From positions 18,530-82,529 of the forward strand of contig DCTC01000001.1 in NCBI GenBank assembly GCA_002329205.1: DNA of 64,000 bases, in the 5' to 3' direction. The notes under the pieces are model-generated. The model did not search any database. It worked only from the letters and a program-made list of their open reading frames with translations, and was not told where the DNA came from. Origin of the DNA: Candidatus Roizmanbacteria bacterium UBA1450. Its GTDB lineage: Bacteria > Patescibacteriota > Microgenomatia > UBA1406 > GWC2-37-13. Positions 1 to 64,000 of this stretch are shown here, one piece after another (within the stretch, counting starts at the first letter, position 1; each line of letters opens with the position of its first letter). The translations under genes were made by a program, and so were the position numbers.

Positions 1-508
1 CAAATACTTGAATATTGTGTTTTTTTGCAAATCTCAAGATATCAATTCGCTCCGTCAATGCGACCTTTGATAGATTTGCCATATACAGATTTTTTCCTTT
101 CAAGATTTTTTCAAAATCCGATTCCTTTTCGATTATGTGCTGATGTGGTGTCCGATAATTTATGACTGTTTTCTCTCCAGTTTTGTTGAGTAAAATCGAA
201 GAAATATTGATATATTCCTCTTCCAGATCGCACAAGTCCTTGTGTGCAACTTTTGCCTCATCAAGGCCTTCAAGAATAAGTCTCTTGAATGGATTATTGC
301 CGATTTTTGCGATGACGCCTGCCTTCAACCCTGCCTTAACAACTCCGATAGCTACATTGGCTCCTCCACCTCCAAGACCTTCATAAAAATGGTCTGCAAA
401 GTATTTGCCCCCCACAGCCAGTTCCAATCTTCCATCATGTTCTGTGATAGACTCTCCTTTGTAATAGAGATCAATCGTTACGGTTCCGATAGTAAGTAAA
501 TCAAGCAT
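1..508 (-). CDS. PfkB/ribokinase-family carbohydrate kinase (partial, 3' end outside window)
   Basis: The minus-strand frame is open from the window edge to an ATG at 508. It reads MLDLLTIGTVTIDLYYKGES...EGLGGGGANVAIGVVKAGLKAGVIAKIGNNPF. The GG / ANVA-G-LG layout is typical of PfkB sugar kinases. The listed + ORFs 162..386 and 242..499 are antisense shadows. Confidence 0.7.
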   Translation of the reverse strand, partial: MLDLLTIGTVTIDLYYKGESITEHDGRLELAVGGKYFADHFYEGLGGGGANVAIGVVKAGLKAGVIAKIGNNPFKRLILEGLDEAKVAHKDLCDLEEEYINISSILLNKTGEKTVINYRTPHQHIIEKESDFEKILKGKNLYMANLSKVALTERIDILRFAKKHNIQVF

Positions 509-613
509 AAAAATAGTATACCGTATAACGTGTTGCGTGCAACGTAGTATTCCAGAAAAAATGAGTAACACGCTTAACGTTACACGATATGTGTTATGCG
601 TTATAATAACTGC

Positions 614-1312
614 ATGCTGACTATCATTGCCGGAGAAGATACAGTTGTATCAAGACAGAAACTTCAGGAACTTCGTGAACAATACAAAAAGAAAGGATAC
701 AGCATAGATCAGGTACCTGTTGTCGAAATTCCAGAGCTTCTGAAAAATGCAGAGGGAGTCACCAATCTCTTCGGACAGGCATCCGTATACATCGTGGAGA
801 ATGTATCATCCAAATATAAAGGCAGAGCTAAAACACCATTCAAAGAAGCTGTCCAGGAGCTTGCAAAAAGCCAGTCAATCCATCTTATCGACTGGGAAGA
901 TGGTAAATCAGCTTATGACCTTTCTTCATTAAAAAAAATTGCCACAACTTTTTATGAAGCAAAGCCGGCAAAAAATATTTTTGAGCTTCTTGATGCCTGT
1001 TATCCGGGCAACCTGACGCAGTTTTTACAGGCACTTGAGATCGTGAACCAGTCACAGGACATCGGTTTTATCTATGCACTCTTGTACAAACACATACGCA
1101 AATTGATACTGACTGCTGAAGGAATCGCAGACAGTAAAACACCACCATGGCAACGTGGCAAACTAACATATCAAGCACAGAAATGGGACAAGAATAAACT
1201 GATACAATTTTATGAAGGTCTGGCCCGTATAGATATTTCCATGAAGACTAGTTCAACGACGTATGACCTCCGCGAATCAATTGAGCTTCTGGTATGTTAT
1301 TATTTGAAATAA
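614..1312 (+). CDS. holA: DNA polymerase III delta subunit-like protein (HolA-like)
   Basis: ORF 596..1312. The probable start is the ATG at 614 (MLTIIAGEDTV...), which lies just downstream of a TATAAT at 602-607. The size, the N-terminal IIxGED start and the helical C-terminal half resemble HolA. The assignment rests on weak family resemblance only. Confidence 0.5.
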   Translation: MLTIIAGEDTVVSRQKLQELREQYKKKGYSIDQVPVVEIPELLKNAEGVTNLFGQASVYIVENVSSKYKGRAKTPFKEAVQELAKSQSIHLIDWEDGKSAYDLSSLKKIATTFYEAKPAKNIFELLDACYPGNLTQFLQALEIVNQSQDIGFIYALLYKHIRKLILTAEGIADSKTPPWQRGKLTYQAQKWDKNKLIQFYEGLARIDISMKTSSTTYDLRESIELLVCYYLK

Positions 1313-1315
1313 GAT

Positions 1316-1546
1316 ATGTCGCATTTAAGTGAACGAAACTTTACCTATGCAGCAACGGCAACTTTTTTATCAGGAGCCGGTTTAGCTTCCGCGCATCTGA
1401 TAGAACGTTTTACGGAATATGACAATGCTCCTAAACTGTTGGCCGGTGCTGCACTTATTGCATACGCAGTCGCACTTGGATTTTGGAAAGAGGAAGAGAG
1501 AGATAGGGAAGTGGAAAAACAAATGAATTACTTCAATAACCAATAA
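1316..1546 (+). CDS. small hypothetical membrane protein
   Basis: 76-aa ORF tightly packed after the previous gene. It has two hydrophobic segments (ATATFLSGAGLASAHL, LLAGAALIAYAVALGFW). I recognise no family. Confidence 0.45.
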   Translation: MSHLSERNFTYAATATFLSGAGLASAHLIERFTEYDNAPKLLAGAALIAYAVALGFWKEEERDREVEKQMNYFNNQ

Positions 1547-1567
1547 TTATTATTTATTTGCACAGTT

Positions 1568-2971
1568 ATGAACACAATTGATACAAAGATATTTAAGGCA
1601 TATGATATCCGCGGAATTTATCCTGCCCAGATCAACGAACAGGTCATGGAAGATATCATGCGGGCGATTTATACTTTCCTTGCTGATGAAATTGGAAAAA
1701 AAGATTTCACAATCGTACTCGGACGTGATATGCGATTATCCTCACCGGCACTTCATGAAATTGCAAGAGAAACACTGAAGAAATCCGGCGCAAAAGTGAT
1801 CGATATCGGTCTTGCCGCTACACCAACCGTTTATTTTGCCGTAAAACAGTATGATTATGATGCAGGTATCCAAATAAGTGCTTCACACAATCCAAAGGAT
1901 TACAATGGAATAAAAATCGTACGACGGGACGGGGACAGTATCGTAAAAATCGGCAAAGAAACCGGAATGCCGAAGATAACTGAACTTGCTGTAAATAAGA
2001 CGTTTAGTGAATACACCTACGACGGGACTATAATGGAAAAAGATGATGTACTACGGGAGGAGATCAATAAAGCAATGGATGCGATCAATGTAGAAGATAT
2101 ATCTGAACTTAAGATCGTAGCCGATCCAGCAAACTCAATGGGAATAATTCCGTTGCAGGAACTGTTTGACCGGATCAACACAGAATTTATTACCATCAAT
2201 TTTGAACTTGACGGGACTTTTCCCGCACATCAGGCAGATCCTCTCCAGCACAAGACACTGAGACAGCTTCAGGATAAAGTTCAAGAAACCGGCGCTGATC
2301 TGGGAATCTGTACCGACGGCGATGCTGACCGTGCAATGTTTATCAATGAAAAAGGAGAAATCATACCAGCGACTCTCATCACGACCCTCATCGCAGGTGA
2401 AATCCTCCGCGACAATCCCGGTGAACGAATTTTGGTTGATATTCGATATATCCGCAATGTCGAAGATATTGTAAGACAAATGGGCGGAGAAGTAGGCTAT
2501 ACTCCAGTCGGTCATGCATTGATCACGAAACAAGTCAATCAAGAAGATGCCGTTTTTGCCGGAGAGTCATCCGGACATTACTATTTTAGATCTATGGGAG
2601 GATGTGAAAGCACCATTCGTGTAATTCTCTATGTGCTTCGTGTTCTTGCACGTGAACAAAAACCTATATCAGAGATACTTTCAGATCTTCAGACGTCCGT
2701 CGAATCAGGAGAAACAAACTTTGAATTGACTGAAGGAACAAAACCGCAAGATGTAATGGAGAATATCAAAAAGCAATATTCAGACGGTGAACTAAATACG
2801 CTTGACGGTATCGCCATAACATATCCGGATTGGCGATTCAGCGTCCGGAGCTCAAATACGGAACCAGTCGTCCGGTTGAATATTGAAGGAAAATCTCCTG
2901 ATATTGTTAAACAGAAAGAAATGGAACTGAAAAAGATCATCCTTGATATGGGTGCATCAGTTGTGGAGTAA
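1568..2971 (+). CDS. phosphomannomutase/phosphoglucomutase (alpha-D-phosphohexomutase family)
   Basis: Carries the catalytic-serine loop ISASHNPKDYNGIK, the metal loop CTDGDADR and the sugar loop GESSGHYYF. Its 467 aa is typical of the family. Confidence 0.9.
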   Translation: MNTIDTKIFKAYDIRGIYPAQINEQVMEDIMRAIYTFLADEIGKKDFTIVLGRDMRLSSPALHEIARETLKKSGAKVIDIGLAATPTVYFAVKQYDYDAGIQISASHNPKDYNGIKIVRRDGDSIVKIGKETGMPKITELAVNKTFSEYTYDGTIMEKDDVLREEINKAMDAINVEDISELKIVADPANSMGIIPLQELFDRINTEFITINFELDGTFPAHQADPLQHKTLRQLQDKVQETGADLGICTDGDADRAMFINEKGEIIPATLITTLIAGEILRDNPGERILVDIRYIRNVEDIVRQMGGEVGYTPVGHALITKQVNQEDAVFAGESSGHYYFRSMGGCESTIRVILYVLRVLAREQKPISEILSDLQTSVESGETNFELTEGTKPQDVMENIKKQYSDGELNTLDGIAITYPDWRFSVRSSNTEPVVRLNIEGKSPDIVKQKEMELKKIILDMGASVVE

Positions 2972-3026
2972 TGTTCAGAATTTTCGGCTTTGTTGCAGTA
3001 TAATAGTACTTTGCAGGAGATTAAAT

Positions 3027-4661
3027 ATGCCAGAACAAGAAGGTAATCAAGCTAGTAATCAGAAAACGGTAATTGAACTTTCTGACGTTACGGAAAAACT
3101 TTTTCAAGCTCTCAACAAGATAAAAGGCCGCCCGCCTACAGACGAATTTTCAAAAATAACAGTTTCCCAGACTGTGTCTTTCCTGGCCCTTGCATATGAG
3201 AAGGTCAGAAACGCAATTGAGTATAGGGAAGACCACCTTATCCGCCGAGCTGCAATAGAACGTATTCTTAAACGTCGTCTTTCACTGAATCCTGAAGGAA
3301 AAAATGAAGCGGAAAATGTACTGAGAGAACTGCTGTGGGCGCGATATTTTGCCAACGGCTCGCTCGATGAAGGAGATATCCAGGATATACAGACAATTAT
3401 CCAGAAATATATTACTATACGTAGCAGACTGTTACGGGGACGCAGTAGCAAAAGTAAAGGATTTATTGCCGACTTTCTGATCGAACTCATCACGGCAGAA
3501 ATTGAAGAATTTCTTACTCCCGCAGAATCTCAGCGTGAAGCTGATTTCGGCTACTATATCTTTCAGACATTGAAGGACAAAGTAAAAATTGAGGATGTAA
3601 AAGAATCTCAAAAAGACACCTTCCTTTTTATAGCCATTGAGAAAGCATATCGAAAAAGCGATCAGGCATATCAGCGCTATCATTTATTCCGGCTTTTTTA
3701 CAAACCGTTATCTCAATACTCTGAACAAGAACTGGAAACACTTATTACCAAACTCCCTGATATTTTTAAAAAAATTGACGAGCTGATCGCGAATCCCACT
3801 GTAGAAAAACTGGTACGGTTCGTGCGCAAACAACTGCCACCGTTTCTTATCATTTTTTCTATTCTCAGGGACCACAAGGAAGACCCTAAAACATTGTTTT
3901 CCGATAAAAATAAATTGTGGGCAAAAGTAGAGCAGGTTGCGCGAGATAAATATGCACAAGTTCGCTCGAGACTCAACGTACTCGCATTCAGAAGCCTTAT
4001 CTATATCTTCGTTACCAAAATGGTTTTCGCTTTGATTCTTGAAGTCCCGGTGTCTCAAATCCTTTACAATCATGTCAATTATCTGGCAATCCGTATAAAC
4101 AGCCTTGCTCCGCCTATTTTTATGCTTTTTATAATTCTAACCGTTTCGGTACCCGGAGAGAATAACACAAAAAGGCTTTTTTTACGGATTGTGGACATTA
4201 TTGACAAAGACTCTACATTTGAAAAAGCAACTGCATTTATCACGAAAAAAGTTAAAAATAAACGGCCGATTCTCCTTTTCGGTTTCACAATTCTGTACTT
4301 ATCTACGTTTATTGTGACGTTGTATCTTATTCACCTGATACTGCAACTTGTGGATTTCAATCTGTTGAGTGAAGCACTTTTTATATTCTTCATCAGTGTA
4401 GTCGCATTTTTTGCCTATCGTATCAAGCAAATTGCCAATATGTATCGTCTAACTGAAAAAGGCAGCTTCTTTTCTCCAATCGTTGACTTTTTCTTTATGC
4501 CAATTTTATCTCTCGGAAAATTTTTCAGCGAGGGTGTCTCGAAAATCAACTTTTTCATTGTTATCTTTGATTTCATTATAGAAGCTCCTTTCAAACTGAT
4601 TATCGAGGTGATCGAAGAATGGATTACCTTTGTCCGTCAAAAAAAGGAAGAAATTGTTTGA
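3027..4661 (+). CDS. hypothetical multi-pass membrane protein
   Basis: ORF 2943..4661, trimmed to the ATG at 3027 because an AGGAGA lies at 3015-3020. It has a soluble helical N-terminal half and several C-terminal hydrophobic helices (LIYIFVTKMVFALILEV, LAPPIFMLFIILTV, ILLFGFTILYLSTFIVTLYLI). No family recognised. Confidence 0.65.
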   Translation: MPEQEGNQASNQKTVIELSDVTEKLFQALNKIKGRPPTDEFSKITVSQTVSFLALAYEKVRNAIEYREDHLIRRAAIERILKRRLSLNPEGKNEAENVLRELLWARYFANGSLDEGDIQDIQTIIQKYITIRSRLLRGRSSKSKGFIADFLIELITAEIEEFLTPAESQREADFGYYIFQTLKDKVKIEDVKESQKDTFLFIAIEKAYRKSDQAYQRYHLFRLFYKPLSQYSEQELETLITKLPDIFKKIDELIANPTVEKLVRFVRKQLPPFLIIFSILRDHKEDPKTLFSDKNKLWAKVEQVARDKYAQVRSRLNVLAFRSLIYIFVTKMVFALILEVPVSQILYNHVNYLAIRINSLAPPIFMLFIILTVSVPGENNTKRLFLRIVDIIDKDSTFEKATAFITKKVKNKRPILLFGFTILYLSTFIVTLYLIHLILQLVDFNLLSEALFIFFISVVAFFAYRIKQIANMYRLTEKGSFFSPIVDFFFMPILSLGKFFSEGVSKINFFIVIFDFIIEAPFKLIIEVIEEWITFVRQKKEEIV

Positions 4662-5159
4662 TCACTTTTTTTGTGAATTATTTGAAGCAACACCAATTTC
4701 TTCAACCTCATCTGTTGCATTAATCAGATCTATCTTACGCAAATTTACTCCCTGTTTTTTTACCGAAACCAACCCGTTTATAATGCGTCTGGCCTTAATA
4801 GCATCTTTTTGCCAAAGATAGTTCACCGGTTCCGGTTGCTGAATATATGCTTCCATCTCGATAACAAGAGAAGCAAAAAACAAGCCTGTAGTCGTTGTTG
4901 CTTTTACAATATCTTCAAAAGGGATTGAGGTTGTCTGAGTTGACAAAAAAAACAACCCATGCTTTACATCAACTTTATTTTCATCAATAATTATTTCATC
5001 CGGAAAAAAATCGAAAGGAAATACAGATTTACATCTATAAAGAATATGCTGGGATCCCTTCAAAGTATGCTCAAATTTTTCTACTTCTCGTTTCTCGCCG
5101 GTAACTGAAGTAGAAATCTCTTGTGTTTCCTCTGTTGTTTTATTATTAGCATGTTTCAT
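4662..5159 (-). CDS. hypothetical protein
   Basis: 165-aa ORF with an ATG start. It is convergent with the previous gene and abuts it directly. No motif recognised. Confidence 0.55.
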   Translation of the reverse strand: MKHANNKTTEETQEISTSVTGEKREVEKFEHTLKGSQHILYRCKSVFPFDFFPDEIIIDENKVDVKHGLFFLSTQTTSIPFEDIVKATTTTGLFFASLVIEMEAYIQQPEPVNYLWQKDAIKARRIINGLVSVKKQGVNLRKIDLINATDEVEEIGVASNNSQKK

Positions 5160-5227
5160 AGCTTGACTATATCAAACTCATGCAAAAAACAGCATAATAA
5201 TTTGTAAATGTTTTATAATAAACCCTT

Positions 5228-6256
5228 ATGGATTCGTTTTGGACAAAAAAACAATTAATTGGCCTTTCTCCGATGGACGGCGTTACGGATGCAGCTTTCC
5301 GGTATATAACCGACAAGTATGGCAAACCAGACATTCTGTTTACAGAATTTGTACCAGTCGAAGGGCTTGCCCGCGGTGCTACAAAACTGCTTCAGAGCTT
5401 TGTACATCATGCGACGGACACACCGACAATCGCACAGATTTACGGAACCGACCTCAATGCATATTACCAGGCAGCAATCGTAGCAGCCGAGCTCGGTTTT
5501 GACGGCATTGATATCAATATGGGTTGTCCCGATAGAGCAGTTGCACGAAAAGGTGCCGGTGCAGGTCTTATAAAAACTCCAAGACTTGCACAGGATATTA
5601 TTCGCACTGTAAAAAGAGCTGTAATAGATTGGAGTGAAGGTCAAAGTATGGAAAAAGTACAGGTTCATGACGAAATAACCCAAACCATACTGAAATATCG
5701 AAAAACATATCAGTTCCATGTCACAAAAAAGATACTGCCTGTGTCTGTCAAAACCCGAATAGGGTATGATACGGTTGTAACTGAAGACTGGATGAACTAC
5801 CTGCTGGAGGCCGGACCTATCGCGATATCCGTCCATGGAAGAACTCTAGCACAAATGTACACGGGGAGAGCGGACTGGGATGAAATCGGAAAAGCGGCAG
5901 CTTTAGCTCATGATTCAACTATTCGCCTCCTGGGAAACGGTGATATCAGCTCCCTTACTGAAGCAAAACAGAAGCTCAAAACCTATAGATTGGATGGTAT
6001 CCTTATCGGCAGAGCGTCTTTCGGCAACCCGTGGATTTTTTCTGATACTGTGGCAGATTATAAGACGCGATTGAAAACGGCACTCGAACATGCGGAAATA
6101 TTTGCCGAGCTGTTGCCAGATGCACATTTTGTATCACTCCGTAAACATATGGCCTGGTATTGCCGCGGCTTTGACCATGCTGCCGAAGTAAGGGAAAAAC
6201 TTATGCATATTAATACGGTGGACGATGTCCGCCGCATTTTGAGAGAGATTGTTTAA
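5228..6256 (+). CDS. dus: tRNA-dihydrouridine synthase
   Basis: N-terminal LSPMDGVTDAAFR, the FMN/TIM-barrel motif DINMGCP, and the IGRASFGNPWIF motif. Confidence 0.9.
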   Translation: MDSFWTKKQLIGLSPMDGVTDAAFRYITDKYGKPDILFTEFVPVEGLARGATKLLQSFVHHATDTPTIAQIYGTDLNAYYQAAIVAAELGFDGIDINMGCPDRAVARKGAGAGLIKTPRLAQDIIRTVKRAVIDWSEGQSMEKVQVHDEITQTILKYRKTYQFHVTKKILPVSVKTRIGYDTVVTEDWMNYLLEAGPIAISVHGRTLAQMYTGRADWDEIGKAAALAHDSTIRLLGNGDISSLTEAKQKLKTYRLDGILIGRASFGNPWIFSDTVADYKTRLKTALEHAEIFAELLPDAHFVSLRKHMAWYCRGFDHAAEVREKLMHINTVDDVRRILREIV

Positions 6257-7200
6257 ATAGTTCTTCTCAAAAAACTCTGAAGTGACTCAAATTGTTCGGG
6301 ATTATAGATCGAGACCGGAATGACTTCCTTTTGATATGATTTCAGTGTATGTATAAGTTCTTTTTGTTTTTTCTCATCTACAAGGTCTGTTTTTGTTAAT
6401 AGAATTATTTGCTCCTTTGCAGCAAGGCCCGGATTGTAGCTTGCAAGTTCATATTGGACAGTCTCATAATCACGTTTGATATTCTCAGAATTCGCCGCGA
6501 TACAATGGAGAATTACCGGTACTTTTTCTACATGTTTTAGAAATTTGAAACCCAATCCTTTCCCCTTAGATGCGCCTTCAATAAGTCCCGGAATATCCGC
6601 GATGACTTTATTCTCGAAAACACCGAGATTCGGTTCGAGTGTCGTAAATGCATACATGGCCGTTTTAACTTTTGCTGAGGTAAGCTCGTTGAGCAAACTG
6701 CTTTTTCCTGCATTTGGCAAACCTACCAGTCCGAAATCAGCTATCAATCTCAAAACTGTTCGAAATGATCTGGACTGTCCTGGTTCTCCTTGTTCAAATT
6801 CTCGAGGAACCTGATGTGTCGAAGTGGCAAATGATGTATTTCCGCGTCCACCTTGTCCGCCTCGGGCAAGAAGATAAATGCGTTCATCGTCATTGATTTC
6901 AATCTCAAATCCTGTCTCGATATCCTTCAATAAAGTCCCAACAGGTACAGTAAGGATTACGTCTTCACCGTCTCGTCCGTTTTTACGAAAGCTTTGCCCC
7001 GGCTGTCCATCTTCGGCTTTATACGTCTTTGCGCCCATATATTTATGTAGGTCAGCCATTTGACGGTCACCTTTGACCAAGACACTTCCGCCATTTCCTC
7101 CCGGGCCTCCGCTCGGTCCTTTTTTCATGGGAAAGAATGCGACAGCGCCATTACCACCGCTTCCACCTTTTACTTTGATAATTACTTCATCTATAAACAT
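6253..7200 (-). CDS. obg: GTPase Obg/CgtA
   Basis: MFIDEVIIKVKGGSGGNGAVAFF is an Obg fold with glycine-rich repeats. G1 is GLPNAGKSSLL, G3 is DIPGLIEGAS and G4 is TKTD. Confidence 0.9.
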   Translation of the reverse strand: MFIDEVIIKVKGGSGGNGAVAFFPMKKGPSGGPGGNGGSVLVKGDRQMADLHKYMGAKTYKAEDGQPGQSFRKNGRDGEDVILTVPVGTLLKDIETGFEIEINDDERIYLLARGGQGGRGNTSFATSTHQVPREFEQGEPGQSRSFRTVLRLIADFGLVGLPNAGKSSLLNELTSAKVKTAMYAFTTLEPNLGVFENKVIADIPGLIEGASKGKGLGFKFLKHVEKVPVILHCIAANSENIKRDYETVQYELASYNPGLAAKEQIILLTKTDLVDEKKQKELIHTLKSYQKEVIPVSIYNPEQFESLQSFLRRTI

Positions 7201-7296
7201 ATAGTCATATTATAGAGCGACACGCGGATAATATCCAGTTAGAAGATTATAAAAGCACGTTTCTTGTTTCAAGTTTTGTTATAATAAACAGCATCT

Positions 7297-8583
7297 ATGG
7301 AACTTGTGATTATTATTATACTTATACTACTTAACGGATTTTTATCCATGTCTGAAGTCGCGCTGATATCTACTAAAAAGTCACGGCTCAAACATCTCGC
7401 AGAAGAAGGCAATAAAAATGCTGAAATTGCTCTTCAGATGGCTGAAAACCCAAACCGTTTTTTTTCAACCGTTCAGGTCGGAATTACTCTTATCGGAATA
7501 TTGACCGGTGCATTTGGAGGACTGGCACTCTCAGAACCGGTTTCAGTTTTCTTTTATCGGATCGGAATCCCGCCCAAAGCTGCTGAATCACTCGGTTTAG
7601 CGCTTGTCGTTGTCGGTATAACGTATTTTTCGCTCGTTATCGGCGAACTGGTTCCGAAACGTCTCGGAATGGGATTTTCTGATAGAGTAGCTCTTCTCAT
7701 GGCAGGCCCTATGTTTACACTGGCACGTGTATTTCATCCTTTTGTTGAAATCCTTACCAAATCTACTGATTTTGTAATGCATGTTCTGCATATCAAAACA
7801 AAGAAAAATCTCCCGGTAAGTGAGGAAGAAGTTCGGATGCTAATTCAGGAAGGAGCGCAGCTTGGGGTTTTTGAAGCTGTTGAAAAAAACATTGTTGAGA
7901 AAGTTCTCAATATTGGCGATGCAAAAGTAACAGCACTTATGCGAGCACGTAATAAAGTGATGTGGCTCGATGTAAATGCCTCAGATACCGAACTCACGGA
8001 AACGATTCTCGAGCATCAATACTCCTATTTCCCGGTATCTGACGGAGAACTAGACAATATTATCGGTGTGCTGCGCACGGATTCGTTCCTGGCCGAAACT
8101 ATCGAGAAAAAGGGTAAAAAGCTCAATATCAGACAATTGCTTCACAAGCCGCTTCTTATTCCCAAAAATAAAAAAGTTCTTGACGCATTGGAATTGTTTA
8201 AACGAATGCGAATACATTTGGGGATTATTATCGACGAGTACGGCAATGTGCAAGGAATTATTACCTTAACTGATATTCTGGAATCAATTGTGGGAGATAT
8301 ACCGGATATCAATGAACAGGAGGATGCTCAAATTATACGTCGAAGCAAAAATACCTGGTACGTGGACGGACTGGTATCAACTGCTTATTTTAAGGATCAC
8401 TTCAAGATCGAAGAGCTGCCTGATGAAGAAGAGGAGGAATACAACACGATCGGCGGCTTCGTCATGAACAGCTTGGGACGGGTCCCGATCACCGGTGACA
8501 AAGTAACGCTCAATGGCTATCAAATTGAAGTTGCAGATATGGACGGTCATCGCGTGGATAAAGTACTTGTACAAAAACTCTAG
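7297..8583 (+). CDS. hemolysin-family/CNNM transporter-like protein (DUF21-CBS pair-CorC_HlyC)
   Basis: N-terminal four-TM DUF21-like region containing the GELVPKRLG motif, then a CBS pair, then a C-terminal CorC/HlyC-type domain (GGFVMNSLGRVPITGDKV..., DGHRVDKVLV). Confidence 0.85.
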   Translation: MELVIIIILILLNGFLSMSEVALISTKKSRLKHLAEEGNKNAEIALQMAENPNRFFSTVQVGITLIGILTGAFGGLALSEPVSVFFYRIGIPPKAAESLGLALVVVGITYFSLVIGELVPKRLGMGFSDRVALLMAGPMFTLARVFHPFVEILTKSTDFVMHVLHIKTKKNLPVSEEEVRMLIQEGAQLGVFEAVEKNIVEKVLNIGDAKVTALMRARNKVMWLDVNASDTELTETILEHQYSYFPVSDGELDNIIGVLRTDSFLAETIEKKGKKLNIRQLLHKPLLIPKNKKVLDALELFKRMRIHLGIIIDEYGNVQGIITLTDILESIVGDIPDINEQEDAQIIRRSKNTWYVDGLVSTAYFKDHFKIEELPDEEEEEYNTIGGFVMNSLGRVPITGDKVTLNGYQIEVADMDGHRVDKVLVQKL

Positions 8584-8598
8584 TCACATAAATCCTTC

Positions 8599-8937
8599 TT
8601 ATATCTGTTTCGGTACGATTGATTGAATCACGTATGATCCCTGTGTAGACATGTATTGGTAGGAGGATATCTGTGTCGATCTATTTCGGGCTGTTCGAAC
8701 CGATAGCATATTTCCCCAATCTCCAGGCCTACATCCATTACCTCCCCGTACCATGAAATAATACTCAGTGTTCGGCGTCAGATGATTGATTTTATAATGA
8801 ATAGCTCCCGTACTCCGCACTTGGGGAAATTCTACCCCGTAAATCCATTCATGAGCCTTGCGTCCGTAAGCAATATAAAAGGATGTATATTTTCTCGGTG
8901 GTGGTGTTGCACAAAAAAAGCCGGGATAACCCGGCTT
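8599..8937 (-). pseudogene. orphan fibronectin type III-like domain fragment without a canonical start
   Basis: The minus frame is open from 8937 to the stop at 8599. It reads ...TPPPRKYTSFYIAYGRKAHEWIYGVEFPQVRSTGAIHYKINHLTPNTEYYFMVRGGNGCRPGDWG.... The Y.I..L.P.T.Y.F.V pattern is FN3-like. There is no ATG and no signal peptide. The upstream end of the frame overlaps the terminator hairpin of the neighbouring gene. Confidence 0.35.
8912..8936 (-). terminator. rho-independent terminator of the 8960..9199 gene
   Basis: The minus strand reads AGCCGGG-TTAT-CCCGGCT followed by a T run. Confidence 0.7.
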
Positions 8938-8959
8938 TCATTTGGACAATAAATAAATA

Positions 8960-9199
8960 TTAGAGTGTATCATGGGGATCTACCAAAGATCCATCACCCC
9001 ATTCCATCACTGCAGCATTTTCATTGGCATGTTCGCCTCCTTGTCCCGGGACTGCCATACGATGGTTTTCCCAGTCAAATCTGACATCAGGATTGTTGTT
9101 GTTTACATAATGCATACCATAGTCATTGGTGAATGCTCCTTTACCGAACATGGCCGGTACGGCAAGCAGTATAAACACTAGTACAGTTGTATATTTCAT
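8960..9199 (-). CDS. small secreted hypothetical protein
   Basis: 79 aa with a signal-peptide-like N-terminus (MKYTTVLVFILLAVPAMFG). A strong GGAGGTG Shine-Dalgarno sequence lies just upstream of the ATG, and the gene has its own terminator. Confidence 0.6.
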   Translation of the reverse strand: MKYTTVLVFILLAVPAMFGKGAFTNDYGMHYVNNNNPDVRFDWENHRMAVPGQGGEHANENAAVMEWGDGSLVDPHDTL

Positions 9200-9338
9200 G
9201 AATTACTTCACCTCCTTTCTGATTACTGATTTAACTTTACTCGAATATGAAGGTCATATCGAAAGAGAACTATAAAAACTAGGTAAGAAAAATAAGTATG
9301 ATATAGCCACTCAGATCAAGCTATGTTATTCTTAAGCC

Positions 9339-9656
9339 ATGGATCGACTTAAACCTTTTCCACTTACGGAGCAAATTACATCCAGAAAACTTATAAACGG
9401 CAGTCTCGTTGCAGCGATGATATTTTTGGGGGCTTGCAATGATGGAGGAGAGCCGACTCGTGAGCCTGTCCTATGGGTCCCGGAACGGATACGGTGCGGC
9501 AATGGTGAAGGCTACGTCACTCACGAAGAAGACGGATGGGCTTTTCATGATGAACGGATTATCGAAGATGAACCACAGATCAGAAGAGGAATATTCTCAC
9601 AAGCAGAAGCGATCGGGCATTGCACGACAGAGGGAATTCGTAGCCAGGGAAAATAA
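9339..9656 (+). CDS. putative lipoprotein, hypothetical
   Basis: 105 aa with a lipobox-like IFLGAC after a hydrophobic stretch. By eye the gene is visibly GC-richer than its surroundings. Confidence 0.5.
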   Translation: MDRLKPFPLTEQITSRKLINGSLVAAMIFLGACNDGGEPTREPVLWVPERIRCGNGEGYVTHEEDGWAFHDERIIEDEPQIRRGIFSQAEAIGHCTTEGIRSQGK

Positions 9657-9716
9657 TTCATAATTTCCCCTCGGGGACTAGGTATTACATACTGTTGCTT
9701 CTCATCCCCGTACCTT

Positions 9717-9788
9717 GTGAGTCCGCGGGGATTCGAACCCCGAACCAATAGCTTAAGAGGCTACTGCTCTGCCGTTGAGCTACGGACC
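9717..9788 (-). tRNA. tRNA-Lys (anticodon CTT)
   Basis: The reverse complement folds as a cloverleaf. Acceptor GGGTCCG/CGGACTC, D arm GCTC-AACGGCA-GAGC, anticodon loop CTCTTAA, T arm CGGGG-TTCGAAT-CCCCG. No CCA is encoded. Confidence 0.9.
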
Positions 9789-9935
9789 CGTTTTAGTCTT
9801 TGGTCTATAGACTTTGGTCGTTGGAACTTTTTGATCTCAATATTTTATCAGTACCAAAGATTCTTTCCAAACATTAAGTTTCTCAAACTTATGTATAAGT
9901 ACTATTGTCAATCGTCCAAAGACCAATGTCCAACA

Positions 9936-10010
9936 TGGTGCCCCTAGAGGGAATCGAACCCCCATCACTGGTTCCGAAGACCAGTGCTCTATCCTTTAAG
10001 CTATAGGGGC
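9936..10010 (-). tRNA. tRNA-Arg (anticodon TCG)
   Basis: In the reverse complement the acceptor is GCCCCTA/TAGGGGC, the anticodon stem-loop is CTGGT-CTTCGGA-ACCAG and the T loop is TTCGATT. CCA is encoded. Confidence 0.9.
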
Positions 10011-10076
10011 AAATATGCTGTCATATCTGCAAATAACCCGATATTCCAAGAATGTAGATATTATACTATACATATC

Positions 10077-10634
10077 ATGCTGAGCGAAGCGCTATATATT
10101 TTTTCCGTCCTGGCCTTGTTGATCTTTCTGGTATGGGCAAGTGTCTACATCATATCACTCATAGTTTCCTGGTTCCGAGGTGCTCCCTATGTCCCGACAG
10201 CCGATCGTGAAGTCTCTCGAATTCTGAATCATTTACATCCTGACAAAAATGATTACTTTCTGGAGCTCGGTTGTGGAGACGGTCGTGTATTGAGAAAAGC
10301 TGCACAAATATATGGGGTGCGTGGCAAAGGTGTAGATATCAATCCTATTGTCTTATCCAAAGCAAAAATCCTGTGTTCTTTCCAGAAGCTACAAGGCATT
10401 CATTTCTCAGCGGAAGATGTAAAAGAGACTGATTTTTCAGATGCTGATATTATTTATATATTTTTATTTCCGAAACTTGTACAAGAGCTACGGGATAAAT
10501 TATTGAATAAAACGAAAAAGAACGTGACAATTGTCTCACATGGCTTTAAAATTCCTTATCTGAATACATATCAGTCCGAAGTCTTGGCAGGTCCCAAATT
10601 CAAGACATATATTTATCGCAAACCCCACAATTAG
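10077..10634 (+). CDS. class I SAM-dependent methyltransferase with N-terminal TM helix
   Basis: ORF 9984..10634, trimmed to the ATG at 10077 because the longer form overlaps tRNA-Arg. Motif I is LELGCGDGRV and there is an acidic post-I loop (KGVDINP). Confidence 0.8.
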   Translation: MLSEALYIFSVLALLIFLVWASVYIISLIVSWFRGAPYVPTADREVSRILNHLHPDKNDYFLELGCGDGRVLRKAAQIYGVRGKGVDINPIVLSKAKILCSFQKLQGIHFSAEDVKETDFSDADIIYIFLFPKLVQELRDKLLNKTKKNVTIVSHGFKIPYLNTYQSEVLAGPKFKTYIYRKPHN

Positions 10635-10673
10635 TGTTTGACAAACCTATTTATATCAATATATAGTGATTTT

Positions 10674-11249
10674 ATGGCAAAAAAATTAAGCGTTCTTTTA
10701 TCAATATTTCTGTTTACTGCGGGCTTGAATATATCTATTGCCGGGTACGTACATGCAACTTCGATAAAAAATACCCAAATCACGATCATCCTGCAGGAGT
10801 TTGCCAGCTTGTCAGGAGATGAATTCTCCAATGAAGATATCGAATACTATATTGATGACAACGTGAAAGACAGAAGAGTAGCAGTACTCAAAGCTTTTTT
10901 CCGCAAATATGACTCACCGCTCTATGATCATGCAGATTTTATTGTAAAAGTATCTGATGAGTACGGGCTCGACTACCGGCTTATCCCGGCCATTTCTATG
11001 CAGGAATCAACCGCGTGTAAATTTATTCCGCATAATTCATACAATTGCTGGGGATGGGGGATATACGGAGATAAAATTACCCGATTCGGTTCCTATCCCG
11101 AAGCTATTGAAACAATCGCAAAAGGGCTGAAGAAAAACTACATTGATAAGGGTTTGACCACTCCTGAACAGATTATGGCGAAATATACACCGAGCTCAAA
11201 CGGTAGCTGGGCGCGGGGGGTAGGTCATGTATTGGGAGTTTTGGAATAA
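10674..11249 (+). CDS. secreted glucosaminidase/FlgJ-like peptidoglycan hydrolase domain protein
   Basis: ORF trimmed to the ATG at 10674, which gives the signal peptide MAKKLSVLLSIFLFTAGLNISIAG. The core AISMQESTACKF...NCWGWG resembles the A-x-x-ES-x-x-G...N-x-F-G pattern of glucosaminidase domains. It is a paralogue of 12896..13459. Confidence 0.55.
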   Translation: MAKKLSVLLSIFLFTAGLNISIAGYVHATSIKNTQITIILQEFASLSGDEFSNEDIEYYIDDNVKDRRVAVLKAFFRKYDSPLYDHADFIVKVSDEYGLDYRLIPAISMQESTACKFIPHNSYNCWGWGIYGDKITRFGSYPEAIETIAKGLKKNYIDKGLTTPEQIMAKYTPSSNGSWARGVGHVLGVLE

Positions 11250-11885
11250 TTACTGCACGCTTCGTGCATTGGAGAGTTCTTGAGACATGGAGTATTGCGT
11301 CCCTTTCTTTTTTGTATTTGCTGCAAAGGCAGATCCTCGTTTTGCCTTTTTGGACTTGAGCGCTTCCATCCAGGTACCCGATTCACTTATTTTGAGTTTC
11401 AGTGTTTGAAGAACCTTTAGAACGACTTCCAGGAACCTTACGTGATAAATACCTGGTTTTTCCGGCAGAGTATCAATCGTCAATTTTTCAATATCCTTAA
11501 CTTCGCTCATCAGAGCACTGTCTGCTTTCTTGATACTCTCAACTTCCTGTTTGATAGCTTTAATGAGCTCCTTAATTTCTGAAATTTGCCGTTCTTCTTC
11601 TATCTGACGGAAACTGAAGAGAGTTCCCCGTTCGGGATTGAAAGTGCCTTGCTGTTCCTGTTGTTTTTCCTGCTTATCAGGTCCATATTCCAGATGTTCC
11701 TGCTGCAAAAGCTGCTCGAAAATTCCTTTTCCGATATCGCCGAATGCTTCACCGACTTTATTAACTGTGTCTTTGGACAAAGAAGAGATACTTCCTCCAA
11801 CTGAAGAGTCTTTTTCACGTTCTAGGCTTTCACTTTTGACCTGTTGTGCAGATCTATTTGTGTTTTTTGAGCTGCTAAATGCCAT
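11250..11885 (-). CDS. hypothetical coiled-coil protein
   Basis: 211 aa and E/K/Q-rich. It lies immediately downstream of tig on the same strand. No family recognised. Confidence 0.55.
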   Translation of the reverse strand: MAFSSSKNTNRSAQQVKSESLEREKDSSVGGSISSLSKDTVNKVGEAFGDIGKGIFEQLLQQEHLEYGPDKQEKQQEQQGTFNPERGTLFSFRQIEEERQISEIKELIKAIKQEVESIKKADSALMSEVKDIEKLTIDTLPEKPGIYHVRFLEVVLKVLQTLKLKISESGTWMEALKSKKAKRGSAFAANTKKKGTQYSMSQELSNARSVQ

Positions 11886-11897
11886 GCTCTTATTATA

Positions 11898-12767
11898 CTA
11901 CAGGCTATTTATGTAATCAAGGGTCTTCTGTTTGCGCATCAGCGAGGCGTAATAGTACATATTCTGTGCTACTGCCTGCTTTTCTTTTTCATCTTTGATG
12001 CCTGAAAAGACCTTTTCTAATTCTGCCTGCTCTACATTTATACCTTCTTCATCCGCAATTTTCTGTAAGAGAAATTCCATTTTGTAGGTTTCTTCAATTT
12101 CTTTTTTGATTTGTTCCAACATCTGATCCTTCGTCAAATCCTTGGATTTAAGGTAAGATTCCATTGTCAGACCAACCCGCTGTACATCATCCACCAATTT
12201 CGCAAGTCGCTGATTTGCTTCTTCTTCGATTACTAAATCTGAAATTTCGACTTTTGCTTCGGCAAGAAGCGCATCAAGCGCAGCCTGGAATTCAGCGCGC
12301 TGTTGCTTTTCTTTTTCTTCTTCTGTCGGCTCCTGATCTTTACCCGGTACCCAAATATCTGATTTTTTTACCTGTTCCTTTGCTTTTTTTACTTTTTCTT
12401 TATAGTTTCCAAGCTTGATTTCCGGCACGAGAGCCGTTGTCATTTTGATCTGCCATTCTTCGTTCTCTTTTGCTTGCACCAACTCAACTTTTGGTGAAAT
12501 AATCGGTTTAATATCTTCTTTTTTCACAATTTCGGAATAAACTCGGGGAATATATGCTCGAAGAAGATGCTCGTACACAATATCTTTTTGGATTTTTGTT
12601 TCTGCAATATGCTTCGGAGCTTTTCCTTTACGGAATCCTTCGACTTTCAAATCTTTTCGTATAGTTTCAAATGAAGCGTCATATTCCTTCTGAATGTCTT
12701 CCCAGGGAACGGTGACCAACAACTCGATAGTATTTTTAGGAAGATTTTTGCGCGCAAAAGTATACAT
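11898..12767 (-). CDS. tig: trigger factor (short form lacking the PPIase domain)
   Basis: ORF trimmed to the ATG at 12767 (MYTFARKNLPKN...). The N-terminal ribosome-binding domain carries the GFRKGKAP signature. It is followed directly by helical C-domain-like sequence. About 289 aa. Confidence 0.8.
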   Translation of the reverse strand: MYTFARKNLPKNTIELLVTVPWEDIQKEYDASFETIRKDLKVEGFRKGKAPKHIAETKIQKDIVYEHLLRAYIPRVYSEIVKKEDIKPIISPKVELVQAKENEEWQIKMTTALVPEIKLGNYKEKVKKAKEQVKKSDIWVPGKDQEPTEEEKEKQQRAEFQAALDALLAEAKVEISDLVIEEEANQRLAKLVDDVQRVGLTMESYLKSKDLTKDQMLEQIKKEIEETYKMEFLLQKIADEEGINVEQAELEKVFSGIKDEKEKQAVAQNMYYYASLMRKQKTLDYINSL

Positions 12768-12895
12768 AATATAAAAAATAATAAATTCAACTGGGGATAT
12801 TATAAAGCGCAAAACGTGAAACGTAAAGCGTAAAACCCAGAAAAAGTAAGAATTTTTTATAACAGAAACGAAAAAGGAAGTTCCATGGGGAAGCT

Positions 12896-13459
12896 TTACA
12901 GTTCCATTGCAAGTTTGGCGTAGTAGAGCTTCTTTTCAGCCTCAACACGTTCAAACTCGTTATGGAAATATCGAACACGAACTGCCCAAGTAGGACTTGC
13001 TGCATAAATTGGACCTATTTCTTCGATTGTTTCTGCACCTCGTTCGATATAGTTGTTTCTCAACCCCTTCGCAACCGCATGGAAAGCATCACTCCATGAG
13101 TCAAACATTATACGTCCGCCTCCCCAACCAAAAGGATTGTGTGAATCAGGCAGGAGATGTTTTCCAAACGATGATTCGAGTCCAGCAATAGAAGGGAGTA
13201 GATAACAGTCAATTCCATAGGTCGTACAAGCATCAATAAATGCATCTGCCTCATCAGCAAGCGGAGAGTTGCGTTTAGACAATACCTCGCGGATGACTGC
13301 ACGCTGAATGTTTCGTTCGACGTAGGTATCGATACGAGCTTCAGTTGTTGCAACAGGCGTGAGAGTTGCAGATTTACCTGCTATATTCTCTGCCTGTACG
13401 TTTTCTGGTAAGATCAGTAGTACTATAAGTAATAGTAATACTGCAATATTTTTTACCAT
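12896..13459 (-). CDS. secreted glucosaminidase/FlgJ-like peptidoglycan hydrolase domain protein
   Basis: Signal peptide MVKNIAVLLLLIVLLILPENVQA. The core is SIAGLESSFGKHLLPDSHNPFGWGGG. It is a paralogue of 10674..11249. Confidence 0.6.
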   Translation of the reverse strand: MVKNIAVLLLLIVLLILPENVQAENIAGKSATLTPVATTEARIDTYVERNIQRAVIREVLSKRNSPLADEADAFIDACTTYGIDCYLLPSIAGLESSFGKHLLPDSHNPFGWGGGRIMFDSWSDAFHAVAKGLRNNYIERGAETIEEIGPIYAASPTWAVRVRYFHNEFERVEAEKKLYYAKLAMEL

Positions 13460-13678
13460 AAAAAAATGCTAAAGTTTTTCGTTAGGGAGAAAAACCTTAG
13501 CATCTACGAATAATTATATCAAATATTATAGGATTGTCAAGTAGTATTTTATTTTGACTTATATTAAGTACTTCTTAGATATGTATATAATGATTTATAC
13601 TGTCATGGCAATGTATATGACAAAATTGAGTTGAAGTTTAAAACCTACAAAATGTTGATTTATGTTACAATACCTAAC

Positions 13679-14980
13679 ATGAAAACATTTAATTCGTTCA
13701 GTTTCGGATGTAGGGTGAATCAGGCTGAAATGGAGGCTCTTGACCGCGAATTGCTAGCCAAAGGTTATGAAAAAAAACCTGATCAACCTGATATTTATAT
13801 TCTGAATACCTGCTCTGTGACACACAAAGCAGAGCGTGAGGCAAGAAAGCATATCTACAACCTCAAGCGACAGTTTCCCGACACAAAAGTTGTGGTGACG
13901 GGATGTGCTGCCACGAACTGGTCAAAAACCAATACAAAAGTAAACGGAGTAGATTATTTGATAGATAATAAGAGTAAAGAGCTCATCGCAGAACTATTGG
14001 AGAAGAAATACTATCTCACCATGAGCCCTCCAGACGTAAAAACGGTACAAACATTTGATGAACCGTCCGAAAATTCGGCTACCGATAAATTTATGAGATC
14101 CAAACGCATTATCATCAAAATTCAGGATGGATGTCACCGATTCTGTAGTTTTTGCATCGTCCCGTACCTCAGAGGATTGCCTCAATCAACGAAAATTGAC
14201 GATATTGTAAAACAGATACAATCATACCCTGAGTATGTTGAGGCAATTCTTACCGCAATCAATACCGAAGCGTACGGCCGGGACACCGGAGAAACTTTTG
14301 TTGATTTGATTGATGCTATATTGACAAAGACGGATATACCGCGTATTAGTTTCGGTTCGATTCATCCCTGGACTTTTCAGGATGATTTTTTCAATCTATA
14401 TAGAAAATACGCTGAATCCAATCGTTTTGTCGATTTTTTTCATATTCCGCTTCAGGCAGGCTCGGATAATATGCTGAAATTGATGAAGCGTGGATATACA
14501 CGTGCAGAATTCGTAGAAAAACTCCATATGATCAAAGATATCAATGAATTCGCTTTTATAGGCACTGATGTCATTGTAGGTTTTCTCGAAGAAACTGATC
14601 AGGACTTTGAGGATACGTATTCGTTTCTTGAAGAAACTCCTATATCGCGTTTCCATGTGTTCCGTTTCTCCAAACGTGAGCATACGGCTGCCTTTTATCT
14701 CAGTAAACGTCTGAATCAACCCTCCCCATCAGTGAAAAAAGCACGATCACAACGACTGAGGGTGCTCTCCGAAAAAAAATATGCTGCTTTTCAGTCAAAA
14801 CATGTAGGAGAGACTTTTGAAACTCTGGTTCTTGAAAGAAGAGTAGAGGATTACCAGCAGGGTTTGCTTTCAAATCAAATGCTCGTAAATGTAAAAACAG
14901 AAAAAGACTTCACAGGTGAACTCAAGAATGTTAGAATATATGACTACCAGAATGGAGAACTATTTGGTAAAATAGTCTAG
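13679..14980 (+). CDS. radical SAM methylthiotransferase, MiaB/RimO/MtaB family
   Basis: ORF trimmed to the ATG at 13679 (MKTFNSFSFGCRVNQAE). N-terminal UPF0004 cysteines are present (FGC, NTCSV, TGC). The radical SAM motif is GCHRFCSFCIVPYLRG, and there is a C-terminal TRAM-like end. Confidence 0.85.
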   Translation: MKTFNSFSFGCRVNQAEMEALDRELLAKGYEKKPDQPDIYILNTCSVTHKAEREARKHIYNLKRQFPDTKVVVTGCAATNWSKTNTKVNGVDYLIDNKSKELIAELLEKKYYLTMSPPDVKTVQTFDEPSENSATDKFMRSKRIIIKIQDGCHRFCSFCIVPYLRGLPQSTKIDDIVKQIQSYPEYVEAILTAINTEAYGRDTGETFVDLIDAILTKTDIPRISFGSIHPWTFQDDFFNLYRKYAESNRFVDFFHIPLQAGSDNMLKLMKRGYTRAEFVEKLHMIKDINEFAFIGTDVIVGFLEETDQDFEDTYSFLEETPISRFHVFRFSKREHTAAFYLSKRLNQPSPSVKKARSQRLRVLSEKKYAAFQSKHVGETFETLVLERRVEDYQQGLLSNQMLVNVKTEKDFTGELKNVRIYDYQNGELFGKIV

Positions 14981-14987
14981 TCATAAA

Positions 14988-15062
14988 GGAGCCGTAGCTC
15001 AATTTGGTTAGAGCGCTTCCCTGTCACGGAAGAGGTTGCGGGTTCAAGTCCCGTCGGTTCCG
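14988..15062 (+). tRNA. tRNA-Asp (anticodon GTC)
   Basis: Acceptor GGAGCCG/CGGTTCC, D arm GCTC-AATTTGGTTA-GAGC, anticodon stem-loop CTTCC-CTGTCAC-GGAAG, T loop TTCAAGT. Confidence 0.9.
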
Positions 15063-15109
15063 CACTTTTTGCCTTAACCGAAGGGTGAAGAGAGACTGGA
15101 GAGGTAGAT

Positions 15110-15132
15110 GACTCGTGAGGGTCTTTTTTTTT
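15110..15132 (+). terminator. rho-independent terminator after tRNA-Asp
   Basis: GACTC-GTGA-GGGTC hairpin followed by nine T. Confidence 0.55.
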
Positions 15133-15178
15133 GGGTAATAAGACAATTTGGTATAATAAATTTATCGGACATTTTAGT

Positions 15179-15219
15179 CCAGCAGCGCTGTACCCACAGC
15201 ACGGCTGGGCTTTTTTTTT
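15179..15219 (+). terminator. second rho-independent terminator (end of candidate short transcript)
   Basis: Imperfect 13-bp stem CCAGCAGCGCTGT-ACCC-ACAGCACGGCTGG followed by GC and nine T. Confidence 0.6.
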
Positions 15220-15693
15220 GGAAAAAAATGCAGTTATAAAATTATTTTCACTTATATATAAAGCTCTTGTCTTGAAATAGAAACGAGTACTAGTATGGAC
15301 TTGATAACCTCCCCATTGATTGTTTTATCATGGGGGCATTACAAAGTGAATATAACGTTACTACAATATAAATGCAGGTTTAAAAGATTTTGATTCGAAA
15401 AATACGTATGAAATCGCCTATTAACTGGATCATATATACAAATTCTGTAAAAGAAATACAATTACTTCGCAATCTGTCATTTACCGAATCACTTCTAATT
15501 GGCATTAAAAAATTATTAATAATCGGTCCAAGTTTACTACTCATTACATTCCTTATATGGTTGGTCTCTGTGAAATGACATCAAGAATAATATAATATTA
15601 TTACACTTTTTTAGTTATCACCAAACTTGATCCTCATCTATCTTGAAAATATTAAGTCATCTTATAATACGAAAATTACAATTCAATAATTCA

Positions 15694-15722
15694 TTGACTA
15701 ATAGCCTATAAAATATTATAAT
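15694..15722 (+). promoter_or_regulatory. consensus sigma70-type promoter for the 15863 gene
   Basis: TTGACT (15694-15699), an exact 17-nt spacer, then TATAAT (15717-15722). It sits about 140 nt upstream of the ATG at 15863. Confidence 0.6.
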
Positions 15723-15862
15723 ACAATTCGTACTTTTACATACTCATAGAGAAAAACATAGATATAAACGATAACTTTACTCTTCGAATGCTGAAGAAAT
15801 GAAGAGATTGTTTGTGTCTATTTCAATTCTCTATGATGCTACAATCACAATAGGAGCCCGAA

Positions 15863-16393
15863 ATGGCAACAATTCTACCTCCCTCAACGGTTATGGACTG
15901 CCTGTACGCGATGCGTGAGAATCGCAATGTCAACGGTTTTGAAGAGGACACCAAAGGTATACTGCATCCCGTTTTGAGCAACATACCTGACGATACCGGT
16001 TTCCGGGAGTACCGTCTCGCGAAGAAATATATCGCAAGGAACGTATCAGTCTACGACCTGCATGTCTACCGTGATCAGATTGCTGAGCTCTCGGATTATC
16101 TCATCATCGATCCGCAGACCGGTGAGGAATTTGTTCGTTCGAAAGACAAATTCGAGCAGCAATTCGAGCTGGTATGTCGGAACGGGACTGATCATTCAGG
16201 AAACCAATGGGCGACCTATCGCTCATCCAAACGATTCTGGGCAATTCAGGCCGGACAAGATCTCACAGTAGTCGCTCCGTTCATTTTCACGAAGTACACA
16301 ATTCGGAAAGGAGAATACCTTATCGTGGATGAAGCAGGAAGCGTCGGCTGCCTGAACGCCGAAGCATTTCGCGCCACATACGAGCCAATGTAG
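15863..16393 (+). CDS. hypothetical protein (GC-richer orphan)
   Basis: 176-aa ORF with an AGGAG just upstream of its ATG. Its codon usage and GC content differ visibly from its neighbours. A strong terminator follows. No family recognised. Confidence 0.7.
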   Translation: MATILPPSTVMDCLYAMRENRNVNGFEEDTKGILHPVLSNIPDDTGFREYRLAKKYIARNVSVYDLHVYRDQIAELSDYLIIDPQTGEEFVRSKDKFEQQFELVCRNGTDHSGNQWATYRSSKRFWAIQAGQDLTVVAPFIFTKYTIRKGEYLIVDEAGSVGCLNAEAFRATYEPM

Positions 16394-16402
16394 CTTATAG
16401 AT

Positions 16403-16432
16403 GGTCCGGGGGGACGTATGTTCCCCCGGACC
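16403..16432. terminator. GC-rich hairpin between convergent genes
   Basis: GGTCCGGGGG (16403-16412) pairs with CCCCCGGACC (16423-16432) around a 10-nt loop. The hairpin lies between the stops of the 15863..16393 (+) and 16444..16863 (-) genes. Confidence 0.65.
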
Positions 16433-16443
16433 TGTATTCACAT

Positions 16444-16863
16444 TTACTTCATCAAATTCAAACCCGTCACATTGTCATGTTCACGGTCAACTGTTCCGTC
16501 AAATGTATCCAGTTTTACTTCACAAGTAGCAGAAATCTCCATTTTCTTGACATGGCCTGCTACTGTTTTTAAATCTTTGTCGCCGAAAACACCATGCGTA
16601 TGAGCAAATACCTTCCCTTTCACAAGACTGATATTCCCGGTGAGTGAGGTAATCTCGAGTTTTTCTTCAATTTCCTTCGTATCATACGTTTTTGTTTCCA
16701 GGTCATACCAGGCGAGTGAAATTTTTCCGCATGCACCCAATCCATGAAAAAATCCTGCCGTAATATTATTTTCCGTACAAAACGCTTCCATTGAGCTTAT
16801 GAATTCTTCCCCGCGATCAAACCGAAGTAGATAAGAGTTGTGATACTGTTTAATTATTTTCAT
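16444..16863 (-). CDS. PPC/DUF296 domain protein (predicted DNA-binding fold)
   Basis: 139 aa with the pattern YLLRFDRGEEFISSMEAFCTENNI..GFFHGLGA...ISLAWYD...EITSLTGNIS...HTHGVFGD, which is typical of DUF296/PPC domain proteins. Confidence 0.7.
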   Translation of the reverse strand: MKIIKQYHNSYLLRFDRGEEFISSMEAFCTENNITAGFFHGLGACGKISLAWYDLETKTYDTKEIEEKLEITSLTGNISLVKGKVFAHTHGVFGDKDLKTVAGHVKKMEISATCEVKLDTFDGTVDREHDNVTGLNLMK

Positions 16864-16987
16864 TCCTACATTCTATCATCTGAGATAAAGTAACCTAACA
16901 ATTCTTACTCCGTACATACATCGATATTATTTTGAATTTACTTTCGTAACCGATTATGTATTTACATTATCCAGTATGTTGATTTAA

Positions 16988-18079
16988 ATGAAGCATAACG
17001 TTTTACAAAATATTCAAAAAATTGCCGTACTTCGGGCGATAGCACTCGGAGATTTTATAATTGCACTTCCGGCACTTAGTGCACTCCGAAAAGCATATTC
17101 CCATACTCAAATTTATCTCCTATGCCGTCCGTGGGTACAGGAACTTGGGAAGGGCAGAAACCTTCCATTTGATCATGTTGTCCCTGTTCCGGTAAGCCGA
17201 GGAGTATATGATGAACCGGGACTCAAAGAAAACGAACAGGAATTACAACAATTTTTCAAAAAACAGCAACAACAAAAATATGACATAGCGATCCAGCTTC
17301 ATGGCGGGGGACAGAACTCAAATGTATTTGTGAATAAATTGAATGCCAAGGTTAGCGTGGGAATGCGTACGCCTGATGCTCCACTTTTGAAAAAATGGAT
17401 TCCTTATAGCTTATATCAACATGAAATATTTCGTTATCTGGAAGTAGTATCACTTATTGGTGCCGAGCCGGTTACTGTTGTTCCCGAGATTCCCGTGATT
17501 GAGCAAGATATAAAGGCAGCAGCTCAAATCCTCTCCAAAACAGAAAATGACCTTATCATCTTACATCCTGGAGCAAGTGACTCGAGACGAACATGGCCCC
17601 CGGAAAAATTTGCAGAACTTGGTGACCGCCTGGCGATGCAGGGATATACCATAGTACTTACCGGAACACATCCGGAGCAATCAATAGTCGATCAAGTAGA
17701 AAATAGTATGAAACACAAACCGATAAATATCTGCGGTAAAACAAATTTCAATAGTTTGATCGGTCTCATGCATCAGGCAAAGGTTGTCATATCCAATGAC
17801 ACAGGACCGCTTCATCTGGCCCGTGCAATCGGGACTCCAACTGTAGGAGTTTATTGGTTTCCCAATATGATTCATTGGTCACCTATTACCCGTAAACAGA
17901 ATGAAACAGCAATTTCCTGGCTCCAGAGATGTGAAATTTGTCATGAGCCTCTTTTTGACATTCACTCCCAAATACCACTCAATGAAATAGAAGTCTGCGG
18001 TCATATGAAATCATATGTAGATATGATTCCTGTTGATGATGTATATCAGAAAACAGAATCAATTTTATCTGCGCACTGA
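16988..18079 (+). CDS. glycosyltransferase family 9 (heptosyltransferase-like)
   Basis: The N-terminal KIAVLRAIALGDFIIALPALSALRKAY matches the GT9 R-x-x-x-LGD motif. C-terminal motifs ILHPGASDSRRTWP and SNDTGPLHLARAIGTPTVGVY are present. The Cys cluster CEICHE...VCGH is also present. Confidence 0.85.
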   Translation: MKHNVLQNIQKIAVLRAIALGDFIIALPALSALRKAYSHTQIYLLCRPWVQELGKGRNLPFDHVVPVPVSRGVYDEPGLKENEQELQQFFKKQQQQKYDIAIQLHGGGQNSNVFVNKLNAKVSVGMRTPDAPLLKKWIPYSLYQHEIFRYLEVVSLIGAEPVTVVPEIPVIEQDIKAAAQILSKTENDLIILHPGASDSRRTWPPEKFAELGDRLAMQGYTIVLTGTHPEQSIVDQVENSMKHKPINICGKTNFNSLIGLMHQAKVVISNDTGPLHLARAIGTPTVGVYWFPNMIHWSPITRKQNETAISWLQRCEICHEPLFDIHSQIPLNEIEVCGHMKSYVDMIPVDDVYQKTESILSAH

Positions 18080-18178
18080 TAACAGAAATAATTTACTTTC
18101 TTATTTTTGCTACTTACACATTTTTAACCGCTATCTTTCATAAGTTTTATTATAGGAAGTTAGTATTAGCCCCATAAC

Positions 18179-20293
18179 ATGAAAAAAATTAAAAACCATA
18201 AGTTTATGAAAATTTCACGTTGCATAACCCTTTCAGGAAAAGCTTTGATTTTTGGCTATCTTTTTATCAGCATCACTGCTTTCCCATTATCTTTCGCACT
18301 CGCACAAGATGCAGAAGTTCCTAATAAACAAGAACTCACCAATCAAATTACACAGGAAGCTTCACAGAATTTTCAACAATCAACACAAGAAACACAGTCT
18401 CCGCCTTCTCAAGAACAAACATCAAATTCCCAGTCTCAACCATCTCCTTCGGATACACAAGCCACAACAGATATAACTAACACCGGGGACAATGCAACAG
18501 TTGATAATTCTTCAACGTCGCAGGAAAACACTTCGGTACAAAATAACAATACTGCCGAAATCAATCAAGAAATCAACGCAACAGCAAATACCGGGAACAA
18601 CGAAGCAAGCCGTAATATCAGCTTCGGGGGAAATGCAGGCGTAATTGCAACAGGTAATGCAGGTGTGAGTACCAATCAAAAAGCTGCCGCAAACAGCAAT
18701 ACAACCGGAATCGGTACATCTTCAGGAGCATCTTCTACATCCAATACTACCAATACAGGCAACGGTTTAACAACAACAACATCTTCACAAAGTACAAAAC
18801 TTACTATGGTCAGCAATGACAACACAGCAATAATCAATCAAGCAGTGAATGCAGAAGCGAATACCGGTGGCAATAAAGCTGATCGCAATATCAGTTTTGG
18901 AGGAAGTGCCGGGGTCATACTGACCGGAACAGCATATACATCCACAAATTTTCTGGCCACAGCCAACGGCAATGTGGTAATCGTGGGAGGAGAAGACAAC
19001 GGCAACGGCCCGGGAAGTGGCGCATCAATTTATATTTTGAATACAGGAAATAACGGTTTTTTCCGGTCCAGCTCTCTTCTGAATCACTCGACAGCTGTAC
19101 AGAATACAAATTATGCAACCGTCAATCAAAGTTGCGGATCTCCGCAAGGACCAGCTCTTTGTATGGCAAATACCGGTTACAATCACGCTGATAGAAATAT
19201 CGGCCTCAATGGAAGTGCAGGAGTCATACAGACAGGAAATGCGGTAGTTTATGTTGATCTCAATGCGGATGTCAATACAAATGAGACTGAGATTTCAGGG
19301 GGTGCCCAGACATCCAGTGCAACAAATACTGAAATTCTGAATACAGGGAATGACTCAAAAGTGGAGACCTCATCAGAAACAAATTCAAATAATGATATTT
19401 CCAATACAAACAGAGCGGACATTAACCAGCAGGTATACGCTACTGCCAATACTGGCTACAATACGGCAAACAGAAATATAAGTTTCGGCGGTGACGCAGG
19501 AGTAATTCTGACAGGCGATGCTGCGGTGCTTGTCGATATGGAAGCAAAAGCAAATGCGAATTCAGCAGAATTAACAACATCGACATCAACAGATCCGGAG
19601 GACACAGCAAGCTTGAATGATCCTCACTATTCCGCCTGCAGTCCAGCCCAACAACAATCGGATATAATGAATACGGGAAATGATGTCCAAATAGATTCAT
19701 CAGCATCTGAGAATTCAAACACAACCGTACAGAACAATAACATTGCCTATCTCACTCAGCAGATACTCGGTTCTGCCAATACCGGTGAAAATACAACAAA
19801 TAGAAATATTGGTCAGGAGACCGGTATTATTTATACCGGTGATGCCGCTTTTCTTACACAAGCCTCTGCTGCAGTAAATAAGAATACAACCAAAATCGGA
19901 TGTGCAATTGCGGCAGTTGTTGATCCCACTCCCACGCCCCCACAGAATCCGTCACCGACTCCAACATCAGCTCCACATCCGACCAGTACACCATCCCCAA
20001 CACCTTCCGTGAACGGGAATGGCAACAATGGAGGAGGCGGAAACAACGGAGGAGGAACCTCAAACGGAACAACAAAAACAACTACAACTGTATTCAAAGG
20101 AGGAATCCCTCTGGCATCGTTAGGAGATGTACTTGGCGCTTCTATATCAGTAAGCAGGCTTCCGACCACAGGTCCAGAAGATACAATTACCTTTCTACTT
20201 GCTGCAATGGCAGTGCTCATCTCCGGTGACTTTCTTCGACGGACTGATTTTGCTTCCAGCAATTACAAGTTCAAAAATAATGAAAGGGGGTGA
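18179..20293 (+). CDS. LPXTG-anchored surface protein with five Asn/Gly/Thr-rich repeat modules
   Basis: Signal peptide, then a Q/S/T-rich spacer. Five modules follow, each containing NTG[DN]..., N-x-A-x-I-N-Q, ANTGxNxAxRNI, G-x-AGVI-x-TG-x-A and N-x-N-x-T. A Pro/Thr linker and a Gly/Asn run follow. The protein ends in LPTTG (20159-20173), a hydrophobic helix and RR. Confidence 0.85.
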   Translation: MKKIKNHKFMKISRCITLSGKALIFGYLFISITAFPLSFALAQDAEVPNKQELTNQITQEASQNFQQSTQETQSPPSQEQTSNSQSQPSPSDTQATTDITNTGDNATVDNSSTSQENTSVQNNNTAEINQEINATANTGNNEASRNISFGGNAGVIATGNAGVSTNQKAAANSNTTGIGTSSGASSTSNTTNTGNGLTTTTSSQSTKLTMVSNDNTAIINQAVNAEANTGGNKADRNISFGGSAGVILTGTAYTSTNFLATANGNVVIVGGEDNGNGPGSGASIYILNTGNNGFFRSSSLLNHSTAVQNTNYATVNQSCGSPQGPALCMANTGYNHADRNIGLNGSAGVIQTGNAVVYVDLNADVNTNETEISGGAQTSSATNTEILNTGNDSKVETSSETNSNNDISNTNRADINQQVYATANTGYNTANRNISFGGDAGVILTGDAAVLVDMEAKANANSAELTTSTSTDPEDTASLNDPHYSACSPAQQQSDIMNTGNDVQIDSSASENSNTTVQNNNIAYLTQQILGSANTGENTTNRNIGQETGIIYTGDAAFLTQASAAVNKNTTKIGCAIAAVVDPTPTPPQNPSPTPTSAPHPTSTPSPTPSVNGNGNNGGGGNNGGGTSNGTTKTTTTVFKGGIPLASLGDVLGASISVSRLPTTGPEDTITFLLAAMAVLISGDFLRRTDFASSNYKFKNNERG

Positions 20294-20304
20294 AACAAAG
20301 AAAC

Positions 20305-21234
20305 ATGTTAAACAAAAAAGCATTACTAACTGGATTTTCATTGCTCGCAGTAATGGGATTGATCGGCACACCCGTAGCACTCGCCGCCACTGATGCAACA
20401 AGCATCGTGAATAGCGGTGATGATGTTGACATAGATACAACATCCAGCTCTTCAACTAATGTCAATGTTAACAACACAAATATTGCAAATGTAACACAGC
20501 AGGTTACTTCACAGGTAAACACCGGAAATAACTCAGCTGACCAGAACATTAGTCTGGACGGACAAGGTACCGGAATTATGACCGGAAACGCCATGTCACA
20601 AGTTGGATTAAATGTAGATGCCAATCACAACATGACTGCAGTCGCAGTAGGCGGCAGCAGTGGTGATACCAATATGACTGATATCGTCAATACAGGTGAT
20701 GATGCAGATATTGACACCACAGCCCGTTCTCGTACAAGAGTGAACGTTAATAACTTTAACCAAGCTTTTGTTCAACAAGCCGCGACAGTCCAAGCCAACT
20801 CCGGTAACAATGATGCAGATCAAAATATCGGTGATGGCCCCTCCATTATGACCGGCAATGCTGGTGCAGCTGTTGGTTTCAACGCAGATGTCAATCACAA
20901 TGACACTGCAATTGCTCTCGGCAGCGGGCTCAGTGCCACCCAGAATGGAGATGGAAATTTCACGAGCATTGTCAACACCGGCGATGACCTGGATGCTGAT
21001 ACTCGTGTCAGAACTCGTACACGAATAACCAGCAATAGCACAAATATTATGTCTGTTCTTCAAAGTACCTTGAGTCAAAGCAACACAGGGGACAATGATG
21101 CAGATCAGAATATCGGTGGTACAGGTCTTATGACTGGTGCTGCAGGTACACAAGTCGGTTCTACAGCTGGCGGCAATCATAATGCGACCTTCTTCGGTGA
21201 CATTATGGATATGCTGTTCTTCTGGATGAGCTAA
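20305..21234 (+). CDS. secreted repeat protein, short unanchored paralogue (three modules)
   Basis: ORF 20290..21234, trimmed to the ATG at 20305 because a GGGGGTG lies upstream. Signal peptide MLNKKALLTGFSLLAVMGLIGTPVALA. There are three modules of IVNTGDD.D.DT...N.N.A.V.Q....NTGNN.ADQNI...IMTGNA...N.NHN.T. No sorting signal is present. Confidence 0.8.
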   Translation: MLNKKALLTGFSLLAVMGLIGTPVALAATDATSIVNSGDDVDIDTTSSSSTNVNVNNTNIANVTQQVTSQVNTGNNSADQNISLDGQGTGIMTGNAMSQVGLNVDANHNMTAVAVGGSSGDTNMTDIVNTGDDADIDTTARSRTRVNVNNFNQAFVQQAATVQANSGNNDADQNIGDGPSIMTGNAGAAVGFNADVNHNDTAIALGSGLSATQNGDGNFTSIVNTGDDLDADTRVRTRTRITSNSTNIMSVLQSTLSQSNTGDNDADQNIGGTGLMTGAAGTQVGSTAGGNHNATFFGDIMDMLFFWMS

Positions 21235-21251
21235 TCTTGTAGGGTTTTCCA

Positions 21252-21279
21252 GTGCTCCGGGGTGTATACCCCGGAGCAC
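21252..21279 (+). terminator. rho-independent terminator
   Basis: GTGCTCCGGGG-TGTATA-CCCCGGAGCAC hairpin followed by T-rich sequence. Confidence 0.65.
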
Positions 21280-21386
21280 GGAAAGGATTATTTATTTTAT
21301 AAAATCTTTTCCTGATAGTCTGTAAGAAAACGCAGTTTGTTTTTGGTTCTTTATAAAAGGATTTGAAACAAATTACGTAGGATATT

Positions 21387-23423
21387 ATGAAAATCATACA
21401 GCTAATTGTTTTGGGAATATATATCCTGATTCAGCCTATGGCAGTATTTGGCTCTCCATCCCTTCCTGAGCCTACTCCCGTTATTACAGATACACCAACT
21501 CCCACGGCGATACCGACAGAACAGTCACCCCCAGAAGAAACTGCGCCAACAACTACTTCGTCACCTTCAACTGATTCGGATACAGGCACGCCACTTGACA
21601 TCGGAGAACAAGTCTTCCCAACTATTGCTGAAAAGCCGAAGCCGGAAGAACTATCTATCACACCTTATCCAGACACCGTCACTACTTTACCAGTTTCTGA
21701 AAGTACTGAAAGCGCAACTGTTGATGATGAGTTTTCCGAGCACATTGAGTCAACACCTATACCTCCAACTATTGAAACGGGTGATGCGGAAAACAAAGTA
21801 ACTGTTGAAAATGTCATCAATACCAATATTACAGGACTAAATAACTGTTTTATCGTAATAACTCATAACATTGATCCCCATGAAGCTATTGATTTAACTG
21901 ATAATTGCGAAGACGTTATTATTTCCGTAGAACCAACTGATGAAACAGTAAATCAGGTAAATGATGCACATATACAAACAACAATCATGGCGATTGCAGA
22001 AACAGGGAAAAATGTAGTATTGCTTCCGGACGGAACGATCAAAACTGGCAATGCCTCGGCAAGTGCAAATCTATTTAACCTGGTGAATACGAACATTGCT
22101 GGAGATAACACCTTATTCGGTGTCATCAATCTGTTTGATGACCAACAGGGAGATATCATTCTGCCTTATGAGTTGGAGTATGTATCAATGTCAGTTCCGA
22201 CAGCAAACGAAATAAAAAAATTTGTTGAACAATTGAATGAAGCAACGGTAATCAACAACGTAACAACACTGACAAATACGGGTTTGAACAGTACCGAAAG
22301 AGGAACAATTGAAACTGGAGAAGCACAATCCATCATACAGATATATGACAAACTCAATACGAATTTGTTCCAATCCGGTTTTTTAATTCTGGAGATCAAT
22401 ACCTACGGTGTCTGGGAAGGGGAATTGATAGGTTGGTGGGGAGAGATCATGAAGTCAGAAAGCCAACTCACTGCCTTTTACAATAATCCATTCAGTCAGA
22501 ACTTCCAGAATAATGAACAAAAGAATATTCTTCAACATAATAAGGCAGAAATTACCAATACGATCGCTCTGATTGCTGATACCGGAAACAATTCCGCATC
22601 AGGAGCAGCAGCCATACAAACCGGTCATGCTGAAACCAAGGCGAATATCGTTACTATTGCCAATACCAATATCACAGGAGACAACTGGTATCATATCGTG
22701 ATCAATATTTTTGATACTTTCAAGGGAAATATTATTTTCCCTAGGCCTGATATCGGAATTACAACTACCGCCGACAAAACAACAGCACAACAAGATGATG
22801 AAATTATGATCACAACGCAGTTTTATAATAAAGGAATTCTGTGGGCAAGAGATACATTGCTCACGACCGAAATTCCCGATGGCTTAGAATTCATCGAGTC
22901 ATCATTTGGAGGAATATTTGAACAAGGAAAAGTGAGTTGGGATTTGGGAAAACTGGCTGCTGAGAATTTTGGGAGTGTGTGGGTAAAAACTCGCGCGAAA
23001 GAAGCGTCTGAAAAGCCGATTTATACAAAGTCATACATAACAACCTCGACTGATGAACCCAATCAGGCTGATAACATGCACATTATCCAATTATTTATCC
23101 GCTTGATACAGAGTGCCAAAAACTCAGATACAACTACAAGTACTTCATCTGAAGTAACAGTTGTCAAGGAATATATCGAGCAAACAGATACAGCTCAACA
23201 GTTGGATTTACAGTCTTTTCTGGCAAAGAACAGTCAGAATTCAGATCTAAAAATATATAAGGATCGTACATCTCATACCATGTATACACCCGAAAGATCA
23301 ATATGGGGAGAGCAGTCTCATCAACCTATTAAACATGCTCAAACAGCTTCTCCATCGTTGCTTCTTCTTTTTTATCTATTCAGTACAATCGGGATGGTCG
23401 TAAAATCATGGATTGAAGATTGA
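21387..23423 (+). CDS. secreted repeat protein, divergent paralogue with DUF11-like domain
   Basis: Signal peptide and a Pro/Thr-rich linker. Four modules of type xTGxA-x(8-9)-N-x-[VL]-NTN-[IL]-x-G follow, for example IKTGNASASANLFNLVNTNIAGDN and IQTGHAETKANIVTIANTNITGDN. Next comes a segment resembling the conserved repeat (DUF11) domain (ITTTADKTTAQQDDEIMITTQFYNKG...VSWDLGKL). The protein ends in a hydrophobic C-terminal tail. Confidence 0.8.
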   Translation: MKIIQLIVLGIYILIQPMAVFGSPSLPEPTPVITDTPTPTAIPTEQSPPEETAPTTTSSPSTDSDTGTPLDIGEQVFPTIAEKPKPEELSITPYPDTVTTLPVSESTESATVDDEFSEHIESTPIPPTIETGDAENKVTVENVINTNITGLNNCFIVITHNIDPHEAIDLTDNCEDVIISVEPTDETVNQVNDAHIQTTIMAIAETGKNVVLLPDGTIKTGNASASANLFNLVNTNIAGDNTLFGVINLFDDQQGDIILPYELEYVSMSVPTANEIKKFVEQLNEATVINNVTTLTNTGLNSTERGTIETGEAQSIIQIYDKLNTNLFQSGFLILEINTYGVWEGELIGWWGEIMKSESQLTAFYNNPFSQNFQNNEQKNILQHNKAEITNTIALIADTGNNSASGAAAIQTGHAETKANIVTIANTNITGDNWYHIVINIFDTFKGNIIFPRPDIGITTTADKTTAQQDDEIMITTQFYNKGILWARDTLLTTEIPDGLEFIESSFGGIFEQGKVSWDLGKLAAENFGSVWVKTRAKEASEKPIYTKSYITTSTDEPNQADNMHIIQLFIRLIQSAKNSDTTTSTSSEVTVVKEYIEQTDTAQQLDLQSFLAKNSQNSDLKIYKDRTSHTMYTPERSIWGEQSHQPIKHAQTASPSLLLLFYLFSTIGMVVKSWIED

Positions 23424-23909
23424 TTATTTTTTCTTTATTTCTTCGGGACGGATAAACTTGATATATCCAAGCGCCAGAGAAACAGCAAATCCAATAGTTA
23501 CCACAATAAAACGGAACATATTGTCATCGGAAGAAAATCCGCGTATGATACTGTAAATCAATAAGAGCAAGCCTCCCAGCAGTAACCCGTCTGCAATGAG
23601 ATTTATCTTTTTCAGAAAAGTAAGACTGATTACCAAAGCAATGACAGCAATAGCAATCGAGATACTGGAAACATTTCGGTTATATCTATTGTGTTTTTCC
23701 TGATATTGCTTCAACTCCTCCTGGAAAGCTTCTTCTTTTTCGAGATATTCCTGATATTTCGGATCGTCTGATTCAAGCGGAGCAGAAAATCGCATGCCGA
23801 CATCATTCTCTGGATAAGCGGGTTCCGGATAAAAAGCTGCGATCCCGACACCGACAAACGTTGCAAAGAGAATTCCAATAAAAATGGTGTAGATGAATTT
23901 GATACTCAT
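23424..23909 (-). CDS. hypothetical membrane protein
   Basis: 161 aa with about four hydrophobic helices and a charged E/K-rich loop. No family recognised. Confidence 0.6.
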   Translation of the reverse strand: MSIKFIYTIFIGILFATFVGVGIAAFYPEPAYPENDVGMRFSAPLESDDPKYQEYLEKEEAFQEELKQYQEKHNRYNRNVSSISIAIAVIALVISLTFLKKINLIADGLLLGGLLLLIYSIIRGFSSDDNMFRFIVVTIGFAVSLALGYIKFIRPEEIKKK

Positions 23910-23911
23910 AT

Positions 23912-24541
23912 TTATTTATCTGATTTTGCACCCGGCAGAATTTTGTATACCATACCGGCTAGAATGCCTCCGACAATCGGACCGATAAGATAGAGAGTCA
24001 CAGTATCCATGCTACGGCCGATGGCCTGAAAATTATAAAGATACGGACTGACTCCTACAGCAGGATTGAAGACACCTCCAGAAGTTGGGCCTCCGACAAA
24101 AGCGGCAGTCATAAGCGTCAAACCGATAGCCGCTCCATAATAATGATTATTTTTAACCTTATCTGTTACCGCAACATGAAGGACGACACTGGCGAGCAAA
24201 AAGGTATACAGAACCTCTACGACCAGTGCATTACTTATTTTTACCGTTTCGACTATCGATGGCGTAAATGAACTGCCATTGATCAAAGCGATAGCTGCCG
24301 CCGCAGCAATACCTCCGAGCATTTGTACGACCATATATTGTATTGCAGCGGGAAACTTTATTTTCCCGTTCAGAAGCACGGCGATTGTAACCGCAGGATT
24401 GTAATGTGCACCGGAAATATAACCGCCCATATATACGAGTGCAGCAAGAACACCACCTATTGCAAAAGGATTTAAGGTTAAACCAACAGTCAAAACCAGA
24501 AAGAATGTGCCGATAAACTCGATGACATTTCGTCGAAGCAT
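23912..24541 (-). CDS. aqpZ: aquaporin/MIP-family channel
   Basis: Two NPA boxes (SGAHYNPAVT and GGVFNPAVG) within a six-TM layout. Confidence 0.9.
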   Translation of the reverse strand: MLRRNVIEFIGTFFLVLTVGLTLNPFAIGGVLAALVYMGGYISGAHYNPAVTIAVLLNGKIKFPAAIQYMVVQMLGGIAAAAAIALINGSSFTPSIVETVKISNALVVEVLYTFLLASVVLHVAVTDKVKNNHYYGAAIGLTLMTAAFVGGPTSGGVFNPAVGVSPYLYNFQAIGRSMDTVTLYLIGPIVGGILAGMVYKILPGAKSDK

Positions 24542-24580
24542 AAGTGAGTTATCAATTGGTAATAAGAAGAGTATATCAAA

Positions 24581-26383
24581 TTACATATAACCTTTTCTCT
24601 GCAGATTGAAATAAGAAGCATAAGTGCCATTTGGTATTGCAATAAGCTGTTCGTGTGTACCGCGCTCTACCAGTTCTCCGCGCTTCATGACAAAAATATC
24701 ATTGGCGGTACGTACTGTCGAAAAACGATGTGAAATAAAAATAAGACTTTTTCTTCTGTACAGCTCGTTTAGGTTTTTAAATATCTCAGCCTCTGCATCT
24801 GCATCAATGTTGGCTGTAGGTTCGTCCATTATAAGCAGCGGAGCATTGCGATAAATAGCTCGTGCTATAGCTACCTTCTGCCATTGTCCACCTGACATAT
24901 CGACCCCGCCTTCAAACCACCTTCCCAGGTACTGATCGTATCCTTTTGGCAGATCTTCCAAAATACCTAAAGCCTGGGCTTTTTCGAGAGCTTCTTCAGC
25001 TCGTTTTTCAGAAGAGACTGTATGCTTGCCGAACATGATATTTTCACGCAGCGTGAGGAAATATCGTGCATAGTCCTGAAAAAGTACCCCGAGGTGTCGG
25101 TACCAACTTTCCAGCTCAATTGATCTCAGATCCTTTCCGTCAATAAGAATAGCTCCTTCTGTCGGATCATAAAACCGGAAAAGCAATTTGATAATAGTAC
25201 TTTTGCCTGCACCGTTATGTCCTACAATCGCAACATTCTGACCCTTTTCTATCGTAAATGAAATATTTTTCAAAGAATAATGATTGGAACCGGGATACTG
25301 AAAACTTACCTCGGTAAATTCAATCCTGCGCGGCTCTTCTGATTCGAATATGAATGCATTATCATCTATTTCAATTTTATTTCTTATGGACATAAGTTTA
25401 AAAAAATCATTTAAATAAAACCCGTTTTCATATACTGATCCGAAGTTGATAAGTAAGCTGGATATCTGTCCGGAAAATGCAAATAGAATATTGAGAAAGA
25501 ACGTAAAGTCTCCAATTGAGTAGGTATTTCCGATCCCCTGTAAAAAATGCGTGAGTGAGAAATAAATCGCGACAGGAATAAGGACAAAACTAGCAGTCGA
25601 CAGGATACTGTATGTAAGCATCGGACGCTGATAGTCTTTTATTATCTGATCCTGGAGCTCTTTTGCTTTGTGCACAAAATATCCGCGCAGTTCATATATC
25701 TTCATTTCGGAAAGGGTATTGAAGTTTGTAAAAATTGACTTTAAATACCATAAATAGTTGGAATCGTGCGCATGCTCCGAAGCACTGGAGAATGAGATAT
25801 TTGCATATTTTGCCCGCAGATAATACACCGGAGCAGATATCAGTGCAAGCAAAATAAAATAATATGGACTGAACTGGAGTGCAATAATTAATGAAAAAAA
25901 GATTGATGCTACATTGCTGATCATGGCATTCAATCTGTTGAGTATTTCGGGAAGCCGGAAAGCATAGGTGTTTTCAATTTTTGCAATCAGATTCCGGACT
26001 TCACCGTTTTCGAGGTTTGCAAAATCCAACCGTCCGATTTTCTCCATAAAACGCCTGGTCAGGATGTTTTGCAATTTCGTTCGCATGAAGTAATCAAGAA
26101 AATACTGATTGAAAGTAAAATTCACAAAACGGGATAAATATTCAAAAAAAAGATAGGTGACAATAATGGTGAATAAAATATCTACTGGATCTGAAAGATT
26201 GAGGCCGATAGATTCTGCGACTGCATCAATCATCAGCTTATAGAAGTAGTAAACAACAAAAAGCAGTATGGCGCCCAGAGCAGATGTTGTGAAATACGCG
26301 ACAAGCAGTTTTCTATCTTCACGCCACGCAAGCTGAAGCAGCTTCCAGATATTGGTCACAAGTTGTTCTGTCTTTTTGATCAT
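24581..26383 (-). CDS. ABC transporter, fused permease/ATP-binding exporter (MsbA/MdlB-like)
   Basis: Six-TM N-terminal half. Walker A GHNGAGKST, signature SGGQWQKVAIARA and Walker B LLIMDEPT. Confidence 0.9.
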   Translation of the reverse strand: MIKKTEQLVTNIWKLLQLAWREDRKLLVAYFTTSALGAILLFVVYYFYKLMIDAVAESIGLNLSDPVDILFTIIVTYLFFEYLSRFVNFTFNQYFLDYFMRTKLQNILTRRFMEKIGRLDFANLENGEVRNLIAKIENTYAFRLPEILNRLNAMISNVASIFFSLIIALQFSPYYFILLALISAPVYYLRAKYANISFSSASEHAHDSNYLWYLKSIFTNFNTLSEMKIYELRGYFVHKAKELQDQIIKDYQRPMLTYSILSTASFVLIPVAIYFSLTHFLQGIGNTYSIGDFTFFLNILFAFSGQISSLLINFGSVYENGFYLNDFFKLMSIRNKIEIDDNAFIFESEEPRRIEFTEVSFQYPGSNHYSLKNISFTIEKGQNVAIVGHNGAGKSTIIKLLFRFYDPTEGAILIDGKDLRSIELESWYRHLGVLFQDYARYFLTLRENIMFGKHTVSSEKRAEEALEKAQALGILEDLPKGYDQYLGRWFEGGVDMSGGQWQKVAIARAIYRNAPLLIMDEPTANIDADAEAEIFKNLNELYRRKSLIFISHRFSTVRTANDIFVMKRGELVERGTHEQLIAIPNGTYASYFNLQRKGYM

Positions 26384-26417
26384 ACTGCTTTTTAGTCATA
26401 TGATTGGTTATGGGATA

Positions 26418-26600
26418 TTATCGCGAACTTCTCTTCGGTTCACGGGATCCCATATAGTCGAGTCCTCCAAGGATAGCAAAGACTGCAAAAATCACGGTAG
26501 CTGCAATGATTCCGCTTTGAGTTGAGGAAAATAGACCGAGAAATGTCAATGCGGTGAGAACTCCCATTCCAAACCACATTATCCAGTTTAAGAGTGTCAT
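26418..26600 (-). CDS. small hypothetical membrane protein
   Basis: The ORF in the track starts at a TTG at 26612; the ATG at 26600 is the more likely start. It has two hydrophobic helices. Weak call. Confidence 0.35.
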   Translation of the reverse strand: MTLLNWIMWFGMGVLTALTFLGLFSSTQSGIIAATVIFAVFAILGGLDYMGSREPKRSSR

Positions 26601-26773
26601 ATGAGAATTCAATTTCTAATTGAGATAACTATAAGTGGTAAATACGAGGTAGTCGTAAGATACAAGTAAAATGTTTGTAAAGAATAAAAGATTGATATGA
26701 CAATCTATCTTCTCTTACATCCCTCATACTCCACATTTACCTCTTCTTCAATCCGTTCACTTATTCTTCAACC

Positions 26774-27733
26774 ATGCACACGAACAAACCGATGAAAGTC
26801 TTTACCTGGCACATACACGGTACGTATCTGTATTACCTCACACAGACCCCGGTTGAATTTTATCTACCAGTCACGGGTGATAACAGTCCGGGATATGGAG
26901 GTCGGGCCGGAACATTTCCGTGGGGGAGACATGTGCATGAAATCCATGTGGATGATGTGAAGAGGCAGGATTTTGATGTTATTTTATTTCAATCTGATGA
27001 GAATTACACAAGGGATCAATTTGAGCTATTTACGGAATCTCAACGCAACAACTCAGCATTGATTTATCTGGAGCATGATCCTCCTCAAAAACATCCGACT
27101 AATACCAAGCATATCGTCGCGGACAAAAGAGTTCTTATTGTTCATGTCACGCATTTCAACAATCTGATGTGGGACAACAACGGCTGCCGCACGAAGGTGA
27201 TTGAACACGGCGTGAAGATCGATCCGGAGGCCATATATACAGGGGAAAAAGAAAAAGGGATTGTAGTGATAAACAATATTTCAAAACGTGGCAGAAGACT
27301 GGGGTTTGATATCTACCAAAAGATACAGCAAGAGATACCTCTTGAATTGGTAGGTTTGAACTCACAAGATGTCGACGGAGGATTGGGTGAAATTCCACCG
27401 CATAAGATATCAACGTTTATCGGACAATACCGTTTTTTCTTTAACCCGATCCGATACACAAGCCTGGGTCTGGCCTTATGCGAAGCTATGACAGTCGGAA
27501 TGCCAATCATTGGCTTGGCTACGACTGAAATGGTAACGGCAGTTCAAAATAACTATAACGGTTATGTTGATACTGATGTAAACCGGATTATCCTTCAGAT
27601 GCATAAATTGTTGGAGGATCACAAACTGGCCAAAGAATGGGGGCGAAACGCCGCGATACAGGCGCACACAAAATGGAACATAACCCGTTTTACCAATGAG
27701 TGGCTTGAGACTTTCAAAGAAGTTACCAATTAA
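26774..27733 (+). CDS. glycosyltransferase (GT-B fold, GT4-like C-terminal half)
   Basis: The C-terminal FFNPIRYTSLGLALCEAMTVGMPIIGLATTEM resembles the GT4 E-x7-E region. It is the first gene of the heptose cluster. Confidence 0.65.
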   Translation: MHTNKPMKVFTWHIHGTYLYYLTQTPVEFYLPVTGDNSPGYGGRAGTFPWGRHVHEIHVDDVKRQDFDVILFQSDENYTRDQFELFTESQRNNSALIYLEHDPPQKHPTNTKHIVADKRVLIVHVTHFNNLMWDNNGCRTKVIEHGVKIDPEAIYTGEKEKGIVVINNISKRGRRLGFDIYQKIQQEIPLELVGLNSQDVDGGLGEIPPHKISTFIGQYRFFFNPIRYTSLGLALCEAMTVGMPIIGLATTEMVTAVQNNYNGYVDTDVNRIILQMHKLLEDHKLAKEWGRNAAIQAHTKWNITRFTNEWLETFKEVTN

Positions 27734-27742
27734 CAACAACTT

Positions 27743-29650
27743 ATGAAAAGACAGATAGCATTTATCAGCGAACATGCATCTCCGCTTGCTGCGCTAGGAG
27801 GTGTGGACAGCGGAGGTCAAAATGTATACGTAGCGCAAGTTGCCAGACATCTCTCCAATCTGGGTTATCAAATTGATATGTACACCCGTTGGGATGATCC
27901 ATCTATGCCGCAAATAGTCAATTGGAGCCCTGGAGTCCGCGTTATTCATATAGAAGCCGGACAGAAATCATTTATCCCCAAAGAACAAATGCTTCCTCTT
28001 ATGGATGCATTCACAAAGAATATGCTTTCATTCATGGAATGCGAAGAAATTGAATACAAACTCATCCATGCGCATTTTTTTATGTCAGGACTTGTGGCTG
28101 CAAACATAAAAAAAAGAAAAGGTATTCCGTATGTTATTACATTTCATGCATTGGGTGAGGTACGAAAAAAATTCCAAGGTGAAGCAGATCATTTTCCTCC
28201 GGAGCGATATGACGTCGAAAAGAAAGTCGCGTTTGAAGCAGATAAAGTTATTGCCGAATGCCCTCAGGATAGAGAAGATTTGATCAATCTGTATGATGTC
28301 AATCCAGACAAAATTATAATGATCCCGGCAGGATTTAGTCCGCATGAATTTTATCCAATTGATCAGCTCGTCGCACGCAATGTACTCGGACTTGATCCGA
28401 AAGAACATATCATTCTTCAACTCGGCCGTATGGTACCGCGAAAAGGCGTTGAGAATGTTATCCGAGGAGTACACAGCCTCATTGTGAAGCATGATATGTC
28501 GGCACGTTTGCTGATAGTTGGAGGTGAATCCGATGATGCCGACCCGAAAAAAACACCTGAGATCAAACGATTGTTGCATATAGCACAAGAGCTTGAAATA
28601 GAAAACCATATCACTTTTGTCGGAAGACGTGACCGCAATCAATTAAAGTACTACTACGCTGCATCAGATGTTTTTGTCACAACTCCCTGGTATGAACCGT
28701 TCGGTATCACACCCCTTGAAGCAATGGCTTGCGGTATACCGGTCGTCGGTGCGCGGGTAGGGGGTATCAAATATTCAATACGCGAAGGGAAAACCGGTTA
28801 TCTGGTCTCCCCTGAGAACCCCGAAGAACTGAGCGAAAGACTCAGAGACATACTCTCAAACCCTCAGTTAAAACTGTTTTTTAAGCAAAATGCAATTGAA
28901 CGTGCAAACAGTTTGTTTACCTGGGCCAATATAGCGCATAGCATGTCCAGGCTTTATGAAGAAATTGTTTCTCTTACAGACATTTCTGTAGAGGATACGA
29001 TGTCACTCATAGAACACAATTTTGAACAGTTGATTGAGTCAGCCAATCTTTCAAGAGAACTTCTGCAAATCCCGATCGCAGATGCCGCTCATACTGTAGC
29101 ACATGCCCTGTCCCGAGGGAAAAAACTGCTTGCATGCGGCAACGGCGGCAGTGCGACTGATGCTCAGCATTTTGTCGGAGAGCTTGTCGGCCGCTTTCAA
29201 ATAGACGGAAGAAAGGCGTTGCCTGCTCTTGCTCTCAATGCAGACCCGGCTATTATCACAGCCTGGGCAAATGATTACTCCTACGATGATGTCTATGCAC
29301 GTCAGGTAGAAGCGCATGGTTCGCCCGGAGATATCTTTATGGGTATCAGCACAAGCGGAAGTTCCCGCAATATCATCAGAGCCTTTCGCCGAGCGCGAGA
29401 ACGGGGACTTATCACCATCGCACTTCTCGGCAAACAAGGAGGTCCTGCTCGAAATCTTGCCGACATTGCGATCGTTGTTCCATCGCTTGATACCACTCGC
29501 ATTCAGGAGATTCATATAAATATTATTCATACTCTTTGTGAAGTGATCGAACGGAAAATCATGTCAGAACAACTAGATGTCGAATCGTCTGTCCAAACAC
29601 TCAATCTATTTTCAGGAAGCTACAATCCCATACGACAAACACATTATTAA
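27743..29650 (+). CDS. fusion protein: GT4 glycosyltransferase + SIS-domain sedoheptulose-7-phosphate isomerase (GmhA)
   Basis: The N-terminal roughly 420 aa carry GGVDSGGQNVYV and EPFGITPLEAMACGIPVV, which are GT4 motifs. The C-terminal roughly 190 aa carry LLACGNGGSATDAQHFVGELVGRF, WANDYSYDDVYARQV, GISTSGSSRNII and RIQEIH, which are GmhA motifs. Confidence 0.85.
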   Translation: MKRQIAFISEHASPLAALGGVDSGGQNVYVAQVARHLSNLGYQIDMYTRWDDPSMPQIVNWSPGVRVIHIEAGQKSFIPKEQMLPLMDAFTKNMLSFMECEEIEYKLIHAHFFMSGLVAANIKKRKGIPYVITFHALGEVRKKFQGEADHFPPERYDVEKKVAFEADKVIAECPQDREDLINLYDVNPDKIIMIPAGFSPHEFYPIDQLVARNVLGLDPKEHIILQLGRMVPRKGVENVIRGVHSLIVKHDMSARLLIVGGESDDADPKKTPEIKRLLHIAQELEIENHITFVGRRDRNQLKYYYAASDVFVTTPWYEPFGITPLEAMACGIPVVGARVGGIKYSIREGKTGYLVSPENPEELSERLRDILSNPQLKLFFKQNAIERANSLFTWANIAHSMSRLYEEIVSLTDISVEDTMSLIEHNFEQLIESANLSRELLQIPIADAAHTVAHALSRGKKLLACGNGGSATDAQHFVGELVGRFQIDGRKALPALALNADPAIITAWANDYSYDDVYARQVEAHGSPGDIFMGISTSGSSRNIIRAFRRARERGLITIALLGKQGGPARNLADIAIVVPSLDTTRIQEIHINIIHTLCEVIERKIMSEQLDVESSVQTLNLFSGSYNPIRQTHY

Positions 29651-29664
29651 TTCTGTCTATTGTT

Positions 29665-30378
29665 ATGAACAACTTGAAAGGAAAAACAGCTTTGGTTACC
29701 GGAGGTAGCCAGGGACTAGGAGAACAGATTACACGTGTACTTGCAAATTCAGGTGTCCAAGTCGTTATTGGAGATATACAGGAAGATAAAGCACGTGAAC
29801 TATCTCAAACCATTGAGTATGTATCTGCTGTAAAACTTGATGTGAGTCGTGAAGACAATGTCAAAGAAGTTATCGAACGGATTGTAAAAATGCACGGAAA
29901 GCTGGATATCGTCGTCAACAATGCCGGTATTGATGTGACCAAATCAGTTGAAGACCTTTCTGTCGGGGAGTTTGAGCTGGTGGTGAAAGTAAACCTCATC
30001 GGTCCGTTTCTTGTCTCCAAATATGCTCTTGCGGAGATGAAAAAGAAGAAGAAAGGACATATTGTCAATATCGCGTCAACGGCAGCGAAACGTTCCTGGG
30101 CCAATGCATCCGCTTATCATGCGAGTAAATGGGGGCTTCTCGGTATGAGCCATGGCATGTATGTGGAAGCACGTGAACAGAATATAAAAGTATCAGCAGT
30201 TGTTGCTGGCGGCATGAGAACGCCGTTTATTCTTGAACGCTTTCCAGACACGCCACTGGATAAATTACAGGACCCCAGAAACGTAGCAGAGACTGTGAAG
30301 TTTGTCCTCATGCAGCCTGAGGAGACAATTATACCGGAAGTTATGGTACTACCGCTGATGGAATCCTCATGGCCATAA
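29665..30378 (+). CDS. classical short-chain dehydrogenase/reductase (SDR)
   Basis: TGGSQGLG (the TGxxxGxG motif), NNAG and the catalytic YHASK. At 237 aa it is a classical SDR, not an extended one. Confidence 0.85.
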   Translation: MNNLKGKTALVTGGSQGLGEQITRVLANSGVQVVIGDIQEDKARELSQTIEYVSAVKLDVSREDNVKEVIERIVKMHGKLDIVVNNAGIDVTKSVEDLSVGEFELVVKVNLIGPFLVSKYALAEMKKKKKGHIVNIASTAAKRSWANASAYHASKWGLLGMSHGMYVEAREQNIKVSAVVAGGMRTPFILERFPDTPLDKLQDPRNVAETVKFVLMQPEETIIPEVMVLPLMESSWP

Positions 30379-30425
30379 GAAGGTTTAGGCGGTAGTTACT
30401 AGTTATTATAAACATATTGGAAACT

Positions 30426-30974
30426 ATGAACAAAGCAATTTTTATTGACAAGGACGGAACACTCATCAAAGACATTCCATACAATATCAATCCTGAGAAA
30501 ATGAAACTCAATCCGGGTGCAGTGGATTTGCTGCGATATGCCCAAAAAAAAGGTTACAAGATCATTATTATTTCGAATCAGTCAGGAGTCGCAAGAGGAT
30601 TATTTAAAGAAAATGAGCTCAAAAAGGCCATAGCACGTCTTGAAAAACTGCTCAATAAAAGACATATTTCCATCGATGATTTTTTGTACTGTCCGCACCA
30701 CCCGGAAGGCAAAATAATAGATTATGCATTTTCTTGTGATTGCCGTAAACCGTCACCAGGCTTAATTATGAAGGCAAAAACCAAATATAACATTGACACA
30801 TCTCAGTCATGGATGATAGGAGATATCCTCAACGATATTGAGGCCGGAAATAATGCTGGCTGTTATACGGCGCTTGTCCACAACGGAGGTGAAACAATTT
30901 GGGAAACAGGGAACGCAACGAGACTACCTCATGTGATCGTATCACGTCTTGATCAATTGATAAAAATTATTTAG
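30426..30974 (+). CDS. gmhB: D-glycero-D-manno-heptose 1,7-bisphosphate phosphatase (HAD-IIIA)
   Basis: DKDGT nucleophile motif, Zn-site pattern CPHHP...CDCRKP, and GDILNDIEAG. The start is taken at the ATG at 30426 rather than the TTG at 30417. Confidence 0.85.
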   Translation: MNKAIFIDKDGTLIKDIPYNINPEKMKLNPGAVDLLRYAQKKGYKIIIISNQSGVARGLFKENELKKAIARLEKLLNKRHISIDDFLYCPHHPEGKIIDYAFSCDCRKPSPGLIMKAKTKYNIDTSQSWMIGDILNDIEAGNNAGCYTALVHNGGETIWETGNATRLPHVIVSRLDQLIKII

Positions 30975-30986
30975 CTATTTTCGATT

Positions 30987-32471
30987 ATGGCCACTTACCA
31001 ACATATTCTCAATAAATTTCATGATCTGAAGGTACTTGTTATCGGCGAAATGATGCTCGACTGTTATTTTAAAGGGACTTCTCAGCGTTTAAGCCGTGAA
31101 GCTCCTGTTCCAATCGTCGATCTCAAGGAAAAAGTTGATGTTCCAGGAGGAGCTGCCAATACGGCGCTCAACGTTGCTGCATTGGGGGCTCAAACATTTT
31201 TTCTCTCTGCAGGAGGAGATGATTATGAAGGAAACAAAATTCGCATGCAGCTTTCCGAAAAAAACGTTGATGTGAAGGGGGTTTATTTTGAAAATAAGCG
31301 TGAAACTATGACTAAAAAACGAATTATTTCAGATGATCAGCTATTGCTCCGGTATGACAACGGGTCAATGGGTAGAATTTCCAAAGATACGGAAATTCGC
31401 ATCATCCATTATCTGGACCAAAAATTCAAATTATTTGATGTCATCATTCTTTCAGACTATGATTACGGTATCTTTACTGACAATATCATTCGCCTGATCG
31501 CTTCGCTGCAAGATAAATATCACAAAGTGCTCATACTGGACTCAAAAAAACTAAGCCGGTTCAAACAAATTGAACTGACTGCAGTAAAACCCAACTATGA
31601 ACAGGTTGTTGAGCTATTGAACATTCAGCCTGTTCAGGAACATCGAGTAGATCAAATTCTCCAGCACGGCACAGATATTTTCGACCATGTACATACTCGG
31701 ATTGCCGCGTGTACCATTGATATCGACGGATGTGTTGTTTATGAACGTCACGCAAAACCGACAATCGTTCCGACCACTCCTATGCCCAACGCGAACGCTT
31801 CGGGCGCAGGAGATACGTTTGTGAGTGCTCTTTCCTTGGCTCTCGGTGCGGGTGCGCCCACACCTGAAGCGGCTATGATTGCATCTGCCGCGTCTTCAGT
31901 CGTCGTACAGCGGGATGGAACTACTCAATGTTCTTTTCATGAACTTGAAAAGAAACTGACTCCCCATAAAAAAATCGTATATAACATTGATGATCTTCAA
32001 CTTCTTGTACATCTGTACCGAAAAGAACAAAAGAAGATACTCTTTACCAACGGTTGTTTTGATATTATTCATTCCGGTCATATTTCATTTTTGAAAGAAG
32101 CAAAAACGATGGGAGATATCCTTATAGTCGGACTAAATGATGATGCAAGCGTCAAAGAAGTAACAGGCTATTTTCCTGAACATCCGATCGAAAAAAGAAT
32201 TGAAGTGCTAAAACAGCTCAATATTATTGATCATATCATTCCATTTCACGAGTCCATGCCTTCCGAACTTATAGCAGCAATCCGTCCGGATGTTTTTGTA
32301 AAAGGAGGAAATTACACAACAGAAGACATACCTGAAAGATCAATCGTTAAAAAATATAAGGGCGAAATCAAAATATTGCGCTTTCACACCGGCAAAAAGC
32401 AAACCGGATCGCGACCGGAAATGTTGCACTCCCAAATAAGCAAATTTCCGATTTCCCCCTTCCTTTTGTAA
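30987..32471 (+). CDS. hldE: bifunctional heptose 7-phosphate kinase / heptose 1-phosphate adenylyltransferase (HldE/RfaE)
   Basis: The N-terminal PfkB kinase domain carries VLVIGEMMLDCYFKGTSQRLSREAPVPIV and GAGDTF. The C-terminal cytidylyltransferase-like domain carries FTNGCFDIIHSGHISFL. Confidence 0.9.
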   Translation: MATYQHILNKFHDLKVLVIGEMMLDCYFKGTSQRLSREAPVPIVDLKEKVDVPGGAANTALNVAALGAQTFFLSAGGDDYEGNKIRMQLSEKNVDVKGVYFENKRETMTKKRIISDDQLLLRYDNGSMGRISKDTEIRIIHYLDQKFKLFDVIILSDYDYGIFTDNIIRLIASLQDKYHKVLILDSKKLSRFKQIELTAVKPNYEQVVELLNIQPVQEHRVDQILQHGTDIFDHVHTRIAACTIDIDGCVVYERHAKPTIVPTTPMPNANASGAGDTFVSALSLALGAGAPTPEAAMIASAASSVVVQRDGTTQCSFHELEKKLTPHKKIVYNIDDLQLLVHLYRKEQKKILFTNGCFDIIHSGHISFLKEAKTMGDILIVGLNDDASVKEVTGYFPEHPIEKRIEVLKQLNIIDHIIPFHESMPSELIAAIRPDVFVKGGNYTTEDIPERSIVKKYKGEIKILRFHTGKKQTGSRPEMLHSQISKFPISPFLL

Positions 32472-32526
32472 CAAGATTTATTATTTTCCACTACAATAGA
32501 AATATATCTATCAATTTCTCAATACT

Positions 32527-33036
32527 ATGGAGGATAAAATTATTACGGATTGGGATTATGCAGCCAACCTGATTTACAATTTTCGATCAATAAATAAAGA
32601 AATTGTATTTACAAATGGAGTTTTTGACATTATTCATCCGGGACATGTTGCTTATTTACAACAGGCACGGGAATTGGGGGATGTACTGGTAGTTGGAGTC
32701 AATACGGATGAAAGCGTCAGGCAATTCAAAGATCCAAGACGGCCAATCAACACACTCAAACAACGGATGACTGTGCTTGCGGGTCTCTCCATGGTCAGCT
32801 ATGTAGTTCCATTCGGAGAACCAACTGCCGTGGAAATTATCGGAGCACTCAAGCCGACTGTATATGTCAAAGGAGGGGATTATAAGGAGGAAGATATTCC
32901 AGAAGCGGCAACAGTGAGACAGCTTGAAGGTACTGTGAAGATACTTCCGTACAATAGCGAATTCTCAACAACTCAAATTATTAATACTATCCTGCAAAAA
33001 TATTCGAATGCACAGCCAGTGGAGCAGACACAATAA
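32527..33036 (+). CDS. stand-alone heptose 1-phosphate adenylyltransferase-like protein (RfaE domain II type)
   Basis: FTNGVFDIIHPGHVAYL, KDPRRPIN, VKGGDY and the C-terminal FSTTQII are all present, matching the canonical HldE domain II motifs. Confidence 0.8.
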   Translation: MEDKIITDWDYAANLIYNFRSINKEIVFTNGVFDIIHPGHVAYLQQARELGDVLVVGVNTDESVRQFKDPRRPINTLKQRMTVLAGLSMVSYVVPFGEPTAVEIIGALKPTVYVKGGDYKEEDIPEAATVRQLEGTVKILPYNSEFSTTQIINTILQKYSNAQPVEQTQ

Positions 33037-34114
33037 CATCCTTATCGTTCGCCCTGACAATATGGGTGACGTATTGATGTCCACTCCGGCGATACATGCA
33101 TTCAAACAATCATTCCCTGCAAGCAAATTGACTCTCCTTACCTCACAGGCTGGATTTGCTGCCGCCCCGATTCTTGCTGATATTGATGATTATATTGTTT
33201 TTGATCTTCCCTGGGTTGCCAATGAGAACGCCATCACGGTACACGGGATCAATACACTTATCAGCGACCTGAAAAGGAAACAGTTTGATGCAGCAATTAT
33301 ATTTACAGTATACAGTCAGAGTCCGTTGCCGACAGCTATGCTTTGCTATCAGGCAGGGATAAAACATATCGTAGCTTATTGTCGCGAAAATCCCTATGCT
33401 CTTATTTCTCACTGGATTCCTGATCGCGAACCATTGTATGAAATTCAGCATCAGGTGATACGGGATATAAATCTGGTCAAATCAATAGGTGCCCGATCTC
33501 GTGATACAAAGCTACGGATTTCGATTCCGGAATATGCTCAATCAGAGATTCACCGGTTTCTTGCCGAGCACGACATTGATACCACCAAACCGTGGCTCGT
33601 CATGCATCCCGGAGTGAGCGAAAAACGTCGGCAGTACCCGATCGAACAATTTGCTCTAGTCGGCAGGTTATTAAAGGAGAAACTCAATTTTCAACTGGTC
33701 TTAACCGGTACCAAATCAGAAAAAAAATTGCTCAAAACCATGGCAGGAGTTATCGGTTCTCCTGTTGCAATAGCAGATAATCTGTCAATGGAACTTTTTG
33801 CAGCACTAATTAAACAAACGAATTGCCTGATTGCCAACAATACCGGACCTGTACATATTGCAGCAGCGGCACAAACCCCTGTTGTTGTGTTATATGCGTT
33901 GACAAATCCTCAACATTTGCCATGGAAAACCCCTTATCGAGCGCTCCTTTTTGATGTCCCGGAAGAAAAAAAAAGTAACAATATCCTGCTTCAATACACC
34001 TATGATCGCTATTTTAAAAAAATTCACACCCCAACTCCTGAAATGATCGTCCAAGCAGTACAGAATCTCTTGAAAGGCAAGTCGGACGTACAGAAACAAG
34101 TAATCGAACTGTAA
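33008..34114 (+). CDS. glycosyltransferase family 9 (heptosyltransferase-like), second copy
   Basis: NILIVRPDNMGDVLMSTPAIHAFKQSFP (GT9 N-terminal motif), MHPGVSEKRRQYP and ANNTGPVHIAAAAQTPVVVLY. It overlaps the previous gene by 29 nt. Confidence 0.8.
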   Translation: MHSQWSRHNNILIVRPDNMGDVLMSTPAIHAFKQSFPASKLTLLTSQAGFAAAPILADIDDYIVFDLPWVANENAITVHGINTLISDLKRKQFDAAIIFTVYSQSPLPTAMLCYQAGIKHIVAYCRENPYALISHWIPDREPLYEIQHQVIRDINLVKSIGARSRDTKLRISIPEYAQSEIHRFLAEHDIDTTKPWLVMHPGVSEKRRQYPIEQFALVGRLLKEKLNFQLVLTGTKSEKKLLKTMAGVIGSPVAIADNLSMELFAALIKQTNCLIANNTGPVHIAAAAQTPVVVLYALTNPQHLPWKTPYRALLFDVPEEKKSNNILLQYTYDRYFKKIHTPTPEMIVQAVQNLLKGKSDVQKQVIEL

Positions 34115-34198
34115 ATAGCTCGATCATACGTTGCCGCCGAACCCAAACAACGACTACCTGCTACGCACTTTATATGGTAAAATAGTGAATCAAATATC

Positions 34199-34272
34199 GG
34201 GCGTATAGCTCAGTTGGCTAGAGCGTTACATTGACATTGTAAAGGTCTCAGGTTCAAGTCCTGATACGCCCA
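34199..34272 (+). tRNA. tRNA-Val (anticodon GAC)
   Basis: Acceptor GGGCGTA/TACGCCC, D arm GCTC-AGTTGGCTA-GAGC, anticodon stem-loop TTACA-TTGACAT-TGTAA, T arm TCAGG-TTCAAGT-CCTGA. Confidence 0.9.
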
Positions 34273-34407
34273 CACCGCCATATACCTTAATGTGTTACTA
34301 TCATACAAAGCAGTCTCAGGTTTCCCGATTCGCTTTGCTTCTCGGGATCTGTTTTCCGTAAGCCGATTCCCCAAAACAATTTGAATCAGCAACGGCAAAC
34401 TTGACAC

Positions 34408-34423
34408 GTCCTGATACGCCCAC
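34408..34423 (+). repeat. direct repeat of the tRNA-Val 3' end (GTCCTGATACGCCCAC)
   Basis: The 16-mer at 34258-34273 (T-arm 3' strand plus acceptor 3' strand) recurs exactly at 34408-34423. The 10-mer GTCTCAGGTT of the T arm also recurs, at about 34311. Confidence 0.7.
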
Positions 34424-34431
34424 TATTCATT

Positions 34432-34650
34432 ATGGAATATACTCCAAACAGCCATGAAGATCAGATTCTGCTTCTCAGATACCAGATGATTCTCATGCAG
34501 CTTGCAGGTATGTCCCAGCACCCAGGTTTCTCATTTCTTGAGACCACCGAAGAGAGAGATCCTATTGCCGATGCATGGGAACAGGCTGACCATCTCAAAA
34601 ATGAGCTTGACAAGAGGGGTATTACAATACCTGATTCTGATATACTATAA
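34432..34650 (+). CDS. small hypothetical protein
   Basis: 72-aa ORF with an ATG start that ends 5 nt before trpS. No family recognised. Confidence 0.45.
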   Translation: MEYTPNSHEDQILLLRYQMILMQLAGMSQHPGFSFLETTEERDPIADAWEQADHLKNELDKRGITIPDSDIL

Positions 34651-34655
34651 CTGCT

Positions 34656-35669
34656 ATGTCCAAACGCATTCTTTCCGGTATTACTCCAAGTTCAGAAAAA
34701 GGCCTACACTTAGGCAATTTTTTGGGTGCTGTAACACCACATCTTGAGTTTCAGGGTCAAGGGGAATGCTTTTATTTTATCGCTAACCTCCACGCACTGA
34801 ACAATGTTTTTGATCCCGAACAGGTACAAAATAATACGCTCAACATCTTCATCGAGTATCTTGCCTTTGGTCTTGATCCTCAAAAAACGACATTCTACAT
34901 TCAAAGCGATATTCCTGCTATTCCATACCTTCAAACCATTCTCAATAATGCAGTTACCGTAGCAGAACTACAGAGAATGCATGCTTATAAGGACAAACTT
35001 CAGAATGATGTATCACAGGACGCGATTAATTTCGGACTTTTCTCATATCCCGTACTGATGTCTGCTGATATTCTTCTGTTCAAGCCCGATATTATCCCTG
35101 TGGGTGAAGATCAAACGCAGCATGTAGAAATTTGCCGGGATATTGCCAGATCCTTTAATACGCGCTACGGAAATGTCCTGAAAGTACCTGAGCTCTATGT
35201 CAAAAAGGATGTTGCCCGAGTGCCCGGTATCGATGGTAAACGGAAAATGAGTAAATCTCTGGGAAATGATATACCGATATTTGCTGACGAACAGATTGTC
35301 AAAAAACAGATTATGGCTATCACCACCGATCCGGCTCGCATTCATCCCACAGATCCAGGCAACCCGGAGAAGAATGTCGCATTTAGCTTTATGCGTTTAC
35401 TCGAATATAACACTATCAAATCAGATACCATGCCGACACTTGAAGATATGGAAGAACGGTACCGTTCAGGCACGATAGGAGATGTCGAAATCAAGAAAAC
35501 CTTATTTACCGTATTTATGGAACGCTTTAGTGAAATAAGAAAGAAGAAAGAAGAATTGAAGCACAATATGGATTATATTATCGAGCTGCGGAAAAAAGGT
35601 GCTATACGGGCCAACGAAATTGCCGAAAAAACGATAGAAGAAGTCAAAGCAGCTGTCGGAGTGTTATAA
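34656..35669 (+). CDS. trpS: tryptophanyl-tRNA synthetase
   Basis: Class I HIGH-type motif (GLHLGNFLGA) and KMSKS (KRKMSKSLGN). The 337-aa size is typical of TrpRS. Confidence 0.9.
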   Translation: MSKRILSGITPSSEKGLHLGNFLGAVTPHLEFQGQGECFYFIANLHALNNVFDPEQVQNNTLNIFIEYLAFGLDPQKTTFYIQSDIPAIPYLQTILNNAVTVAELQRMHAYKDKLQNDVSQDAINFGLFSYPVLMSADILLFKPDIIPVGEDQTQHVEICRDIARSFNTRYGNVLKVPELYVKKDVARVPGIDGKRKMSKSLGNDIPIFADEQIVKKQIMAITTDPARIHPTDPGNPEKNVAFSFMRLLEYNTIKSDTMPTLEDMEERYRSGTIGDVEIKKTLFTVFMERFSEIRKKKEELKHNMDYIIELRKKGAIRANEIAEKTIEEVKAAVGVL

Positions 35670-35692
35670 AATCTTATCATTTGAATGCTCTT

Positions 35693-35899
35693 ATGCAACA
35701 AACATACACCTGTCCGAAGTGCTCCAACACCTCATTTTCGACGGAAGAAATCCGTGTTTCAGGCGGAGTTTTGAGCAGTATTTTCGATGTAGAAAATAAA
35801 GCATACACTGCGATTATCTGCACAAAATGCAAATTCACTGAATTTTATCAGGCAACTCGCGGAGAACTGGGAAAAATTCTGGACTTTTTTACTACCTAA
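35693..35899 (+). CDS. zinc-ribbon domain protein
   Basis: CPKC...CTKC forms a four-cysteine ribbon. The ATG at 35693 is preferred over the TTG at 35681. Confidence 0.65.
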   Translation: MQQTYTCPKCSNTSFSTEEIRVSGGVLSSIFDVENKAYTAIICTKCKFTEFYQATRGELGKILDFFTT

Positions 35900-35966
35900 A
35901 ATTCTACTGTTCCTTCTGCCATAAATAGCAGATGATTTTGTAACGAAAATTTTTTATTATTACCAT

Positions 35967-36482
35967 ATGATATCTCCGTCAAGTAATCGAGGTTTTACGC
36001 TCATTGAAATGATTATTGTCATTATCATACTCGGTATTTTAGTCACAGTCGGTTCCGCATCGTATCGGGGCGTTGTTGAAGAAGCACGGAGATCTGAAGC
36101 ACGGAGGAATCTGGATGATATAAAAAAAGCAATTGAAACGGCACGTGTTAAAAGCGGAAAAAGACTCAATCAGATCACCGGCAGCAACTGCAGTTTTTGC
36201 ACTGCCTGCGGAGGAGACCTTCGGGATGTACCTGACACGCATGAATGTGTTGTCCGGTGGAATCGGCTACTGACAAATGTATCGGCAGATGGCTATGGAA
36301 ATATTTCAAAATTTAAAAGAGATCCCTGGGGAAGTCCGTATGTAATTGATGAAAATGACGGTGAGTATGTCACAAATCCTTGCAGACGGGACTGGATAGG
36401 AAGTGTCGGACCTGACGGCACATACGGCACGTCAGATGATATCATAATCCGCTTTACCATGATCCACCCTGATTGTTATTAA
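35967..36482 (+). CDS. type IV pilin-like protein (prepilin N-terminal methylation motif), Cys-rich
   Basis: SSNRG/FTLIEMIIVIIILGILV is a class III signal peptide with Glu at +5. The mature part contains six Cys, including CSFCTAC. Confidence 0.8.
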   Translation: MISPSSNRGFTLIEMIIVIIILGILVTVGSASYRGVVEEARRSEARRNLDDIKKAIETARVKSGKRLNQITGSNCSFCTACGGDLRDVPDTHECVVRWNRLLTNVSADGYGNISKFKRDPWGSPYVIDENDGEYVTNPCRRDWIGSVGPDGTYGTSDDIIIRFTMIHPDCY

Positions 36483-36501
36483 TCTGAATAAGATACTTAA
36501 G

Positions 36502-36529
36502 TTGACATATCCATTCAGAGTGATACAAT
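36502..36529 (+). promoter_or_regulatory. sigma70-type promoter with extended -10
   Basis: TTGACA (36502-36507), a 16-nt spacer ending in TGA, then TACAAT (36524-36529). Confidence 0.55.
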
Positions 36530-36557
36530 TGAACTAATGTTTCTAACTAGTAAAATT

Positions 36558-36640
36558 ATCACCGCTACCATTTGTATCCGCTAAGTCGGAGGGTAGTTCG
36601 GTGATTTTCTGAGAACCCTCCGCAAGGAGGGCTTTTTTTT
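36558..36640 (+). promoter_or_regulatory. structured leader/attenuator upstream of thrS
   Basis: A long helix pairs ATCACCG-CTACC with GGTAG-TT-CGGTGAT. It is followed by the hairpin CCCTCC-GCAA-GGAGGG and eight T. The upstream GGAGGG at 36588-36593 can alternatively pair with the CCCTCC. Confidence 0.45.
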
Positions 36641-36709
36641 ATGAAACGATATACTATCTTTTACCAATTTCACACAGATTGTTATATACAATTAATTTTT
36701 ACCGTATGA
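36641..36709 (+). CDS. candidate 22-codon upstream ORF coupled to thrS
   Basis: An ATG sits directly after the T run. The 3' arm of the hairpin (GGAGG) lies about 10 nt upstream and could act as its Shine-Dalgarno sequence. The stop TGA overlaps the thrS ATG (GTATGA). The call is speculative. Confidence 0.2.
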   Translation: MKRYTIFYQFHTDCYIQLIFTV

Positions 36710-38442
36710 AAGATCAAGCTTACCTCAATGAACTCAGACATTCGGCTGCGCATTTGCTGGCAGCTGCCGTATTGGAATTGTATCCGCAGACAAAACTGAC
36801 TATCGGACCCCCTATTGAGGACGGCTTTTACTATGATTTTGAATTTGTTGAACCGATTTCAGAAAATGATCTTCAAAAGATTGAACAAAAAATGCGTGAA
36901 CTTGTCAAAAAATGGCACGGATTTGAAAGAAATGAAGTGTCTGTCGAAGAAGCATTGAAAGCATATGAAAATAACCCATACAAACAGGAGCTTATTCAAG
37001 AGATAGCAGACAAGGGGGAAACGGTATCTTTTTATCAATCAGGAGAATTTGTTGATCTCTGCCGAGGCGGACATATCGCCAAACCGAATGAAGAGTTGAA
37101 GCATTTCAAGCTGCTTTCCATTGCAGGTGCCTACTGGCGTGGAAGTGAGAAAAACACGATGCTTACCCGTATTTACGGTACGGCTTTCCCGACAAAGGAA
37201 GAACTGGATGCATATATATTGCAGCGTGAAGAAGCTAAAAAGCGCGATCATAAAAAACTGGGGAAAGAACTTGATCTATTTGTCTTTTCTGATCTTGTCG
37301 GACCCGGACTACCCTTGTGGACACCAAAAGGAACTCTTGTCCGTAATCTGCTGGATGACTATGTCTGGCAGTTGAGAAAAGAAAAAGGATATGCTCGTGT
37401 TGAGATCCCTCATATAACCAAAAAAGAACTGTATGAAACATCAGGACATTGGGCAAAATTTTCAGATGAGCTTTTTAAAATTACGACCCGTGAAGGACAT
37501 GAGTTTGCAATGAAACCCATGAACTGTCCTCATCATACCCAGATTTATGCAAGACGCAAATGGAGCTTCAGAGAGCTTCCACAAAGATATGCCAATACAA
37601 CTACCTGCTACAGGGATGAACAGACAGGAGAACTGTCAGGACTGTCACGAGTCCGGGCTTTCAGCCAGGATGATGCACATGTATTTGCACGCTTTACACA
37701 GGTAAAAGAGGAATTCCTGAAAATCTGGGATATCGTTCAGACATTCTACAGTTCATTCGGATTTGACCTCAAAATCAGGCTATCCCTGCATGATCCCCAG
37801 GAACCTGACAAATATCTCGGAGGCGAGGAAAAATGGAAAGAGGCTGAACATATGCTTCGTGAAATTGTACAGGAAAAGAAAGCTGACGCATATGAAGCGA
37901 CAGGTGAAGCGGCATTTTACGGACCCAAATTAGATTTTATGGCCAAAGATTCTTTGGGCCGAGAATGGCAAGTTGCGACAATCCAGCTCGACATGAATAT
38001 GCCTGAACGCTTTGACCTCTCGTGCGTGAATGAAAAAGGCGAAGAAGAGCGCATTGTTATGATCCACGCCGCAATTATGGGCTCCATTGAACGATTTCTT
38101 TCTATCATTATCGAGCACTATGCTGGCGCATTCCCGTTCTGGCTATCACCAGTACAAGTCCGCATTATCCCGATTGCCGAACGCCACAATGAATACTCGT
38201 ACCAAGTACTCCGCTCCTTAGAACAGGTCGGTGTGCGCTCCGAAGTGGATGACAAATCAGAATCCATGCAAAAGAAAATTAGAAATGCTCAACGAGAGAA
38301 AATACCTTACATGCTCATCGTCGGAGACCGAGAAATGGAGTCAAAGGAAGTCAATGTACGTGCACGGGACGGAAAAACCGAGAATATGAAGGTGGAAGAT
38401 TTTACAGAAATGGCAGAAGAAAAGATAAAAAACAAATCCTAA
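36706..38442 (+). CDS. thrS: threonyl-tRNA synthetase (no N-terminal TGS domain)
   Basis: ORF trimmed to the ATG at 36706. It starts within the editing domain (RHSAAHLL HxxxH, DLCRGGH). The class II core carries FRELPQRY and RVRAFSQDDAHVF, and an anticodon-binding domain follows. Confidence 0.9.
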   Translation: MKDQAYLNELRHSAAHLLAAAVLELYPQTKLTIGPPIEDGFYYDFEFVEPISENDLQKIEQKMRELVKKWHGFERNEVSVEEALKAYENNPYKQELIQEIADKGETVSFYQSGEFVDLCRGGHIAKPNEELKHFKLLSIAGAYWRGSEKNTMLTRIYGTAFPTKEELDAYILQREEAKKRDHKKLGKELDLFVFSDLVGPGLPLWTPKGTLVRNLLDDYVWQLRKEKGYARVEIPHITKKELYETSGHWAKFSDELFKITTREGHEFAMKPMNCPHHTQIYARRKWSFRELPQRYANTTTCYRDEQTGELSGLSRVRAFSQDDAHVFARFTQVKEEFLKIWDIVQTFYSSFGFDLKIRLSLHDPQEPDKYLGGEEKWKEAEHMLREIVQEKKADAYEATGEAAFYGPKLDFMAKDSLGREWQVATIQLDMNMPERFDLSCVNEKGEEERIVMIHAAIMGSIERFLSIIIEHYAGAFPFWLSPVQVRIIPIAERHNEYSYQVLRSLEQVGVRSEVDDKSESMQKKIRNAQREKIPYMLIVGDREMESKEVNVRARDGKTENMKVEDFTEMAEEKIKNKS

Positions 38443-38477
38443 TCCAAAATTGATTAGGAGAAATTATCAATACTATT

Positions 38478-39107
38478 ATGATTCTCTCACTCATCGGCAT
38501 GTCAAGTGCCGGTAAAACACACTGGTCACATGAATTGCAAAGAAACGGATATACCCGTATCACCTGTGATGAGCTTATCGAACGAAAACTGGAGCCGGAG
38601 CTTCGCAGGCACGGTTATCAAGGCCTCAATGATGTCGCCAGGTGGATGGGCCATCCTTTTGATCCTCAATATCCTAAAACAAGTACAACATATCTGTCAT
38701 TTGAAGTTGAGGTAATGGAAGAAATATTTTCTGATATTGAACAACTACGGGGAAAAAGTTCGAAAATTGTTATAGACACTACCGGTAGTGTCATATACAC
38801 TACCCCTAGTGTTTTACATCAATTAAAAGAGCATACGACAATTATTTATTTGGACATTCCTCAGGAGAAGAAACAGGAACTCTATCAGGAATTTCTTCGC
38901 AACCCAAAACCGATTATTTGGGGAGACCTCTACCGGAAGCGCGAAGAAGAATCTCAGGAACAAGCGCTCGCGCGATGTTATCTCGAACTTCTCACATACA
39001 GATCAAAACAATATGAAAAAATTGCTGACATAACCATTCCCTTTGATATTCACCGCCAGGAAGGATTTACCGCAGCTGACTTTGTCCACCATATTGCCAC
39101 TCTATGA
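38478..39107 (+). CDS. P-loop kinase, shikimate-kinase/AAA_33-like, unknown substrate
   Basis: Walker A LIGMSSAGKTHW, and a DTTGSVIY segment resembling the shikimate-kinase GGG region. Its stop overlaps the thrC ATG (ATGA). Confidence 0.65.
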   Translation: MILSLIGMSSAGKTHWSHELQRNGYTRITCDELIERKLEPELRRHGYQGLNDVARWMGHPFDPQYPKTSTTYLSFEVEVMEEIFSDIEQLRGKSSKIVIDTTGSVIYTTPSVLHQLKEHTTIIYLDIPQEKKQELYQEFLRNPKPIIWGDLYRKREEESQEQALARCYLELLTYRSKQYEKIADITIPFDIHRQEGFTAADFVHHIATL

Positions 39108-40381
39108 AATACATTAGTACGCGGGGAAGCAGTCCCGCAGTTTCATTCAAAGAAGCACTGTTTCATGGCCTGGCATCTGACGGAGGCCTCTATATTCCTG
39201 AGACATTCCCGGCTCTTTCACCAAAACAAATCGAATCTCTCAAAACAGCACCTCTTGATGAGCTTGGCGCTGTATTGCTGGGGCTTTTTATTACTGATAT
39301 TCCTCATACTAGATTGCAACAGATCGTCAAACAAGGTCTTTCATTTCCTTTACCGATGAAAAAAGTCGGAAGTACATCCGTACTTGAACTTTTTCATGGT
39401 CCGACTATGGCATTCAAGGATGTCGCAGCACAAATACTGCCTCTCATGATGGAATATTATCTAGAAAAAGAGAAACGGAGAATAACGATTTTGACAGCAA
39501 CGTCAGGAGATACCGGGGGAGCTGTAGCACACGGTTTTGCGAACAAAAAAAATATTCAGGTAGTTATTCTTTTCCCACACGGGAATGTAAGTGAGCTTCA
39601 AAGAAAGCAATTAACTCAAGTTGCAGAAAACATATTTCCTATTGAAGTAAAAGGAACATTTGATGACTGTCAATCTATTGTTAAAAAAGCCTTTGCAGAC
39701 TCCGCGTTCAAGAGACTGAACCTTACATCGGCAAACTCCATAAATATTGGCAGGTTACTTCCGCAGATGATTTATTATGCGTATGTTTGGCAGCAATTGA
39801 ACACCGAGCATATACAATTTATAGTTCCCTCCGGAAATATGGGCAACATAACTGCCGGTCTCTATGCACAAAAAATCGGTATTCCTATTCAATCATTTGT
39901 TGCCGCCTGCAATATCAATGACCCTGTTGTTCAATACTATCAGCACGGAATCTTTAAACCGCAAAATTCCGTAAGAACTCTCTCAACCGCGATGGATATT
40001 GGCAATCCGAGCAATTTTGAACGAATCCTTTCTCTTATGCAACATAATCACAAGACATTCATCAAACAGGTACAGGCGGTGACGGTAACTGATGAAGAAA
40101 CTGTTGAAACCATCAAACAGGTTTATAACAGATACAAGTATCTGCTCGACCCTCATACAGCAGTTGCTTGGAGCGCGTATGAACGGTTAGAATCAGAAGC
40201 ATCGCAGAGTGTTGTGATATCTACTGCCTCACCTGATAAATTTGAGTCAGAAATATTGAGGGCAACTGGTATCCGATTTACAGTGAAAAAAAATAAGTAT
40301 AATAATACAGAACGGGTATTTACTACATCATGTAACTACCCCGAAGTGAGCAGGTATATTCTGGGGTTGTTAGAAGAATAA
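39104..40381 (+). CDS. thrC: threonine synthase
   Basis: MKYISTRG start, PLP-lysine motif FHGPTMAFKDVAAQ, TSGDTGGA and PSGNMGN. Confidence 0.9.
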   Translation: MKYISTRGSSPAVSFKEALFHGLASDGGLYIPETFPALSPKQIESLKTAPLDELGAVLLGLFITDIPHTRLQQIVKQGLSFPLPMKKVGSTSVLELFHGPTMAFKDVAAQILPLMMEYYLEKEKRRITILTATSGDTGGAVAHGFANKKNIQVVILFPHGNVSELQRKQLTQVAENIFPIEVKGTFDDCQSIVKKAFADSAFKRLNLTSANSINIGRLLPQMIYYAYVWQQLNTEHIQFIVPSGNMGNITAGLYAQKIGIPIQSFVAACNINDPVVQYYQHGIFKPQNSVRTLSTAMDIGNPSNFERILSLMQHNHKTFIKQVQAVTVTDEETVETIKQVYNRYKYLLDPHTAVAWSAYERLESEASQSVVISTASPDKFESEILRATGIRFTVKKNKYNNTERVFTTSCNYPEVSRYILGLLEE

Positions 40382-40386
40382 TTGCC

Positions 40387-40415
40387 TTGCAAATAGACTA
40401 TTTTCCATTTATAAT
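40387..40415 (+). promoter_or_regulatory. sigma70-type promoter of the infC-rpmI-rplT operon
   Basis: TTGCAA (40387-40392), an exact 17-nt spacer, then TATAAT (40410-40415). Confidence 0.55.
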
Positions 40416-40421
40416 AACTAA

Positions 40422-40475
40422 ACCCCGTAGCTGACAGAGCATGTATCCTTAGTGATACATTCTGTTTTACGGGGT
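40422..40475 (+). promoter_or_regulatory. long imperfect hairpin in the infC 5' leader (L20-leader-like)
   Basis: The outer stem pairs ACCCCGTA with TACGGGGT. The middle stem pairs CAGA with TCTG. The inner stem pairs ATGTATC with GATACAT around the loop CTTAGT. Confidence 0.4.
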
Positions 40476-40501
40476 ATATTGATGAATTCAATACTATCAA
40501 C

Positions 40502-41047
40502 TTGAGGAACCAAAGATATTTCAGCAGCAGAACGAACAAAACCGGTAAATATTACTATACTAATACAAGAATTCAGGAACAAGAACTACGCGTTATTGAC
40601 AACAAGGGAGAACAAGTTGGTGTTATGTCGCGGGATGAAGCAATCTCTGAAGCCGGCAAACGAGGTCTTGATCTGGTACTTATAGCTCAAAATGCCAAAC
40701 CTCCTGTAGCAAAGATAACTGACTTCAAAAAGTTTCTGTATGAACAGGAAAAAAAGCAGAAAGAAGCAAAAAAAGGAGCGAAGAAAAGTGTAGTAAAAGA
40801 TATTAAATTGTCACTTTTTATCGGGCCCGCAGATCTCGAACGATTGGTGAATAAAACGAAAGAGTTTCTTGATGAAGGAAACCAAGTCCGTCTTAATCTG
40901 ACGCTAAAAGGTCGTGAAATTGTCAAAAAGCAAATGGCATTTGATCTTTTGAAAAAATTTATTCAGGATCTCGGTGAAGTTAATATATCAAAAGAACCGA
41001 GGTTGGAAGGCCGCGTCGTCCGTGCAGTCGTATCAAGAAAGAAATAA
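40502..41047 (+). CDS. infC: translation initiation factor IF-3
   Basis: IQEQELRVIDNKGEQVGVMSRDEAISEAGKRGLDLVLI is the IF3 N-domain, and a C-domain follows. The true start is uncertain. The track uses the TTG at 40502, but an in-frame ATT just before QEQELRV is an alternative, as in other infC genes. Confidence 0.85.
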   Translation: MRNQRYFSSRTNKTGKYYYTNTRIQEQELRVIDNKGEQVGVMSRDEAISEAGKRGLDLVLIAQNAKPPVAKITDFKKFLYEQEKKQKEAKKGAKKSVVKDIKLSLFIGPADLERLVNKTKEFLDEGNQVRLNLTLKGREIVKKQMAFDLLKKFIQDLGEVNISKEPRLEGRVVRAVVSRKK

Positions 41048-41112
41048 AATCATTTCAGTTACACTTTTTATTTTTATAAGGTAAAATATAAGCTTTCAGA
41101 AGGAATAGTCAT

Positions 41113-41316
41113 ATGGCACAATCAAAACAAAAAACACATAAATCAGCCGCAAAGAGATTCAAAATCACAGGAAGTGGTAAAGTGTCTCATAGATCGCACA
41201 AAATTCGACATCTTTTATCTAAAAAATCCAGAAAAAGAGTCCGCAGCCTAAAACTTGAAAAAAATGTCGAGGGAAGAGCTGCTAAAAAAATTAAACAGTT
41301 GCTCGGAGAAGCGTAA
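41113..41316 (+). CDS. rpmI: 50S ribosomal protein L35
   Basis: KTHKSAAKRFKITGSGKV signature, 67 aa, located between infC and rplT. Confidence 0.9.
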   Translation: MAQSKQKTHKSAAKRFKITGSGKVSHRSHKIRHLLSKKSRKRVRSLKLEKNVEGRAAKKIKQLLGEA

Positions 41317-41334
41317 AAAATATTTCTATAACCT

Positions 41335-41682
41335 ATGGTACGTGTTAAAGGCGGAACTGCCTCAAAAAGAAAACATAATCGAGTACTCAAGCTTGCAAAA
41401 GGGTACTGGATGTCCAGAAGCAAACAGTTTAAAAAAGCTCAAGAAGCCGTACTCCATGCCGGAGAATATGCTTTTGCAGGCCGCAAGCTGAAAAAACGCG
41501 ATTTCAGATCGCTCTGGATCACGCGTATCAATGCTGCTTTAAAAGAAAACGGGCTGAAATATAATCAATTCATTCATACCCTAAAAACGAAAAAATCGAA
41601 AGTCGACCGTAAAATCTGGGCACAGATTGCGCTTGAACATCCGACTGTCTTTGATAAGATCGTCGAACAGATGAAGAAATAA
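41335..41682 (+). CDS. rplT: 50S ribosomal protein L20
   Basis: MVRVKGGTASKRKHNRVLKLAKGYW signature. Confidence 0.9.
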   Translation: MVRVKGGTASKRKHNRVLKLAKGYWMSRSKQFKKAQEAVLHAGEYAFAGRKLKKRDFRSLWITRINAALKENGLKYNQFIHTLKTKKSKVDRKIWAQIALEHPTVFDKIVEQMKK

Positions 41683-41763
41683 TGTATTGTTCAATATCCG
41701 ACGGCTACTGATCAGGATGACAAAAGTTATATTTTCCTTCTAGAAGTCTGGTACTATTATTAC

Positions 41764-42810
41764 ATGAAATCTGCAAAAGAACTTCTCCAACATTTCCAGA
41801 AACAACTAGCAGCAATCACTTCATTGAACACATTAGAGGAACTTAAAATTGAGTATTTAGGCAGGAACGGACGCATCAATCAGCAGCTGAAAAATATTAC
41901 GCAGATTGATCCTTCAGAACGTCGTGAGTTCGGACAGGAATTAAACACTCTTAAGGAACAGATAACGCAGGAAATTGAACTAAAACGAAAAAAACTTCTG
42001 CAAATTGAGAGTACCAAACAAACGATTGATACAACACTCCCTGCAAAATCATACCCGAAGGGAAGCCTACATCTTGTCACATATGCAATCGAAGAGATTA
42101 GTCATATTTTCGAAAAAATCGGATTTATCCGAATGTCATATCCTGAGGTAGAATGGGAATTTTTCTCTTTTGAAGCTCTCAACATGCCGTCTGATCATCC
42201 AGCACGGGACGATTTTGAGACGTTTTTTATGGATTACGAACCACACAAAGAACACGGGAAGATGGTACTTACTCCACACACCTCATCAGGACAAAACAGA
42301 GAAATGAGACGTTTGGGCAAACCACCGATCCGCATGATCAATATCGCAAAAACATACCGCCCGAACTGGGATGCTTCTCATGTACCGATGTTTCACCAAT
42401 TTGAGGGACTGTGTGTCGACAAAAGAATAAATATTACTCATTTGAAAGGAACAATTGATTATTTTGCCAAACAGTTTTTCGGAGAAGAACGGGAAACCAG
42501 ACTGCGTCCGTTTCACTTTCAGTTTACAGAACCGTCATTTGAAGTAGATATCACCTGTGATATCTGTCAGGGAACCGGCAAAGTCAACGGTGAGAAATGC
42601 CGTTTGTGCAAGCAAGGGTGGCTTGAACTGGGAGGAACGGGAATGGTTCATCCAAATGTGTTAAAAGCTGGCGGAATCGATCCTGATGAATATACCGGCT
42701 GGGCATTCGGTTTCGGGGTCGAGCGTGTCATGATGATGAAACCTGGTATCGGTCTCAACAATATGAGACTATTGTACGATGGCGACATAAGAGTTCTTGA
42801 GCAATTTTAG
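41764..42810 (+). CDS. pheS: phenylalanyl-tRNA synthetase alpha subunit
   Basis: Class II motifs (HPARDDFETFF, FRPFHFQFTEPSFEVD, GFGVERV) plus an inserted CxxC...CxxC knuckle. Confidence 0.9.
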   Translation: MKSAKELLQHFQKQLAAITSLNTLEELKIEYLGRNGRINQQLKNITQIDPSERREFGQELNTLKEQITQEIELKRKKLLQIESTKQTIDTTLPAKSYPKGSLHLVTYAIEEISHIFEKIGFIRMSYPEVEWEFFSFEALNMPSDHPARDDFETFFMDYEPHKEHGKMVLTPHTSSGQNREMRRLGKPPIRMINIAKTYRPNWDASHVPMFHQFEGLCVDKRINITHLKGTIDYFAKQFFGEERETRLRPFHFQFTEPSFEVDITCDICQGTGKVNGEKCRLCKQGWLELGGTGMVHPNVLKAGGIDPDEYTGWAFGFGVERVMMMKPGIGLNNMRLLYDGDIRVLEQF

Positions 42811-42893
42811 TCTTTAGGTAAAAAGTAAAAGGGAAGAAGTTACAAGTATTTGACTTCTTACCTCTTATCTATTACCTATTACTTAGAAAAAAT

Positions 42894-44912
42894 TTGAACA
42901 TAAAAATCACTTACAACTGGCTTTTGGAGTATCTGGAAACGGATGCCGATCCCTATGAGATGCAGAAATATCTTTCACTCAGCGGGCCGTCCATTGAAAC
43001 GGTAGAGAAAGTCGGCGATGATTATGTATTTGATATCGAGATCACGTCAAATCGTATTGATATGGCAAGTGTTTTCGGAGTCGCACAGGAAGCTCAGGCA
43101 ATCTTGCCTCAATTCGGGAAGAAGGCAAAACTGAAATTCAATCCGCTTGAAAAATATACGTTTGATAACTTGCATGCAGAACCGGTACCGACTCATAAAC
43201 TTGATGTCACAATCGAAGATCCTGAGCTTTGTTCACGATTCACGGCAATGGTCATTTCAGATGTACAGATAAAGCCGTCATCGGAAATTATTAAAAGGAG
43301 ACTGGAACTTTCGGATATCAGATCCCTCAACAATGTTATTGATATTTCAAACTATCTGATGCTTTCACTCGGACAGCCGACTCATATGTTTGATTTTGAT
43401 CAGATCAAAGATCAGAAAATGATTTTGAGGAGAAGCAAAAAAGGTGAGAAAATGACCACACTGGACGGAAAAGAATTTTCCCTTCCAGGCGACGACATCA
43501 TCATTGAAGACGGATCGGGTAGGATTATTGATCTCTGCGGTATCATGGGAGGAGAAAATTCGTCCATTACGGAAGACACGAGAAACGTACTCTTTTTTGT
43601 GCAAACATACAACAAACGCCATATTAGAAAAACATCAATGACGACCGGACAGAGGACAATGGCTGCCACATATTTTGAAAAAGGACTTGATCCTGAACGG
43701 GTCGAATCTGCATTCGTATACGGTATTGATCTTCTCTTGGAAGCAACCGGCGGACATGCATCTTCTGAACTGGTGGATCTTTATCCTCACAAACGCGAAG
43801 AGAAAAAAGTAAAGGTGTATCTCAAGGATATCCACCGTGTCATCGGTGTGACGATTGATGAAAAGAAGGTTACAGCCATTCTTGAAGATCTCGGTTTTAC
43901 TGTCAAACGTCATGAGAATGAGGAACTGGCATATCCTGACGGAGTATATTTTGAAGTGACTGTTCCCACGTATCGTACTGACGATGTCGATATCAAAGAA
44001 GATATCATTGAAGAAGTCGCGCGGGTATACGGATACTACAATCTCCCAAACAACATTTCACCGCTTATCTATATCAAGCAACCGCATGATATGGAAATGC
44101 TTTTTAAAACAATCTCAAAATCAAAACACTATCTGAAACATATCGGACTCCATGAATTCATCAATTACTCAATGGTATCAGAAGAGCTTCTGAAAAATCT
44201 CGGTATGGATCCCTCCAAGCATCTCAAACTTTCAAACACCATTTCAAAAGAGATTGAGTTCATGAGGCGATCTCTTGCCGTGTCACTTGTCAAAAATATC
44301 AAAGACAATCAGGGAAAAAAAGATATTCTTAAGATATTTGAGATCGCAAAGATATATACCCCTCGCAATGAAGATCTTCCTGAAGAACAGTATGTTTTGA
44401 CAATTGCAGTCACAACTGATTTTTTCGATCTTAAAGGAATTGTTGAAGGATTGATGAGAGAGCTCAATATAAACAATTACACCTATGAAACAAAAGAAAC
44501 TGACTTGCTTTCACAAAATACTTCAACTGCAATTATGTCCGAAGACAAGCAAGTAGGACGACTGGGAATGCTGAGGAAAGAATACGCTGAGAACATGGCA
44601 CTTACAGAAGACGTATACATCGCCGAGATTGATTTCGATTTTATACAAAACAACTATTCAATTACTAAGCCGTACAAAGATCCTATCACGACAGCCATGG
44701 TCAAGCTTGACGCGACGATCGACATGAAAGAACGGGTCTACGGAGAACTGGAAAAGAAAGCGTATAACGCATCGCATCTGCTTCAGGATATCGAAATCAT
44801 CGATCGCTACAAAGAAAACCTTACCATCCGCTTTTACTTTGCAGATCCTTCAAAAAATATCACCGAAGCTGAAGCAAAACACGAACTTGAAACGATATTG
44901 AAACAGATATAA
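42894..44912 (+). CDS. pheT: phenylalanyl-tRNA synthetase beta subunit (short form)
   Basis: TTG start. The B3/4 region carries NRIDMASVFGVAQE and SLGQPTHMFD. B5 and C-terminal domains follow. At 672 aa it has no EMAP-type N-terminal tRNA-binding domain. Confidence 0.85.
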   Translation: MNIKITYNWLLEYLETDADPYEMQKYLSLSGPSIETVEKVGDDYVFDIEITSNRIDMASVFGVAQEAQAILPQFGKKAKLKFNPLEKYTFDNLHAEPVPTHKLDVTIEDPELCSRFTAMVISDVQIKPSSEIIKRRLELSDIRSLNNVIDISNYLMLSLGQPTHMFDFDQIKDQKMILRRSKKGEKMTTLDGKEFSLPGDDIIIEDGSGRIIDLCGIMGGENSSITEDTRNVLFFVQTYNKRHIRKTSMTTGQRTMAATYFEKGLDPERVESAFVYGIDLLLEATGGHASSELVDLYPHKREEKKVKVYLKDIHRVIGVTIDEKKVTAILEDLGFTVKRHENEELAYPDGVYFEVTVPTYRTDDVDIKEDIIEEVARVYGYYNLPNNISPLIYIKQPHDMEMLFKTISKSKHYLKHIGLHEFINYSMVSEELLKNLGMDPSKHLKLSNTISKEIEFMRRSLAVSLVKNIKDNQGKKDILKIFEIAKIYTPRNEDLPEEQYVLTIAVTTDFFDLKGIVEGLMRELNINNYTYETKETDLLSQNTSTAIMSEDKQVGRLGMLRKEYAENMALTEDVYIAEIDFDFIQNNYSITKPYKDPITTAMVKLDATIDMKERVYGELEKKAYNASHLLQDIEIIDRYKENLTIRFYFADPSKNITEAEAKHELETILKQI

Positions 44913-45030
44913 AACGGAGCTGTGTATGGGCATGTATTCTGATGGCTTCAACAACACGCAATCTTTATCTGCTTTAAATTCTTACCATTGCTTTCGGAAA
45001 TCATAGATTTATTTTTGCTACAATATCCAC

Positions 45031-45675
45031 ATGGCTTCACACCGATACTCAACTATTCTTTTCGATTTTGATGGATGTATCGCCAATACCCTTCCAATTT
45101 GGCTCAAAAGCTTCAGGAAAACTTTCAATTCCCTCAATGTTGAAATATCAGACAGAGATATCATTGACAATGCATTTCATCGCTGGGATGCAAAACCGGA
45201 ACTCAAAATCCCCGATCTTGAATTTTTTAAAAATGATTTATACGCAAACTTTCATCAATACTCACAAAAACTGCAAACTCATGAAGGATTCATAGAGATT
45301 GCAACAACACTGCGATCCAGCGGTATAAAAACTGCGGTTGTGACTTCTACACTACGCCGTACAATCAATGCTATGCTGAAAGATCTCTCCTGTGAAAAAT
45401 TATTTGATACTACGCTTGCTTGGGAAGATACAATTAAAAATAAGCCTGATCCAGAGCCACTCCTCAAAGCTATGGAACGATTGGGTGTCCGTCCCGATGA
45501 AACGATCATGATAGGGGATAATGAAGTTGATATAATTGCAGCACAACAAGCACAAGTCACCAGTATCTGGTATTACCCTGAGGTCAATGAGTATTTCTAT
45601 CCAGAAAACAAATTTGCACATCATAAACCTCACTTTACCATCAAACATTTTCAAGAACTTTTTGAAATACTATGA
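45031..45675 (+). CDS. HAD-family hydrolase (phosphoglycolate phosphatase-like)
   Basis: FDFDGCI (DxDG nucleophile), VVTST, KPDPEP and GDNEVD motifs. Confidence 0.8.
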   Translation: MASHRYSTILFDFDGCIANTLPIWLKSFRKTFNSLNVEISDRDIIDNAFHRWDAKPELKIPDLEFFKNDLYANFHQYSQKLQTHEGFIEIATTLRSSGIKTAVVTSTLRRTINAMLKDLSCEKLFDTTLAWEDTIKNKPDPEPLLKAMERLGVRPDETIMIGDNEVDIIAAQQAQVTSIWYYPEVNEYFYPENKFAHHKPHFTIKHFQELFEIL

Positions 45676-46595
45676 AAACATCGTTAGTACACTTTTTATC
45701 AACCGATAATCTCAGGCTCCCGGGTCTGTTGTATGAGCCTGAAATAAAAACAAAACAGGCAGCAATTTTTCTTCATGGCTGCGGGAGTTCATCTGTTTTT
45801 TATAAACCCGAAATGAATATATTCGCAGACATTTTTACCCGCCACAATATCGCATTTTTCCCTTTTAATAATCGGGGTGCACACCTCATAAAAACATTGA
45901 AACAGGAAAGCGGTAATGAAGAATCGGAGGCAGAGCGAATTACAGCAGGAACATACTACGAAATTATCAGTGATTGCACAAAAGATATTGATGGTGCTAT
46001 TCATTTTCTGCGAGGACAAGGATTCGAAACATTCTATCTCATCGGGCATTCGACAGGTGCAAATAAAATTGCAGTGTATCATTACAATAATACAAAAAAT
46101 CCTATATCAAAATATATCCTGCTTGCCGGAGGAGATGATACGGGGCTTACCTATGAAATGATGGGTGAAAAACGATTTAAGCAGGCGCTTACTAGATGTG
46201 AAAAGGAACTCCGAAACGGAAACGGTGATAAGCCTGTCCCTAAGTATATTTATCCCGAACCATACTCATTTCGGGCTCTCTATGATGTCATCAATCCCGA
46301 GGGAGACTACAATACATTTCCATTTTATGAGTATTTGAATAATCAGAAACTTTCAGAGAAACCTCTTTTCAGGGAGTATCAATCAATTAATAAGCCGGTA
46401 CTTGTCGTATACGGAGAGCATGATGAATTTTGCTACGGCAATGTCCCTGCCTGTATTGAGGCATTAAAAGAACATACAAAATCTCAGACCGATGCTGCAT
46501 TCGAAATAATTCCTGAAACGGGACACGGTTTTGATGGAAAAGAAAAAGAACTTGGAGGATTGATGGCACGGTGGCTTACTTCCAGTCTTCATTGA
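45672..46595 (+). CDS. alpha/beta-fold hydrolase
   Basis: FLHGCGSS, the nucleophile elbow GHSTGA and a C-terminal GHGF histidine motif. It has an ATGA overlap with the preceding gene. Confidence 0.75.
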   Translation: MKTSLVHFLSTDNLRLPGLLYEPEIKTKQAAIFLHGCGSSSVFYKPEMNIFADIFTRHNIAFFPFNNRGAHLIKTLKQESGNEESEAERITAGTYYEIISDCTKDIDGAIHFLRGQGFETFYLIGHSTGANKIAVYHYNNTKNPISKYILLAGGDDTGLTYEMMGEKRFKQALTRCEKELRNGNGDKPVPKYIYPEPYSFRALYDVINPEGDYNTFPFYEYLNNQKLSEKPLFREYQSINKPVLVVYGEHDEFCYGNVPACIEALKEHTKSQTDAAFEIIPETGHGFDGKEKELGGLMARWLTSSLH

Positions 46596-49125
46596 CACCA
46601 ATCTTGATCGAAGAGTCTCCTGATTTGCCTTTTTCATTCCAAGCTTGAATTTTTATTTCATATTTTCCGTTATCAAGTTCAAACGTTTCAGAAATTTCAT
46701 CACGATCTTCCTTTATTACTTTTTCTTCTTTACCGTTGATCCAGATTTTGATTTCTTTAACAGGTTGAATTGATGTAATACGGGCTTTTACTTCAATCTT
46801 TTTATCACTCGTTTCGACTTTTGATTCATTTCCGGGATTTCTGATCGACACGACTACATCTTCTGAAGATGAATCAGAAGTCTCTGTCGGATATTTAAAT
46901 TTATCATCATTCTGCTCACGAGCCCAGGCATCAATTGCTTCCTGCCATCTATTTTTACCGTCCCCTGAGATCGGATCATTCTCAGTAATAACAATGAAAT
47001 CTTTTTCTTCATAGTTGCCTGACCGCACCTCGACATCATTGGCCAGCCTGCCGTTTGATTTTGATAACTTCAATTTTTTATAAAAGGGTGAAACCTCTGT
47101 AGGGGCAGTTCCTTTTACATAATATTCTGATCGCTTGGGATACCCGTCCACAGGAAGGCCTCCCAGATATGCATCAATTTCCATAGCTTCTACATCATCA
47201 GGTTTCTCAATGATACCGTCATCATATTTTTTCAGCAAAGCAATCATCGTGTCATGCCAGATGGGAGATGCACCTGTAGCACCGGATGCAATATTCGGAT
47301 TCATTTTTGAGTTATCATTATTACCCACCCAGACACCGAGAACAATTTCTCTGGTAAAGCCGACAGCCCAATTGTCCCGTTTATCGTCAGTGGTACCGCT
47401 TTTGACTGCAACCGTTTTTCCAGAAATATTGAGATAAGAACTGGGCCCAAAGGTATCAACGCGTGCATTATTGTCAGACAGAATATGAGAAATAATAAAA
47501 CTAATAGCAGGGGAGAGTACTTCTTTTTTCTTTTCATCTTTCTTTTTGTAAATAGTTTTTCCATTGAAATCGGTGATTTCCAGGACTCCAATAGGTTCTA
47601 CTCGACCACCGCCATTGGCAAATACGGAAAAAGCCTGTGTAAGATCAAGCAGGGTAGTTTCGCCCCCTCCCAGTGAAGCGGAAAGACCGAGATTATTCAT
47701 GTTCTCAGTAGTCGGCTCGAGTGAATCAATACCCATATCGTAGCTTTTTTGCAGGAAGTCACGAAGACCAAGCATCGCAAGCATCTTGACTGCAGGAACA
47801 TTGAGAGAATTTCCGAGAGCAAACCGGATCTGCACCGGTCCGCGGTATTTCCCATCATAATTTACCGGGATATAGCTTTCTTCCGAACTTGAATCGGGGA
47901 ATTCTGTCTTGACATCCATGATGACTGTTGATGCGGTGTACCCTTTCTCGAATGCAACAGCATACTCAATCGGCTTCAATGTAGAGCCCGGTTGTCTACT
48001 CCCTTGAGAAACAACATCATATTTTCCGTATTCATCATTGTTGTAATCATATGATCCGACATACGTAATTATTTCTCCTGTTTGCGGGTCCATCGCGACA
48101 AGAGCACCATTCCCGACATCATAATCCTCGAGTCCTTCGATTTCCTCCTTTACGATTTTCTCTGCCTGTTTCTGAAGATCGAGATCAAGCGTTGTCTTAA
48201 TTTTTACCCCCTTGGTCAATAATGCTGCGCCGTATTCGTCTTCTATCTGTTTTCGAATATAAAATACAAAATGCGGTGCGTTGATCGAAATTTTGGGAGA
48301 AGAAAATTTCACTTTATCAAGTTGTGTGAGAGCTTTTTCCCTTTCTTCTTTGGATATATATCCGTCTTCTTCCATACGGCGCAGAACATCTTTTGTACGA
48401 CCTTTCCAGGCATCCTTTTTGCCGATAAACGGAGAAAAAACGGAAGGATTCTGAGGAAGACCGGCCAGGATAGCAGATTCGACTAAATTGAGGTCTTTCG
48501 GAGCTTTACCGAAATATCCCATAGATGCGGAACCAACTCCCACATAGGTTCCTCCGTAGGGAACCTCGTTCAGATACATACCCAGAATTTCTTTCTTTGA
48601 ATATTTTTTTTCGACCTCATAGGCGAGAATTGCTTCCTTTATTTTACGAGACAAACGACGTTCGGAAGTCAATAACACATTTTTTATGAGCTGCTGGGTA
48701 ATGGTCGAACCTCCTTGGGGTTTACCGATGAGGCTGTTGAATGAGGCTCTTATAATACCATATTCTGACACTCCCTTATGTTCGTAGAACCGTTTGTCCT
48801 CTATAGCAACAGTCGCTTCCTGAAGGTGTTCAGGGATATCCTCTATCTCGACCGGGACTCTGTTTTCGTCTTTGAACATCTCATATATTATTTCTCCATT
48901 ACGGTCATAAAAAATAGTTGAATTGCCTCTGCTCTCAGAGAGCTTGCCCGGTTGGGGAAGATCACGTCCATACCATGCAAAAAGCGCGAATGCACCGATA
49001 TATCCGAAAAGGATCATACCGATAATACCGATGACACCGTACATCATCAGCTTTTGCCTGTTGAGACCGGATAAGAGACCGAATGAAGGTCGACTGCTTC
49101 GCCTTCGTCGAGGGACATATGCCAT
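46576..49125 (-). CDS. class A penicillin-binding protein (transglycosylase/transpeptidase) with C-terminal Ig-like extension
   Basis: N-terminal TM helix. GT51 motifs EDKRFYEHKGV and GGSTITQQL. Transpeptidase motifs STLKP, SLN and KSGTT. A roughly 150-aa beta-rich C-terminal extension follows. Confidence 0.9.
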   Translation of the reverse strand: MAYVPRRRRSSRPSFGLLSGLNRQKLMMYGVIGIIGMILFGYIGAFALFAWYGRDLPQPGKLSESRGNSTIFYDRNGEIIYEMFKDENRVPVEIEDIPEHLQEATVAIEDKRFYEHKGVSEYGIIRASFNSLIGKPQGGSTITQQLIKNVLLTSERRLSRKIKEAILAYEVEKKYSKKEILGMYLNEVPYGGTYVGVGSASMGYFGKAPKDLNLVESAILAGLPQNPSVFSPFIGKKDAWKGRTKDVLRRMEEDGYISKEEREKALTQLDKVKFSSPKISINAPHFVFYIRKQIEDEYGAALLTKGVKIKTTLDLDLQKQAEKIVKEEIEGLEDYDVGNGALVAMDPQTGEIITYVGSYDYNNDEYGKYDVVSQGSRQPGSTLKPIEYAVAFEKGYTASTVIMDVKTEFPDSSSEESYIPVNYDGKYRGPVQIRFALGNSLNVPAVKMLAMLGLRDFLQKSYDMGIDSLEPTTENMNNLGLSASLGGGETTLLDLTQAFSVFANGGGRVEPIGVLEITDFNGKTIYKKKDEKKKEVLSPAISFIISHILSDNNARVDTFGPSSYLNISGKTVAVKSGTTDDKRDNWAVGFTREIVLGVWVGNNDNSKMNPNIASGATGASPIWHDTMIALLKKYDDGIIEKPDDVEAMEIDAYLGGLPVDGYPKRSEYYVKGTAPTEVSPFYKKLKLSKSNGRLANDVEVRSGNYEEKDFIVITENDPISGDGKNRWQEAIDAWAREQNDDKFKYPTETSDSSSEDVVVSIRNPGNESKVETSDKKIEVKARITSIQPVKEIKIWINGKEEKVIKEDRDEISETFELDNGKYEIKIQAWNEKGKSGDSSIKIGVNEDWK

Positions 49126-49200
49126 AAGGATAATTGTAGCATATTACGTAAAAGTGGAACCTTTTAGACAGAAGCCAAATATGCTACAATAGTCATTATT

Positions 49201-49311
49201 ATGCGTATACTGAAGAAGATATTCAAACCTAAAAATGTGATCAGAGTCATAATGGCTATTGCGGCTCTGCTTCTTATCATCACCAGCTTTGCCCCGTTTT
49301 TTTATCTATAA
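49201..49311 (+). CDS. possible 36-aa membrane peptide
   Basis: ATG...TAA encoding MRILKKIFKPKNVIRVIMAIAALLLIITSFAPFFYL, read from the sequence; it is below the size cutoff of the ORF track. No further support. Confidence 0.2.
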   Translation: MRILKKIFKPKNVIRVIMAIAALLLIITSFAPFFYL

Positions 49312-49377
49312 CGGTTTATTCTGATCGGGTGAATTAACTATTTTTTCGTACTATGTTGTGAGCGATATAATAATCAT

Positions 49378-51441
49378 ATGGATTTTCAAAAACCAATAGA
49401 TTCTCTTCCCCGGACAAGTCCACGAACAATACAGCGGCTCCAAAAGCTCGAAATACACACGTATTCCGATTTACTTCATTATTACCCTTTCCGGTATGAT
49501 GATTATTCAACACGGGCCAAAATAGGGACTGTTCAGGCAGGAGAAACAGTGACAATAACAGGGACAATTCAGACATTTCAAAATAGTTTTACCAAGCGTG
49601 GCTTTAAGCTTCAAAAAGCAATTATTTCTGACGAAACCGGAATAATAGAAGCAGTCTGGTACAACCAGATGTATCTGACAAACGTACTGAAAGAAGGTAT
49701 GCATATTGCGATTGCCGGCGTCATCGAACGATTCGGCAGAACGGTTACCATCAAGCCGCAGGAGTATGAAATCCTTTCATCTCTCCAGGATAAAACCATA
49801 CATACAGGCAGACTTGTGCCGGTGTATTCACAAATATATGGACTATCATCAAAAACTATTCGTGAGAAAATTCTGTATGTTTTAGATTTATATAAATTAA
49901 TCGATCCGAGTAATACTGAGTTCATACCCCATGATATTTTGGGGAAATACAATCTCATCGGGCAGCACCAGGCAATCAACTGGATACATCTTCCCCCCGG
50001 AAAAAAAGAACAGCAACAGGCGCAACGCCGAATCGGATTCAATGAACTTTTTATTCGTGTACTTTCATCTCATCTGGTAAAAGAGAAATGGAAACAGGAA
50101 ACAACGACAACACCCATCACCATAACGAAATCGATTCAGGAACAATTGGACCGATTTATGAAAAATCTTCCTTTTGAGTTAACTTCGGCGCAAAAGCGGA
50201 CGACAGAGGAGATACTCTCAGATATTCAGAAAAAAACACCAATGAACCGATTTGTTCAGGGAGATGTCGGATCAGGAAAAACAGTTGTCGCAGCCATTGC
50301 AGCATTTGTTACGCATCTCAACGGACTTCAAACACTCATCATGGCACCCACTGAGATACTGGCACAGCAGCACTTCAAAACAATATCAACGCTTATCAAT
50401 GATCCACATATCAAGATCGGGCTGCAAACCGGGTCGCACAAGTCAATTTCCAAAAAAAAATCTTCGTTGGAGTATGATATTGTAGTAGGGACACAGGCTC
50501 TCATTACCGAAAAATTGAATTTTGATCACGTTGGACTGGTGGTCATAGATGAACAACATCGTTTCGGGGTAAAGCAAAGAGCTATGCTGAAAGACAAAGG
50601 AATTAATCCTCATCTGCTGACTATGACGGCGACACCAATTCCACGTACAGTTTCACTTACATTGTACAGCGAGCTGGATCTTTCTGTTATTGACGAGATG
50701 CCCAAAGGAAGAAAGCCTATAAAAACCTACGTTACACCCCAGGAGAAGCGGGAGAAAGGGAATGAATGGATAAAAAAACAAATTCGCGAACAGGGAGCGC
50801 AAGTGTATATAATATGCCCGCTGGTTGAAGAGTCCGAATCGGAAACACTGAAATCAGTTCGTGCTGCCACCAAAGAATATGAATATTTAAAACATGAGGT
50901 ATTTAGAGAATTCAATGTGGCACTTCTACATGGAAAAATGAAAGCAAAGGAAAAAGAAGAAGTCATGAAGCAATATAAGGACAAAAAATATGATATTCTC
51001 GTTTCAACCTCTGTGGTGGAAGTAGGAGTAGATGTACCCAATGCGACAATTATGTTTATTGAAGGTGCGGAACGTTTCGGTATCGCACAATTGCATCAGC
51101 TGCGTGGACGTGTAGGGAGATCGGATAAGCAATCGTATTGTTTTCTGTTTACCAGTACAAAAGAAGCTGAGCAGAAGCATCGACTCCAATTTTTTTCATC
51201 AACCAATTCCGGATTGAAACTGGCTGAATATGATCTGAAACTGCGCGGTCCCGGAGATCTCTACGGCACACAACAGCACGGGTATACTGATCTCAAACTT
51301 GCAGATATTACCGATTATCGGCAGGTCCATGATGTAAAAGATGCAGTTCAGACGTTTGTTAACAAGTATCATGTAAAGGATTTCTCAATTTTGAAACAAA
51401 TGATAGATGAATATCAGGTGGATCAGATTAGCAGAGACTAA
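49378..51441 (+). CDS. recG: ATP-dependent DNA helicase RecG
   Basis: Wedge/OB N-terminal domain. Helicase motifs GDVGSGKT, DEQHRFGV, TATPIPRT and QLHQLRGRVGR. Confidence 0.9.
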   Translation: MDFQKPIDSLPRTSPRTIQRLQKLEIHTYSDLLHYYPFRYDDYSTRAKIGTVQAGETVTITGTIQTFQNSFTKRGFKLQKAIISDETGIIEAVWYNQMYLTNVLKEGMHIAIAGVIERFGRTVTIKPQEYEILSSLQDKTIHTGRLVPVYSQIYGLSSKTIREKILYVLDLYKLIDPSNTEFIPHDILGKYNLIGQHQAINWIHLPPGKKEQQQAQRRIGFNELFIRVLSSHLVKEKWKQETTTTPITITKSIQEQLDRFMKNLPFELTSAQKRTTEEILSDIQKKTPMNRFVQGDVGSGKTVVAAIAAFVTHLNGLQTLIMAPTEILAQQHFKTISTLINDPHIKIGLQTGSHKSISKKKSSLEYDIVVGTQALITEKLNFDHVGLVVIDEQHRFGVKQRAMLKDKGINPHLLTMTATPIPRTVSLTLYSELDLSVIDEMPKGRKPIKTYVTPQEKREKGNEWIKKQIREQGAQVYIICPLVEESESETLKSVRAATKEYEYLKHEVFREFNVALLHGKMKAKEKEEVMKQYKDKKYDILVSTSVVEVGVDVPNATIMFIEGAERFGIAQLHQLRGRVGRSDKQSYCFLFTSTKEAEQKHRLQFFSSTNSGLKLAEYDLKLRGPGDLYGTQQHGYTDLKLADITDYRQVHDVKDAVQTFVNKYHVKDFSILKQMIDEYQVDQISRD

Positions 51442-51579
51442 ATGCGTATGAGTGATTGAAAATAGCGTATTTGTTTCCAGGTATTTCGCACTGATCACCG
51501 ATTACTTACACTTCTTGTTTTATCACCCTCCGCATGATATTATTACGATATCGAAATATAATTTTATTACAGTAATCCT

Positions 51580-51735
51580 ATGGCCCCTTTGCCCAAACGA
51601 AAACATTCAAAAGCACGAAAAGGAAAACGAGTTCTCGAAAGAAAATCAGAATCAACTCTTCCCGAACTTGTTGTGTGTCCTGAATGCGGAAAGAAAAAAA
51701 TGCCGCACCGACAATGTAAAAATTGTGGAAAATAA
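51580..51735 (+). CDS. rpmF: 50S ribosomal protein L32
   Basis: Read directly from the sequence as MAPLPKRKHSKARKGKRVLERKSESTLPELVVCPECGKKKMPHRQCKNCGK. It has the L32 N-terminal KR-rich motif plus a CxxC...CxxC ribbon. It replaces the spurious ORF 51452..51751. Confidence 0.85.
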   Translation: MAPLPKRKHSKARKGKRVLERKSESTLPELVVCPECGKKKMPHRQCKNCGK

Positions 51736-51819
51736 TATTACAAGACTGTAGGTGATAGGCGGTATGTATTATATAAAAATAACTGTAACCTACAGCCCAG
51801 ATATCACACTACCTACCCT

Positions 51820-52227
51820 ATGGACCCGCGACATCAAAAACGCCTTAATATCGTTCAAAATTTGTTTGCACAATCTTTTAGCAGTAGCGATACTGGCGGG
51901 AACCTACCTTTTCAGGATGAAGATCTGACAAAAAAAATCCTTTCACACCGTGAAGAAATTAATGACTGCATTCAAAAGCACGCACCGAAATACCCTGTTG
52001 ATAAAATTGCCAAGATTGATATGAGCATATTGCAGCTTGCAATATACGAATTGTTGTTTGAAAAGAAAAAACAACCAACAAAAGTTGTGATTAATGAGGC
52101 AGTTGAGCTCGCCAAAGAGCTCGGTAATGAGCGTTCATATGCTTTCGTCAATGCAGTCCTCGGATCAGTGCTCAAAGATATTACCAATAATGATTCAAAC
52201 GATGGAAAAAAATCTCAGTCGTCTTGA
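51820..52227 (+). CDS. nusB: transcription antitermination factor NusB
   Basis: RHQKRLNIVQNLFA start and the C-terminal VINEAVELAKELG...FVNAVLG motif. Confidence 0.85.
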   Translation: MDPRHQKRLNIVQNLFAQSFSSSDTGGNLPFQDEDLTKKILSHREEINDCIQKHAPKYPVDKIAKIDMSILQLAIYELLFEKKKQPTKVVINEAVELAKELGNERSYAFVNAVLGSVLKDITNNDSNDGKKSQSS

Positions 52228-52897
52228 AGAAAAAATTCAAATTGACTTTAAAAACAAGGAACTACTTCGCAATGTGTTTGTACATCGCTCCTATCTGAAT
52301 GAAAACCGAGAGTTTGAACTGCCATCCAATGAAAAGCTGGAATTTCTGGGAGATAGCGTCTTGTCGCTAGCAACATCCATCTATCTCTATCAAAAATATG
52401 CTCATCTGCAAGAAGGTGATTATACAGATATTAAGGCCTCAATAGTCCGAACCGAAAGCCTTGCCGAAGTAGCTCGGGAACTCAAGCTTGGAGATTATTT
52501 ATACCTTTCGCACGGAGAAGAAAAGGGGAAAGGCCGCACGAAGACAAATATTCTTGCAGATGTCTTTGAAGCACTCATTGCTGCAATTTTTATTGATCAG
52601 GGATTCGATCGGGCTTATCAGTTTATAACGGAGCATTTATTTGCTGAACGGTTGGATTATATTGTCAATAACAAACTCTATCTTTCCCCGAAAAGCCGTC
52701 TACAGGAAATGACACAGGCTTTATACAAAGAACTGCCCGTGTATGAACTAATAGAGGCAACCGGCCCTGAACATAAAAAGACTTTTTCCGTTCATGTTCT
52801 GGTAAACGGTGAAATAAAAGGAAAAGGCGTCGGAAAATCTAAAAAACAGGCAGAAGAAAATGCCGCACAAAATGCACTGGAATTATTGACAAAATAA
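52202..52897 (+). CDS. rnc: ribonuclease III
   Basis: ORF 52094..52897, trimmed to the ATG at 52202 (MEKNLSRLEEKI). The catalytic signature is NEKLEFLGDSVL, followed by DVFEALIAAIF and a C-terminal dsRBD (GPEHKKTF...GKSKKQAEENAA). Confidence 0.9.
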   Translation: MEKNLSRLEEKIQIDFKNKELLRNVFVHRSYLNENREFELPSNEKLEFLGDSVLSLATSIYLYQKYAHLQEGDYTDIKASIVRTESLAEVARELKLGDYLYLSHGEEKGKGRTKTNILADVFEALIAAIFIDQGFDRAYQFITEHLFAERLDYIVNNKLYLSPKSRLQEMTQALYKELPVYELIEATGPEHKKTFSVHVLVNGEIKGKGVGKSKKQAEENAAQNALELLTK

Positions 52898-52969
52898 CGA
52901 TATAATAAGTTTTTCGTTCGGTTAGTAGACATATTTAAATAATTTTTTTACCAATTTAGTAATATACAC

Positions 52970-53221
52970 ATGGCAGTAGCTTTACGGTTAATGCGATTCG
53001 GCAAGAGAAAACAGCCTTACTATCGTATTGTGGCTCTAGATAAGAGAAAGAAACGAGATGGATCTTATATTGAAAAAGTAGGTCTTTATCATCCGTTGGA
53101 TGAAAAAAACAATATTCGAATAATCAAAGAACGTTTTGAATATTGGAGATCAAAAGGCGCACAACTTTCTGAAGGACTTGAACGTCTTCTCAAAAATGAA
53201 AAAGACGTCGTTTACGAGTAA
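52970..53221 (+). CDS. rpsP: 30S ribosomal protein S16
   Basis: MAVALRLMRFGKRKQPYYRIVALDKRKKRDG signature. Confidence 0.9.
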   Translation: MAVALRLMRFGKRKQPYYRIVALDKRKKRDGSYIEKVGLYHPLDEKNNIRIIKERFEYWRSKGAQLSEGLERLLKNEKDVVYE

Positions 53222-53222
53222 A

Positions 53223-53840
53223 TTATTCGATCTTCTTCATTATTTCATTCAGAAAATCAATATCATTTTGGTTTACTATGGCTGTATTTTCTGAACCTGT
53301 TGTAGAAAATGGTTTGTGTATCAGATTCACTCTGAAATTTATAGTTGCACCATCCTCATAAGTCACTGTCACTTCTTCATTCGTAATCAATCGTCCACTC
53401 ACGTAATTATAATCCCGCAGTAACGTCTCAATATCATCAGGATTCCCGCGAATGGATAATTCTAGAGACATTTTTTCATCCGTGGTATCGTCCAGATTGA
53501 TACTATATGACTCTACTGAAACACCTGTTTCTGCTCCGAGTTTTTCCAAAGCCGCAATCACTTTGAAGTATGATTCTTCTTCAGGGATAAGCTGATCGAG
53601 TAAGGTATTATAGTTATCAATACTGCCTTCAAGGAGTTCTTTATTGTTTTGAATCAAGCCTGCTGATTGTTTTGAAGCTTCCAGTTCAAGCTTGGTGGTT
53701 TCCAGCTCCGAATATAAGCTGTATGTGTTGTAACCCAAGTAACCGACGAAAGATATCAAAACAATATCCATGACAGCAAACAGAGCAATCGGCAAAAAAT
53801 TTATGTTTAAAATAAATCGCTTAATTTTCTCCAGTTCCAT
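53223..53840 (-). CDS. pilO: type IV pilus assembly protein PilO-like
   Basis: Trimmed to the ATG at 53840. It has a single N-terminal TM helix, a coiled coil and a C-terminal alpha/beta domain. It sits directly downstream of the pilM and pilN-like genes. The call is positional and architectural. Confidence 0.5.
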   Translation of the reverse strand: MELEKIKRFILNINFLPIALFAVMDIVLISFVGYLGYNTYSLYSELETTKLELEASKQSAGLIQNNKELLEGSIDNYNTLLDQLIPEEESYFKVIAALEKLGAETGVSVESYSINLDDTTDEKMSLELSIRGNPDDIETLLRDYNYVSGRLITNEEVTVTYEDGATINFRVNLIHKPFSTTGSENTAIVNQNDIDFLNEIMKKIE

Positions 53841-54402
53841 GAGATTCCGGTGAGGTAAAGATTCCCTCAATTGTCAATAAATATCCTTCTTGATTCTGCT
53901 GTACAACATTAAAACCCGCAATGCTAATTTGTTCGAAACTGTCCTGAAATAACGGAGTTTCCAGTTCTTCGATAAACTGAAGTGCACCTTCGTAACTGCT
54001 AAAATTGACAGAAATTGATGTTTCTCTTGCATTGTTTACCATAAAACTCATCAGTTGTTCTTCAGGAGAAGTTTTACTGAAAATTTCTTTCAGAATAGAA
54101 TAATATTGAAAGCTGTTTGCGTCTTCATCCATATAAGACTGTACAGTATTGTACTTGAATACAAAACGTTGAATTTCCTTAGAAAAAGACTGGTTGAGAA
54201 GAATATATCTGTTATAGTTTTTGATCGAGGTATCAACAGCGTTTTTCTCTCTGCGAAGGTAAATAAATGTACCCCCGACAAGAAGCAACACAACCAAAGA
54301 AACGCCAAATGTCCACAGAGCAATTCTTCGGGCAAGGACATAATATGTCACTACCTTTTTTGATGAGGATCTCTGGGAAAAGAGATTGAGCCTGCGTTTC
54401 AT
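53821..54402 (-). CDS. pilN: type IV pilus assembly protein PilN-like
   Basis: The N-terminal RLNLFSQR is similar to the PilN INLLP motif. A TM helix follows. It has an ATGA overlap with pilM. Confidence 0.55.
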   Translation of the reverse strand: MKRRLNLFSQRSSSKKVVTYYVLARRIALWTFGVSLVVLLLVGGTFIYLRREKNAVDTSIKNYNRYILLNQSFSKEIQRFVFKYNTVQSYMDEDANSFQYYSILKEIFSKTSPEEQLMSFMVNNARETSISVNFSSYEGALQFIEELETPLFQDSFEQISIAGFNVVQQNQEGYLLTIEGIFTSPESHGTGEN

Positions 54403-55415
54403 CGAATATGTGTCGCAATAACTGGTATAAACGTTGACAGTACTTGCGAAAATGTTTGGGTAATGGTATTGGGTATCAGAATATTCGACAGTGGGAATGA
54501 CTGAGTCGGTAGTGACAGCCGTTTTTGGACGGTTTCGTGAATATTGGCAATTTGATTATCATAATTGAATAAATATATGTTTTTAATAGGAATATGATAT
54601 TTCTCCTGTGTCAAAAGAATTGTTTTTTCCATTTCTGTAAACAGTTCATTGAGTACCGGATAAATTATTGCATACACATTCACACTCCCGTTACTGCTGA
54701 GACCGATGGTCTTCAACGCTTCCATAGTTTTCTGATCACTCAGGTTGGTATTTAATTTCAAATCACGGAGGATAATGTCATAACCGATTCGTGAGGATCT
54801 GGTTGTCTGAAAAAAGGGGAAAGCAGGATTGATTACATAGATGGAACTTCCGGAAAAACCAAAATTCAGAATAAGTGCCGGCTCCTTAATAAATTTATAG
54901 AATTCCGTAAGGAATCTTCCCATTGCGGTCAGTTCATTCTCAAGTGACACCGGTTCCAGATTGGCGTATTCGACTGTTTTATAAATATGGTCAACAATCT
55001 TTTTCTGTGATGCAACAAAAAGGATCAATAGTTTCCCATTTGGAAGTTTGCTGATTATTTCGAGGTCTAGATATACTTCACTGATAGGCAGGGGTACAAA
55101 TTCATCAGCCTGCAATCTGATTGCCTTTACCAATTCTTCTTCAGGCAAATTCGGCATCAATAGAAGCTGTGAGTAACTTAAGGCATCCGGAACGACTACA
55201 TGCGCTTTCGTCGAGGAAATATTTAGCTGTGCATGGAGCGTACTCAAGAGCTTTGCTTCTTCCTGGGCTGATTTTTCATCAGGATTCGAATAAAAATTGG
55301 GGACTGTATTGTCGTATCCCAGAGAAAGAAGTTCAACCTTATTTTTCTTGGTTTCCAGATGAGCCAATCTCGTAAATTGCTCACTAATATCAATAGAAAA
55401 TAAATTTGCTGCCAT
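54399..55415 (-). CDS. pilM: type IV pilus assembly protein PilM (actin-like ATPase fold)
   Basis: LFSIDISEQFTRLAHLE start and the motif LPEEELVKAIRLQADEFVPLPISEVYLDLEI, both typical of PilM. Confidence 0.75.
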   Translation of the reverse strand: MAANLFSIDISEQFTRLAHLETKKNKVELLSLGYDNTVPNFYSNPDEKSAQEEAKLLSTLHAQLNISSTKAHVVVPDALSYSQLLLMPNLPEEELVKAIRLQADEFVPLPISEVYLDLEIISKLPNGKLLILFVASQKKIVDHIYKTVEYANLEPVSLENELTAMGRFLTEFYKFIKEPALILNFGFSGSSIYVINPAFPFFQTTRSSRIGYDIILRDLKLNTNLSDQKTMEALKTIGLSSNGSVNVYAIIYPVLNELFTEMEKTILLTQEKYHIPIKNIYLFNYDNQIANIHETVQKRLSLPTQSFPLSNILIPNTITQTFSQVLSTFIPVIATHIR

Positions 55416-55460
55416 AGTCTAAGAGTAGCAGAGAAGAGTACTAAAAATCAATCAGCGTTA

Positions 55461-56069
55461 TTATTGCCGCAACTTAACTTTCGTCTGATATTGCAGAGCA
55501 GTTACCCCCAGTGCCGGATTCGGAACTCTCCGATTGTATGTCACCGTATAGGAAAAACTCACTACTGGTGCAGTATACGTAGATTTCATGACACAACCGA
55601 TTTGGAAATCTGAAATATTGACACGAATATTATGAACTGTTACGTCAAATGAAGGTGAACCGTTGGCCCGGTATCGCAAATCATCTCCGTCCAGGACGTA
55701 TTGAAACTGATCTGAATTTTCGTTCACAAATACAAAATCTCTTCCAATTTCACCTGTTACAGGGTCTGGTGTCGAAGAATTATAGCCGAGACCGGCATTA
55801 TTGCAAATATTCTGCGGCACAGCAGAACTTTCAAATATTCCATCAGCATCGCTGATCATTCTGTCCCCTTCTCGCATAATCCGTTCCTTCATAAGCTGCA
55901 TGATATAGTCGCCTTGCCGCTTGGTTTCAGTTATTTCATAGATTTTAATCTGCTGCTGGAGAATAACATACAGAATACTGAACACTGCCGGCATAAGAAT
56001 TCCGAGAAGTGCTATAACAACAAGAACTTCAATAATGGTATATGCTTTTTGAAATAGTTTCTTTTTCAT
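55461..56069 (-). CDS. pilin-like protein (minor pilin/pseudopilin)
   Basis: The N-terminal FQKA/YTIIEVLVVIALLGIL is a class III signal-like sequence with Ala at -1 and Glu at +5. Confidence 0.7.
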   Translation of the reverse strand: MKKKLFQKAYTIIEVLVVIALLGILMPAVFSILYVILQQQIKIYEITETKRQGDYIMQLMKERIMREGDRMISDADGIFESSAVPQNICNNAGLGYNSSTPDPVTGEIGRDFVFVNENSDQFQYVLDGDDLRYRANGSPSFDVTVHNIRVNISDFQIGCVMKSTYTAPVVSFSYTVTYNRRVPNPALGVTALQYQTKVKLRQ

Positions 56070-56070
56070 C

Positions 56071-56577
56071 TTATTGCCATAATGAATAAACGGTATCTAT
56101 TGTTTCAGTCCGCTGAACATTGTCTTCCATCCACGTGACAGTAATAGTCGCCGTTACACGAGTCGCTGTTCCTGCGACATCTTTGCGCATAGTCAGAGTT
56201 CGCCGGAATATCCTCGGATCCTGGGATCCGACTCCAGTAAATCCGCATGTTGATGTATTAAATACCGGTAGAGATGCCAATGTATTTGCTATTGCTATCG
56301 CATTGTTTGCGCAATATGTTCTGCCCGCCACAGTAGCATAATTTTGAAATGCTACCCAATCTGCTTCTCGTTCGCCATCCAGCCATTCTTTCAAGTCCTG
56401 CACATAATGCGTCGCATACAATTTATGCTGATTGTAGGACATAGTATGGACAAGCTGCATGGTAAATCCGACAGCAGAAATGAGAACCAGACTTACCAAA
56501 GTCATAAATACAATAACCTCGACAAGACTGAACGCCTGCTGGTTTTGTTTAGTTTTAGCAGTCATAGGGGTCGCCAT
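56071..56577 (-). CDS. pilin-like protein (minor pilin/pseudopilin)
   Basis: NQQA/FSLVEVIVFMTLVSLVL motif. The ATG at 56577 or at 56565 is preferred over the TTG at 56601. Confidence 0.7.
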   Translation of the reverse strand: MATPMTAKTKQNQQAFSLVEVIVFMTLVSLVLISAVGFTMQLVHTMSYNQHKLYATHYVQDLKEWLDGEREADWVAFQNYATVAGRTYCANNAIAIANTLASLPVFNTSTCGFTGVGSQDPRIFRRTLTMRKDVAGTATRVTATITVTWMEDNVQRTETIDTVYSLWQ

Positions 56578-57043
56578 AGTGTGCCGGAGTGTTGGGTCCA
56601 AGCTGTAACTGGATACAACGATTTGAACTGTTATGCTTGATTATGATCGAGGTATTCGTACTTGCCGTTCCGTACGGATACGTAAACTGAACCGTTGTAG
56701 AAGATCCTGAACCGATTACCGAGTTTTCCAGAGTCCCCTGACGGTCAAAACCAAAATATGCGCCGCACTGGAGTCGAATAATATAATCAGATGCATCTAT
56801 TGTGAAGAATATAACTCTCCCTGCCAATGCACAATTTTGGTCTCCATTCACATCCCGCGCGATCATATCCATTTTCATCCTATCCAATTCGTTCAGTATC
56901 AGATCAGCATCTTTCTTGAGTTGTCTTTCCCGAACCTGCTGGCTGTAGGTACGGGTACTTACCGTAATAAATATAACGATAATTGCCATAACAACTATGA
57001 TTTCAATCAAAGTGAATCCTTTTTTCAATGGATACGTAAACAT
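56555..57043 (-). CDS. pilin-like protein (minor pilin/pseudopilin)
   Basis: LKKG/FTLIEIIVVMAIIVIFI motif. The ATG at 57043 is preferred over the TTG at 57076. Confidence 0.75.
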   Translation of the reverse strand: MFTYPLKKGFTLIEIIVVMAIIVIFITVSTRTYSQQVRERQLKKDADLILNELDRMKMDMIARDVNGDQNCALAGRVIFFTIDASDYIIRLQCGAYFGFDRQGTLENSVIGSGSSTTVQFTYPYGTASTNTSIIIKHNSSNRCIQLQLGPNTPAHYGDPYDC

Positions 57044-57101
57044 ATTGGTACTCGTTAAATCAAAGAAGGTAATCAATAATTGTTATATTTCACAGCAAAA
57101 C

Positions 57102-57587
57102 TTACATTACGGCAATGTGAACGACATGTCTTACCAAGGCTAGTATCATGCGAATAACAGGGTTGTTGGTGATTGTTGCTGTAGATGGAGTAACGCTATA
57201 TGTATTCCCCATGCTCTCTAAATTGGTTGAAAGTGTATATGTAGAACAATATGTTGTCGTATTGTTGCATGTTCCTCCGCCTGAGGCACGAGGAGCATAC
57301 GTGTATACATTCGTTGCATTGGTCTGAGGATCAGGAGGCAATGGGTATTGAGTGGGGAAGGCTCCGCTGGTAATACTGGTCGGATATACACCGGCAATCT
57401 GGCTGCTTTTAAAAAGTTCAAGATTTGATCTGATTGATTCGACATTCACAATCCTTTTTTGATCTCTCCCGTGACGCAATGAATTAGAATATGATGCCGT
57501 GGCGATACTTAATAGTAAACCAATTATCGCGATGACAACGATTATTTCAATAAGTGTAAAACCTTGATTTATGATATGTTTGCGCAT
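57102..57587 (-). CDS. type IV pilin-like protein
   Basis: INQG/FTLIEIIVVIAIIGLLL is a canonical prepilin cleavage/methylation motif. Confidence 0.8.
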   Translation of the reverse strand: MRKHIINQGFTLIEIIVVIAIIGLLLSIATASYSNSLRHGRDQKRIVNVESIRSNLELFKSSQIAGVYPTSITSGAFPTQYPLPPDPQTNATNVYTYAPRASGGGTCNNTTTYCSTYTLSTNLESMGNTYSVTPSTATITNNPVIRMILALVRHVVHIAVM

Positions 57588-57633
57588 AGTTATAAATCAG
57601 TATAGTACATTTTTAACGAAGAACATATGCTTT

Positions 57634-58284
57634 TTATTTCCTACGGGAAGCATCCAGCAGCCATAAATCAATAGAAAGCTGTGCATTGATATTGTTACGT
57701 TCTGATAAAGACAATAATTCCAGAGCTTTCCTAAGTGATGCAGATACCCAAGGATCTCCTGTTTTCAGTTGTGCATGTAATGCGGTAATAATCAATTTCA
57801 GAAGGTTTCTGGCATCATCGAGCGAAGTAGGCTGCATCAAAGGATGGGACATCCCCGCCAAACCTTGACCTTTGCGGATGGAAGAAATTATCTCTAATAT
57901 TTGCGTATTTGCCTTTAGTTCCTCCTTGACTTCAAAGTGTGTATTAACGGTACACCTTGAACGGATAGTCGGGAGGATTGCATCAATTCTTGTTGTGAAA
58001 AGAAGAAACATATGAGTAGTACTCAGCTCTTCTAGCATTTTTAGCATTGCATTTTGAGCTTCAATCGTTGCTTTTTCGAACGAGTGAAATAGAATAGTTC
58101 TATTTGCCTTCCCGACAAGCTGCAAATCACGTCGCAATTCTCGTATTTGTTCAATCGTAATCGAACTGCCCGAAGGTTCAATAATGATCATTCCGTGTGG
58201 ATTTGAGGGTAATGTTGAAACGATCTGAGGTACTACTTCAAGTATCTCCTGCTGTTGTGATAATTGGATGATCTGCGGGTGCAT
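57634..58284 (-). CDS. holB: DNA polymerase III delta-prime-like protein
   Basis: TIEAQNAMLKMLEE and LPTIRSRC are clamp-loader sensor motifs. There is no Walker A, as is usual for delta-prime. At 216 aa the form is short. Confidence 0.7.
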   Translation of the reverse strand: MHPQIIQLSQQQEILEVVPQIVSTLPSNPHGMIIIEPSGSSITIEQIRELRRDLQLVGKANRTILFHSFEKATIEAQNAMLKMLEELSTTHMFLLFTTRIDAILPTIRSRCTVNTHFEVKEELKANTQILEIISSIRKGQGLAGMSHPLMQPTSLDDARNLLKLIITALHAQLKTGDPWVSASLRKALELLSLSERNNINAQLSIDLWLLDASRRK

Positions 58285-58335
58285 AGGTATGAGTAATAGA
58301 GTTGAATTTTATGGTAAATACCTTATATTGGATAT

Positions 58336-60057
58336 ATGGGTATTTCTCCAAAAGAATTCTTAATTAAGCTTGTTCAAAAAGGTGTTGTTGATCAACAGGT
58401 TGCCTCTCAATATGAGGTAGACAGTCTGAAACGAAATCTCCCTATTGACCGTTACTTGCTACAGTATACCAATATCTCGAGCGAGGAGATTATGAAAACA
58501 AAGGCTGATCTTCTCAATGTACCTTACGTAAATATCTCAACAACAGCAGTTGATCCGCAGGCGTTGAAATTCATACCGCAGGCAATAGCTGAACGTCATA
58601 CCATTATGCCGTACATGTATGATCAACAAGCAAAAAAACTTTATGTCGCGACCTCTGATCCCTTGAATGTGAGCCTCCAGGATTTTATCGAGATGAAGAC
58701 AGGATCGAAGGCAGTACTGGCACTCGCATTGGAAGAAGATATCGCAAAATCAATAACCGTTGCATACACAAAAAATCTCTCACCTGAAGTTGAGCAGGCA
58801 TTGCAGCAGGTTGCTCCGGCAAAACCAGCACAAGAAACGCCATCCATTCAAACAAGTACTGACTTTACCAATGCTCCAATTGCAAAAATCGTCAATACCA
58901 TTTTGGAATTTGCGGTTAAAAGCCGAGCCTCTGATATCCATATCGAAGCTCAGGAACTGAAGACAAGAATCCGATACCGTATCGACGGTATCCTTCAGGA
59001 AAAACTGTCTTTACCTGCAAGTATTCATGAGTCGCTCGTCTCTCGTATCAAAATTCTGTCCGAAATGAAGATAGACGAGAAACGAATTCCTCAGGACGGA
59101 CGGTTCAATTTTAAAACCCCTGAAGAAGAAATTGATCTCCGTGTGTCTACGCTTCCCACCGTCCATGGGGAAAAAATTGTTATGCGACTTCTGCGGAAAA
59201 GCGGAGGTATGCCGACACTACAGGAACTGGGACTTGATGGCTCTCAACTACAGCGCTTTGAAGAGGGAATTTCCCGATCTTACGGAATTGTATTGGTTAC
59301 CGGGCCGACAGGTTCCGGTAAAACCACAACATTGTATTCTGTGTTGAACAAACTGAATACCAAAGCCGTAAACATTGTCACGCTCGAAGACCCGGTAGAA
59401 TATCAGATTGAAGGAATCAATCAGGTTCAAATCAATTCACAGGCCGGATTGACATTCGCAGCAGGTCTGAAGTCATTTCTCAGACAGGACCCCAATATTA
59501 TTCTCGTCGGAGAAATCCGTGATAAAGAAACGACACAGCTTGCTATCCAGGCTGCTCTCACGGGACATCTTGTTTTCTCAACACTTCATACCAATGATTC
59601 CGCCACCGCAGTTCCCCGACTTACCGATTTGGGAGGTGAACCGTTCCTTATTGCCTCCGTACTCAGTGTAATCATGGCACAGCGTATCGTACGACGAGTC
59701 TGTGATAATTGTAAAGAAACCTATGAACCACCGACAGAAGTTCAACAAAAAGTCAAAGACGTCCTCGGTCCGGTTTTGCCCAAACAGTATCAGGATGGAG
59801 CTCCTGTTTTACTGACACGAGGAAAAAAATGTGAAGAGTGCAACAACTCCGGATACAAAGGACGAATCGGGATTTATGAGATACTCAGAACATCCCCGGC
59901 AATCAATGATCTGGTTTTGAAAGGTGCTTCGTCGCATGAAATCGAACAGCAGGCACAAAAAGAAGGCATGATACTTATGAAACAGGACGGTTTTCTCAAA
60001 GCAGTCAAAGGAATTACGACAATCGAAGAAGTTATGAGAGTTACAGAGACATCTTAA
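58336..60057 (+). CDS. pilB: type IV pilus assembly ATPase PilB/GspE family
   Basis: N-terminal GSPII_E_N-like domain. Walker A GPTGSGKTT, Asp box, Walker B ILVGEIRD, His box, and a tetracysteine motif CDNC...CEEC. Confidence 0.9.
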   Translation: MGISPKEFLIKLVQKGVVDQQVASQYEVDSLKRNLPIDRYLLQYTNISSEEIMKTKADLLNVPYVNISTTAVDPQALKFIPQAIAERHTIMPYMYDQQAKKLYVATSDPLNVSLQDFIEMKTGSKAVLALALEEDIAKSITVAYTKNLSPEVEQALQQVAPAKPAQETPSIQTSTDFTNAPIAKIVNTILEFAVKSRASDIHIEAQELKTRIRYRIDGILQEKLSLPASIHESLVSRIKILSEMKIDEKRIPQDGRFNFKTPEEEIDLRVSTLPTVHGEKIVMRLLRKSGGMPTLQELGLDGSQLQRFEEGISRSYGIVLVTGPTGSGKTTTLYSVLNKLNTKAVNIVTLEDPVEYQIEGINQVQINSQAGLTFAAGLKSFLRQDPNIILVGEIRDKETTQLAIQAALTGHLVFSTLHTNDSATAVPRLTDLGGEPFLIASVLSVIMAQRIVRRVCDNCKETYEPPTEVQQKVKDVLGPVLPKQYQDGAPVLLTRGKKCEECNNSGYKGRIGIYEILRTSPAINDLVLKGASSHEIEQQAQKEGMILMKQDGFLKAVKGITTIEEVMRVTETS

Positions 60058-60088
60058 ACATTAGCATTAATTATTACCCAATTTTATT

Positions 60089-61141
60089 ATGAAACTTGAA
60101 GAATTATTTCAACAAACGCTCGACAAATCAGCATCGGACCTCCACATTATTCCGGATTACCCGCCGATGCTTCGTGTGTACAGTGAGCTTGCTCCGGTAC
60201 CTGGGACAGAAGCTCTCTCCAAAGAAGATACAAAAACTCTTCTGGAAAAAATATTGAATGAAGCTCAGCTTGATGAGTTGCACACCAACAGAGAGACTGA
60301 TTTCGGTCTGGAATGGGGAGATGTACGCTTCCGTGTCAATTATTACTATGCTAAAGGTGGACTCGCAGGAGCATTCCGGCTTATCCCGAAGAAAATTAAA
60401 ACTATAGAAGAACTGGCCATCCCGACAACACTTCACAAACTTGCAAAAACAACGAATGGTTTGATTCTTCTGACGGGACCAACCGGGGAAGGAAAATCAA
60501 CCACCATCTCCGCATTGTTGAACGAGATCAACATGACAGAAAAAAAGCATATTATCACCATCGAAGACCCTATCGAATTCACGTATCCAGTCGGGAAATC
60601 GATCATCTCTCAGCGGGAACTTCATTCTGACACACATTCCTGGGTAAAAGCACTCCGGTCTGTACTGCGTGAAGATCCTGACGTAGTACTCATCGGCGAA
60701 ATGCGTGACCAGGAAACAATACAGGCTGCCCTCACTATCGCCGAAACCGGACATCTTGTCTTTTCAACACTCCACACCAATAGTACACCTGAAGCAATAA
60801 ATCGTATCATTGATGTATTCCCAGGTCATCAGCAGAATCAAATACGTAATCAGCTGGCGACGGTATTGAAAGCGGTTGTGTATCAACGGCTTGTCCCCAA
60901 AACACAGAAAAACGGCCGAGTTCCGTCGCTTGAAATATTGTTCAATGTGCCGGCAGTTTCTGCTCTTATCCGCGAAGGGAAGATTTTTATGATTGACAAT
61001 GTTCTTGAGACAGGGGAAGAGCATGAGATGATTCTTTTTGACAAGTATCTTTCGAGACTTTACAAGCAAAATCTTATTTCCCGGGAAGATGCATATTCTT
61101 ATGCCATTCGACCCAAAGAAATTGAAAAATTTATGGCTTAA
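60089..61141 (+). CDS. pilT: type IV pilus retraction ATPase PilT
   Basis: ASDLHI start, Walker A GPTGEGKST, Walker B VLIGEMRD and GHLVFSTLHTNS. The 350-aa size is typical of PilT. Confidence 0.9.
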   Translation: MKLEELFQQTLDKSASDLHIIPDYPPMLRVYSELAPVPGTEALSKEDTKTLLEKILNEAQLDELHTNRETDFGLEWGDVRFRVNYYYAKGGLAGAFRLIPKKIKTIEELAIPTTLHKLAKTTNGLILLTGPTGEGKSTTISALLNEINMTEKKHIITIEDPIEFTYPVGKSIISQRELHSDTHSWVKALRSVLREDPDVVLIGEMRDQETIQAALTIAETGHLVFSTLHTNSTPEAINRIIDVFPGHQQNQIRNQLATVLKAVVYQRLVPKTQKNGRVPSLEILFNVPAVSALIREGKIFMIDNVLETGEEHEMILFDKYLSRLYKQNLISREDAYSYAIRPKEIEKFMA

Positions 61142-61143
61142 TC

Positions 61144-62349
61144 ATGCTATTTACATACAAGGCACTTCAGAAAGACTCAACGAAAATCAACGGAGAAATG
61201 GACGCGAGTTCTGAAAAAGAGATATCGGAGTATTTGAAAAAAAACGGATACTTTCCGATTGAGATCAAGGAAAAGAAACCAAGCTCACTCGACAGTTTCT
61301 CAACACTGCTTCAACAGGTGTCGTTCCAGGATGTAACATACATGACCCGTCAGTTTGCTATTATGCTTGATGCCGGTCTTACCCTCATAGACTCAATTGA
61401 GATTATCAAGAAACAAGTTCAAAAACCCGCTCTTAAAAAAATGCTTGAAGAGATTGATAAATCACTTCGTGACGGAAAAACATTCTCACAGGCACTTTCA
61501 AAATATCCGAAGCAGTTTTCTCATTTTTATGTCGCCCTTGTCAAATCGGGAGAGGCCTCAGGAAAACTGGACAGTATCCTCGAGAAACTGGCCGAACACA
61601 TGGAAAAGCAACGGGCTTTCCAGCAGAAAATCCGCAATGCTATGATCTATCCTGTAGTTGTTATAACAGCGATGTTTGCGATGATGTTTGTGATGTTTGC
61701 GTTTGTGATGCCACAGCTTCTTTCTTTGTATGAGAACTTCCAGGTTGAACTGCCCCAATCAACGAAGATTATTATGGCTATTTCGAATTTTATGAAAAAC
61801 TATTGGCCATATGTATTGGCGGCAATTATTGCAACTGTGATCGGACTTATTAAACTGAAAAATACAAAAAAGGGGAGCGAGGTATTTGATATGAATATCC
61901 TTAAAGTGCCTGTAATGGGAAATATCGTAAAAACTTCCGGCCTGGTGGATGCAACCAGAACTCTTTCAATCCTTATCTCATCCGGTGTTCCTATCCTTGA
62001 TGGTCTGGTGATCGTCATTGACGTAAACAGCAATATCGTATTTAAACAGGCTTTCCAACGAATAAAAGAGAAAGTTGAGAAAGGTATGTCCGTCGGGTCT
62101 GCCATGTCCAATGAGCCAATCTTCCCCGAATCTCTGACACAGATGGCTATCGTAGGGGAACAAACAGGTCATCTGGATGTCACACTTCTCAAACTATCCG
62201 AGTATTATCAGACCGAATCAGAGATGGCAGTCAAAGGCTTGCTGACAATGATGGAACCTATGATACTTATTGTCTTGGGTGTCTCGGTAGGGTTCCTCGT
62301 TATGGCTGTCATTACACCGATTTTTTCACTCACGAATTCGTTGCAGTAA
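61144..62349 (+). CDS. pilC: type IV pilus platform protein PilC/GspF family
   Basis: Two GspF-type repeats (GEASGKLD... and GEQTGHLD...) and three TM segments. Confidence 0.9.
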   Translation: MLFTYKALQKDSTKINGEMDASSEKEISEYLKKNGYFPIEIKEKKPSSLDSFSTLLQQVSFQDVTYMTRQFAIMLDAGLTLIDSIEIIKKQVQKPALKKMLEEIDKSLRDGKTFSQALSKYPKQFSHFYVALVKSGEASGKLDSILEKLAEHMEKQRAFQQKIRNAMIYPVVVITAMFAMMFVMFAFVMPQLLSLYENFQVELPQSTKIIMAISNFMKNYWPYVLAAIIATVIGLIKLKNTKKGSEVFDMNILKVPVMGNIVKTSGLVDATRTLSILISSGVPILDGLVIVIDVNSNIVFKQAFQRIKEKVEKGMSVGSAMSNEPIFPESLTQMAIVGEQTGHLDVTLLKLSEYYQTESEMAVKGLLTMMEPMILIVLGVSVGFLVMAVITPIFSLTNSLQ

Positions 62350-62357
62350 AAACACAC

Positions 62358-62385
62358 TTGACAAAGACTTTAAAAATACTATAAA
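62358..62385 (+). promoter_or_regulatory. sigma70-type promoter of the major pilin gene
   Basis: TTGACA (62358-62363), a 16-nt spacer, then TATAAA (62380-62385). Confidence 0.5.
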
Positions 62386-62425
62386 GTAGTAATAGTCATT
62401 ACTTATTCTACATATAATTAATATT

Positions 62426-62977
62426 ATGAAAAAAATATCAGAGAAGGCGTTTACTCTTGTCGAACTGCTTATCGTAATTGGTATTATTGGTATTTTGGCT
62501 GTTACGTTGATGGTTTCGCTGAACCCGGCAGAAGCTCAGAGAAAATCAAGAGATGCAAAGCGCATCAAAGACGCAGGAGTACTTGAAAGTGTCATGATTC
62601 AGCTAATCAATGATGGAATTGATGTCGGTACAGCTAATGGTACTCTCGGTGGCCCTGCCTCTAATCCCGCTACAAGTGCAAGTGCGGGTAATGCACAGTC
62701 ACAAGCGTGTGCGAGCAGCTGGCTTGGCCTTAATGTGTGTAACTATCTAAAAAGTGTCCCTACTGATCCACAAAATAACCGAACAACGTCATCAGTCAAC
62801 TCGGCAACCACAACAACAGCTCAACTTGCTGTATATCGGGCACGCATATCAAACGGCGAGTATGAAATAAACGTACGCCAAGAATCCCTTTCAAATGCAA
62901 CAAAAGTGACCGGTGACGGAGGAAACAGTAACTCATGGTATGAAGTATTCTCAAGTGGAAATAACGTTTTGAACTGA
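62426..62977 (+). CDS. pilA: type IV pilin (probable major pilin)
   Basis: SEKA/FTLVELLIVIGIIGILAV motif. It has its own promoter and a strong terminator, and sits downstream of pilBTC. Confidence 0.8.
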   Translation: MKKISEKAFTLVELLIVIGIIGILAVTLMVSLNPAEAQRKSRDAKRIKDAGVLESVMIQLINDGIDVGTANGTLGGPASNPATSASAGNAQSQACASSWLGLNVCNYLKSVPTDPQNNRTTSSVNSATTTTAQLAVYRARISNGEYEINVRQESLSNATKVTGDGGNSNSWYEVFSSGNNVLN

Positions 62978-62997
62978 TAATTTCTGAAATTTACAAA

Positions 62998-63023
62998 GCG
63001 GGCAGAAATGCCCGCTTTTTTTT
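62998..63023 (+). terminator. rho-independent terminator after pilA
   Basis: GCGGGC-AGAAAT-GCCCGC followed by eight T. Confidence 0.75.
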
Positions 63024-63063
63024 ATGATTCTCCTTCTATGATGATATACCTAATACCTAATAC

Positions 63064-64000
63064 CTAATTACTCTTTATCTGCTGGAGAAGTTCCTGAGCT
63101 TCAATAAAGTTGGGGCGGAGTTCCAGCGCGTACTCAACGGCATCCGTTGCCTTTTCCTGATACTCGCTGCTTTCGGACTCCTGAGCCATAAGTGAATAAA
63201 AGAGTCCGAGCATATAATAGCTTTGTGCATCGGTCGGTGCAAGCACTGTTGTATATCGCATGCTGTCAAGTGCCCGTTTTAAATCATCAATATCACCGGT
63301 CATCTGATAATACACATAATTGTTTTTTGCCTTTGTCCGCCAATAGTGGATATTGTCAGGTGATTTTTTCAGGGCGTTGTTATTGGATTCCCGGGAAAGG
63401 GATATTAACTCTTCTGTGTTCTGCCCCTCACTGTTGAATGAATTGATAAAAGCCAAGTGGGCTAAAGATGTTGAGAGTTTATCCTCATATACATGCTCAT
63501 ATTTGTTACCAAGTGCCTGAATATACAGTTGTGATGCAGTAACATAATCTTCCTGTGATTCTGCTTCCTGAGCTCTTTTGTACAAACGGTCTGCCTGGTA
63601 ATAGGAAAGTACATATTCCAGCAGATAAAGACAGGCAGCAACTGTAATCACGATTTGAACTATCCGAATTGTCGAGAATTCTCGTTTCTGCATCTCTCGT
63701 TTTTCCGGCTGGAAAGTCAGATAAGCCATTCCGGGAAGAAGGTAAAAGAATAATTGAATATTTGTGGTAGAGAAGCCAAAAAAATTCGTAATAAGTATGG
63801 TGAGATATGCAAGTAAAAGTGAAAACGTAAAAAGTGATTTATCAATCTGCCTGGAATTTAAAAATGATGCAAAACTTCGCAGAGACACAGAGATTAAAAT
63901 GATATATGCTATGAAACCGATAAACCCAGTTGTCGCAAGATAGTTCAAATATTCATTATGTGCTTTGTTGTATATGAAATCCCATTCTGAAGTCAGATTA
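63064..64000 (-). CDS. O-antigen ligase/polymerase-like membrane protein with C-terminal TPR repeats (partial, 5' end outside window)
   Basis: The minus frame stays open past the TTG at 63948 to the window edge (...AHNEYLNYLATTGFIGFIAYI). The HNEYL...G.IG pattern is typical of the Wzy_C/O-antigen ligase family. TM helices follow, then TPR-like helical repeats. Confidence 0.7.
   Translation of the reverse strand, partial: NLTSEWDFIYNKAHNEYLNYLATTGFIGFIAYIILISVSLRSFASFLNSRQIDKSLFTFSLLLAYLTILITNFFGFSTTNIQLFFYLLPGMAYLTFQPEKREMQKREFSTIRIVQIVITVAACLYLLEYVLSYYQADRLYKRAQEAESQEDYVTASQLYIQALGNKYEHVYEDKLSTSLAHLAFINSFNSEGQNTEELISLSRESNNNALKKSPDNIHYWRTKAKNNYVYYQMTGDIDDLKRALDSMRYTTVLAPTDAQSYYMLGLFYSLMAQESESSEYQEKATDAVEYALELRPNFIEAQELLQQIKSN

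Follow-up and report, generated by a model that had tools for sequence, protein, structure and literature searches.

A candidate cross-beta surface cassette of long imperfect repeats in the class Microgenomatia

Three successive genes in the 64-kb window (the whole stretch of DNA analysed), which comes from an uncultured, ultra-small CPR bacterium of Roizmanbacteria type, are here called A, B and C. A and B share a repeated module of about 85 aa whose core recurs in C, and the three genes constitute a conserved putative cell-surface cassette of the class Microgenomatia (CPR/Patescibacteria). In the explanation that we tentatively favour, A would be a wall-fixed base and B a free subunit, and the two would assemble by cross-beta stacking. 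The modules, a sorting signal, the conservation of the cassette, a covariation ladder and constraints on indels and spacers are observed; the stacking of rung on rung, the polymerisation and the biological function are inferred. Attachment to other cells is the presumed way of life of the CPR/Patescibacteria, which comprise a large share of bacterial diversity, yet to our knowledge almost none of their surface structures has been characterised. A class-wide, unannotated cassette with hundreds of strongly scoring representatives is a candidate for a major envelope structure.

Layout of the three genes and their modules

Gene A encodes, in order, a signal peptide, a Q/S/T-rich region with a predicted helix, five modules, a P/T- and G/N-rich spacer and an LPTTG sorting signal:

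18179-20293, + strand: gene A, long modular surface protein of 704 aa (ORF list, profile search, AF2, orthologue alignment)
18179-18304, + strand: putative signal peptide of A, aa 1-42 (sequence inspection; AF2 helix 8-34)
18467-18739, + strand: module A1, aa 97-187 (module alignment, HMM)
18740-19027, + strand: module A2, aa 188-283 (module alignment, HMM)
19028-19327, + strand: module A3, aa 284-383 (module alignment, HMM)
19328-19612, + strand: module A4, aa 384-478, with its core to aa 469 and a long spacer to aa 493 (alignment, HMM)
19658-19903, + strand: module A5, aa 494-575 (module alignment, HMM)
19904-20158, + strand: low-complexity spacer of A, Pro/Thr-rich then Gly/Asn-rich, aa 576-660 (sequence; AF2)
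20159-20290, + strand: cell-wall sorting signal of A, with LPTTG (aa 661-665), hydrophobic helix and basic tail

The initial annotation had placed five modules at 18467-19904, corresponding to aa 97-576 of the 704-aa ORF. Indeed, an HMM built from the three modules of B alone finds exactly five in A, at 97-187, 191-272, 286-379, 384-469 and 495-575, with per-domain E-values of 4e-13 to 6e-8 and a total score of 155.6 bits, whereas none of 1000 shuffled sequences scored above -29. The three module strings that it had quoted are all present (A aa 122-161, A 409-448 and B 62-102), and the eight modules (five from A, three from B) align with 14 invariant columns (8 Asn, 1 Gln, 2 Gly, 1 Ile, 1 Thr and 1 Ala) at pairwise identities of 28-61%. 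The repeat unit is an Asn/Gly/Ala-rich stretch of about 85 aa (80-95 aa) with three TG turns. The series of motif elements first proposed for it was nearly right; the third, given as N-x-x-N-x-A-x-[IV]-x-Q, should read N-x-N-x-A-x-[IV]-x-Q, and modules 5 and 2 deviate from elements 5 (G-x-AGVI-x-TG-[NDT]-A) and 6 (a segment ending N-x-N-x-T). The modules are 43-61% identical in nucleotides and 25-44% at third codon positions, in agreement with the earlier view that they are old duplications rather than recent slippage, and Tandem Repeats Finder reported no array within the genes.

Read by eye, the signal peptide of A has a hydrophobic core and an A-L-A preceding Q43, with A42 invariant in orthologues; ahead of module 1, AF2 places a helix at aa 50-70, and P48 and I57 are nearly invariant in orthologues. 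A G-rich spacer, GGxxNGNGPGSGAS, is conserved in orthologues after module A2, and module A3 carries an extra loop bordered by the conserved Cys319 and Cys328. The segment 575-664 has pLDDT <50 in AF2 and is thus predicted to be disordered, and the spacer at aa 576-660 presumably spans the wall. The C-terminus reads LPTTG-PEDTITFLLAAMAVLISGDFLRR (aa 661-688) and an N-terminal signal peptide is also present, so that A has the layout of an LPXTG substrate. Orthologues, in which LPxTG is found, keep L661, P662 and G665 without exception, and some relatives bear the JGI name LPXTG-motif protein; the HMM matches to the sorting signal, at 659-683, are sub-threshold (PF00746, E 0.13; TIGR01167, E 0.48). 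A crude motif scan of the 64-kb window for a sortase found no TLxTC-like ORF.

Gene B follows A after a gap of 11 nt, with its ribosome-binding site within A, and encodes a signal peptide, three modules and a hydrophobic/aromatic tail without LPXTG:

20290 or 20305-21234, + strand: gene B, short secreted paralogue, 314 aa from GTG 20290 or 309 aa from ATG 20305
20389-20676, + strand: module B1, aa 34-129 (module alignment)
20677-20961, + strand: module B2, aa 130-224 (module alignment)
20962-21204, + strand: module B3, aa 225-305 (module alignment)
21205-21231, + strand: hydrophobic C-terminal tail of B, IMDMLFFWMS
21246-21284, + strand: GC-rich hairpin directly 3′ of the B stop, then U-rich sequence
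21387-23423, + strand: gene C, third cassette member, 678 aa

The more likely start of B is ATG 20305 (309 aa), behind the Shine-Dalgarno-like AAGGGGGTGA, rather than GTG 20290. The character of the hydrophobic tail is kept across short paralogues, and in the AF2 model of B the tail is a short helix, 305-313, after module 3. The hairpin beyond the stop codon (centroid -31.3 kcal/mol, z -5.3) is probably a terminator or stabiliser that sets A-B apart from C.

Gene C encodes a signal peptide, a P/T-rich spacer, 3.5 copies of the module core (aa 127-153, 184-238, 275-328 and 369-430) set apart by aromatic-rich segments, a CLIPPER/DUF11 domain and a C-terminal hydrophobic segment, the last of which suggests that C is membrane-anchored. 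The CLIPPER/DUF11 match (PF01345, aa 455-564) scores 37.9 bits against a gathering cut-off of 24.6, and in identical loci the same domain of C is precomputed as CLIPPER, a stalk domain of fibrillar adhesins (PMC12617251). When the core region of C served as the query, only nine relatives were retrieved, none informatively named. The signal peptides of all three proteins were assigned by eye, and on this basis A, B and C are presumed to be exported by Sec.

Distribution of the family and searches for relatives

The module profile retrieved 927 representative proteins at E<=1e-3, of which 354 remained at E<=1e-10, with 1-9 modules per protein and mostly 3-6. Named relatives come solely from Roizman-, Woese-, Davies-, Gottesman-, Levyi- and Chisholmbacteria or Microgenomates. 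The A-B-C trio is present in most of the roughly 30 Microgenomatia loci that reach far enough to show it, in differing genomic contexts. Similarly, the split between a long protein with an anchor and a short one without is repeated in most related loci examined, and the numbers of modules (A+B) are constant per lineage, at 5+3, 5+4, 6+4 or 4+4. Housekeeping, transport and sugar-pathway genes make up the 20 flanking ORFs that were scanned. One upstream gene encodes a GT9 protein that, among solved structures, is most similar to the generic GT9 3tov (E 3e-21) and next to WaaF and WaaC; its assignment as a TibC/AAH-type protein heptosyltransferase was considered but gained no support, as no TibC match appeared.

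Scans of A, B and C against Pfam and NCBIfam at E<=1 assigned the modules to no family, the only matches being the sub-threshold LPXTG signals and DUF11 in C; these scans also showed neither SLH nor any other domain for S-layer anchoring or lattice formation. PADLOC returned no match, and nothing meaningful came back when the PDB was searched by sequence, whether with the protein or with the module profile. Nor did the module family turn up in the literature searched on surface proteins of CPR, on LPXTG, on amyloid and on beta-helix. The initial annotation had likened the modules to curlin repeats and had proposed comparison with several repeat-fibre and beta-helix profiles. No Pfam match to Curlin_rpt, chaplin, TasA or pectate lyase appeared even at E<=1, and hhalign of the 1112-module profile gave probabilities of 0.6% against CsgA R1-R5 and 0.1% against full CsgA. 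Since the profile probability is so low, the modules are not curlin homologues; hhalign and hmmsearch rule out curlin homology, and the analogy fails as a relationship, with a repeat of about 85 aa against about 22 aa and no significant fold match.

Fold searches were similarly unproductive. The model of A gave one meaningless Foldseek match (8enq_A, E 9.5), and the low-confidence model of B gave nothing significant (best E 7.5e-3, probability 0.08, TM <=0.15). The 50 weak matches listed for B are nearly all beta-solenoids, with FapC at the top and two CsgA structures, PfbA, SRRP, LpxD and pectate lyases among them. Right-handed parallel beta-helices of the pectate-lyase type matched only at Foldseek E-values of at least 3.6 and TM of about 0.05-0.07, with rungs of about 22 aa against about 85 aa.

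Predicted fold, assembly and alternatives

The AF2 model of A is all-beta, with a pTM of 0.55 and about 40% of the chain disordered. Each module has strands of about 5, 26-32, 3, 5 and 18-20 residues, and the module cores (positions ~25-77) reach pLDDT 80-95; the inter-module spacers are of low complexity and predicted at low confidence. The model of B is poor (mean pLDDT 52.6), and AF2 tends to favour solenoids when sequences are repetitive. Covariation was assessed by mean-field DCA of 1112 distinct modules (Meff 965), which revealed a continuous antiparallel ladder (i+j=103-106) between the pairs (49,57) and (22,81); its z values reach 9, and it lies on the conserved face only. Residues in it have two partners each, as expected of interdigitated sheet-on-sheet packing; for example, 36 couples with 68 and 70, and 40 with 64, 66 and 68. 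By itself the ladder fits a face-to-face arch and an in-plane hairpin alike. A small second ladder (i+j=16) corresponds to the NTG tip, and the off-ladder couplings Q34-I51, T6-N26, D8-R49 and V12-Q34 are unexplained by a straight racetrack.

Across 1210 modules, indels are restricted to three sites: the point following position 35, positions 52-55 and the spacer. The stretch from position 79 to position 5 of the next module has a mode of 16 residues and a 5th percentile of 15, with 12 of 850 shorter, a hard floor close to the approximately 14 residues required for a return run opposite positions 25-11. DCA of tandem pairs gave only i-i couplings, stronger for adjacent modules than for k versus k+2 at inner-face positions 59-75, and these are confounded by lineage effects since they are also strong between non-adjacent modules. 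Taken together, the predicted strands, DCA, indel sites and spacer floor fit a model in which every module makes a single, very long rung in a beta-solenoid of two flattened sheets. The initial structural suggestion, stacked Asn/Gln/Gly ladders of a beta-solenoid or functional-amyloid type, gains support as far as prediction can reach, to which the predominance of beta-solenoids among the weak Foldseek matches may be added.

In the mechanism that we propose, each ~85-aa module of A and B would form one very long, racetrack-shaped turn of such a solenoid. A long strand would run outward over module positions 10-51, the chain would reverse at a Gly-Gly tip (52-55), and a return strand (56-81) would face the first strand, with small residues (Ala, Val, Ile, Gly) and the invariant Asn/Gln on the inner face. 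The return side would be completed by the spacer and the first strand of the next module, and an N-T-G-D turn would open the next rung; successive modules would stack in register, so that the invariant Asn/Gln positions would form ladders. Sortase would link A covalently to peptidoglycan via LPTTG, with the Pro/Thr spacer crossing the wall, and B would present the same rungs without an anchor. Because such bodies would be 3-5 rungs tall and about 80 residues around, with very large open beta-edges, templated edge-to-edge stacking is their most likely behaviour. B would stack onto A, and perhaps B onto B, to give a wall-anchored cross-beta fibre or ribbon comparable to CsgB/CsgA and to the long and short chaplins. 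C, with its core and adhesin-stalk domain CLIPPER, may be an assembly partner, base or adhesin. A more specific version, in which a sortase-anchored five-rung nucleator A templates open-ended polymerisation of secreted three-rung B into a wall-attached cross-beta fibre, with C as a dedicated partner, in an independently evolved functional amyloid specific to Microgenomatia, is doubtful at present. If it is true, no repeat-encoded amyloid known so far has rungs as long as these (about 85 residues), and the fibres could contribute to the pili-like or attachment structures of these ultra-small, presumably episymbiotic cells.

The same solenoid might instead be finite and capped. A would then be a monomeric LPXTG-anchored beta-helix adhesin and B either soluble or stacked once on A to give a closed body (5+3 rungs), whose two ends would be capped by the helix ahead of the A modules and by the one that follows the B modules. 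We consider this somewhat unlikely. The nearly invariant P48 and I57 of the A helix, the persistent character of the hydrophobic tail of B that forms the second helix, the fixed module numbers within lineages and the presence of LPXTG-anchored PfbA and SRRP among the weak fold matches all speak for it. However, both candidate cap helices are predicted at low confidence (pLDDT ~46-66), the very large open edges of ~85-residue rungs in 3-5 layers could hardly be covered by a 10-residue helix, and the geometry is without precedent among known capped solenoids.

It is improbable that the modules form no solenoid at all and are independent elongated beta-hairpins or small sandwiches, strung like beads in fibrillar-adhesin stalks, with Asn and Gly serving as turn or packing motifs. 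The covariation ladder fits a hydrogen-bonded long hairpin equally, the spacers between modules are of low complexity and low confidence, and C joins the core to aromatic-rich segments of more globular look and to an Ig-like CLIPPER typical of stalks. Nevertheless, the pTM despite so much disorder argues for A modules forming one body, the DSSP-continuous strands of 26-32 residues need full-length partners, the length of the spacer between modules has a sharp lower limit, the invariant buried-face Asn/Gln recur at an identical position in every module, and the weak fold matches are parallel beta-helices rather than Ig or hairpin repeats. Least probable of all is an S-layer- or sheath-like two-dimensional lattice in which A, B and C co-assemble as a planar coat rather than fibres. 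It would suit three secreted partners (one wall-anchored, one with a hydrophobic end), conservation throughout one class and nearby sugar-pathway and GT9 genes that could glycosylate a coat protein, but the Pfam and NCBIfam scans showed no S-layer domain, and the predicted geometry favours one-dimensional stacking.

If stacking of A and B is true, the cassette would represent a third, unrelated design of repeat-encoded bacterial cross-beta fibre beside curli and Fap, with an unusually long flat rung and a sortase-type anchor, and it would help to explain how amyloid is safely encoded by imperfect repeats and offer a new protein-material scaffold. If stacking is false, the proteins still form a new, large, class-specific surface-protein family whose fold has no solved counterpart.

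Comparison with known systems

Sortase-anchored proteins with a parallel beta-helix body are known among LPXTG beta-solenoid adhesins, including S. pneumoniae PfbA (3zpp/4mr0) and the binding region of L. reuteri SRRP (5nxk). In contrast to the fold proposed here, these are monomeric right-handed three-sheet helices with rungs of about 20-25 aa; they have no sequence match to the modules and are without a free paralogue partner.

Curli (CsgA/CsgB; PF07012; PDB 8enq, 8c50) resemble the cassette in their two-sheet beta-solenoid logic with Asn/Gln ladders, in an N-x-A-x-x-Q-like local motif, and in pairing a cell-attached paralogue, CsgB, with a free major subunit, CsgA, that has common repeats. 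They differ in the length of the repeat, about 22 aa (S-x5-Q-x-G-x-G-N-x-A-x3-Q) as compared to about 85 aa here, and curli structures match the A and B models only at Foldseek E 0.14-9.5 and TM <=0.15. The scan of 20 flanking ORFs brought up no secretion partner of the CsgG/E/F type.

In FapC of Pseudomonas (PDB 9u4u, 9nqd), each cross-beta layer consists of a single imperfect repeat and Asn/Gln are conserved (PMC12392863), which is a precedent for the arrangement proposed here. Both systems have several long imperfect repeats per chain with variable linkers, conserved Asn/Gln/Gly and small hydrophobic core residues. They have no detectable sequence or fold relationship (9u4u_A, E 7.5e-3, probability 0.08, TM 0.07/0.11, with the low-confidence B model), and they differ in layer size (~85-aa modules versus ~52-62 structured residues in FapC), in shape (a suggested long racetrack versus the Greek key of FapC) and in host, with a monoderm CPR bacterium and a sortase-type anchor here versus a fapA-F operon and an outer-membrane channel for FapC.

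The chaplin domain, which is about 40 aa, hydrophobic and bears a Cys pair, is unrelated to the modules (no PF03777 match), and in the cassette, unlike in chaplins, the A and B genes adjoin and a third partner, C, is present. The division of labour is nevertheless shared. Streptomyces chaplins reportedly comprise long ChpA-C with an LAXTG sorting signal and short ChpD-H, as Claessen and Elliot are said to have described in 2003. Thus chaplins, like A (five modules) and B (three), combine sortase-anchored long paralogues that have more repeats with short secreted ones that have fewer, within a monoderm wall on which the anchored form is proposed to be the assembly base for the free form.

Module family and its distribution

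The modules that the initial annotation placed at 18467-19904 correspond to aa 97-576 of a 704-aa ORF (A), in which every quoted peptide string was found. An HMM trained only on the modules of the short paralogue B (three, from the 314-aa ORF downstream at 20290-21234) detected exactly five modules in A (97-187, 191-272, 286-379, 384-469 and 495-575) with E-values of 4e-13 to 6e-8 each, and A scored 155.6 bits vs at most -29 in 1000 shuffles. The eight modules of A and B are 28-61% identical and share 14 invariant columns, eight of which are Asn. The duplications are indeed old, as had been proposed, since Tandem Repeats Finder returned no repeat array in either gene and third-codon-position identity between modules is only 25-44%. 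Orthologues of A are colinear across all five modules. Module 3 of A carries a Cys-bounded insertion (window 19133-19162, aa 319-328, QSCGSPQGPALCMANTG) in which both Cys are invariant. Of 1210 modules, 9% have an insertion of this kind after module position 35, among them module 2 of many short paralogues; it may form a surface loop closed by a disulfide.

A word-indexed search returned 116 relatives of A, none with a functional name, from Candidatus Roizmanbacteria, Woesebacteria, Microgenomates and one Parcubacteria record among the named sources. The module profile matched 927 representative proteins at E<=1e-3, of which 354 also pass <=1e-10; the number of modules per protein ranges from 1 to 9 and is mostly 3-6. 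Searches with the modules gave no match in Pfam, NCBIfam, PADLOC or PDB sequences, and a literature search found no paper on them; this is a large, class-specific, unannotated family. One four-module relative (P0108, 437 aa) has a precomputed match to PF28587.1, and a rescan with an older Pfam copy lacking that entry was blank; PF28587 is newer than the copy used, so a recently curated family may partly cover module proteins.

A three-gene cassette

The genes and their surroundings are as follows.

18179-20293 (+): A; signal peptide, Q/S/T-rich stretch with a predicted helix, five modules, a disordered spacer (first Pro/Thr-rich, then Gly/Asn-rich), and LPTTG, hydrophobic helix and basic tail forming a classical sortase sorting signal
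20290/20305-21234 (+): B; signal peptide, three modules and a hydrophobic/aromatic tail of ~10 residues (IMDMLFFWMS), without an anchor
21387-23423 (+): C, the third gene; signal peptide, P/T spacer, 3.5 module-core copies, CLIPPER/DUF11 Ig-like domain, C-terminal hydrophobic segment
11250-11885 (-), 9717-10010 (-), 14988-15063 (+), 34199-34273 (+): DUF5660/trigger factor/tRNA context

All three proteins are predicted to be exported, from signal peptides read by eye, that of A probably being cleaved after A-L-A42. The ORF finder started B at GTG 20290, overlapping the A stop (window 20283-20307). The true start is probably ATG 20305, 11 nt past that stop and preceded by AAGGGGGTGA; a database protein identical to B (P0117) begins at the same residue. 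A GC-rich stem-loop (window 21246-21284; centroid -31.3 kcal/mol, z -5.3) begins 12 nt past the B stop, with perfect 11-bp arms (21252-21262 and 21269-21279) followed by U-rich sequence; a simple terminator scan did not call it. Its probable role is to terminate transcription or stabilise mRNA, which would separate A-B from C. The core repeated in C spans module positions ~20-79, and CLIPPER is a stalk domain in fibrillar adhesins (PMC12617251).

Thirty loci were recovered among GTDB species representatives, those with informative titles being Roizman-, Davies-, Gottesman-, Woese-, Levyi- and Chisholmbacteria. A script run over all recovered loci found the trio in most that extend far enough: an LPXTG-anchored modular protein, an unanchored protein of 3-4 modules with a hydrophobic tail, and a C-like protein. 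In distant lineages the genes are ordered differently and carry shorter variants of the module. L002 also has the trio, in genomic surroundings unrelated to these, and the three genes therefore behave as a functional unit. In Roizmanbacteria CP065004.1 (L001 9077-10468) the C homologue stops after ~240 aa beside an IS1595-family transposase gene, and was probably disrupted by insertion, with A and B intact. Distant lineages (L024 12180-12788 (-) and 9455-10561 (+); similar in L021 and L025-L031) have an extra secreted two-module ORF of ~200 aa on the opposite strand; modules in such loci start ISGNGxNSxN and contain Cys-Cys pairs, and the anchored member has only 2-3 of them. The superfamily is therefore wider than the 5+3 architecture. 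Among the GTDB representatives, many MAG records bearing this Microgenomatia-type cassette (L003-L031) have 'uncultured Gammaproteobacteria', 'Pseudomonadales' or 'Saccharibacteria' in their titles, which look like placeholder or wrong taxonomy.

Immediately upstream of A, as in the syntenic loci L001 and L033, lies a GT9 (heptosyltransferase-family) gene (16988-18079) whose closest solved relative is 3tov; no TibC-type match was found among solved structures. Some 7-12 kb downstream (27743-32471) are a GT4+SIS fusion, a HAD phosphatase and a PfkB kinase+cytidylyltransferase fusion. Together these look like a heptose-type sugar-nucleotide pathway, which may serve glycosylation of the wall or of Ser/Thr/Asn-rich proteins of the A, B and C type; LPXTG proteins suggest a Gram-positive-type wall in this lineage. 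The remaining surroundings are ordinary: a DUF5660 protein adjoining trigger factor, a pair repeated in L001, and four tRNA genes (Lys-CTT, Arg-TCG, Asp-GTC and Val-GAC).

Predicted fold of the module

AlphaFold2, with 63 homologues, modelled A as all-beta (mean pLDDT 59.6, pTM 0.55), with module cores at pLDDT 80-95 and disordered spacers. Strands of about 5, 26-32, 3, 5 and 18-20 residues per module are broken at three TG/GG motifs, and B was modelled with the same pattern at low confidence. The topology was tested independently by mean-field DCA on 1112 distinct modules (Meff 965). Its dominant feature is a continuous antiparallel ladder (i+j = 103-106) from (49,57) to (22,81), confined to the conserved face and with two cross-partners per residue. 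Strands that pack face to face and interdigitate give such a pattern, although an in-plane hairpin is also compatible with it. A smaller ladder (i+j=16) lies at the N-T-G-D tip. In 1210 modules, indels are confined to three places: after position 35, the Gly-Gly tip (52-55) and the spacer between modules. The number of residues from position 79 to position 5 of the next module has a sharp lower limit (mode 16, 5th percentile 15); the run back opposite long-strand positions 25 to 11 takes about 14. The DCA ladder, these limits and 26-32-residue strands needing full-length partners fit a flattened racetrack, with one module per rung and successive modules stacked in register, which would align the invariant Asn/Gln as ladders.

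Couplings off the ladder, Q34-I51 (z 6.8), T6-N26 (6.2), D8-R49 (4.0) and V12-Q34 (3.6), suggest a rung that may be bent, Greek-key-like or staggered between layers. Tandem-pair DCA gave in-register i-i couplings only, stronger in adjacent modules at inner-face positions 59-75; these are not decisive for rung-on-rung contact, since they also occur between non-adjacent modules. The strongest inter-module coupling, again including non-adjacent modules, is at position 49 (z ~25), which is also coupled to Asp at position 8. This residue is constant within a protein and different between proteins, being Arg throughout A (R145, R236, R339, R432 and R542) and Gln in all three modules of B, and like residues here could line up along the axis of stacking, perhaps as a stripe that binds a ligand.

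Proposed assembly and comparison with known systems

Models of assembly start from the observed repeat architecture, sorting signal, cassette, and contact and geometry constraints. A beta-solenoid body 3-5 rungs high and ~80 residues around would leave very large beta-edges exposed. These would be buried most economically if B stacks on wall-anchored A and on further copies of B, and we tentatively favour such an anchored fibre. A finite capped solenoid or A+B heterocomplex is a lesser possibility, for which helices before module 1 of A and after module 3 of B could serve as caps. Independent hairpin-type stalk domains, for which an in-plane reading of the main ladder leaves room, are unlikely, and an S-layer-like lattice more unlikely still.

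The curlin-like motif noted in the initial annotation stands as a local likeness and not as homology; profile-profile comparison with CsgA repeats gave 0.6% probability. Foldseek found no significant match for either model, and nearly all of the 50 weak matches listed for B are beta-solenoids, with FapC first and two CsgA structures included, which points to parallel-beta local geometry in the model rather than demonstrating a known fold. The closest conceptual precedent is FapC, where each of three imperfect repeats makes up a single cross-beta layer and conserved Asn/Gln/Gly shape it (PMC12392863). The pairing of a long anchored A with a short free B resembles that of CsgB/CsgA. Chaplins likewise have long anchored and short free forms, a split similar to that of A and B. 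Repeat-encoded cross-beta or solenoid surface proteins are already known as a kind; what is new here is a predicted rung of ~85 residues, a third partner beside the sortase-anchored and free pair, and a CPR host.

Follow-up and report, generated by a model that had tools for sequence, protein, structure and literature searches.

The question raised by the locus described here is what a bacterium with monoderm affiliations would make with a set of genes for the synthesis and transfer of ADP-heptose. The locus lies in a 64-kb stretch of DNA that was analysed as a whole (hereafter, the window), and proteins identical to those of the window are found on a contig of 940,728 bp. The window's ThrRS shares 81% and 70% identity with proteins of Candidatus Roizmanbacteria, and all its other named matches belong to Patescibacteria. 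The host would thus be a Roizmanbacteria-like member of the Patescibacteria (CPR) and of the monoderm clade in which CPR and Chloroflexi group together (bioRxiv 10.1101/2021.05.31.446380). The surface-related genes listed in the initial annotation were recovered, namely a class A PBP (46576-49125), an LPXTG protein (described below) and a type IV pilus with PilB, PilT, PilC, PilM and pilins and without a secretin in the window. Outer-membrane or LPS genes, including those for lipid A and Kdo, were not found within the 64-kb window.

The cluster consists of seven genes and not eight as first counted; the list that accompanied that count itself names seven, and seven genes were likewise called, independently, on the identical Logan contig. 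The genes are co-oriented and tightly packed as had been described, with all seven ORFs on the + strand, gaps of 9, 14, 38, 12 and 55 nt in order and an overlap of 29 nt between HldC and GT9b. The fusion of a GT4 glycosyltransferase with GmhA is encoded by a single ORF (27743-29650), as is the complete HldE (30987-32471; 2.5e-99). Domain searches agree with the identities previously given to the genes (GT-B, GT4-GmhA, classical SDR, GmhB, HldE, stand-alone domain II and GT9). The genes of the cassette and the tRNA gene that bounds it downstream, together with a second GT9 gene located elsewhere in the window, are as follows.

16988..18079, + strand: GT9a, the second GT9 glycosyltransferase (PF01075, 6.7e-36; signature DTGPLH)
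26774..27733, + strand: short GT-B glycosyltransferase of 319 aa (Glycos_transf_1, 2e-09; the recognisable part is the C-terminal nucleotide-sugar-binding half only)
27743..28978, + strand: GT4 half of the GT4-GmhA fusion (GT4 domain, 1e-41; SPS/MshA clade)
29000..29650, + strand: GmhA half of the fusion, predicted sedoheptulose-7-phosphate isomerase (SIS/GmhA; TIGR00441, 4e-58; NF010546, 6.5e-63)
29665..30378, + strand: classical SDR oxidoreductase of 237 aa (adh_short, 7e-51; TGxxxGxG, NNAG and YxxxK)
30417..30974, + strand: GmhB-like HAD-IIIA phosphatase (4e-44; DKDGT motif and CxH...CxC RKP zinc loop)
30987..31976, + strand: HldE domain I, predicted PfkB-family heptose-7-phosphate kinase (TIGR02198, 6.9e-71; PfkB, 8.7e-26; GAGD)
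31989..32471, + strand: HldE domain II, degenerate adenylyltransferase half (TIGR02199, 152 bits against a cut-off of 181.5)
32527..33036, + strand: stand-alone HldC, predicted heptose-1-phosphate adenylyltransferase (TIGR02199, 185.3 bits against a cut-off of 181.5)
33008..34114, + strand: GT9b glycosyltransferase (PF01075, 1.4e-23; signature NTGPVH)
34199..34273, + strand: tRNA-Val(GAC), marking the downstream end of the cassette

The enzymes predicted to supply the heptose donor were compared with curated models and motifs. In the GmhA half, H476, E480, Q588 and H596, which we take from GmhA structures to be the zinc and catalytic site, are unchanged in all 24 fusion proteins compared. HldE domain I scores 238.9 bits with TIGR02198, below the cut-off of 345, although this is its best-matching family by a wide margin. 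The GmhB-like phosphatase scores 150.2 bits with NF006506 (cut-off 178) and 139.6 bits with TIGR00213 (cut-off 149.6), falling just short in both, is matched better by the β-type model (150 bits) than by the α-type model (109 bits), and has the motifs DKDGT and C-P-H...C-D-C-RKP as read from its sequence. The reported absence of HldD from the window was borne out: a tblastn search of the 64-kb window with an E. coli HldD sequence gave a best E-value of 1.9, and in a Rossmann-motif scan the sole Rossmann-type N-terminus of the window was that of the classical SDR, with no extended SDR detected.

The second domain of HldE retains HxGH, but in an alignment RPIN and the C-terminal STT are gone and GGDY is changed to GGNY. 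In the stand-alone HldC, all of these motifs are intact (HPGH, RPIN, GGDY and YNSEFSTT), and the protein matches HldC of B. pseudomallei (PDB identifier 5X9Q) at 1e-33. The nucleotidyltransferase feature, which is HxGH with a C-terminal (F/L)xxGxSTT motif in the account of Tang et al. 2024 given in PMC11461863, is therefore present in HldC and lost from HldE domain II. Among the 16 cassette HldE proteins that have a C-terminal half, 14 retain RP[IV]N, GGD/NY and STT/STS and are not accompanied by a stand-alone HldC; RPIN and STT are missing only in the window and in one related genome (L025), and a stand-alone HldC is present in these same two only. Since the loss of motifs occurs exactly in both genomes that carry it, HldC appears to be the functional replacement for HldE domain II, and a full-length HldE with a degraded transferase half beside HldC is an intermediate between the fused and the split architectures. 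The degenerate half of HldE and the stand-alone gene as its replacement had both been overlooked earlier.

The gene order GT9a-like, GT-B, GT4-GmhA, SDR, GmhB, HldE, GT9b is seen in Nitrosospira, Chloroflexi, Patescibacteria and many metagenome loci, as well as on Bacteroidota-like contigs, and because it recurs in dozens of independent loci the arrangement is not due to chance. GT9a-like genes stand directly upstream of the cassette in most of the other loci, and GT9b almost always closes the cassette. Over 42 cassette sources, the family counts are 35 for GT9, 28 for GT-B, 28 for GmhB, 21 for SDR and 19 for HldE, and the short GT-B gene directly precedes the GT4 gene in 28 of the 42. The SDR, which is also missing from several otherwise complete cassettes, is an optional member. 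Reduced cassettes keep GT-B, GT4, the HAD phosphatase, GT9b and GT9a with no GmhA or HldE nearby, and even in cassettes without these two enzymes the gene of the GmhB-like phosphatase trails the GT4 gene, either directly or after the SDR. The retention of GT4 and phosphatase in reduced cassettes identifies this pair as the invariant centre. The proteins are about 50-60% identical across phyla, which implies horizontal spread, something atypical of inner-core genes. Furthermore, a close Roizmanbacteria relative (L106) has lost the cassette and is left with a relic HldC followed by the same tRNA-Val(GAC); the cassette is therefore dispensable. It is a portable, horizontally mobile, cross-phylum module and not a peculiarity of one lineage, a property missed by the initial annotation.

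Both GT9 proteins exceed the gathering score of PF01075. The heptosyltransferase signature has been described as PF01075 with D(T/S)(G/A)xxH and an N-terminal Asp (PMC3559599); GT9a has GD...DTGPLH, and GT9b conforms in part (NTGPVH). The Asn that replaces the signature Asp in GT9b is found in 30 of 30 members of its clade, with the His conserved, and the loss of this Asp suggests that GT9b may not use ADP-heptose. Assignment of either protein to WaaC, WaaF or WaaQ was rejected, as both fall far under every curated equivalog cut-off (WaaF, 134.6 bits; WaaC, 185.3; WaaQ-like, 170.2), with respective scores of 89.8, 78.1 and 68.9 bits for GT9b and 84.5, 80.1 and 80.4 bits for GT9a. The best solved match is 3TOV for both. 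GT9a has a C-terminal CxxCH...CGH insertion, and a CxxC...CxH insertion is present in about 5 of 26 GT9a-like proteins, including the GT9a of monoderm cassettes. Membership of the BAHT (TibC/AAH) family was also rejected, since no TibC chain is among the PDB matches of either GT9 at E<0.01. To our knowledge, GT9 enzymes have so far been described on lipid-anchored or protein acceptors and not on soluble sugars.

The GT4 half of the fusion best matches sucrose-phosphate synthase (TeSPS, PDB identifier 6KIH, 1.2e-69) and MshA (CgMshA, PDB identifiers 3C48 and 3C4Q, ~8e-68), and its weaker matches include WaaG and PimB'. It belongs to the SPS/MshA clade but scores far below both equivalog cut-offs (MshA, 286 against 462.5; SPS, 140 against 576) and hence is neither enzyme proper. 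Besides this close homology, it has the basic residues of an acceptor-phosphate site: K80, Y105, T133, R141 and R155 are conserved and putatively bind a phosphate (the residue numbers of the MshA phosphate site being presumed ones). In TeSPS, Arg105 and Arg178 bind the acceptor phosphate (PMC7264703); the former aligns to K80 (24 of 24 family members) and the latter to R155 (19 of 24, with Gly in the other five). The clade of the GT4 half and its retained phosphate-site residues together point to a sugar-phosphate primer, which would later be dephosphorylated by the adjacent HAD phosphatase. A role in anti-phage defence, prompted by a match to PF20706 'GT4-conflict' (48.8 bits), was rejected; the match is far weaker than that to Glycos_transf_1 (142 bits), and no PADLOC model was matched by any of eight proteins.

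Based on these observations, we hypothesize that the locus is a cassette for a heptose glycan, self-contained and spread by horizontal transfer, in a monoderm Roizmanbacteria-like genome and that it works from a sugar-phosphate primer, and we give this an even chance of being correct. Going by homology and intact motifs, the GmhA half would convert sedoheptulose-7-P to D-glycero-D-manno-heptose-7-P, the PfkB half of HldE would phosphorylate C1 in the β configuration, the GmhB-like HAD phosphatase would remove the 7-phosphate, and HldC, not the motif-less adenylyltransferase half of HldE, would carry out the nucleotidyltransferase step; with HldD missing from the window, the donor is predicted to be the D,D form. 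GT9a, and probably GT9b too, would transfer the heptose, while the short GT-B and the GT4 would add hexoses from other nucleotide sugars, so that an oligosaccharide with heptose is built on an acceptor other, presumably, than Kdo-lipid A. Because the GT4 is of the SPS/MshA type, keeps the phosphate-site residues and is fused to GmhA, its first acceptor would most simply be a phosphorylated sugar, with heptose-7-P or sedoheptulose-7-P at hand, and the adjacent HAD phosphatase may then dephosphorylate the product as SPP does after SPS. In the end, the product could leave the cell via an ABCB-type transporter, become linked to the wall or be passed on to neighbouring repeat proteins. Such a primer requires central metabolites alone, and, if the model is true, it would explain how monoderm and diderm phyla alike can use a cassette whose conserved core is free of flippases, ligases and membrane-bound initiating enzymes. 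Against the model, four glycosyltransferases seem many if the product is small and soluble, the HAD phosphatase may have no function beyond that of GmhB, and the GT4-GmhA fusion speaks for a shared pathway without proving that one enzyme feeds the other. The acceptors described so far for GT9 enzymes, the missing signature Asp of GT9b and the Gly at the position of R155 in five family members also count against it.

The initial annotation had favoured a surface glycan, glycolipid or protein glycan over LPS. That the product is not LPS is well supported by the monoderm clade of the host, the window without outer-membrane or LPS genes, the low GT9 scores and the sharing of the cassette with Chloroflexota. 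The proposed glycan class fared less well: since GT4 enzymes of the SPS/MshA type glycosylate soluble sugar phosphates and the core is without initiating, flipping, polymerising or ligating enzymes, there is no smaller likelihood that the cassette makes a heptoside that is soluble or primed on a sugar phosphate.

The glycan alternatives depend in part on the genes that neighbour the cassette, among which is a divergently transcribed transporter.

24581..26383, - strand: ABCB-type (MsbA/HepA/glucan-exporter-like) fused exporter, divergent from the cassette (all equivalog scores far below cut-off)

This protein is a possible exporter of the cassette product; a 72% identical counterpart occupies the same position in L025, and an ABCB-type exporter is also found beside the GT4 gene in two other loci (L092 and L101). 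The exporter could serve a heptose glycan linked to lipid or wall (a glycolipid or a secondary cell-wall polymer). Peripheral GT9 and GT4 enzymes would build this glycan on the inner side of the membrane, from where it would be flipped or exported in the manner of MsbA, PglK and HepA-type exporters. All characterised LPS-type GT9 enzymes that we know of act on membrane-anchored acceptors, as do many GT4 enzymes such as WaaG and PimA, and GT2 enzymes with transmembrane segments are located near the cassette in 11 loci. We nevertheless consider such a glycan rather unlikely. Neither the window nor the conserved core has an initiating phosphoglycosyltransferase, Wzx/Wzy, a ligase or an LCP enzyme, and the core is likewise without a flippase, polymerase or oligosaccharyltransferase; the exporter is generic and is missing from most cassettes, including those of Nitrosospira and Chloroflexi; and the enzymes most closely related to the GT4 half act on soluble phospho-acceptors and not on lipids.

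Three genes that follow GT9a encode secreted proteins, which are candidates for modification.

18179..20293, + strand: 704-aa secreted repeat protein, candidate glycosylation substrate (sequence read)
20290..21234, + strand: secreted protein of 314 aa in which the repeat of the 704-aa protein occurs as three copies of 94 aa (IVNTGDD...NTGNNxADQNI...TGNA)
21387..23423, + strand: 678-aa secreted protein with a DUF11/CLIPPER domain (PF01345, 2.5e-09), third gene of the three-gene surface-protein operon

The 704-aa protein, which is the LPXTG protein mentioned above, has five repeats of about 95-100 aa, 24% Ser+Thr, 13% Asn and a Pro/Thr linker, and has no Pfam or NCBIfam match. It ends in LPTTG followed by a transmembrane helix (GPEDTITFLLAAMAVLISGDFL) and a basic tail (RRTD) and is a predicted sortase substrate, with no sortase gene in the window. 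The family of the 314-aa protein comprises 15 clusters only, and its sole named one is from Roizmanbacteria. Cytoplasmic O-heptosylation of these proteins by GT9a and GT9b before Sec export, with the GT4 and GT-B extending the glycan, would be a monoderm counterpart of AAH/TibC autotransporter heptosylation or of GtfA/B serine-rich adhesin glycosylation, and adhesins are known to be heptosylated by enzymes dedicated to this task (PMC8498110). The proteins of the operon have 20-24% Ser+Thr and regular repeats of 94-100 aa, and, in spite of rearrangement, three related genomes have the operon beside a GT9 gene, following GT9a in the window and L106 and GT9b in L025; homologues of the 704-aa protein likewise adjoin a GT9 gene in L025 and L106. 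The loss of the cassette in L106 is accompanied by disruption of the DUF11 member of its operon by an IS1595 element, and the extra CxxC...CxH insertion in GT9a of monoderm cassettes also fits this proposal. The operon is, however, conserved in L025 and L106-L109, and in L107, L108 and L109 no GT9 or heptose gene lies nearby. The synteny raised earlier between the cassette and the 16988-23423 locus thus holds for an operon beside a GT9 gene in three related genomes and fails in L107-L109 and in other cassette sources. Of the 42 sources, hardly any but the window and L025 have secreted Ser/Thr-rich neighbours, so that heptosylation of such proteins cannot be the general function of the cassette; taken with the absence of a TibC match for either GT9 and with an SPS/MshA-type GT4 and a phosphatase that would have no obvious role, this makes the proposal unlikely.

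A heptose-containing secondary metabolite, comparable to septacidin and hygromycin B of actinomycetes, or ADP-heptose itself as the end product, is improbable. ADP-heptose is a precursor for septacidin biosynthesis in Streptomyces (PMC11461863), and the SDR and, in other phyla, a carbamoyltransferase and an MFS transporter that accompany the cassette are typical tailoring and export genes. Yet no aglycone-forming NRPS, PKS, aminotransferase or purine-modifying enzyme is present in the window or the conserved neighbourhood, and the four glycosyltransferases favour an oligosaccharide. Moreover, Patescibacteria have very small genomes and little secondary metabolism. Ordinary synthesis of an LPS inner core by a host with an outer membrane is the least credible explanation and very improbable indeed, for although GmhA, HldE, GmhB and GT9 are classical LPS-core enzymes, the cassette of the diderm Nitrosospira adjoins TamA/TamB along with further GT9 genes, and Bacteroidota-like cassettes include a carbamoyltransferase as does the core locus of Pseudomonas aeruginosa, it is opposed by the monoderm clade of the host, the sortase substrate and secretin-less pilus, the GT9 scores under all LPS cut-offs, the window without HldD, outer-membrane or LPS genes, the loss of the cassette by a close relative and its horizontal spread.

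The sugar-phosphate-primed heptose-glycan cassette that we favour resembles several known systems in part. With the ADP-heptose pathway of LPS producers it shares the four enzyme activities predicted to lead to ADP-D,D-heptose, intact catalytic motifs and GT9 enzymes alongside, but it differs in the window by the absence of HldD, the fusion of GmhA to a GT4 and the degenerate transferase half of HldE with HldC in its place, as well as by GT9 proteins under the WaaC, WaaF and WaaQ cut-offs and a monoderm CPR host with no lipid A or Kdo gene in the 64 kb. Enzymes for NDP-heptose are widespread beyond LPS producers, and three HENase architectures have been described, according to the account of Tang et al. 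2024 in PMC11461863. Split HldA/HldC systems, exemplified by B. pseudomallei HldC, likewise have a stand-alone heptose-1-phosphate nucleotidyltransferase with HxGH and STT. Unlike these and the HENase architectures, the window retains a full-length HldE beside HldC, with a transferase half without RPIN and STT, and its HldC has Phe and not Arg at the 'STTR5' position.

The pairs SPS+SPP and MshA+phosphatase are the closest relatives with respect to the GT4 half, having in common with it the basic acceptor-phosphate residues; a HAD phosphatase gene comes after the GT4 gene in the cassettes, directly or behind the SDR, much as SPP acts after SPS. The GT4 half differs from them in being fused to a heptose-forming isomerase, being set among GT9 genes and scoring far below both cut-offs. 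In the AAH/TibC systems, ADP-heptose is used in the cytoplasm to O-heptosylate Ser in repeat-rich surface adhesins encoded next door, and the extra Cys/His cluster of GT9a loosely resembles the iron finger of TibC. The window differs from these systems in having no detectable sequence match, in candidate substrates that are sortase-anchored or secreted monoderm proteins and in a genomic link confined to three related genomes. The S-layer glycan of Aneurinibacillus thermoaerophilus also provides a heptose for a non-LPS surface glycoconjugate in a monoderm. There, GDP-D-glycero-α-D-manno-heptose, the α anomer, is made via the GHMP kinase HddA and the GDP transferase HddC, whereas the window has a PfkB kinase, the ADP (β) branch and GT9 enzymes.

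The heptose genes of the window comprise seven plus-strand ORFs at 26774-34114, separated by gaps of 9-55 nt and with the last two genes overlapping by 29 nt, and gene calls made independently on an identical contig from three sequencing runs returned the same seven genes. The initial annotation had described a tight, co-oriented cluster of eight; the cluster is real, and its ORFs number seven. The cassette genes were assigned using Pfam and NCBIfam.

Genes of the cassette and the second GT9 gene of the window
GT-B enzyme, 319 aa, + strand; Glycos_transf_1 recognisable in the C-terminal half only
GT4 glycosyltransferase fused to GmhA (GT4-GmhA), 635 aa, + strand; Pfam/NCBIfam
Classical SDR, 237 aa, + strand; Pfam/NCBIfam
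GmhB-like HAD-IIIA phosphatase, + strand; Pfam/NCBIfam
HldE, bifunctional, + strand; Pfam/NCBIfam
HldC, stand-alone homologue of HldE domain II, 169 aa, + strand; Pfam/NCBIfam
GT9b, GT9 glycosyltransferase, + strand; Pfam/NCBIfam
GT9a, second GT9, 16988-18079; profile match

PDB similarity searches did not establish the identity of the 319-aa GT-B enzyme, the match (E about 4e-3) being confined to its C-terminal half and too weak, and the SDR has generic classical-SDR matches only. Neither a homology probe nor a motif scan of the whole window revealed an HldD-type extended SDR, in agreement with the earlier reading. A promoter and terminator scan of 16300-34800 gave counts at the shuffle background, and thus operon status rests on spacing and synteny.

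The ThrRS of the window (36679-38442) shares 81% and 70% identity with Candidatus Roizmanbacteria proteins and its remaining named matches are all from Patescibacteria, and proteins identical to those of the window were found on a 940,728-bp NCBI contig. CPR and Chloroflexi have been grouped as one monoderm clade (bioRxiv 10.1101/2021.05.31.446380). The features cited in the initial annotation as monoderm hallmarks are all present, viz., an LPXTG protein (704 aa, with a C-terminal LPTTG, a transmembrane helix and a basic tail), a class A PBP and a type IV pilus without a secretin (PilB, PilT, PilC, PilM and pilins). No outer-membrane or LPS genes were found in the window, the remainder of which is housekeeping, and GT9a and GT9b both score below every WaaC, WaaF and WaaQ cut-off. 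An LPS role for the cassette is very unlikely in view of the taxon, the sortase substrate and the GT9 scores; together with the gene content of the window, these strongly support, but do not close, the non-LPS reading, and a surface glycan as the product is unproven.

The pilus set, which lacks a secretin, spans 53223-62977 and consists of PilM, two small proteins without an assignment, pilins, PilB, PilT, PilC and one more pilin. Another pilin-like gene, at 35967-36482, is located 1.9 kb downstream of the cassette; it is conserved at the same position in L106, the chromosome of a close Roizmanbacteria relative (CP065004.1, 1.45 Mb). Five ORFs of 165-572 aa (2943-4661, 4662-5159, 10638-11249, 15863-16393 and 63064-63948) have no Pfam match at E<=1e-4 (E<=0.01 for 15863-16393). 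An anti-phage defence system was considered and dropped, there being no PADLOC model match.

Protein clusters of the GT4-GmhA fusion number at least 120, with identities of 52-62%; their named sources, among the matches listed, are Chloroflexota, Anaerolineae, Dehalococcoidia, Saccharimonadales, Nitrosospira and Ohtaekwangia, and a metagenome scan identified at least 593 relatives. Gene neighbourhoods reveal a recurring order of GT9a-like, GT-B, GT4-GmhA, SDR, GmhB, HldE and GT9b, seen in cultured Nitrosospira multiformis, a Chloroflexi MAG, a Patescibacteria MAG, a 62%-identical relative (L025) and many metagenome contigs. Upon ORF clustering of 42 sources (41 loci and the window), the families found beside GT4 were GT9 (35), short GT-B (28), GmhB (28), SDR (21) and HldE (19), counts that are lower bounds since many contigs are incomplete. 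A reduced cassette also exists, which lacks GmhA and HldE in its vicinity and consists of GT-B, an unfused GT4, an HAD phosphatase, GT9b and GT9a; four transferases together with the phosphatase therefore make up the invariant centre. As a module the cassette is portable, and its additional members in other phyla are GT2 enzymes, an MFS transporter and a carbamoyltransferase-like protein.

Among the reduced-type loci (L044, L049, L050, L062, L064, L071, L072, L077, L085, L087, L090, L095, L105 and L004) the GT9a signature reads CTGxxH, with Cys for Asp, and the genes that accompany this type encode a NodU/CmcH-like carbamoyltransferase in 15 loci, a GT2 whose C-terminus carries membrane segments in 11 and an MFS transporter in 6. 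In Nitrosospira multiformis (L023, FOHI01000001.1) the cassette adjoins TamA/TamB and harbors in its interior an inositol-monophosphatase-family gene (17033-17833) and a GT2; given the MshA-like GT4, an inositol-phosphate acceptor is possible at this locus. A Candidatus Woesearchaeota MAG (L014 8767-13361, JAHFPP010000002.1) has adjacent genes for GT9, GmhA, a PfkB heptose kinase, GmhB and a stand-alone HldC, placing a heptose supply-and-transfer cluster in a DPANN archaeon, another wall-less or outer-membrane-less lineage.

The cassette is dispensable, as it is absent from L106. This chromosome is syntenic with the window on one flank (MiaB, GT9a, repeat proteins, MIP, PCC) and on the other (tRNA-Val, TrpRS, pilin, ThrRS), and its sole remnant of the cassette is an HldC-like gene with decaying motifs (GPVN, AGDY, STR) upstream of the same tRNA-Val. 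An island inserted at tRNA-Val in the window was rejected on the evidence of the decaying gene upstream of that tRNA, and the syntenic flanks and the remnant fit loss in L106, not a recent insertion. Within L106 (11083-12468 and 13707-15344), the DUF11 surface protein is truncated by an IS1595-family transposase, and the relic HldC is followed, up to tRNA-Val, by ~1 kb of ORF-free DNA that includes a short direct repeat (one frame gives 'ASAGWRMSYTP').

Nearest to the GT4 half among solved structures are the sucrose-phosphate synthase (SPS) of Thermosynechococcus (TeSPS; 6KIH, 1.2e-69) and Corynebacterium MshA (3C48/3C4Q, about 8e-68). SPS and MshA are soluble enzymes that use a phosphorylated sugar or cyclitol as acceptor, and in either case the product goes on to a dedicated phosphatase. 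As the GT4-GmhA protein falls far short of the equivalog cut-offs for MshA and SPS, it is neither of these enzymes. In TeSPS, the acceptor phosphate is held by Arg105 and Arg178 (PMC7264703), whose counterparts in the window protein, by the 6KIH alignment, are K80 and R155, the phosphate-site argument being based on these TeSPS residues. All of 24 family members share K80, Y105, T133 and R141 as well as the His/Glu/Gln/His set of the GmhA half; R155 occurs in 19 of them. We infer that a sugar phosphate is the acceptor of the GT4 half, the simplest candidate being the heptose-7-phosphate from the fused GmhA. Such an activity would explain why the HAD phosphatase stays beside GT4 where GmhA and HldE are missing.

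The C-terminal half of HldE was aligned with the stand-alone HldC and with counterparts from other loci. In the window and L025, the fused half keeps HxGH, has lost RPIN and the C-terminal STT, and has GGNY in place of GGDY; the stand-alone HldC keeps HxGH, RPIN, GGDY and STT. The STT belongs to the heptose nucleotidyltransferase signature, (F/L)xxGxSTT (Tang et al. 2024, via PMC11461863). Against a curated cut-off of 181.5 bits, HldC scores 185.3 and the fused half 152. Motif loss is seen only in the window and L025 among the 16 cassette HldE proteins with a C-terminal half, and HldC is present in the same two only; the other 14 keep the motifs and none of these is accompanied by a stand-alone gene. 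A sequencing frameshift as the source of the odd HldE C-terminus is excluded, as both the internal substitutions and the divergent ending (...LHS...FLL) recur in L025. The motif pattern and the cut-off scores thus identify HldC as the predicted working adenylyltransferase and the fused domain as a putative relic or scaffold, a clear natural case of domain decay after duplication in which the stand-alone copy assumes the function. The Arg of 'STTR5' is reported to confer CTP/UTP promiscuity and to allow synthesis of CDP- and UDP-heptose (PMC11461863). This position is Phe in HldC of the window and Tyr in that of L025, and an Arg is located just before STT in most cassette HldE proteins (L004, L023, L024, L029, L037, L047-L050, L056 and L087). 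The nucleotide carrier may, judging by these residues, differ between lineages.

The heptosyltransferase signature is D(T/S)(G/A)xxH (PMC3559599), and GT9a conforms to it with DTGPLH. GT9b has NTGPVH, the Asn (N279) being present in 30/30 members of its clade and the His conserved. As the signature Asp of WaaC contacts O3 of the heptose (PMC3559599), GT9b may handle the donor differently or use another sugar. Membership in the BAHT family was rejected, neither GT9a nor GT9b having a match to TibC. GT9a also has a C-terminal CxxC(G/H)...CxH insertion (residues 315-339, 17930-18010), a possible metal-binding finger that is confined to the versions from Patescibacteria and Chloroflexi and missing from roughly 20 other GT9a-like proteins.

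GT9a-like genes with the insertion at other loci
L005 6825-7922
L024 7302-8465
L025 5700-6803

Downstream, GT9a is followed by genes for three secreted proteins (704, 314 and 678 aa) with 94-100-aa repeats, 20-24% Ser+Thr and up to 13% Asn. Across loci, this operon encodes members of about 650, 310-415 and 540-680 aa, the third with a DUF11/CLIPPER domain, and the repeats are about 95 aa long, Asn/Ser/Thr-rich and marked by the motifs IxNTGDD and NTGxNxAxxNI.

Three-gene operon of repeat proteins
Window 18179-23423
L025 16580-21241
L106 7944-11802
L107 4773-9626
L108 8041-13047
L109 8122-13200

The proteins belong to no Pfam or NCBIfam family, and the family of the middle gene is narrow, with 15 clusters of which the sole named one is from Roizmanbacteria; an AlphaFold2 model of the 314-aa protein from a 15-sequence alignment is all-beta with a mean pLDDT of 36 and is unusable. 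The three genes directly follow GT9b in L025 and GT9a in L106, so the link to GT9 survives a change of GT9 neighbour through rearrangement in three related genomes. In L107-L109, however, the operon is present with no GT9 or heptose gene nearby. Secreted Ser/Thr-rich neighbours are, among the 42 cassette sources, essentially restricted to the window and L025. In view of this rarity and of the operons without GT9, protein heptosylation is a possibility as a lineage-specific role in Roizmanbacteria, not as the general role of the cassette.

We hypothesize, with about even confidence, that the cassette supplies ADP-D,D-heptose, as homology and motifs indicate, and assembles a heptose oligosaccharide that is probably primed by a sugar phosphate. 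An ABC exporter was too generic to discriminate between rival models. A new heptose-oligosaccharide route comprising a GT4-primed sugar phosphate, dephosphorylation and extension by GT9, perhaps with decoration of repeat proteins, is a bolder proposal that we regard as improbable. Here, the SPS/MshA-like GT4 would glycosylate heptose-7-phosphate supplied by the GmhA domain to which it is fused, the GmhB-like phosphatase would strip the phosphate from the GT4 product, and the resulting soluble primer would be extended by the GT9 enzymes, with ADP-D,D-heptose as donor; the Roizmanbacteria lineage might additionally place this product, or heptose itself, on the sortase-anchored repeat proteins. 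If true, this would be the first GT9 activity on an acceptor that is neither lipid nor protein, a new class of heptosides common to Patescibacteria, Chloroflexota, Nitrosospira and Bacteroidota, and the first reported protein heptosylation in a monoderm.

The envelopes and host-attachment surfaces of Patescibacteria are poorly understood, and the locus points to a heptose-bearing glycan that a small family of repeat-rich surface proteins may carry or accompany. The presence of the cassette in the cultured Nitrosospira multiformis (GCA_900111585.1) makes genetic and chemical tests feasible. Searches of the literature on ADP-heptose, heptose and heptosyltransferases in CPR, Saccharibacteria, Chloroflexi and Gram-positives returned nothing on the cassette, and the cassette, the SPS/MshA-type fusion, the Asn-type GT9 clade and the HldE/HldC substitution appear to be undescribed in the literature searched. 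Heptose has mostly been studied as a building block of LPS, and ADP-heptose as an agonist of innate immunity. That heptose enzymes extend far beyond Gram-negative bacteria and LPS producers is a recent finding but already known (PMC11461863). For the use of heptose by organisms without LPS, the locus offers a concrete and widely conserved case, viz., a complete module for supply and transfer that includes four glycosyltransferases and is found repeatedly, whether or not the organism has an outer membrane.
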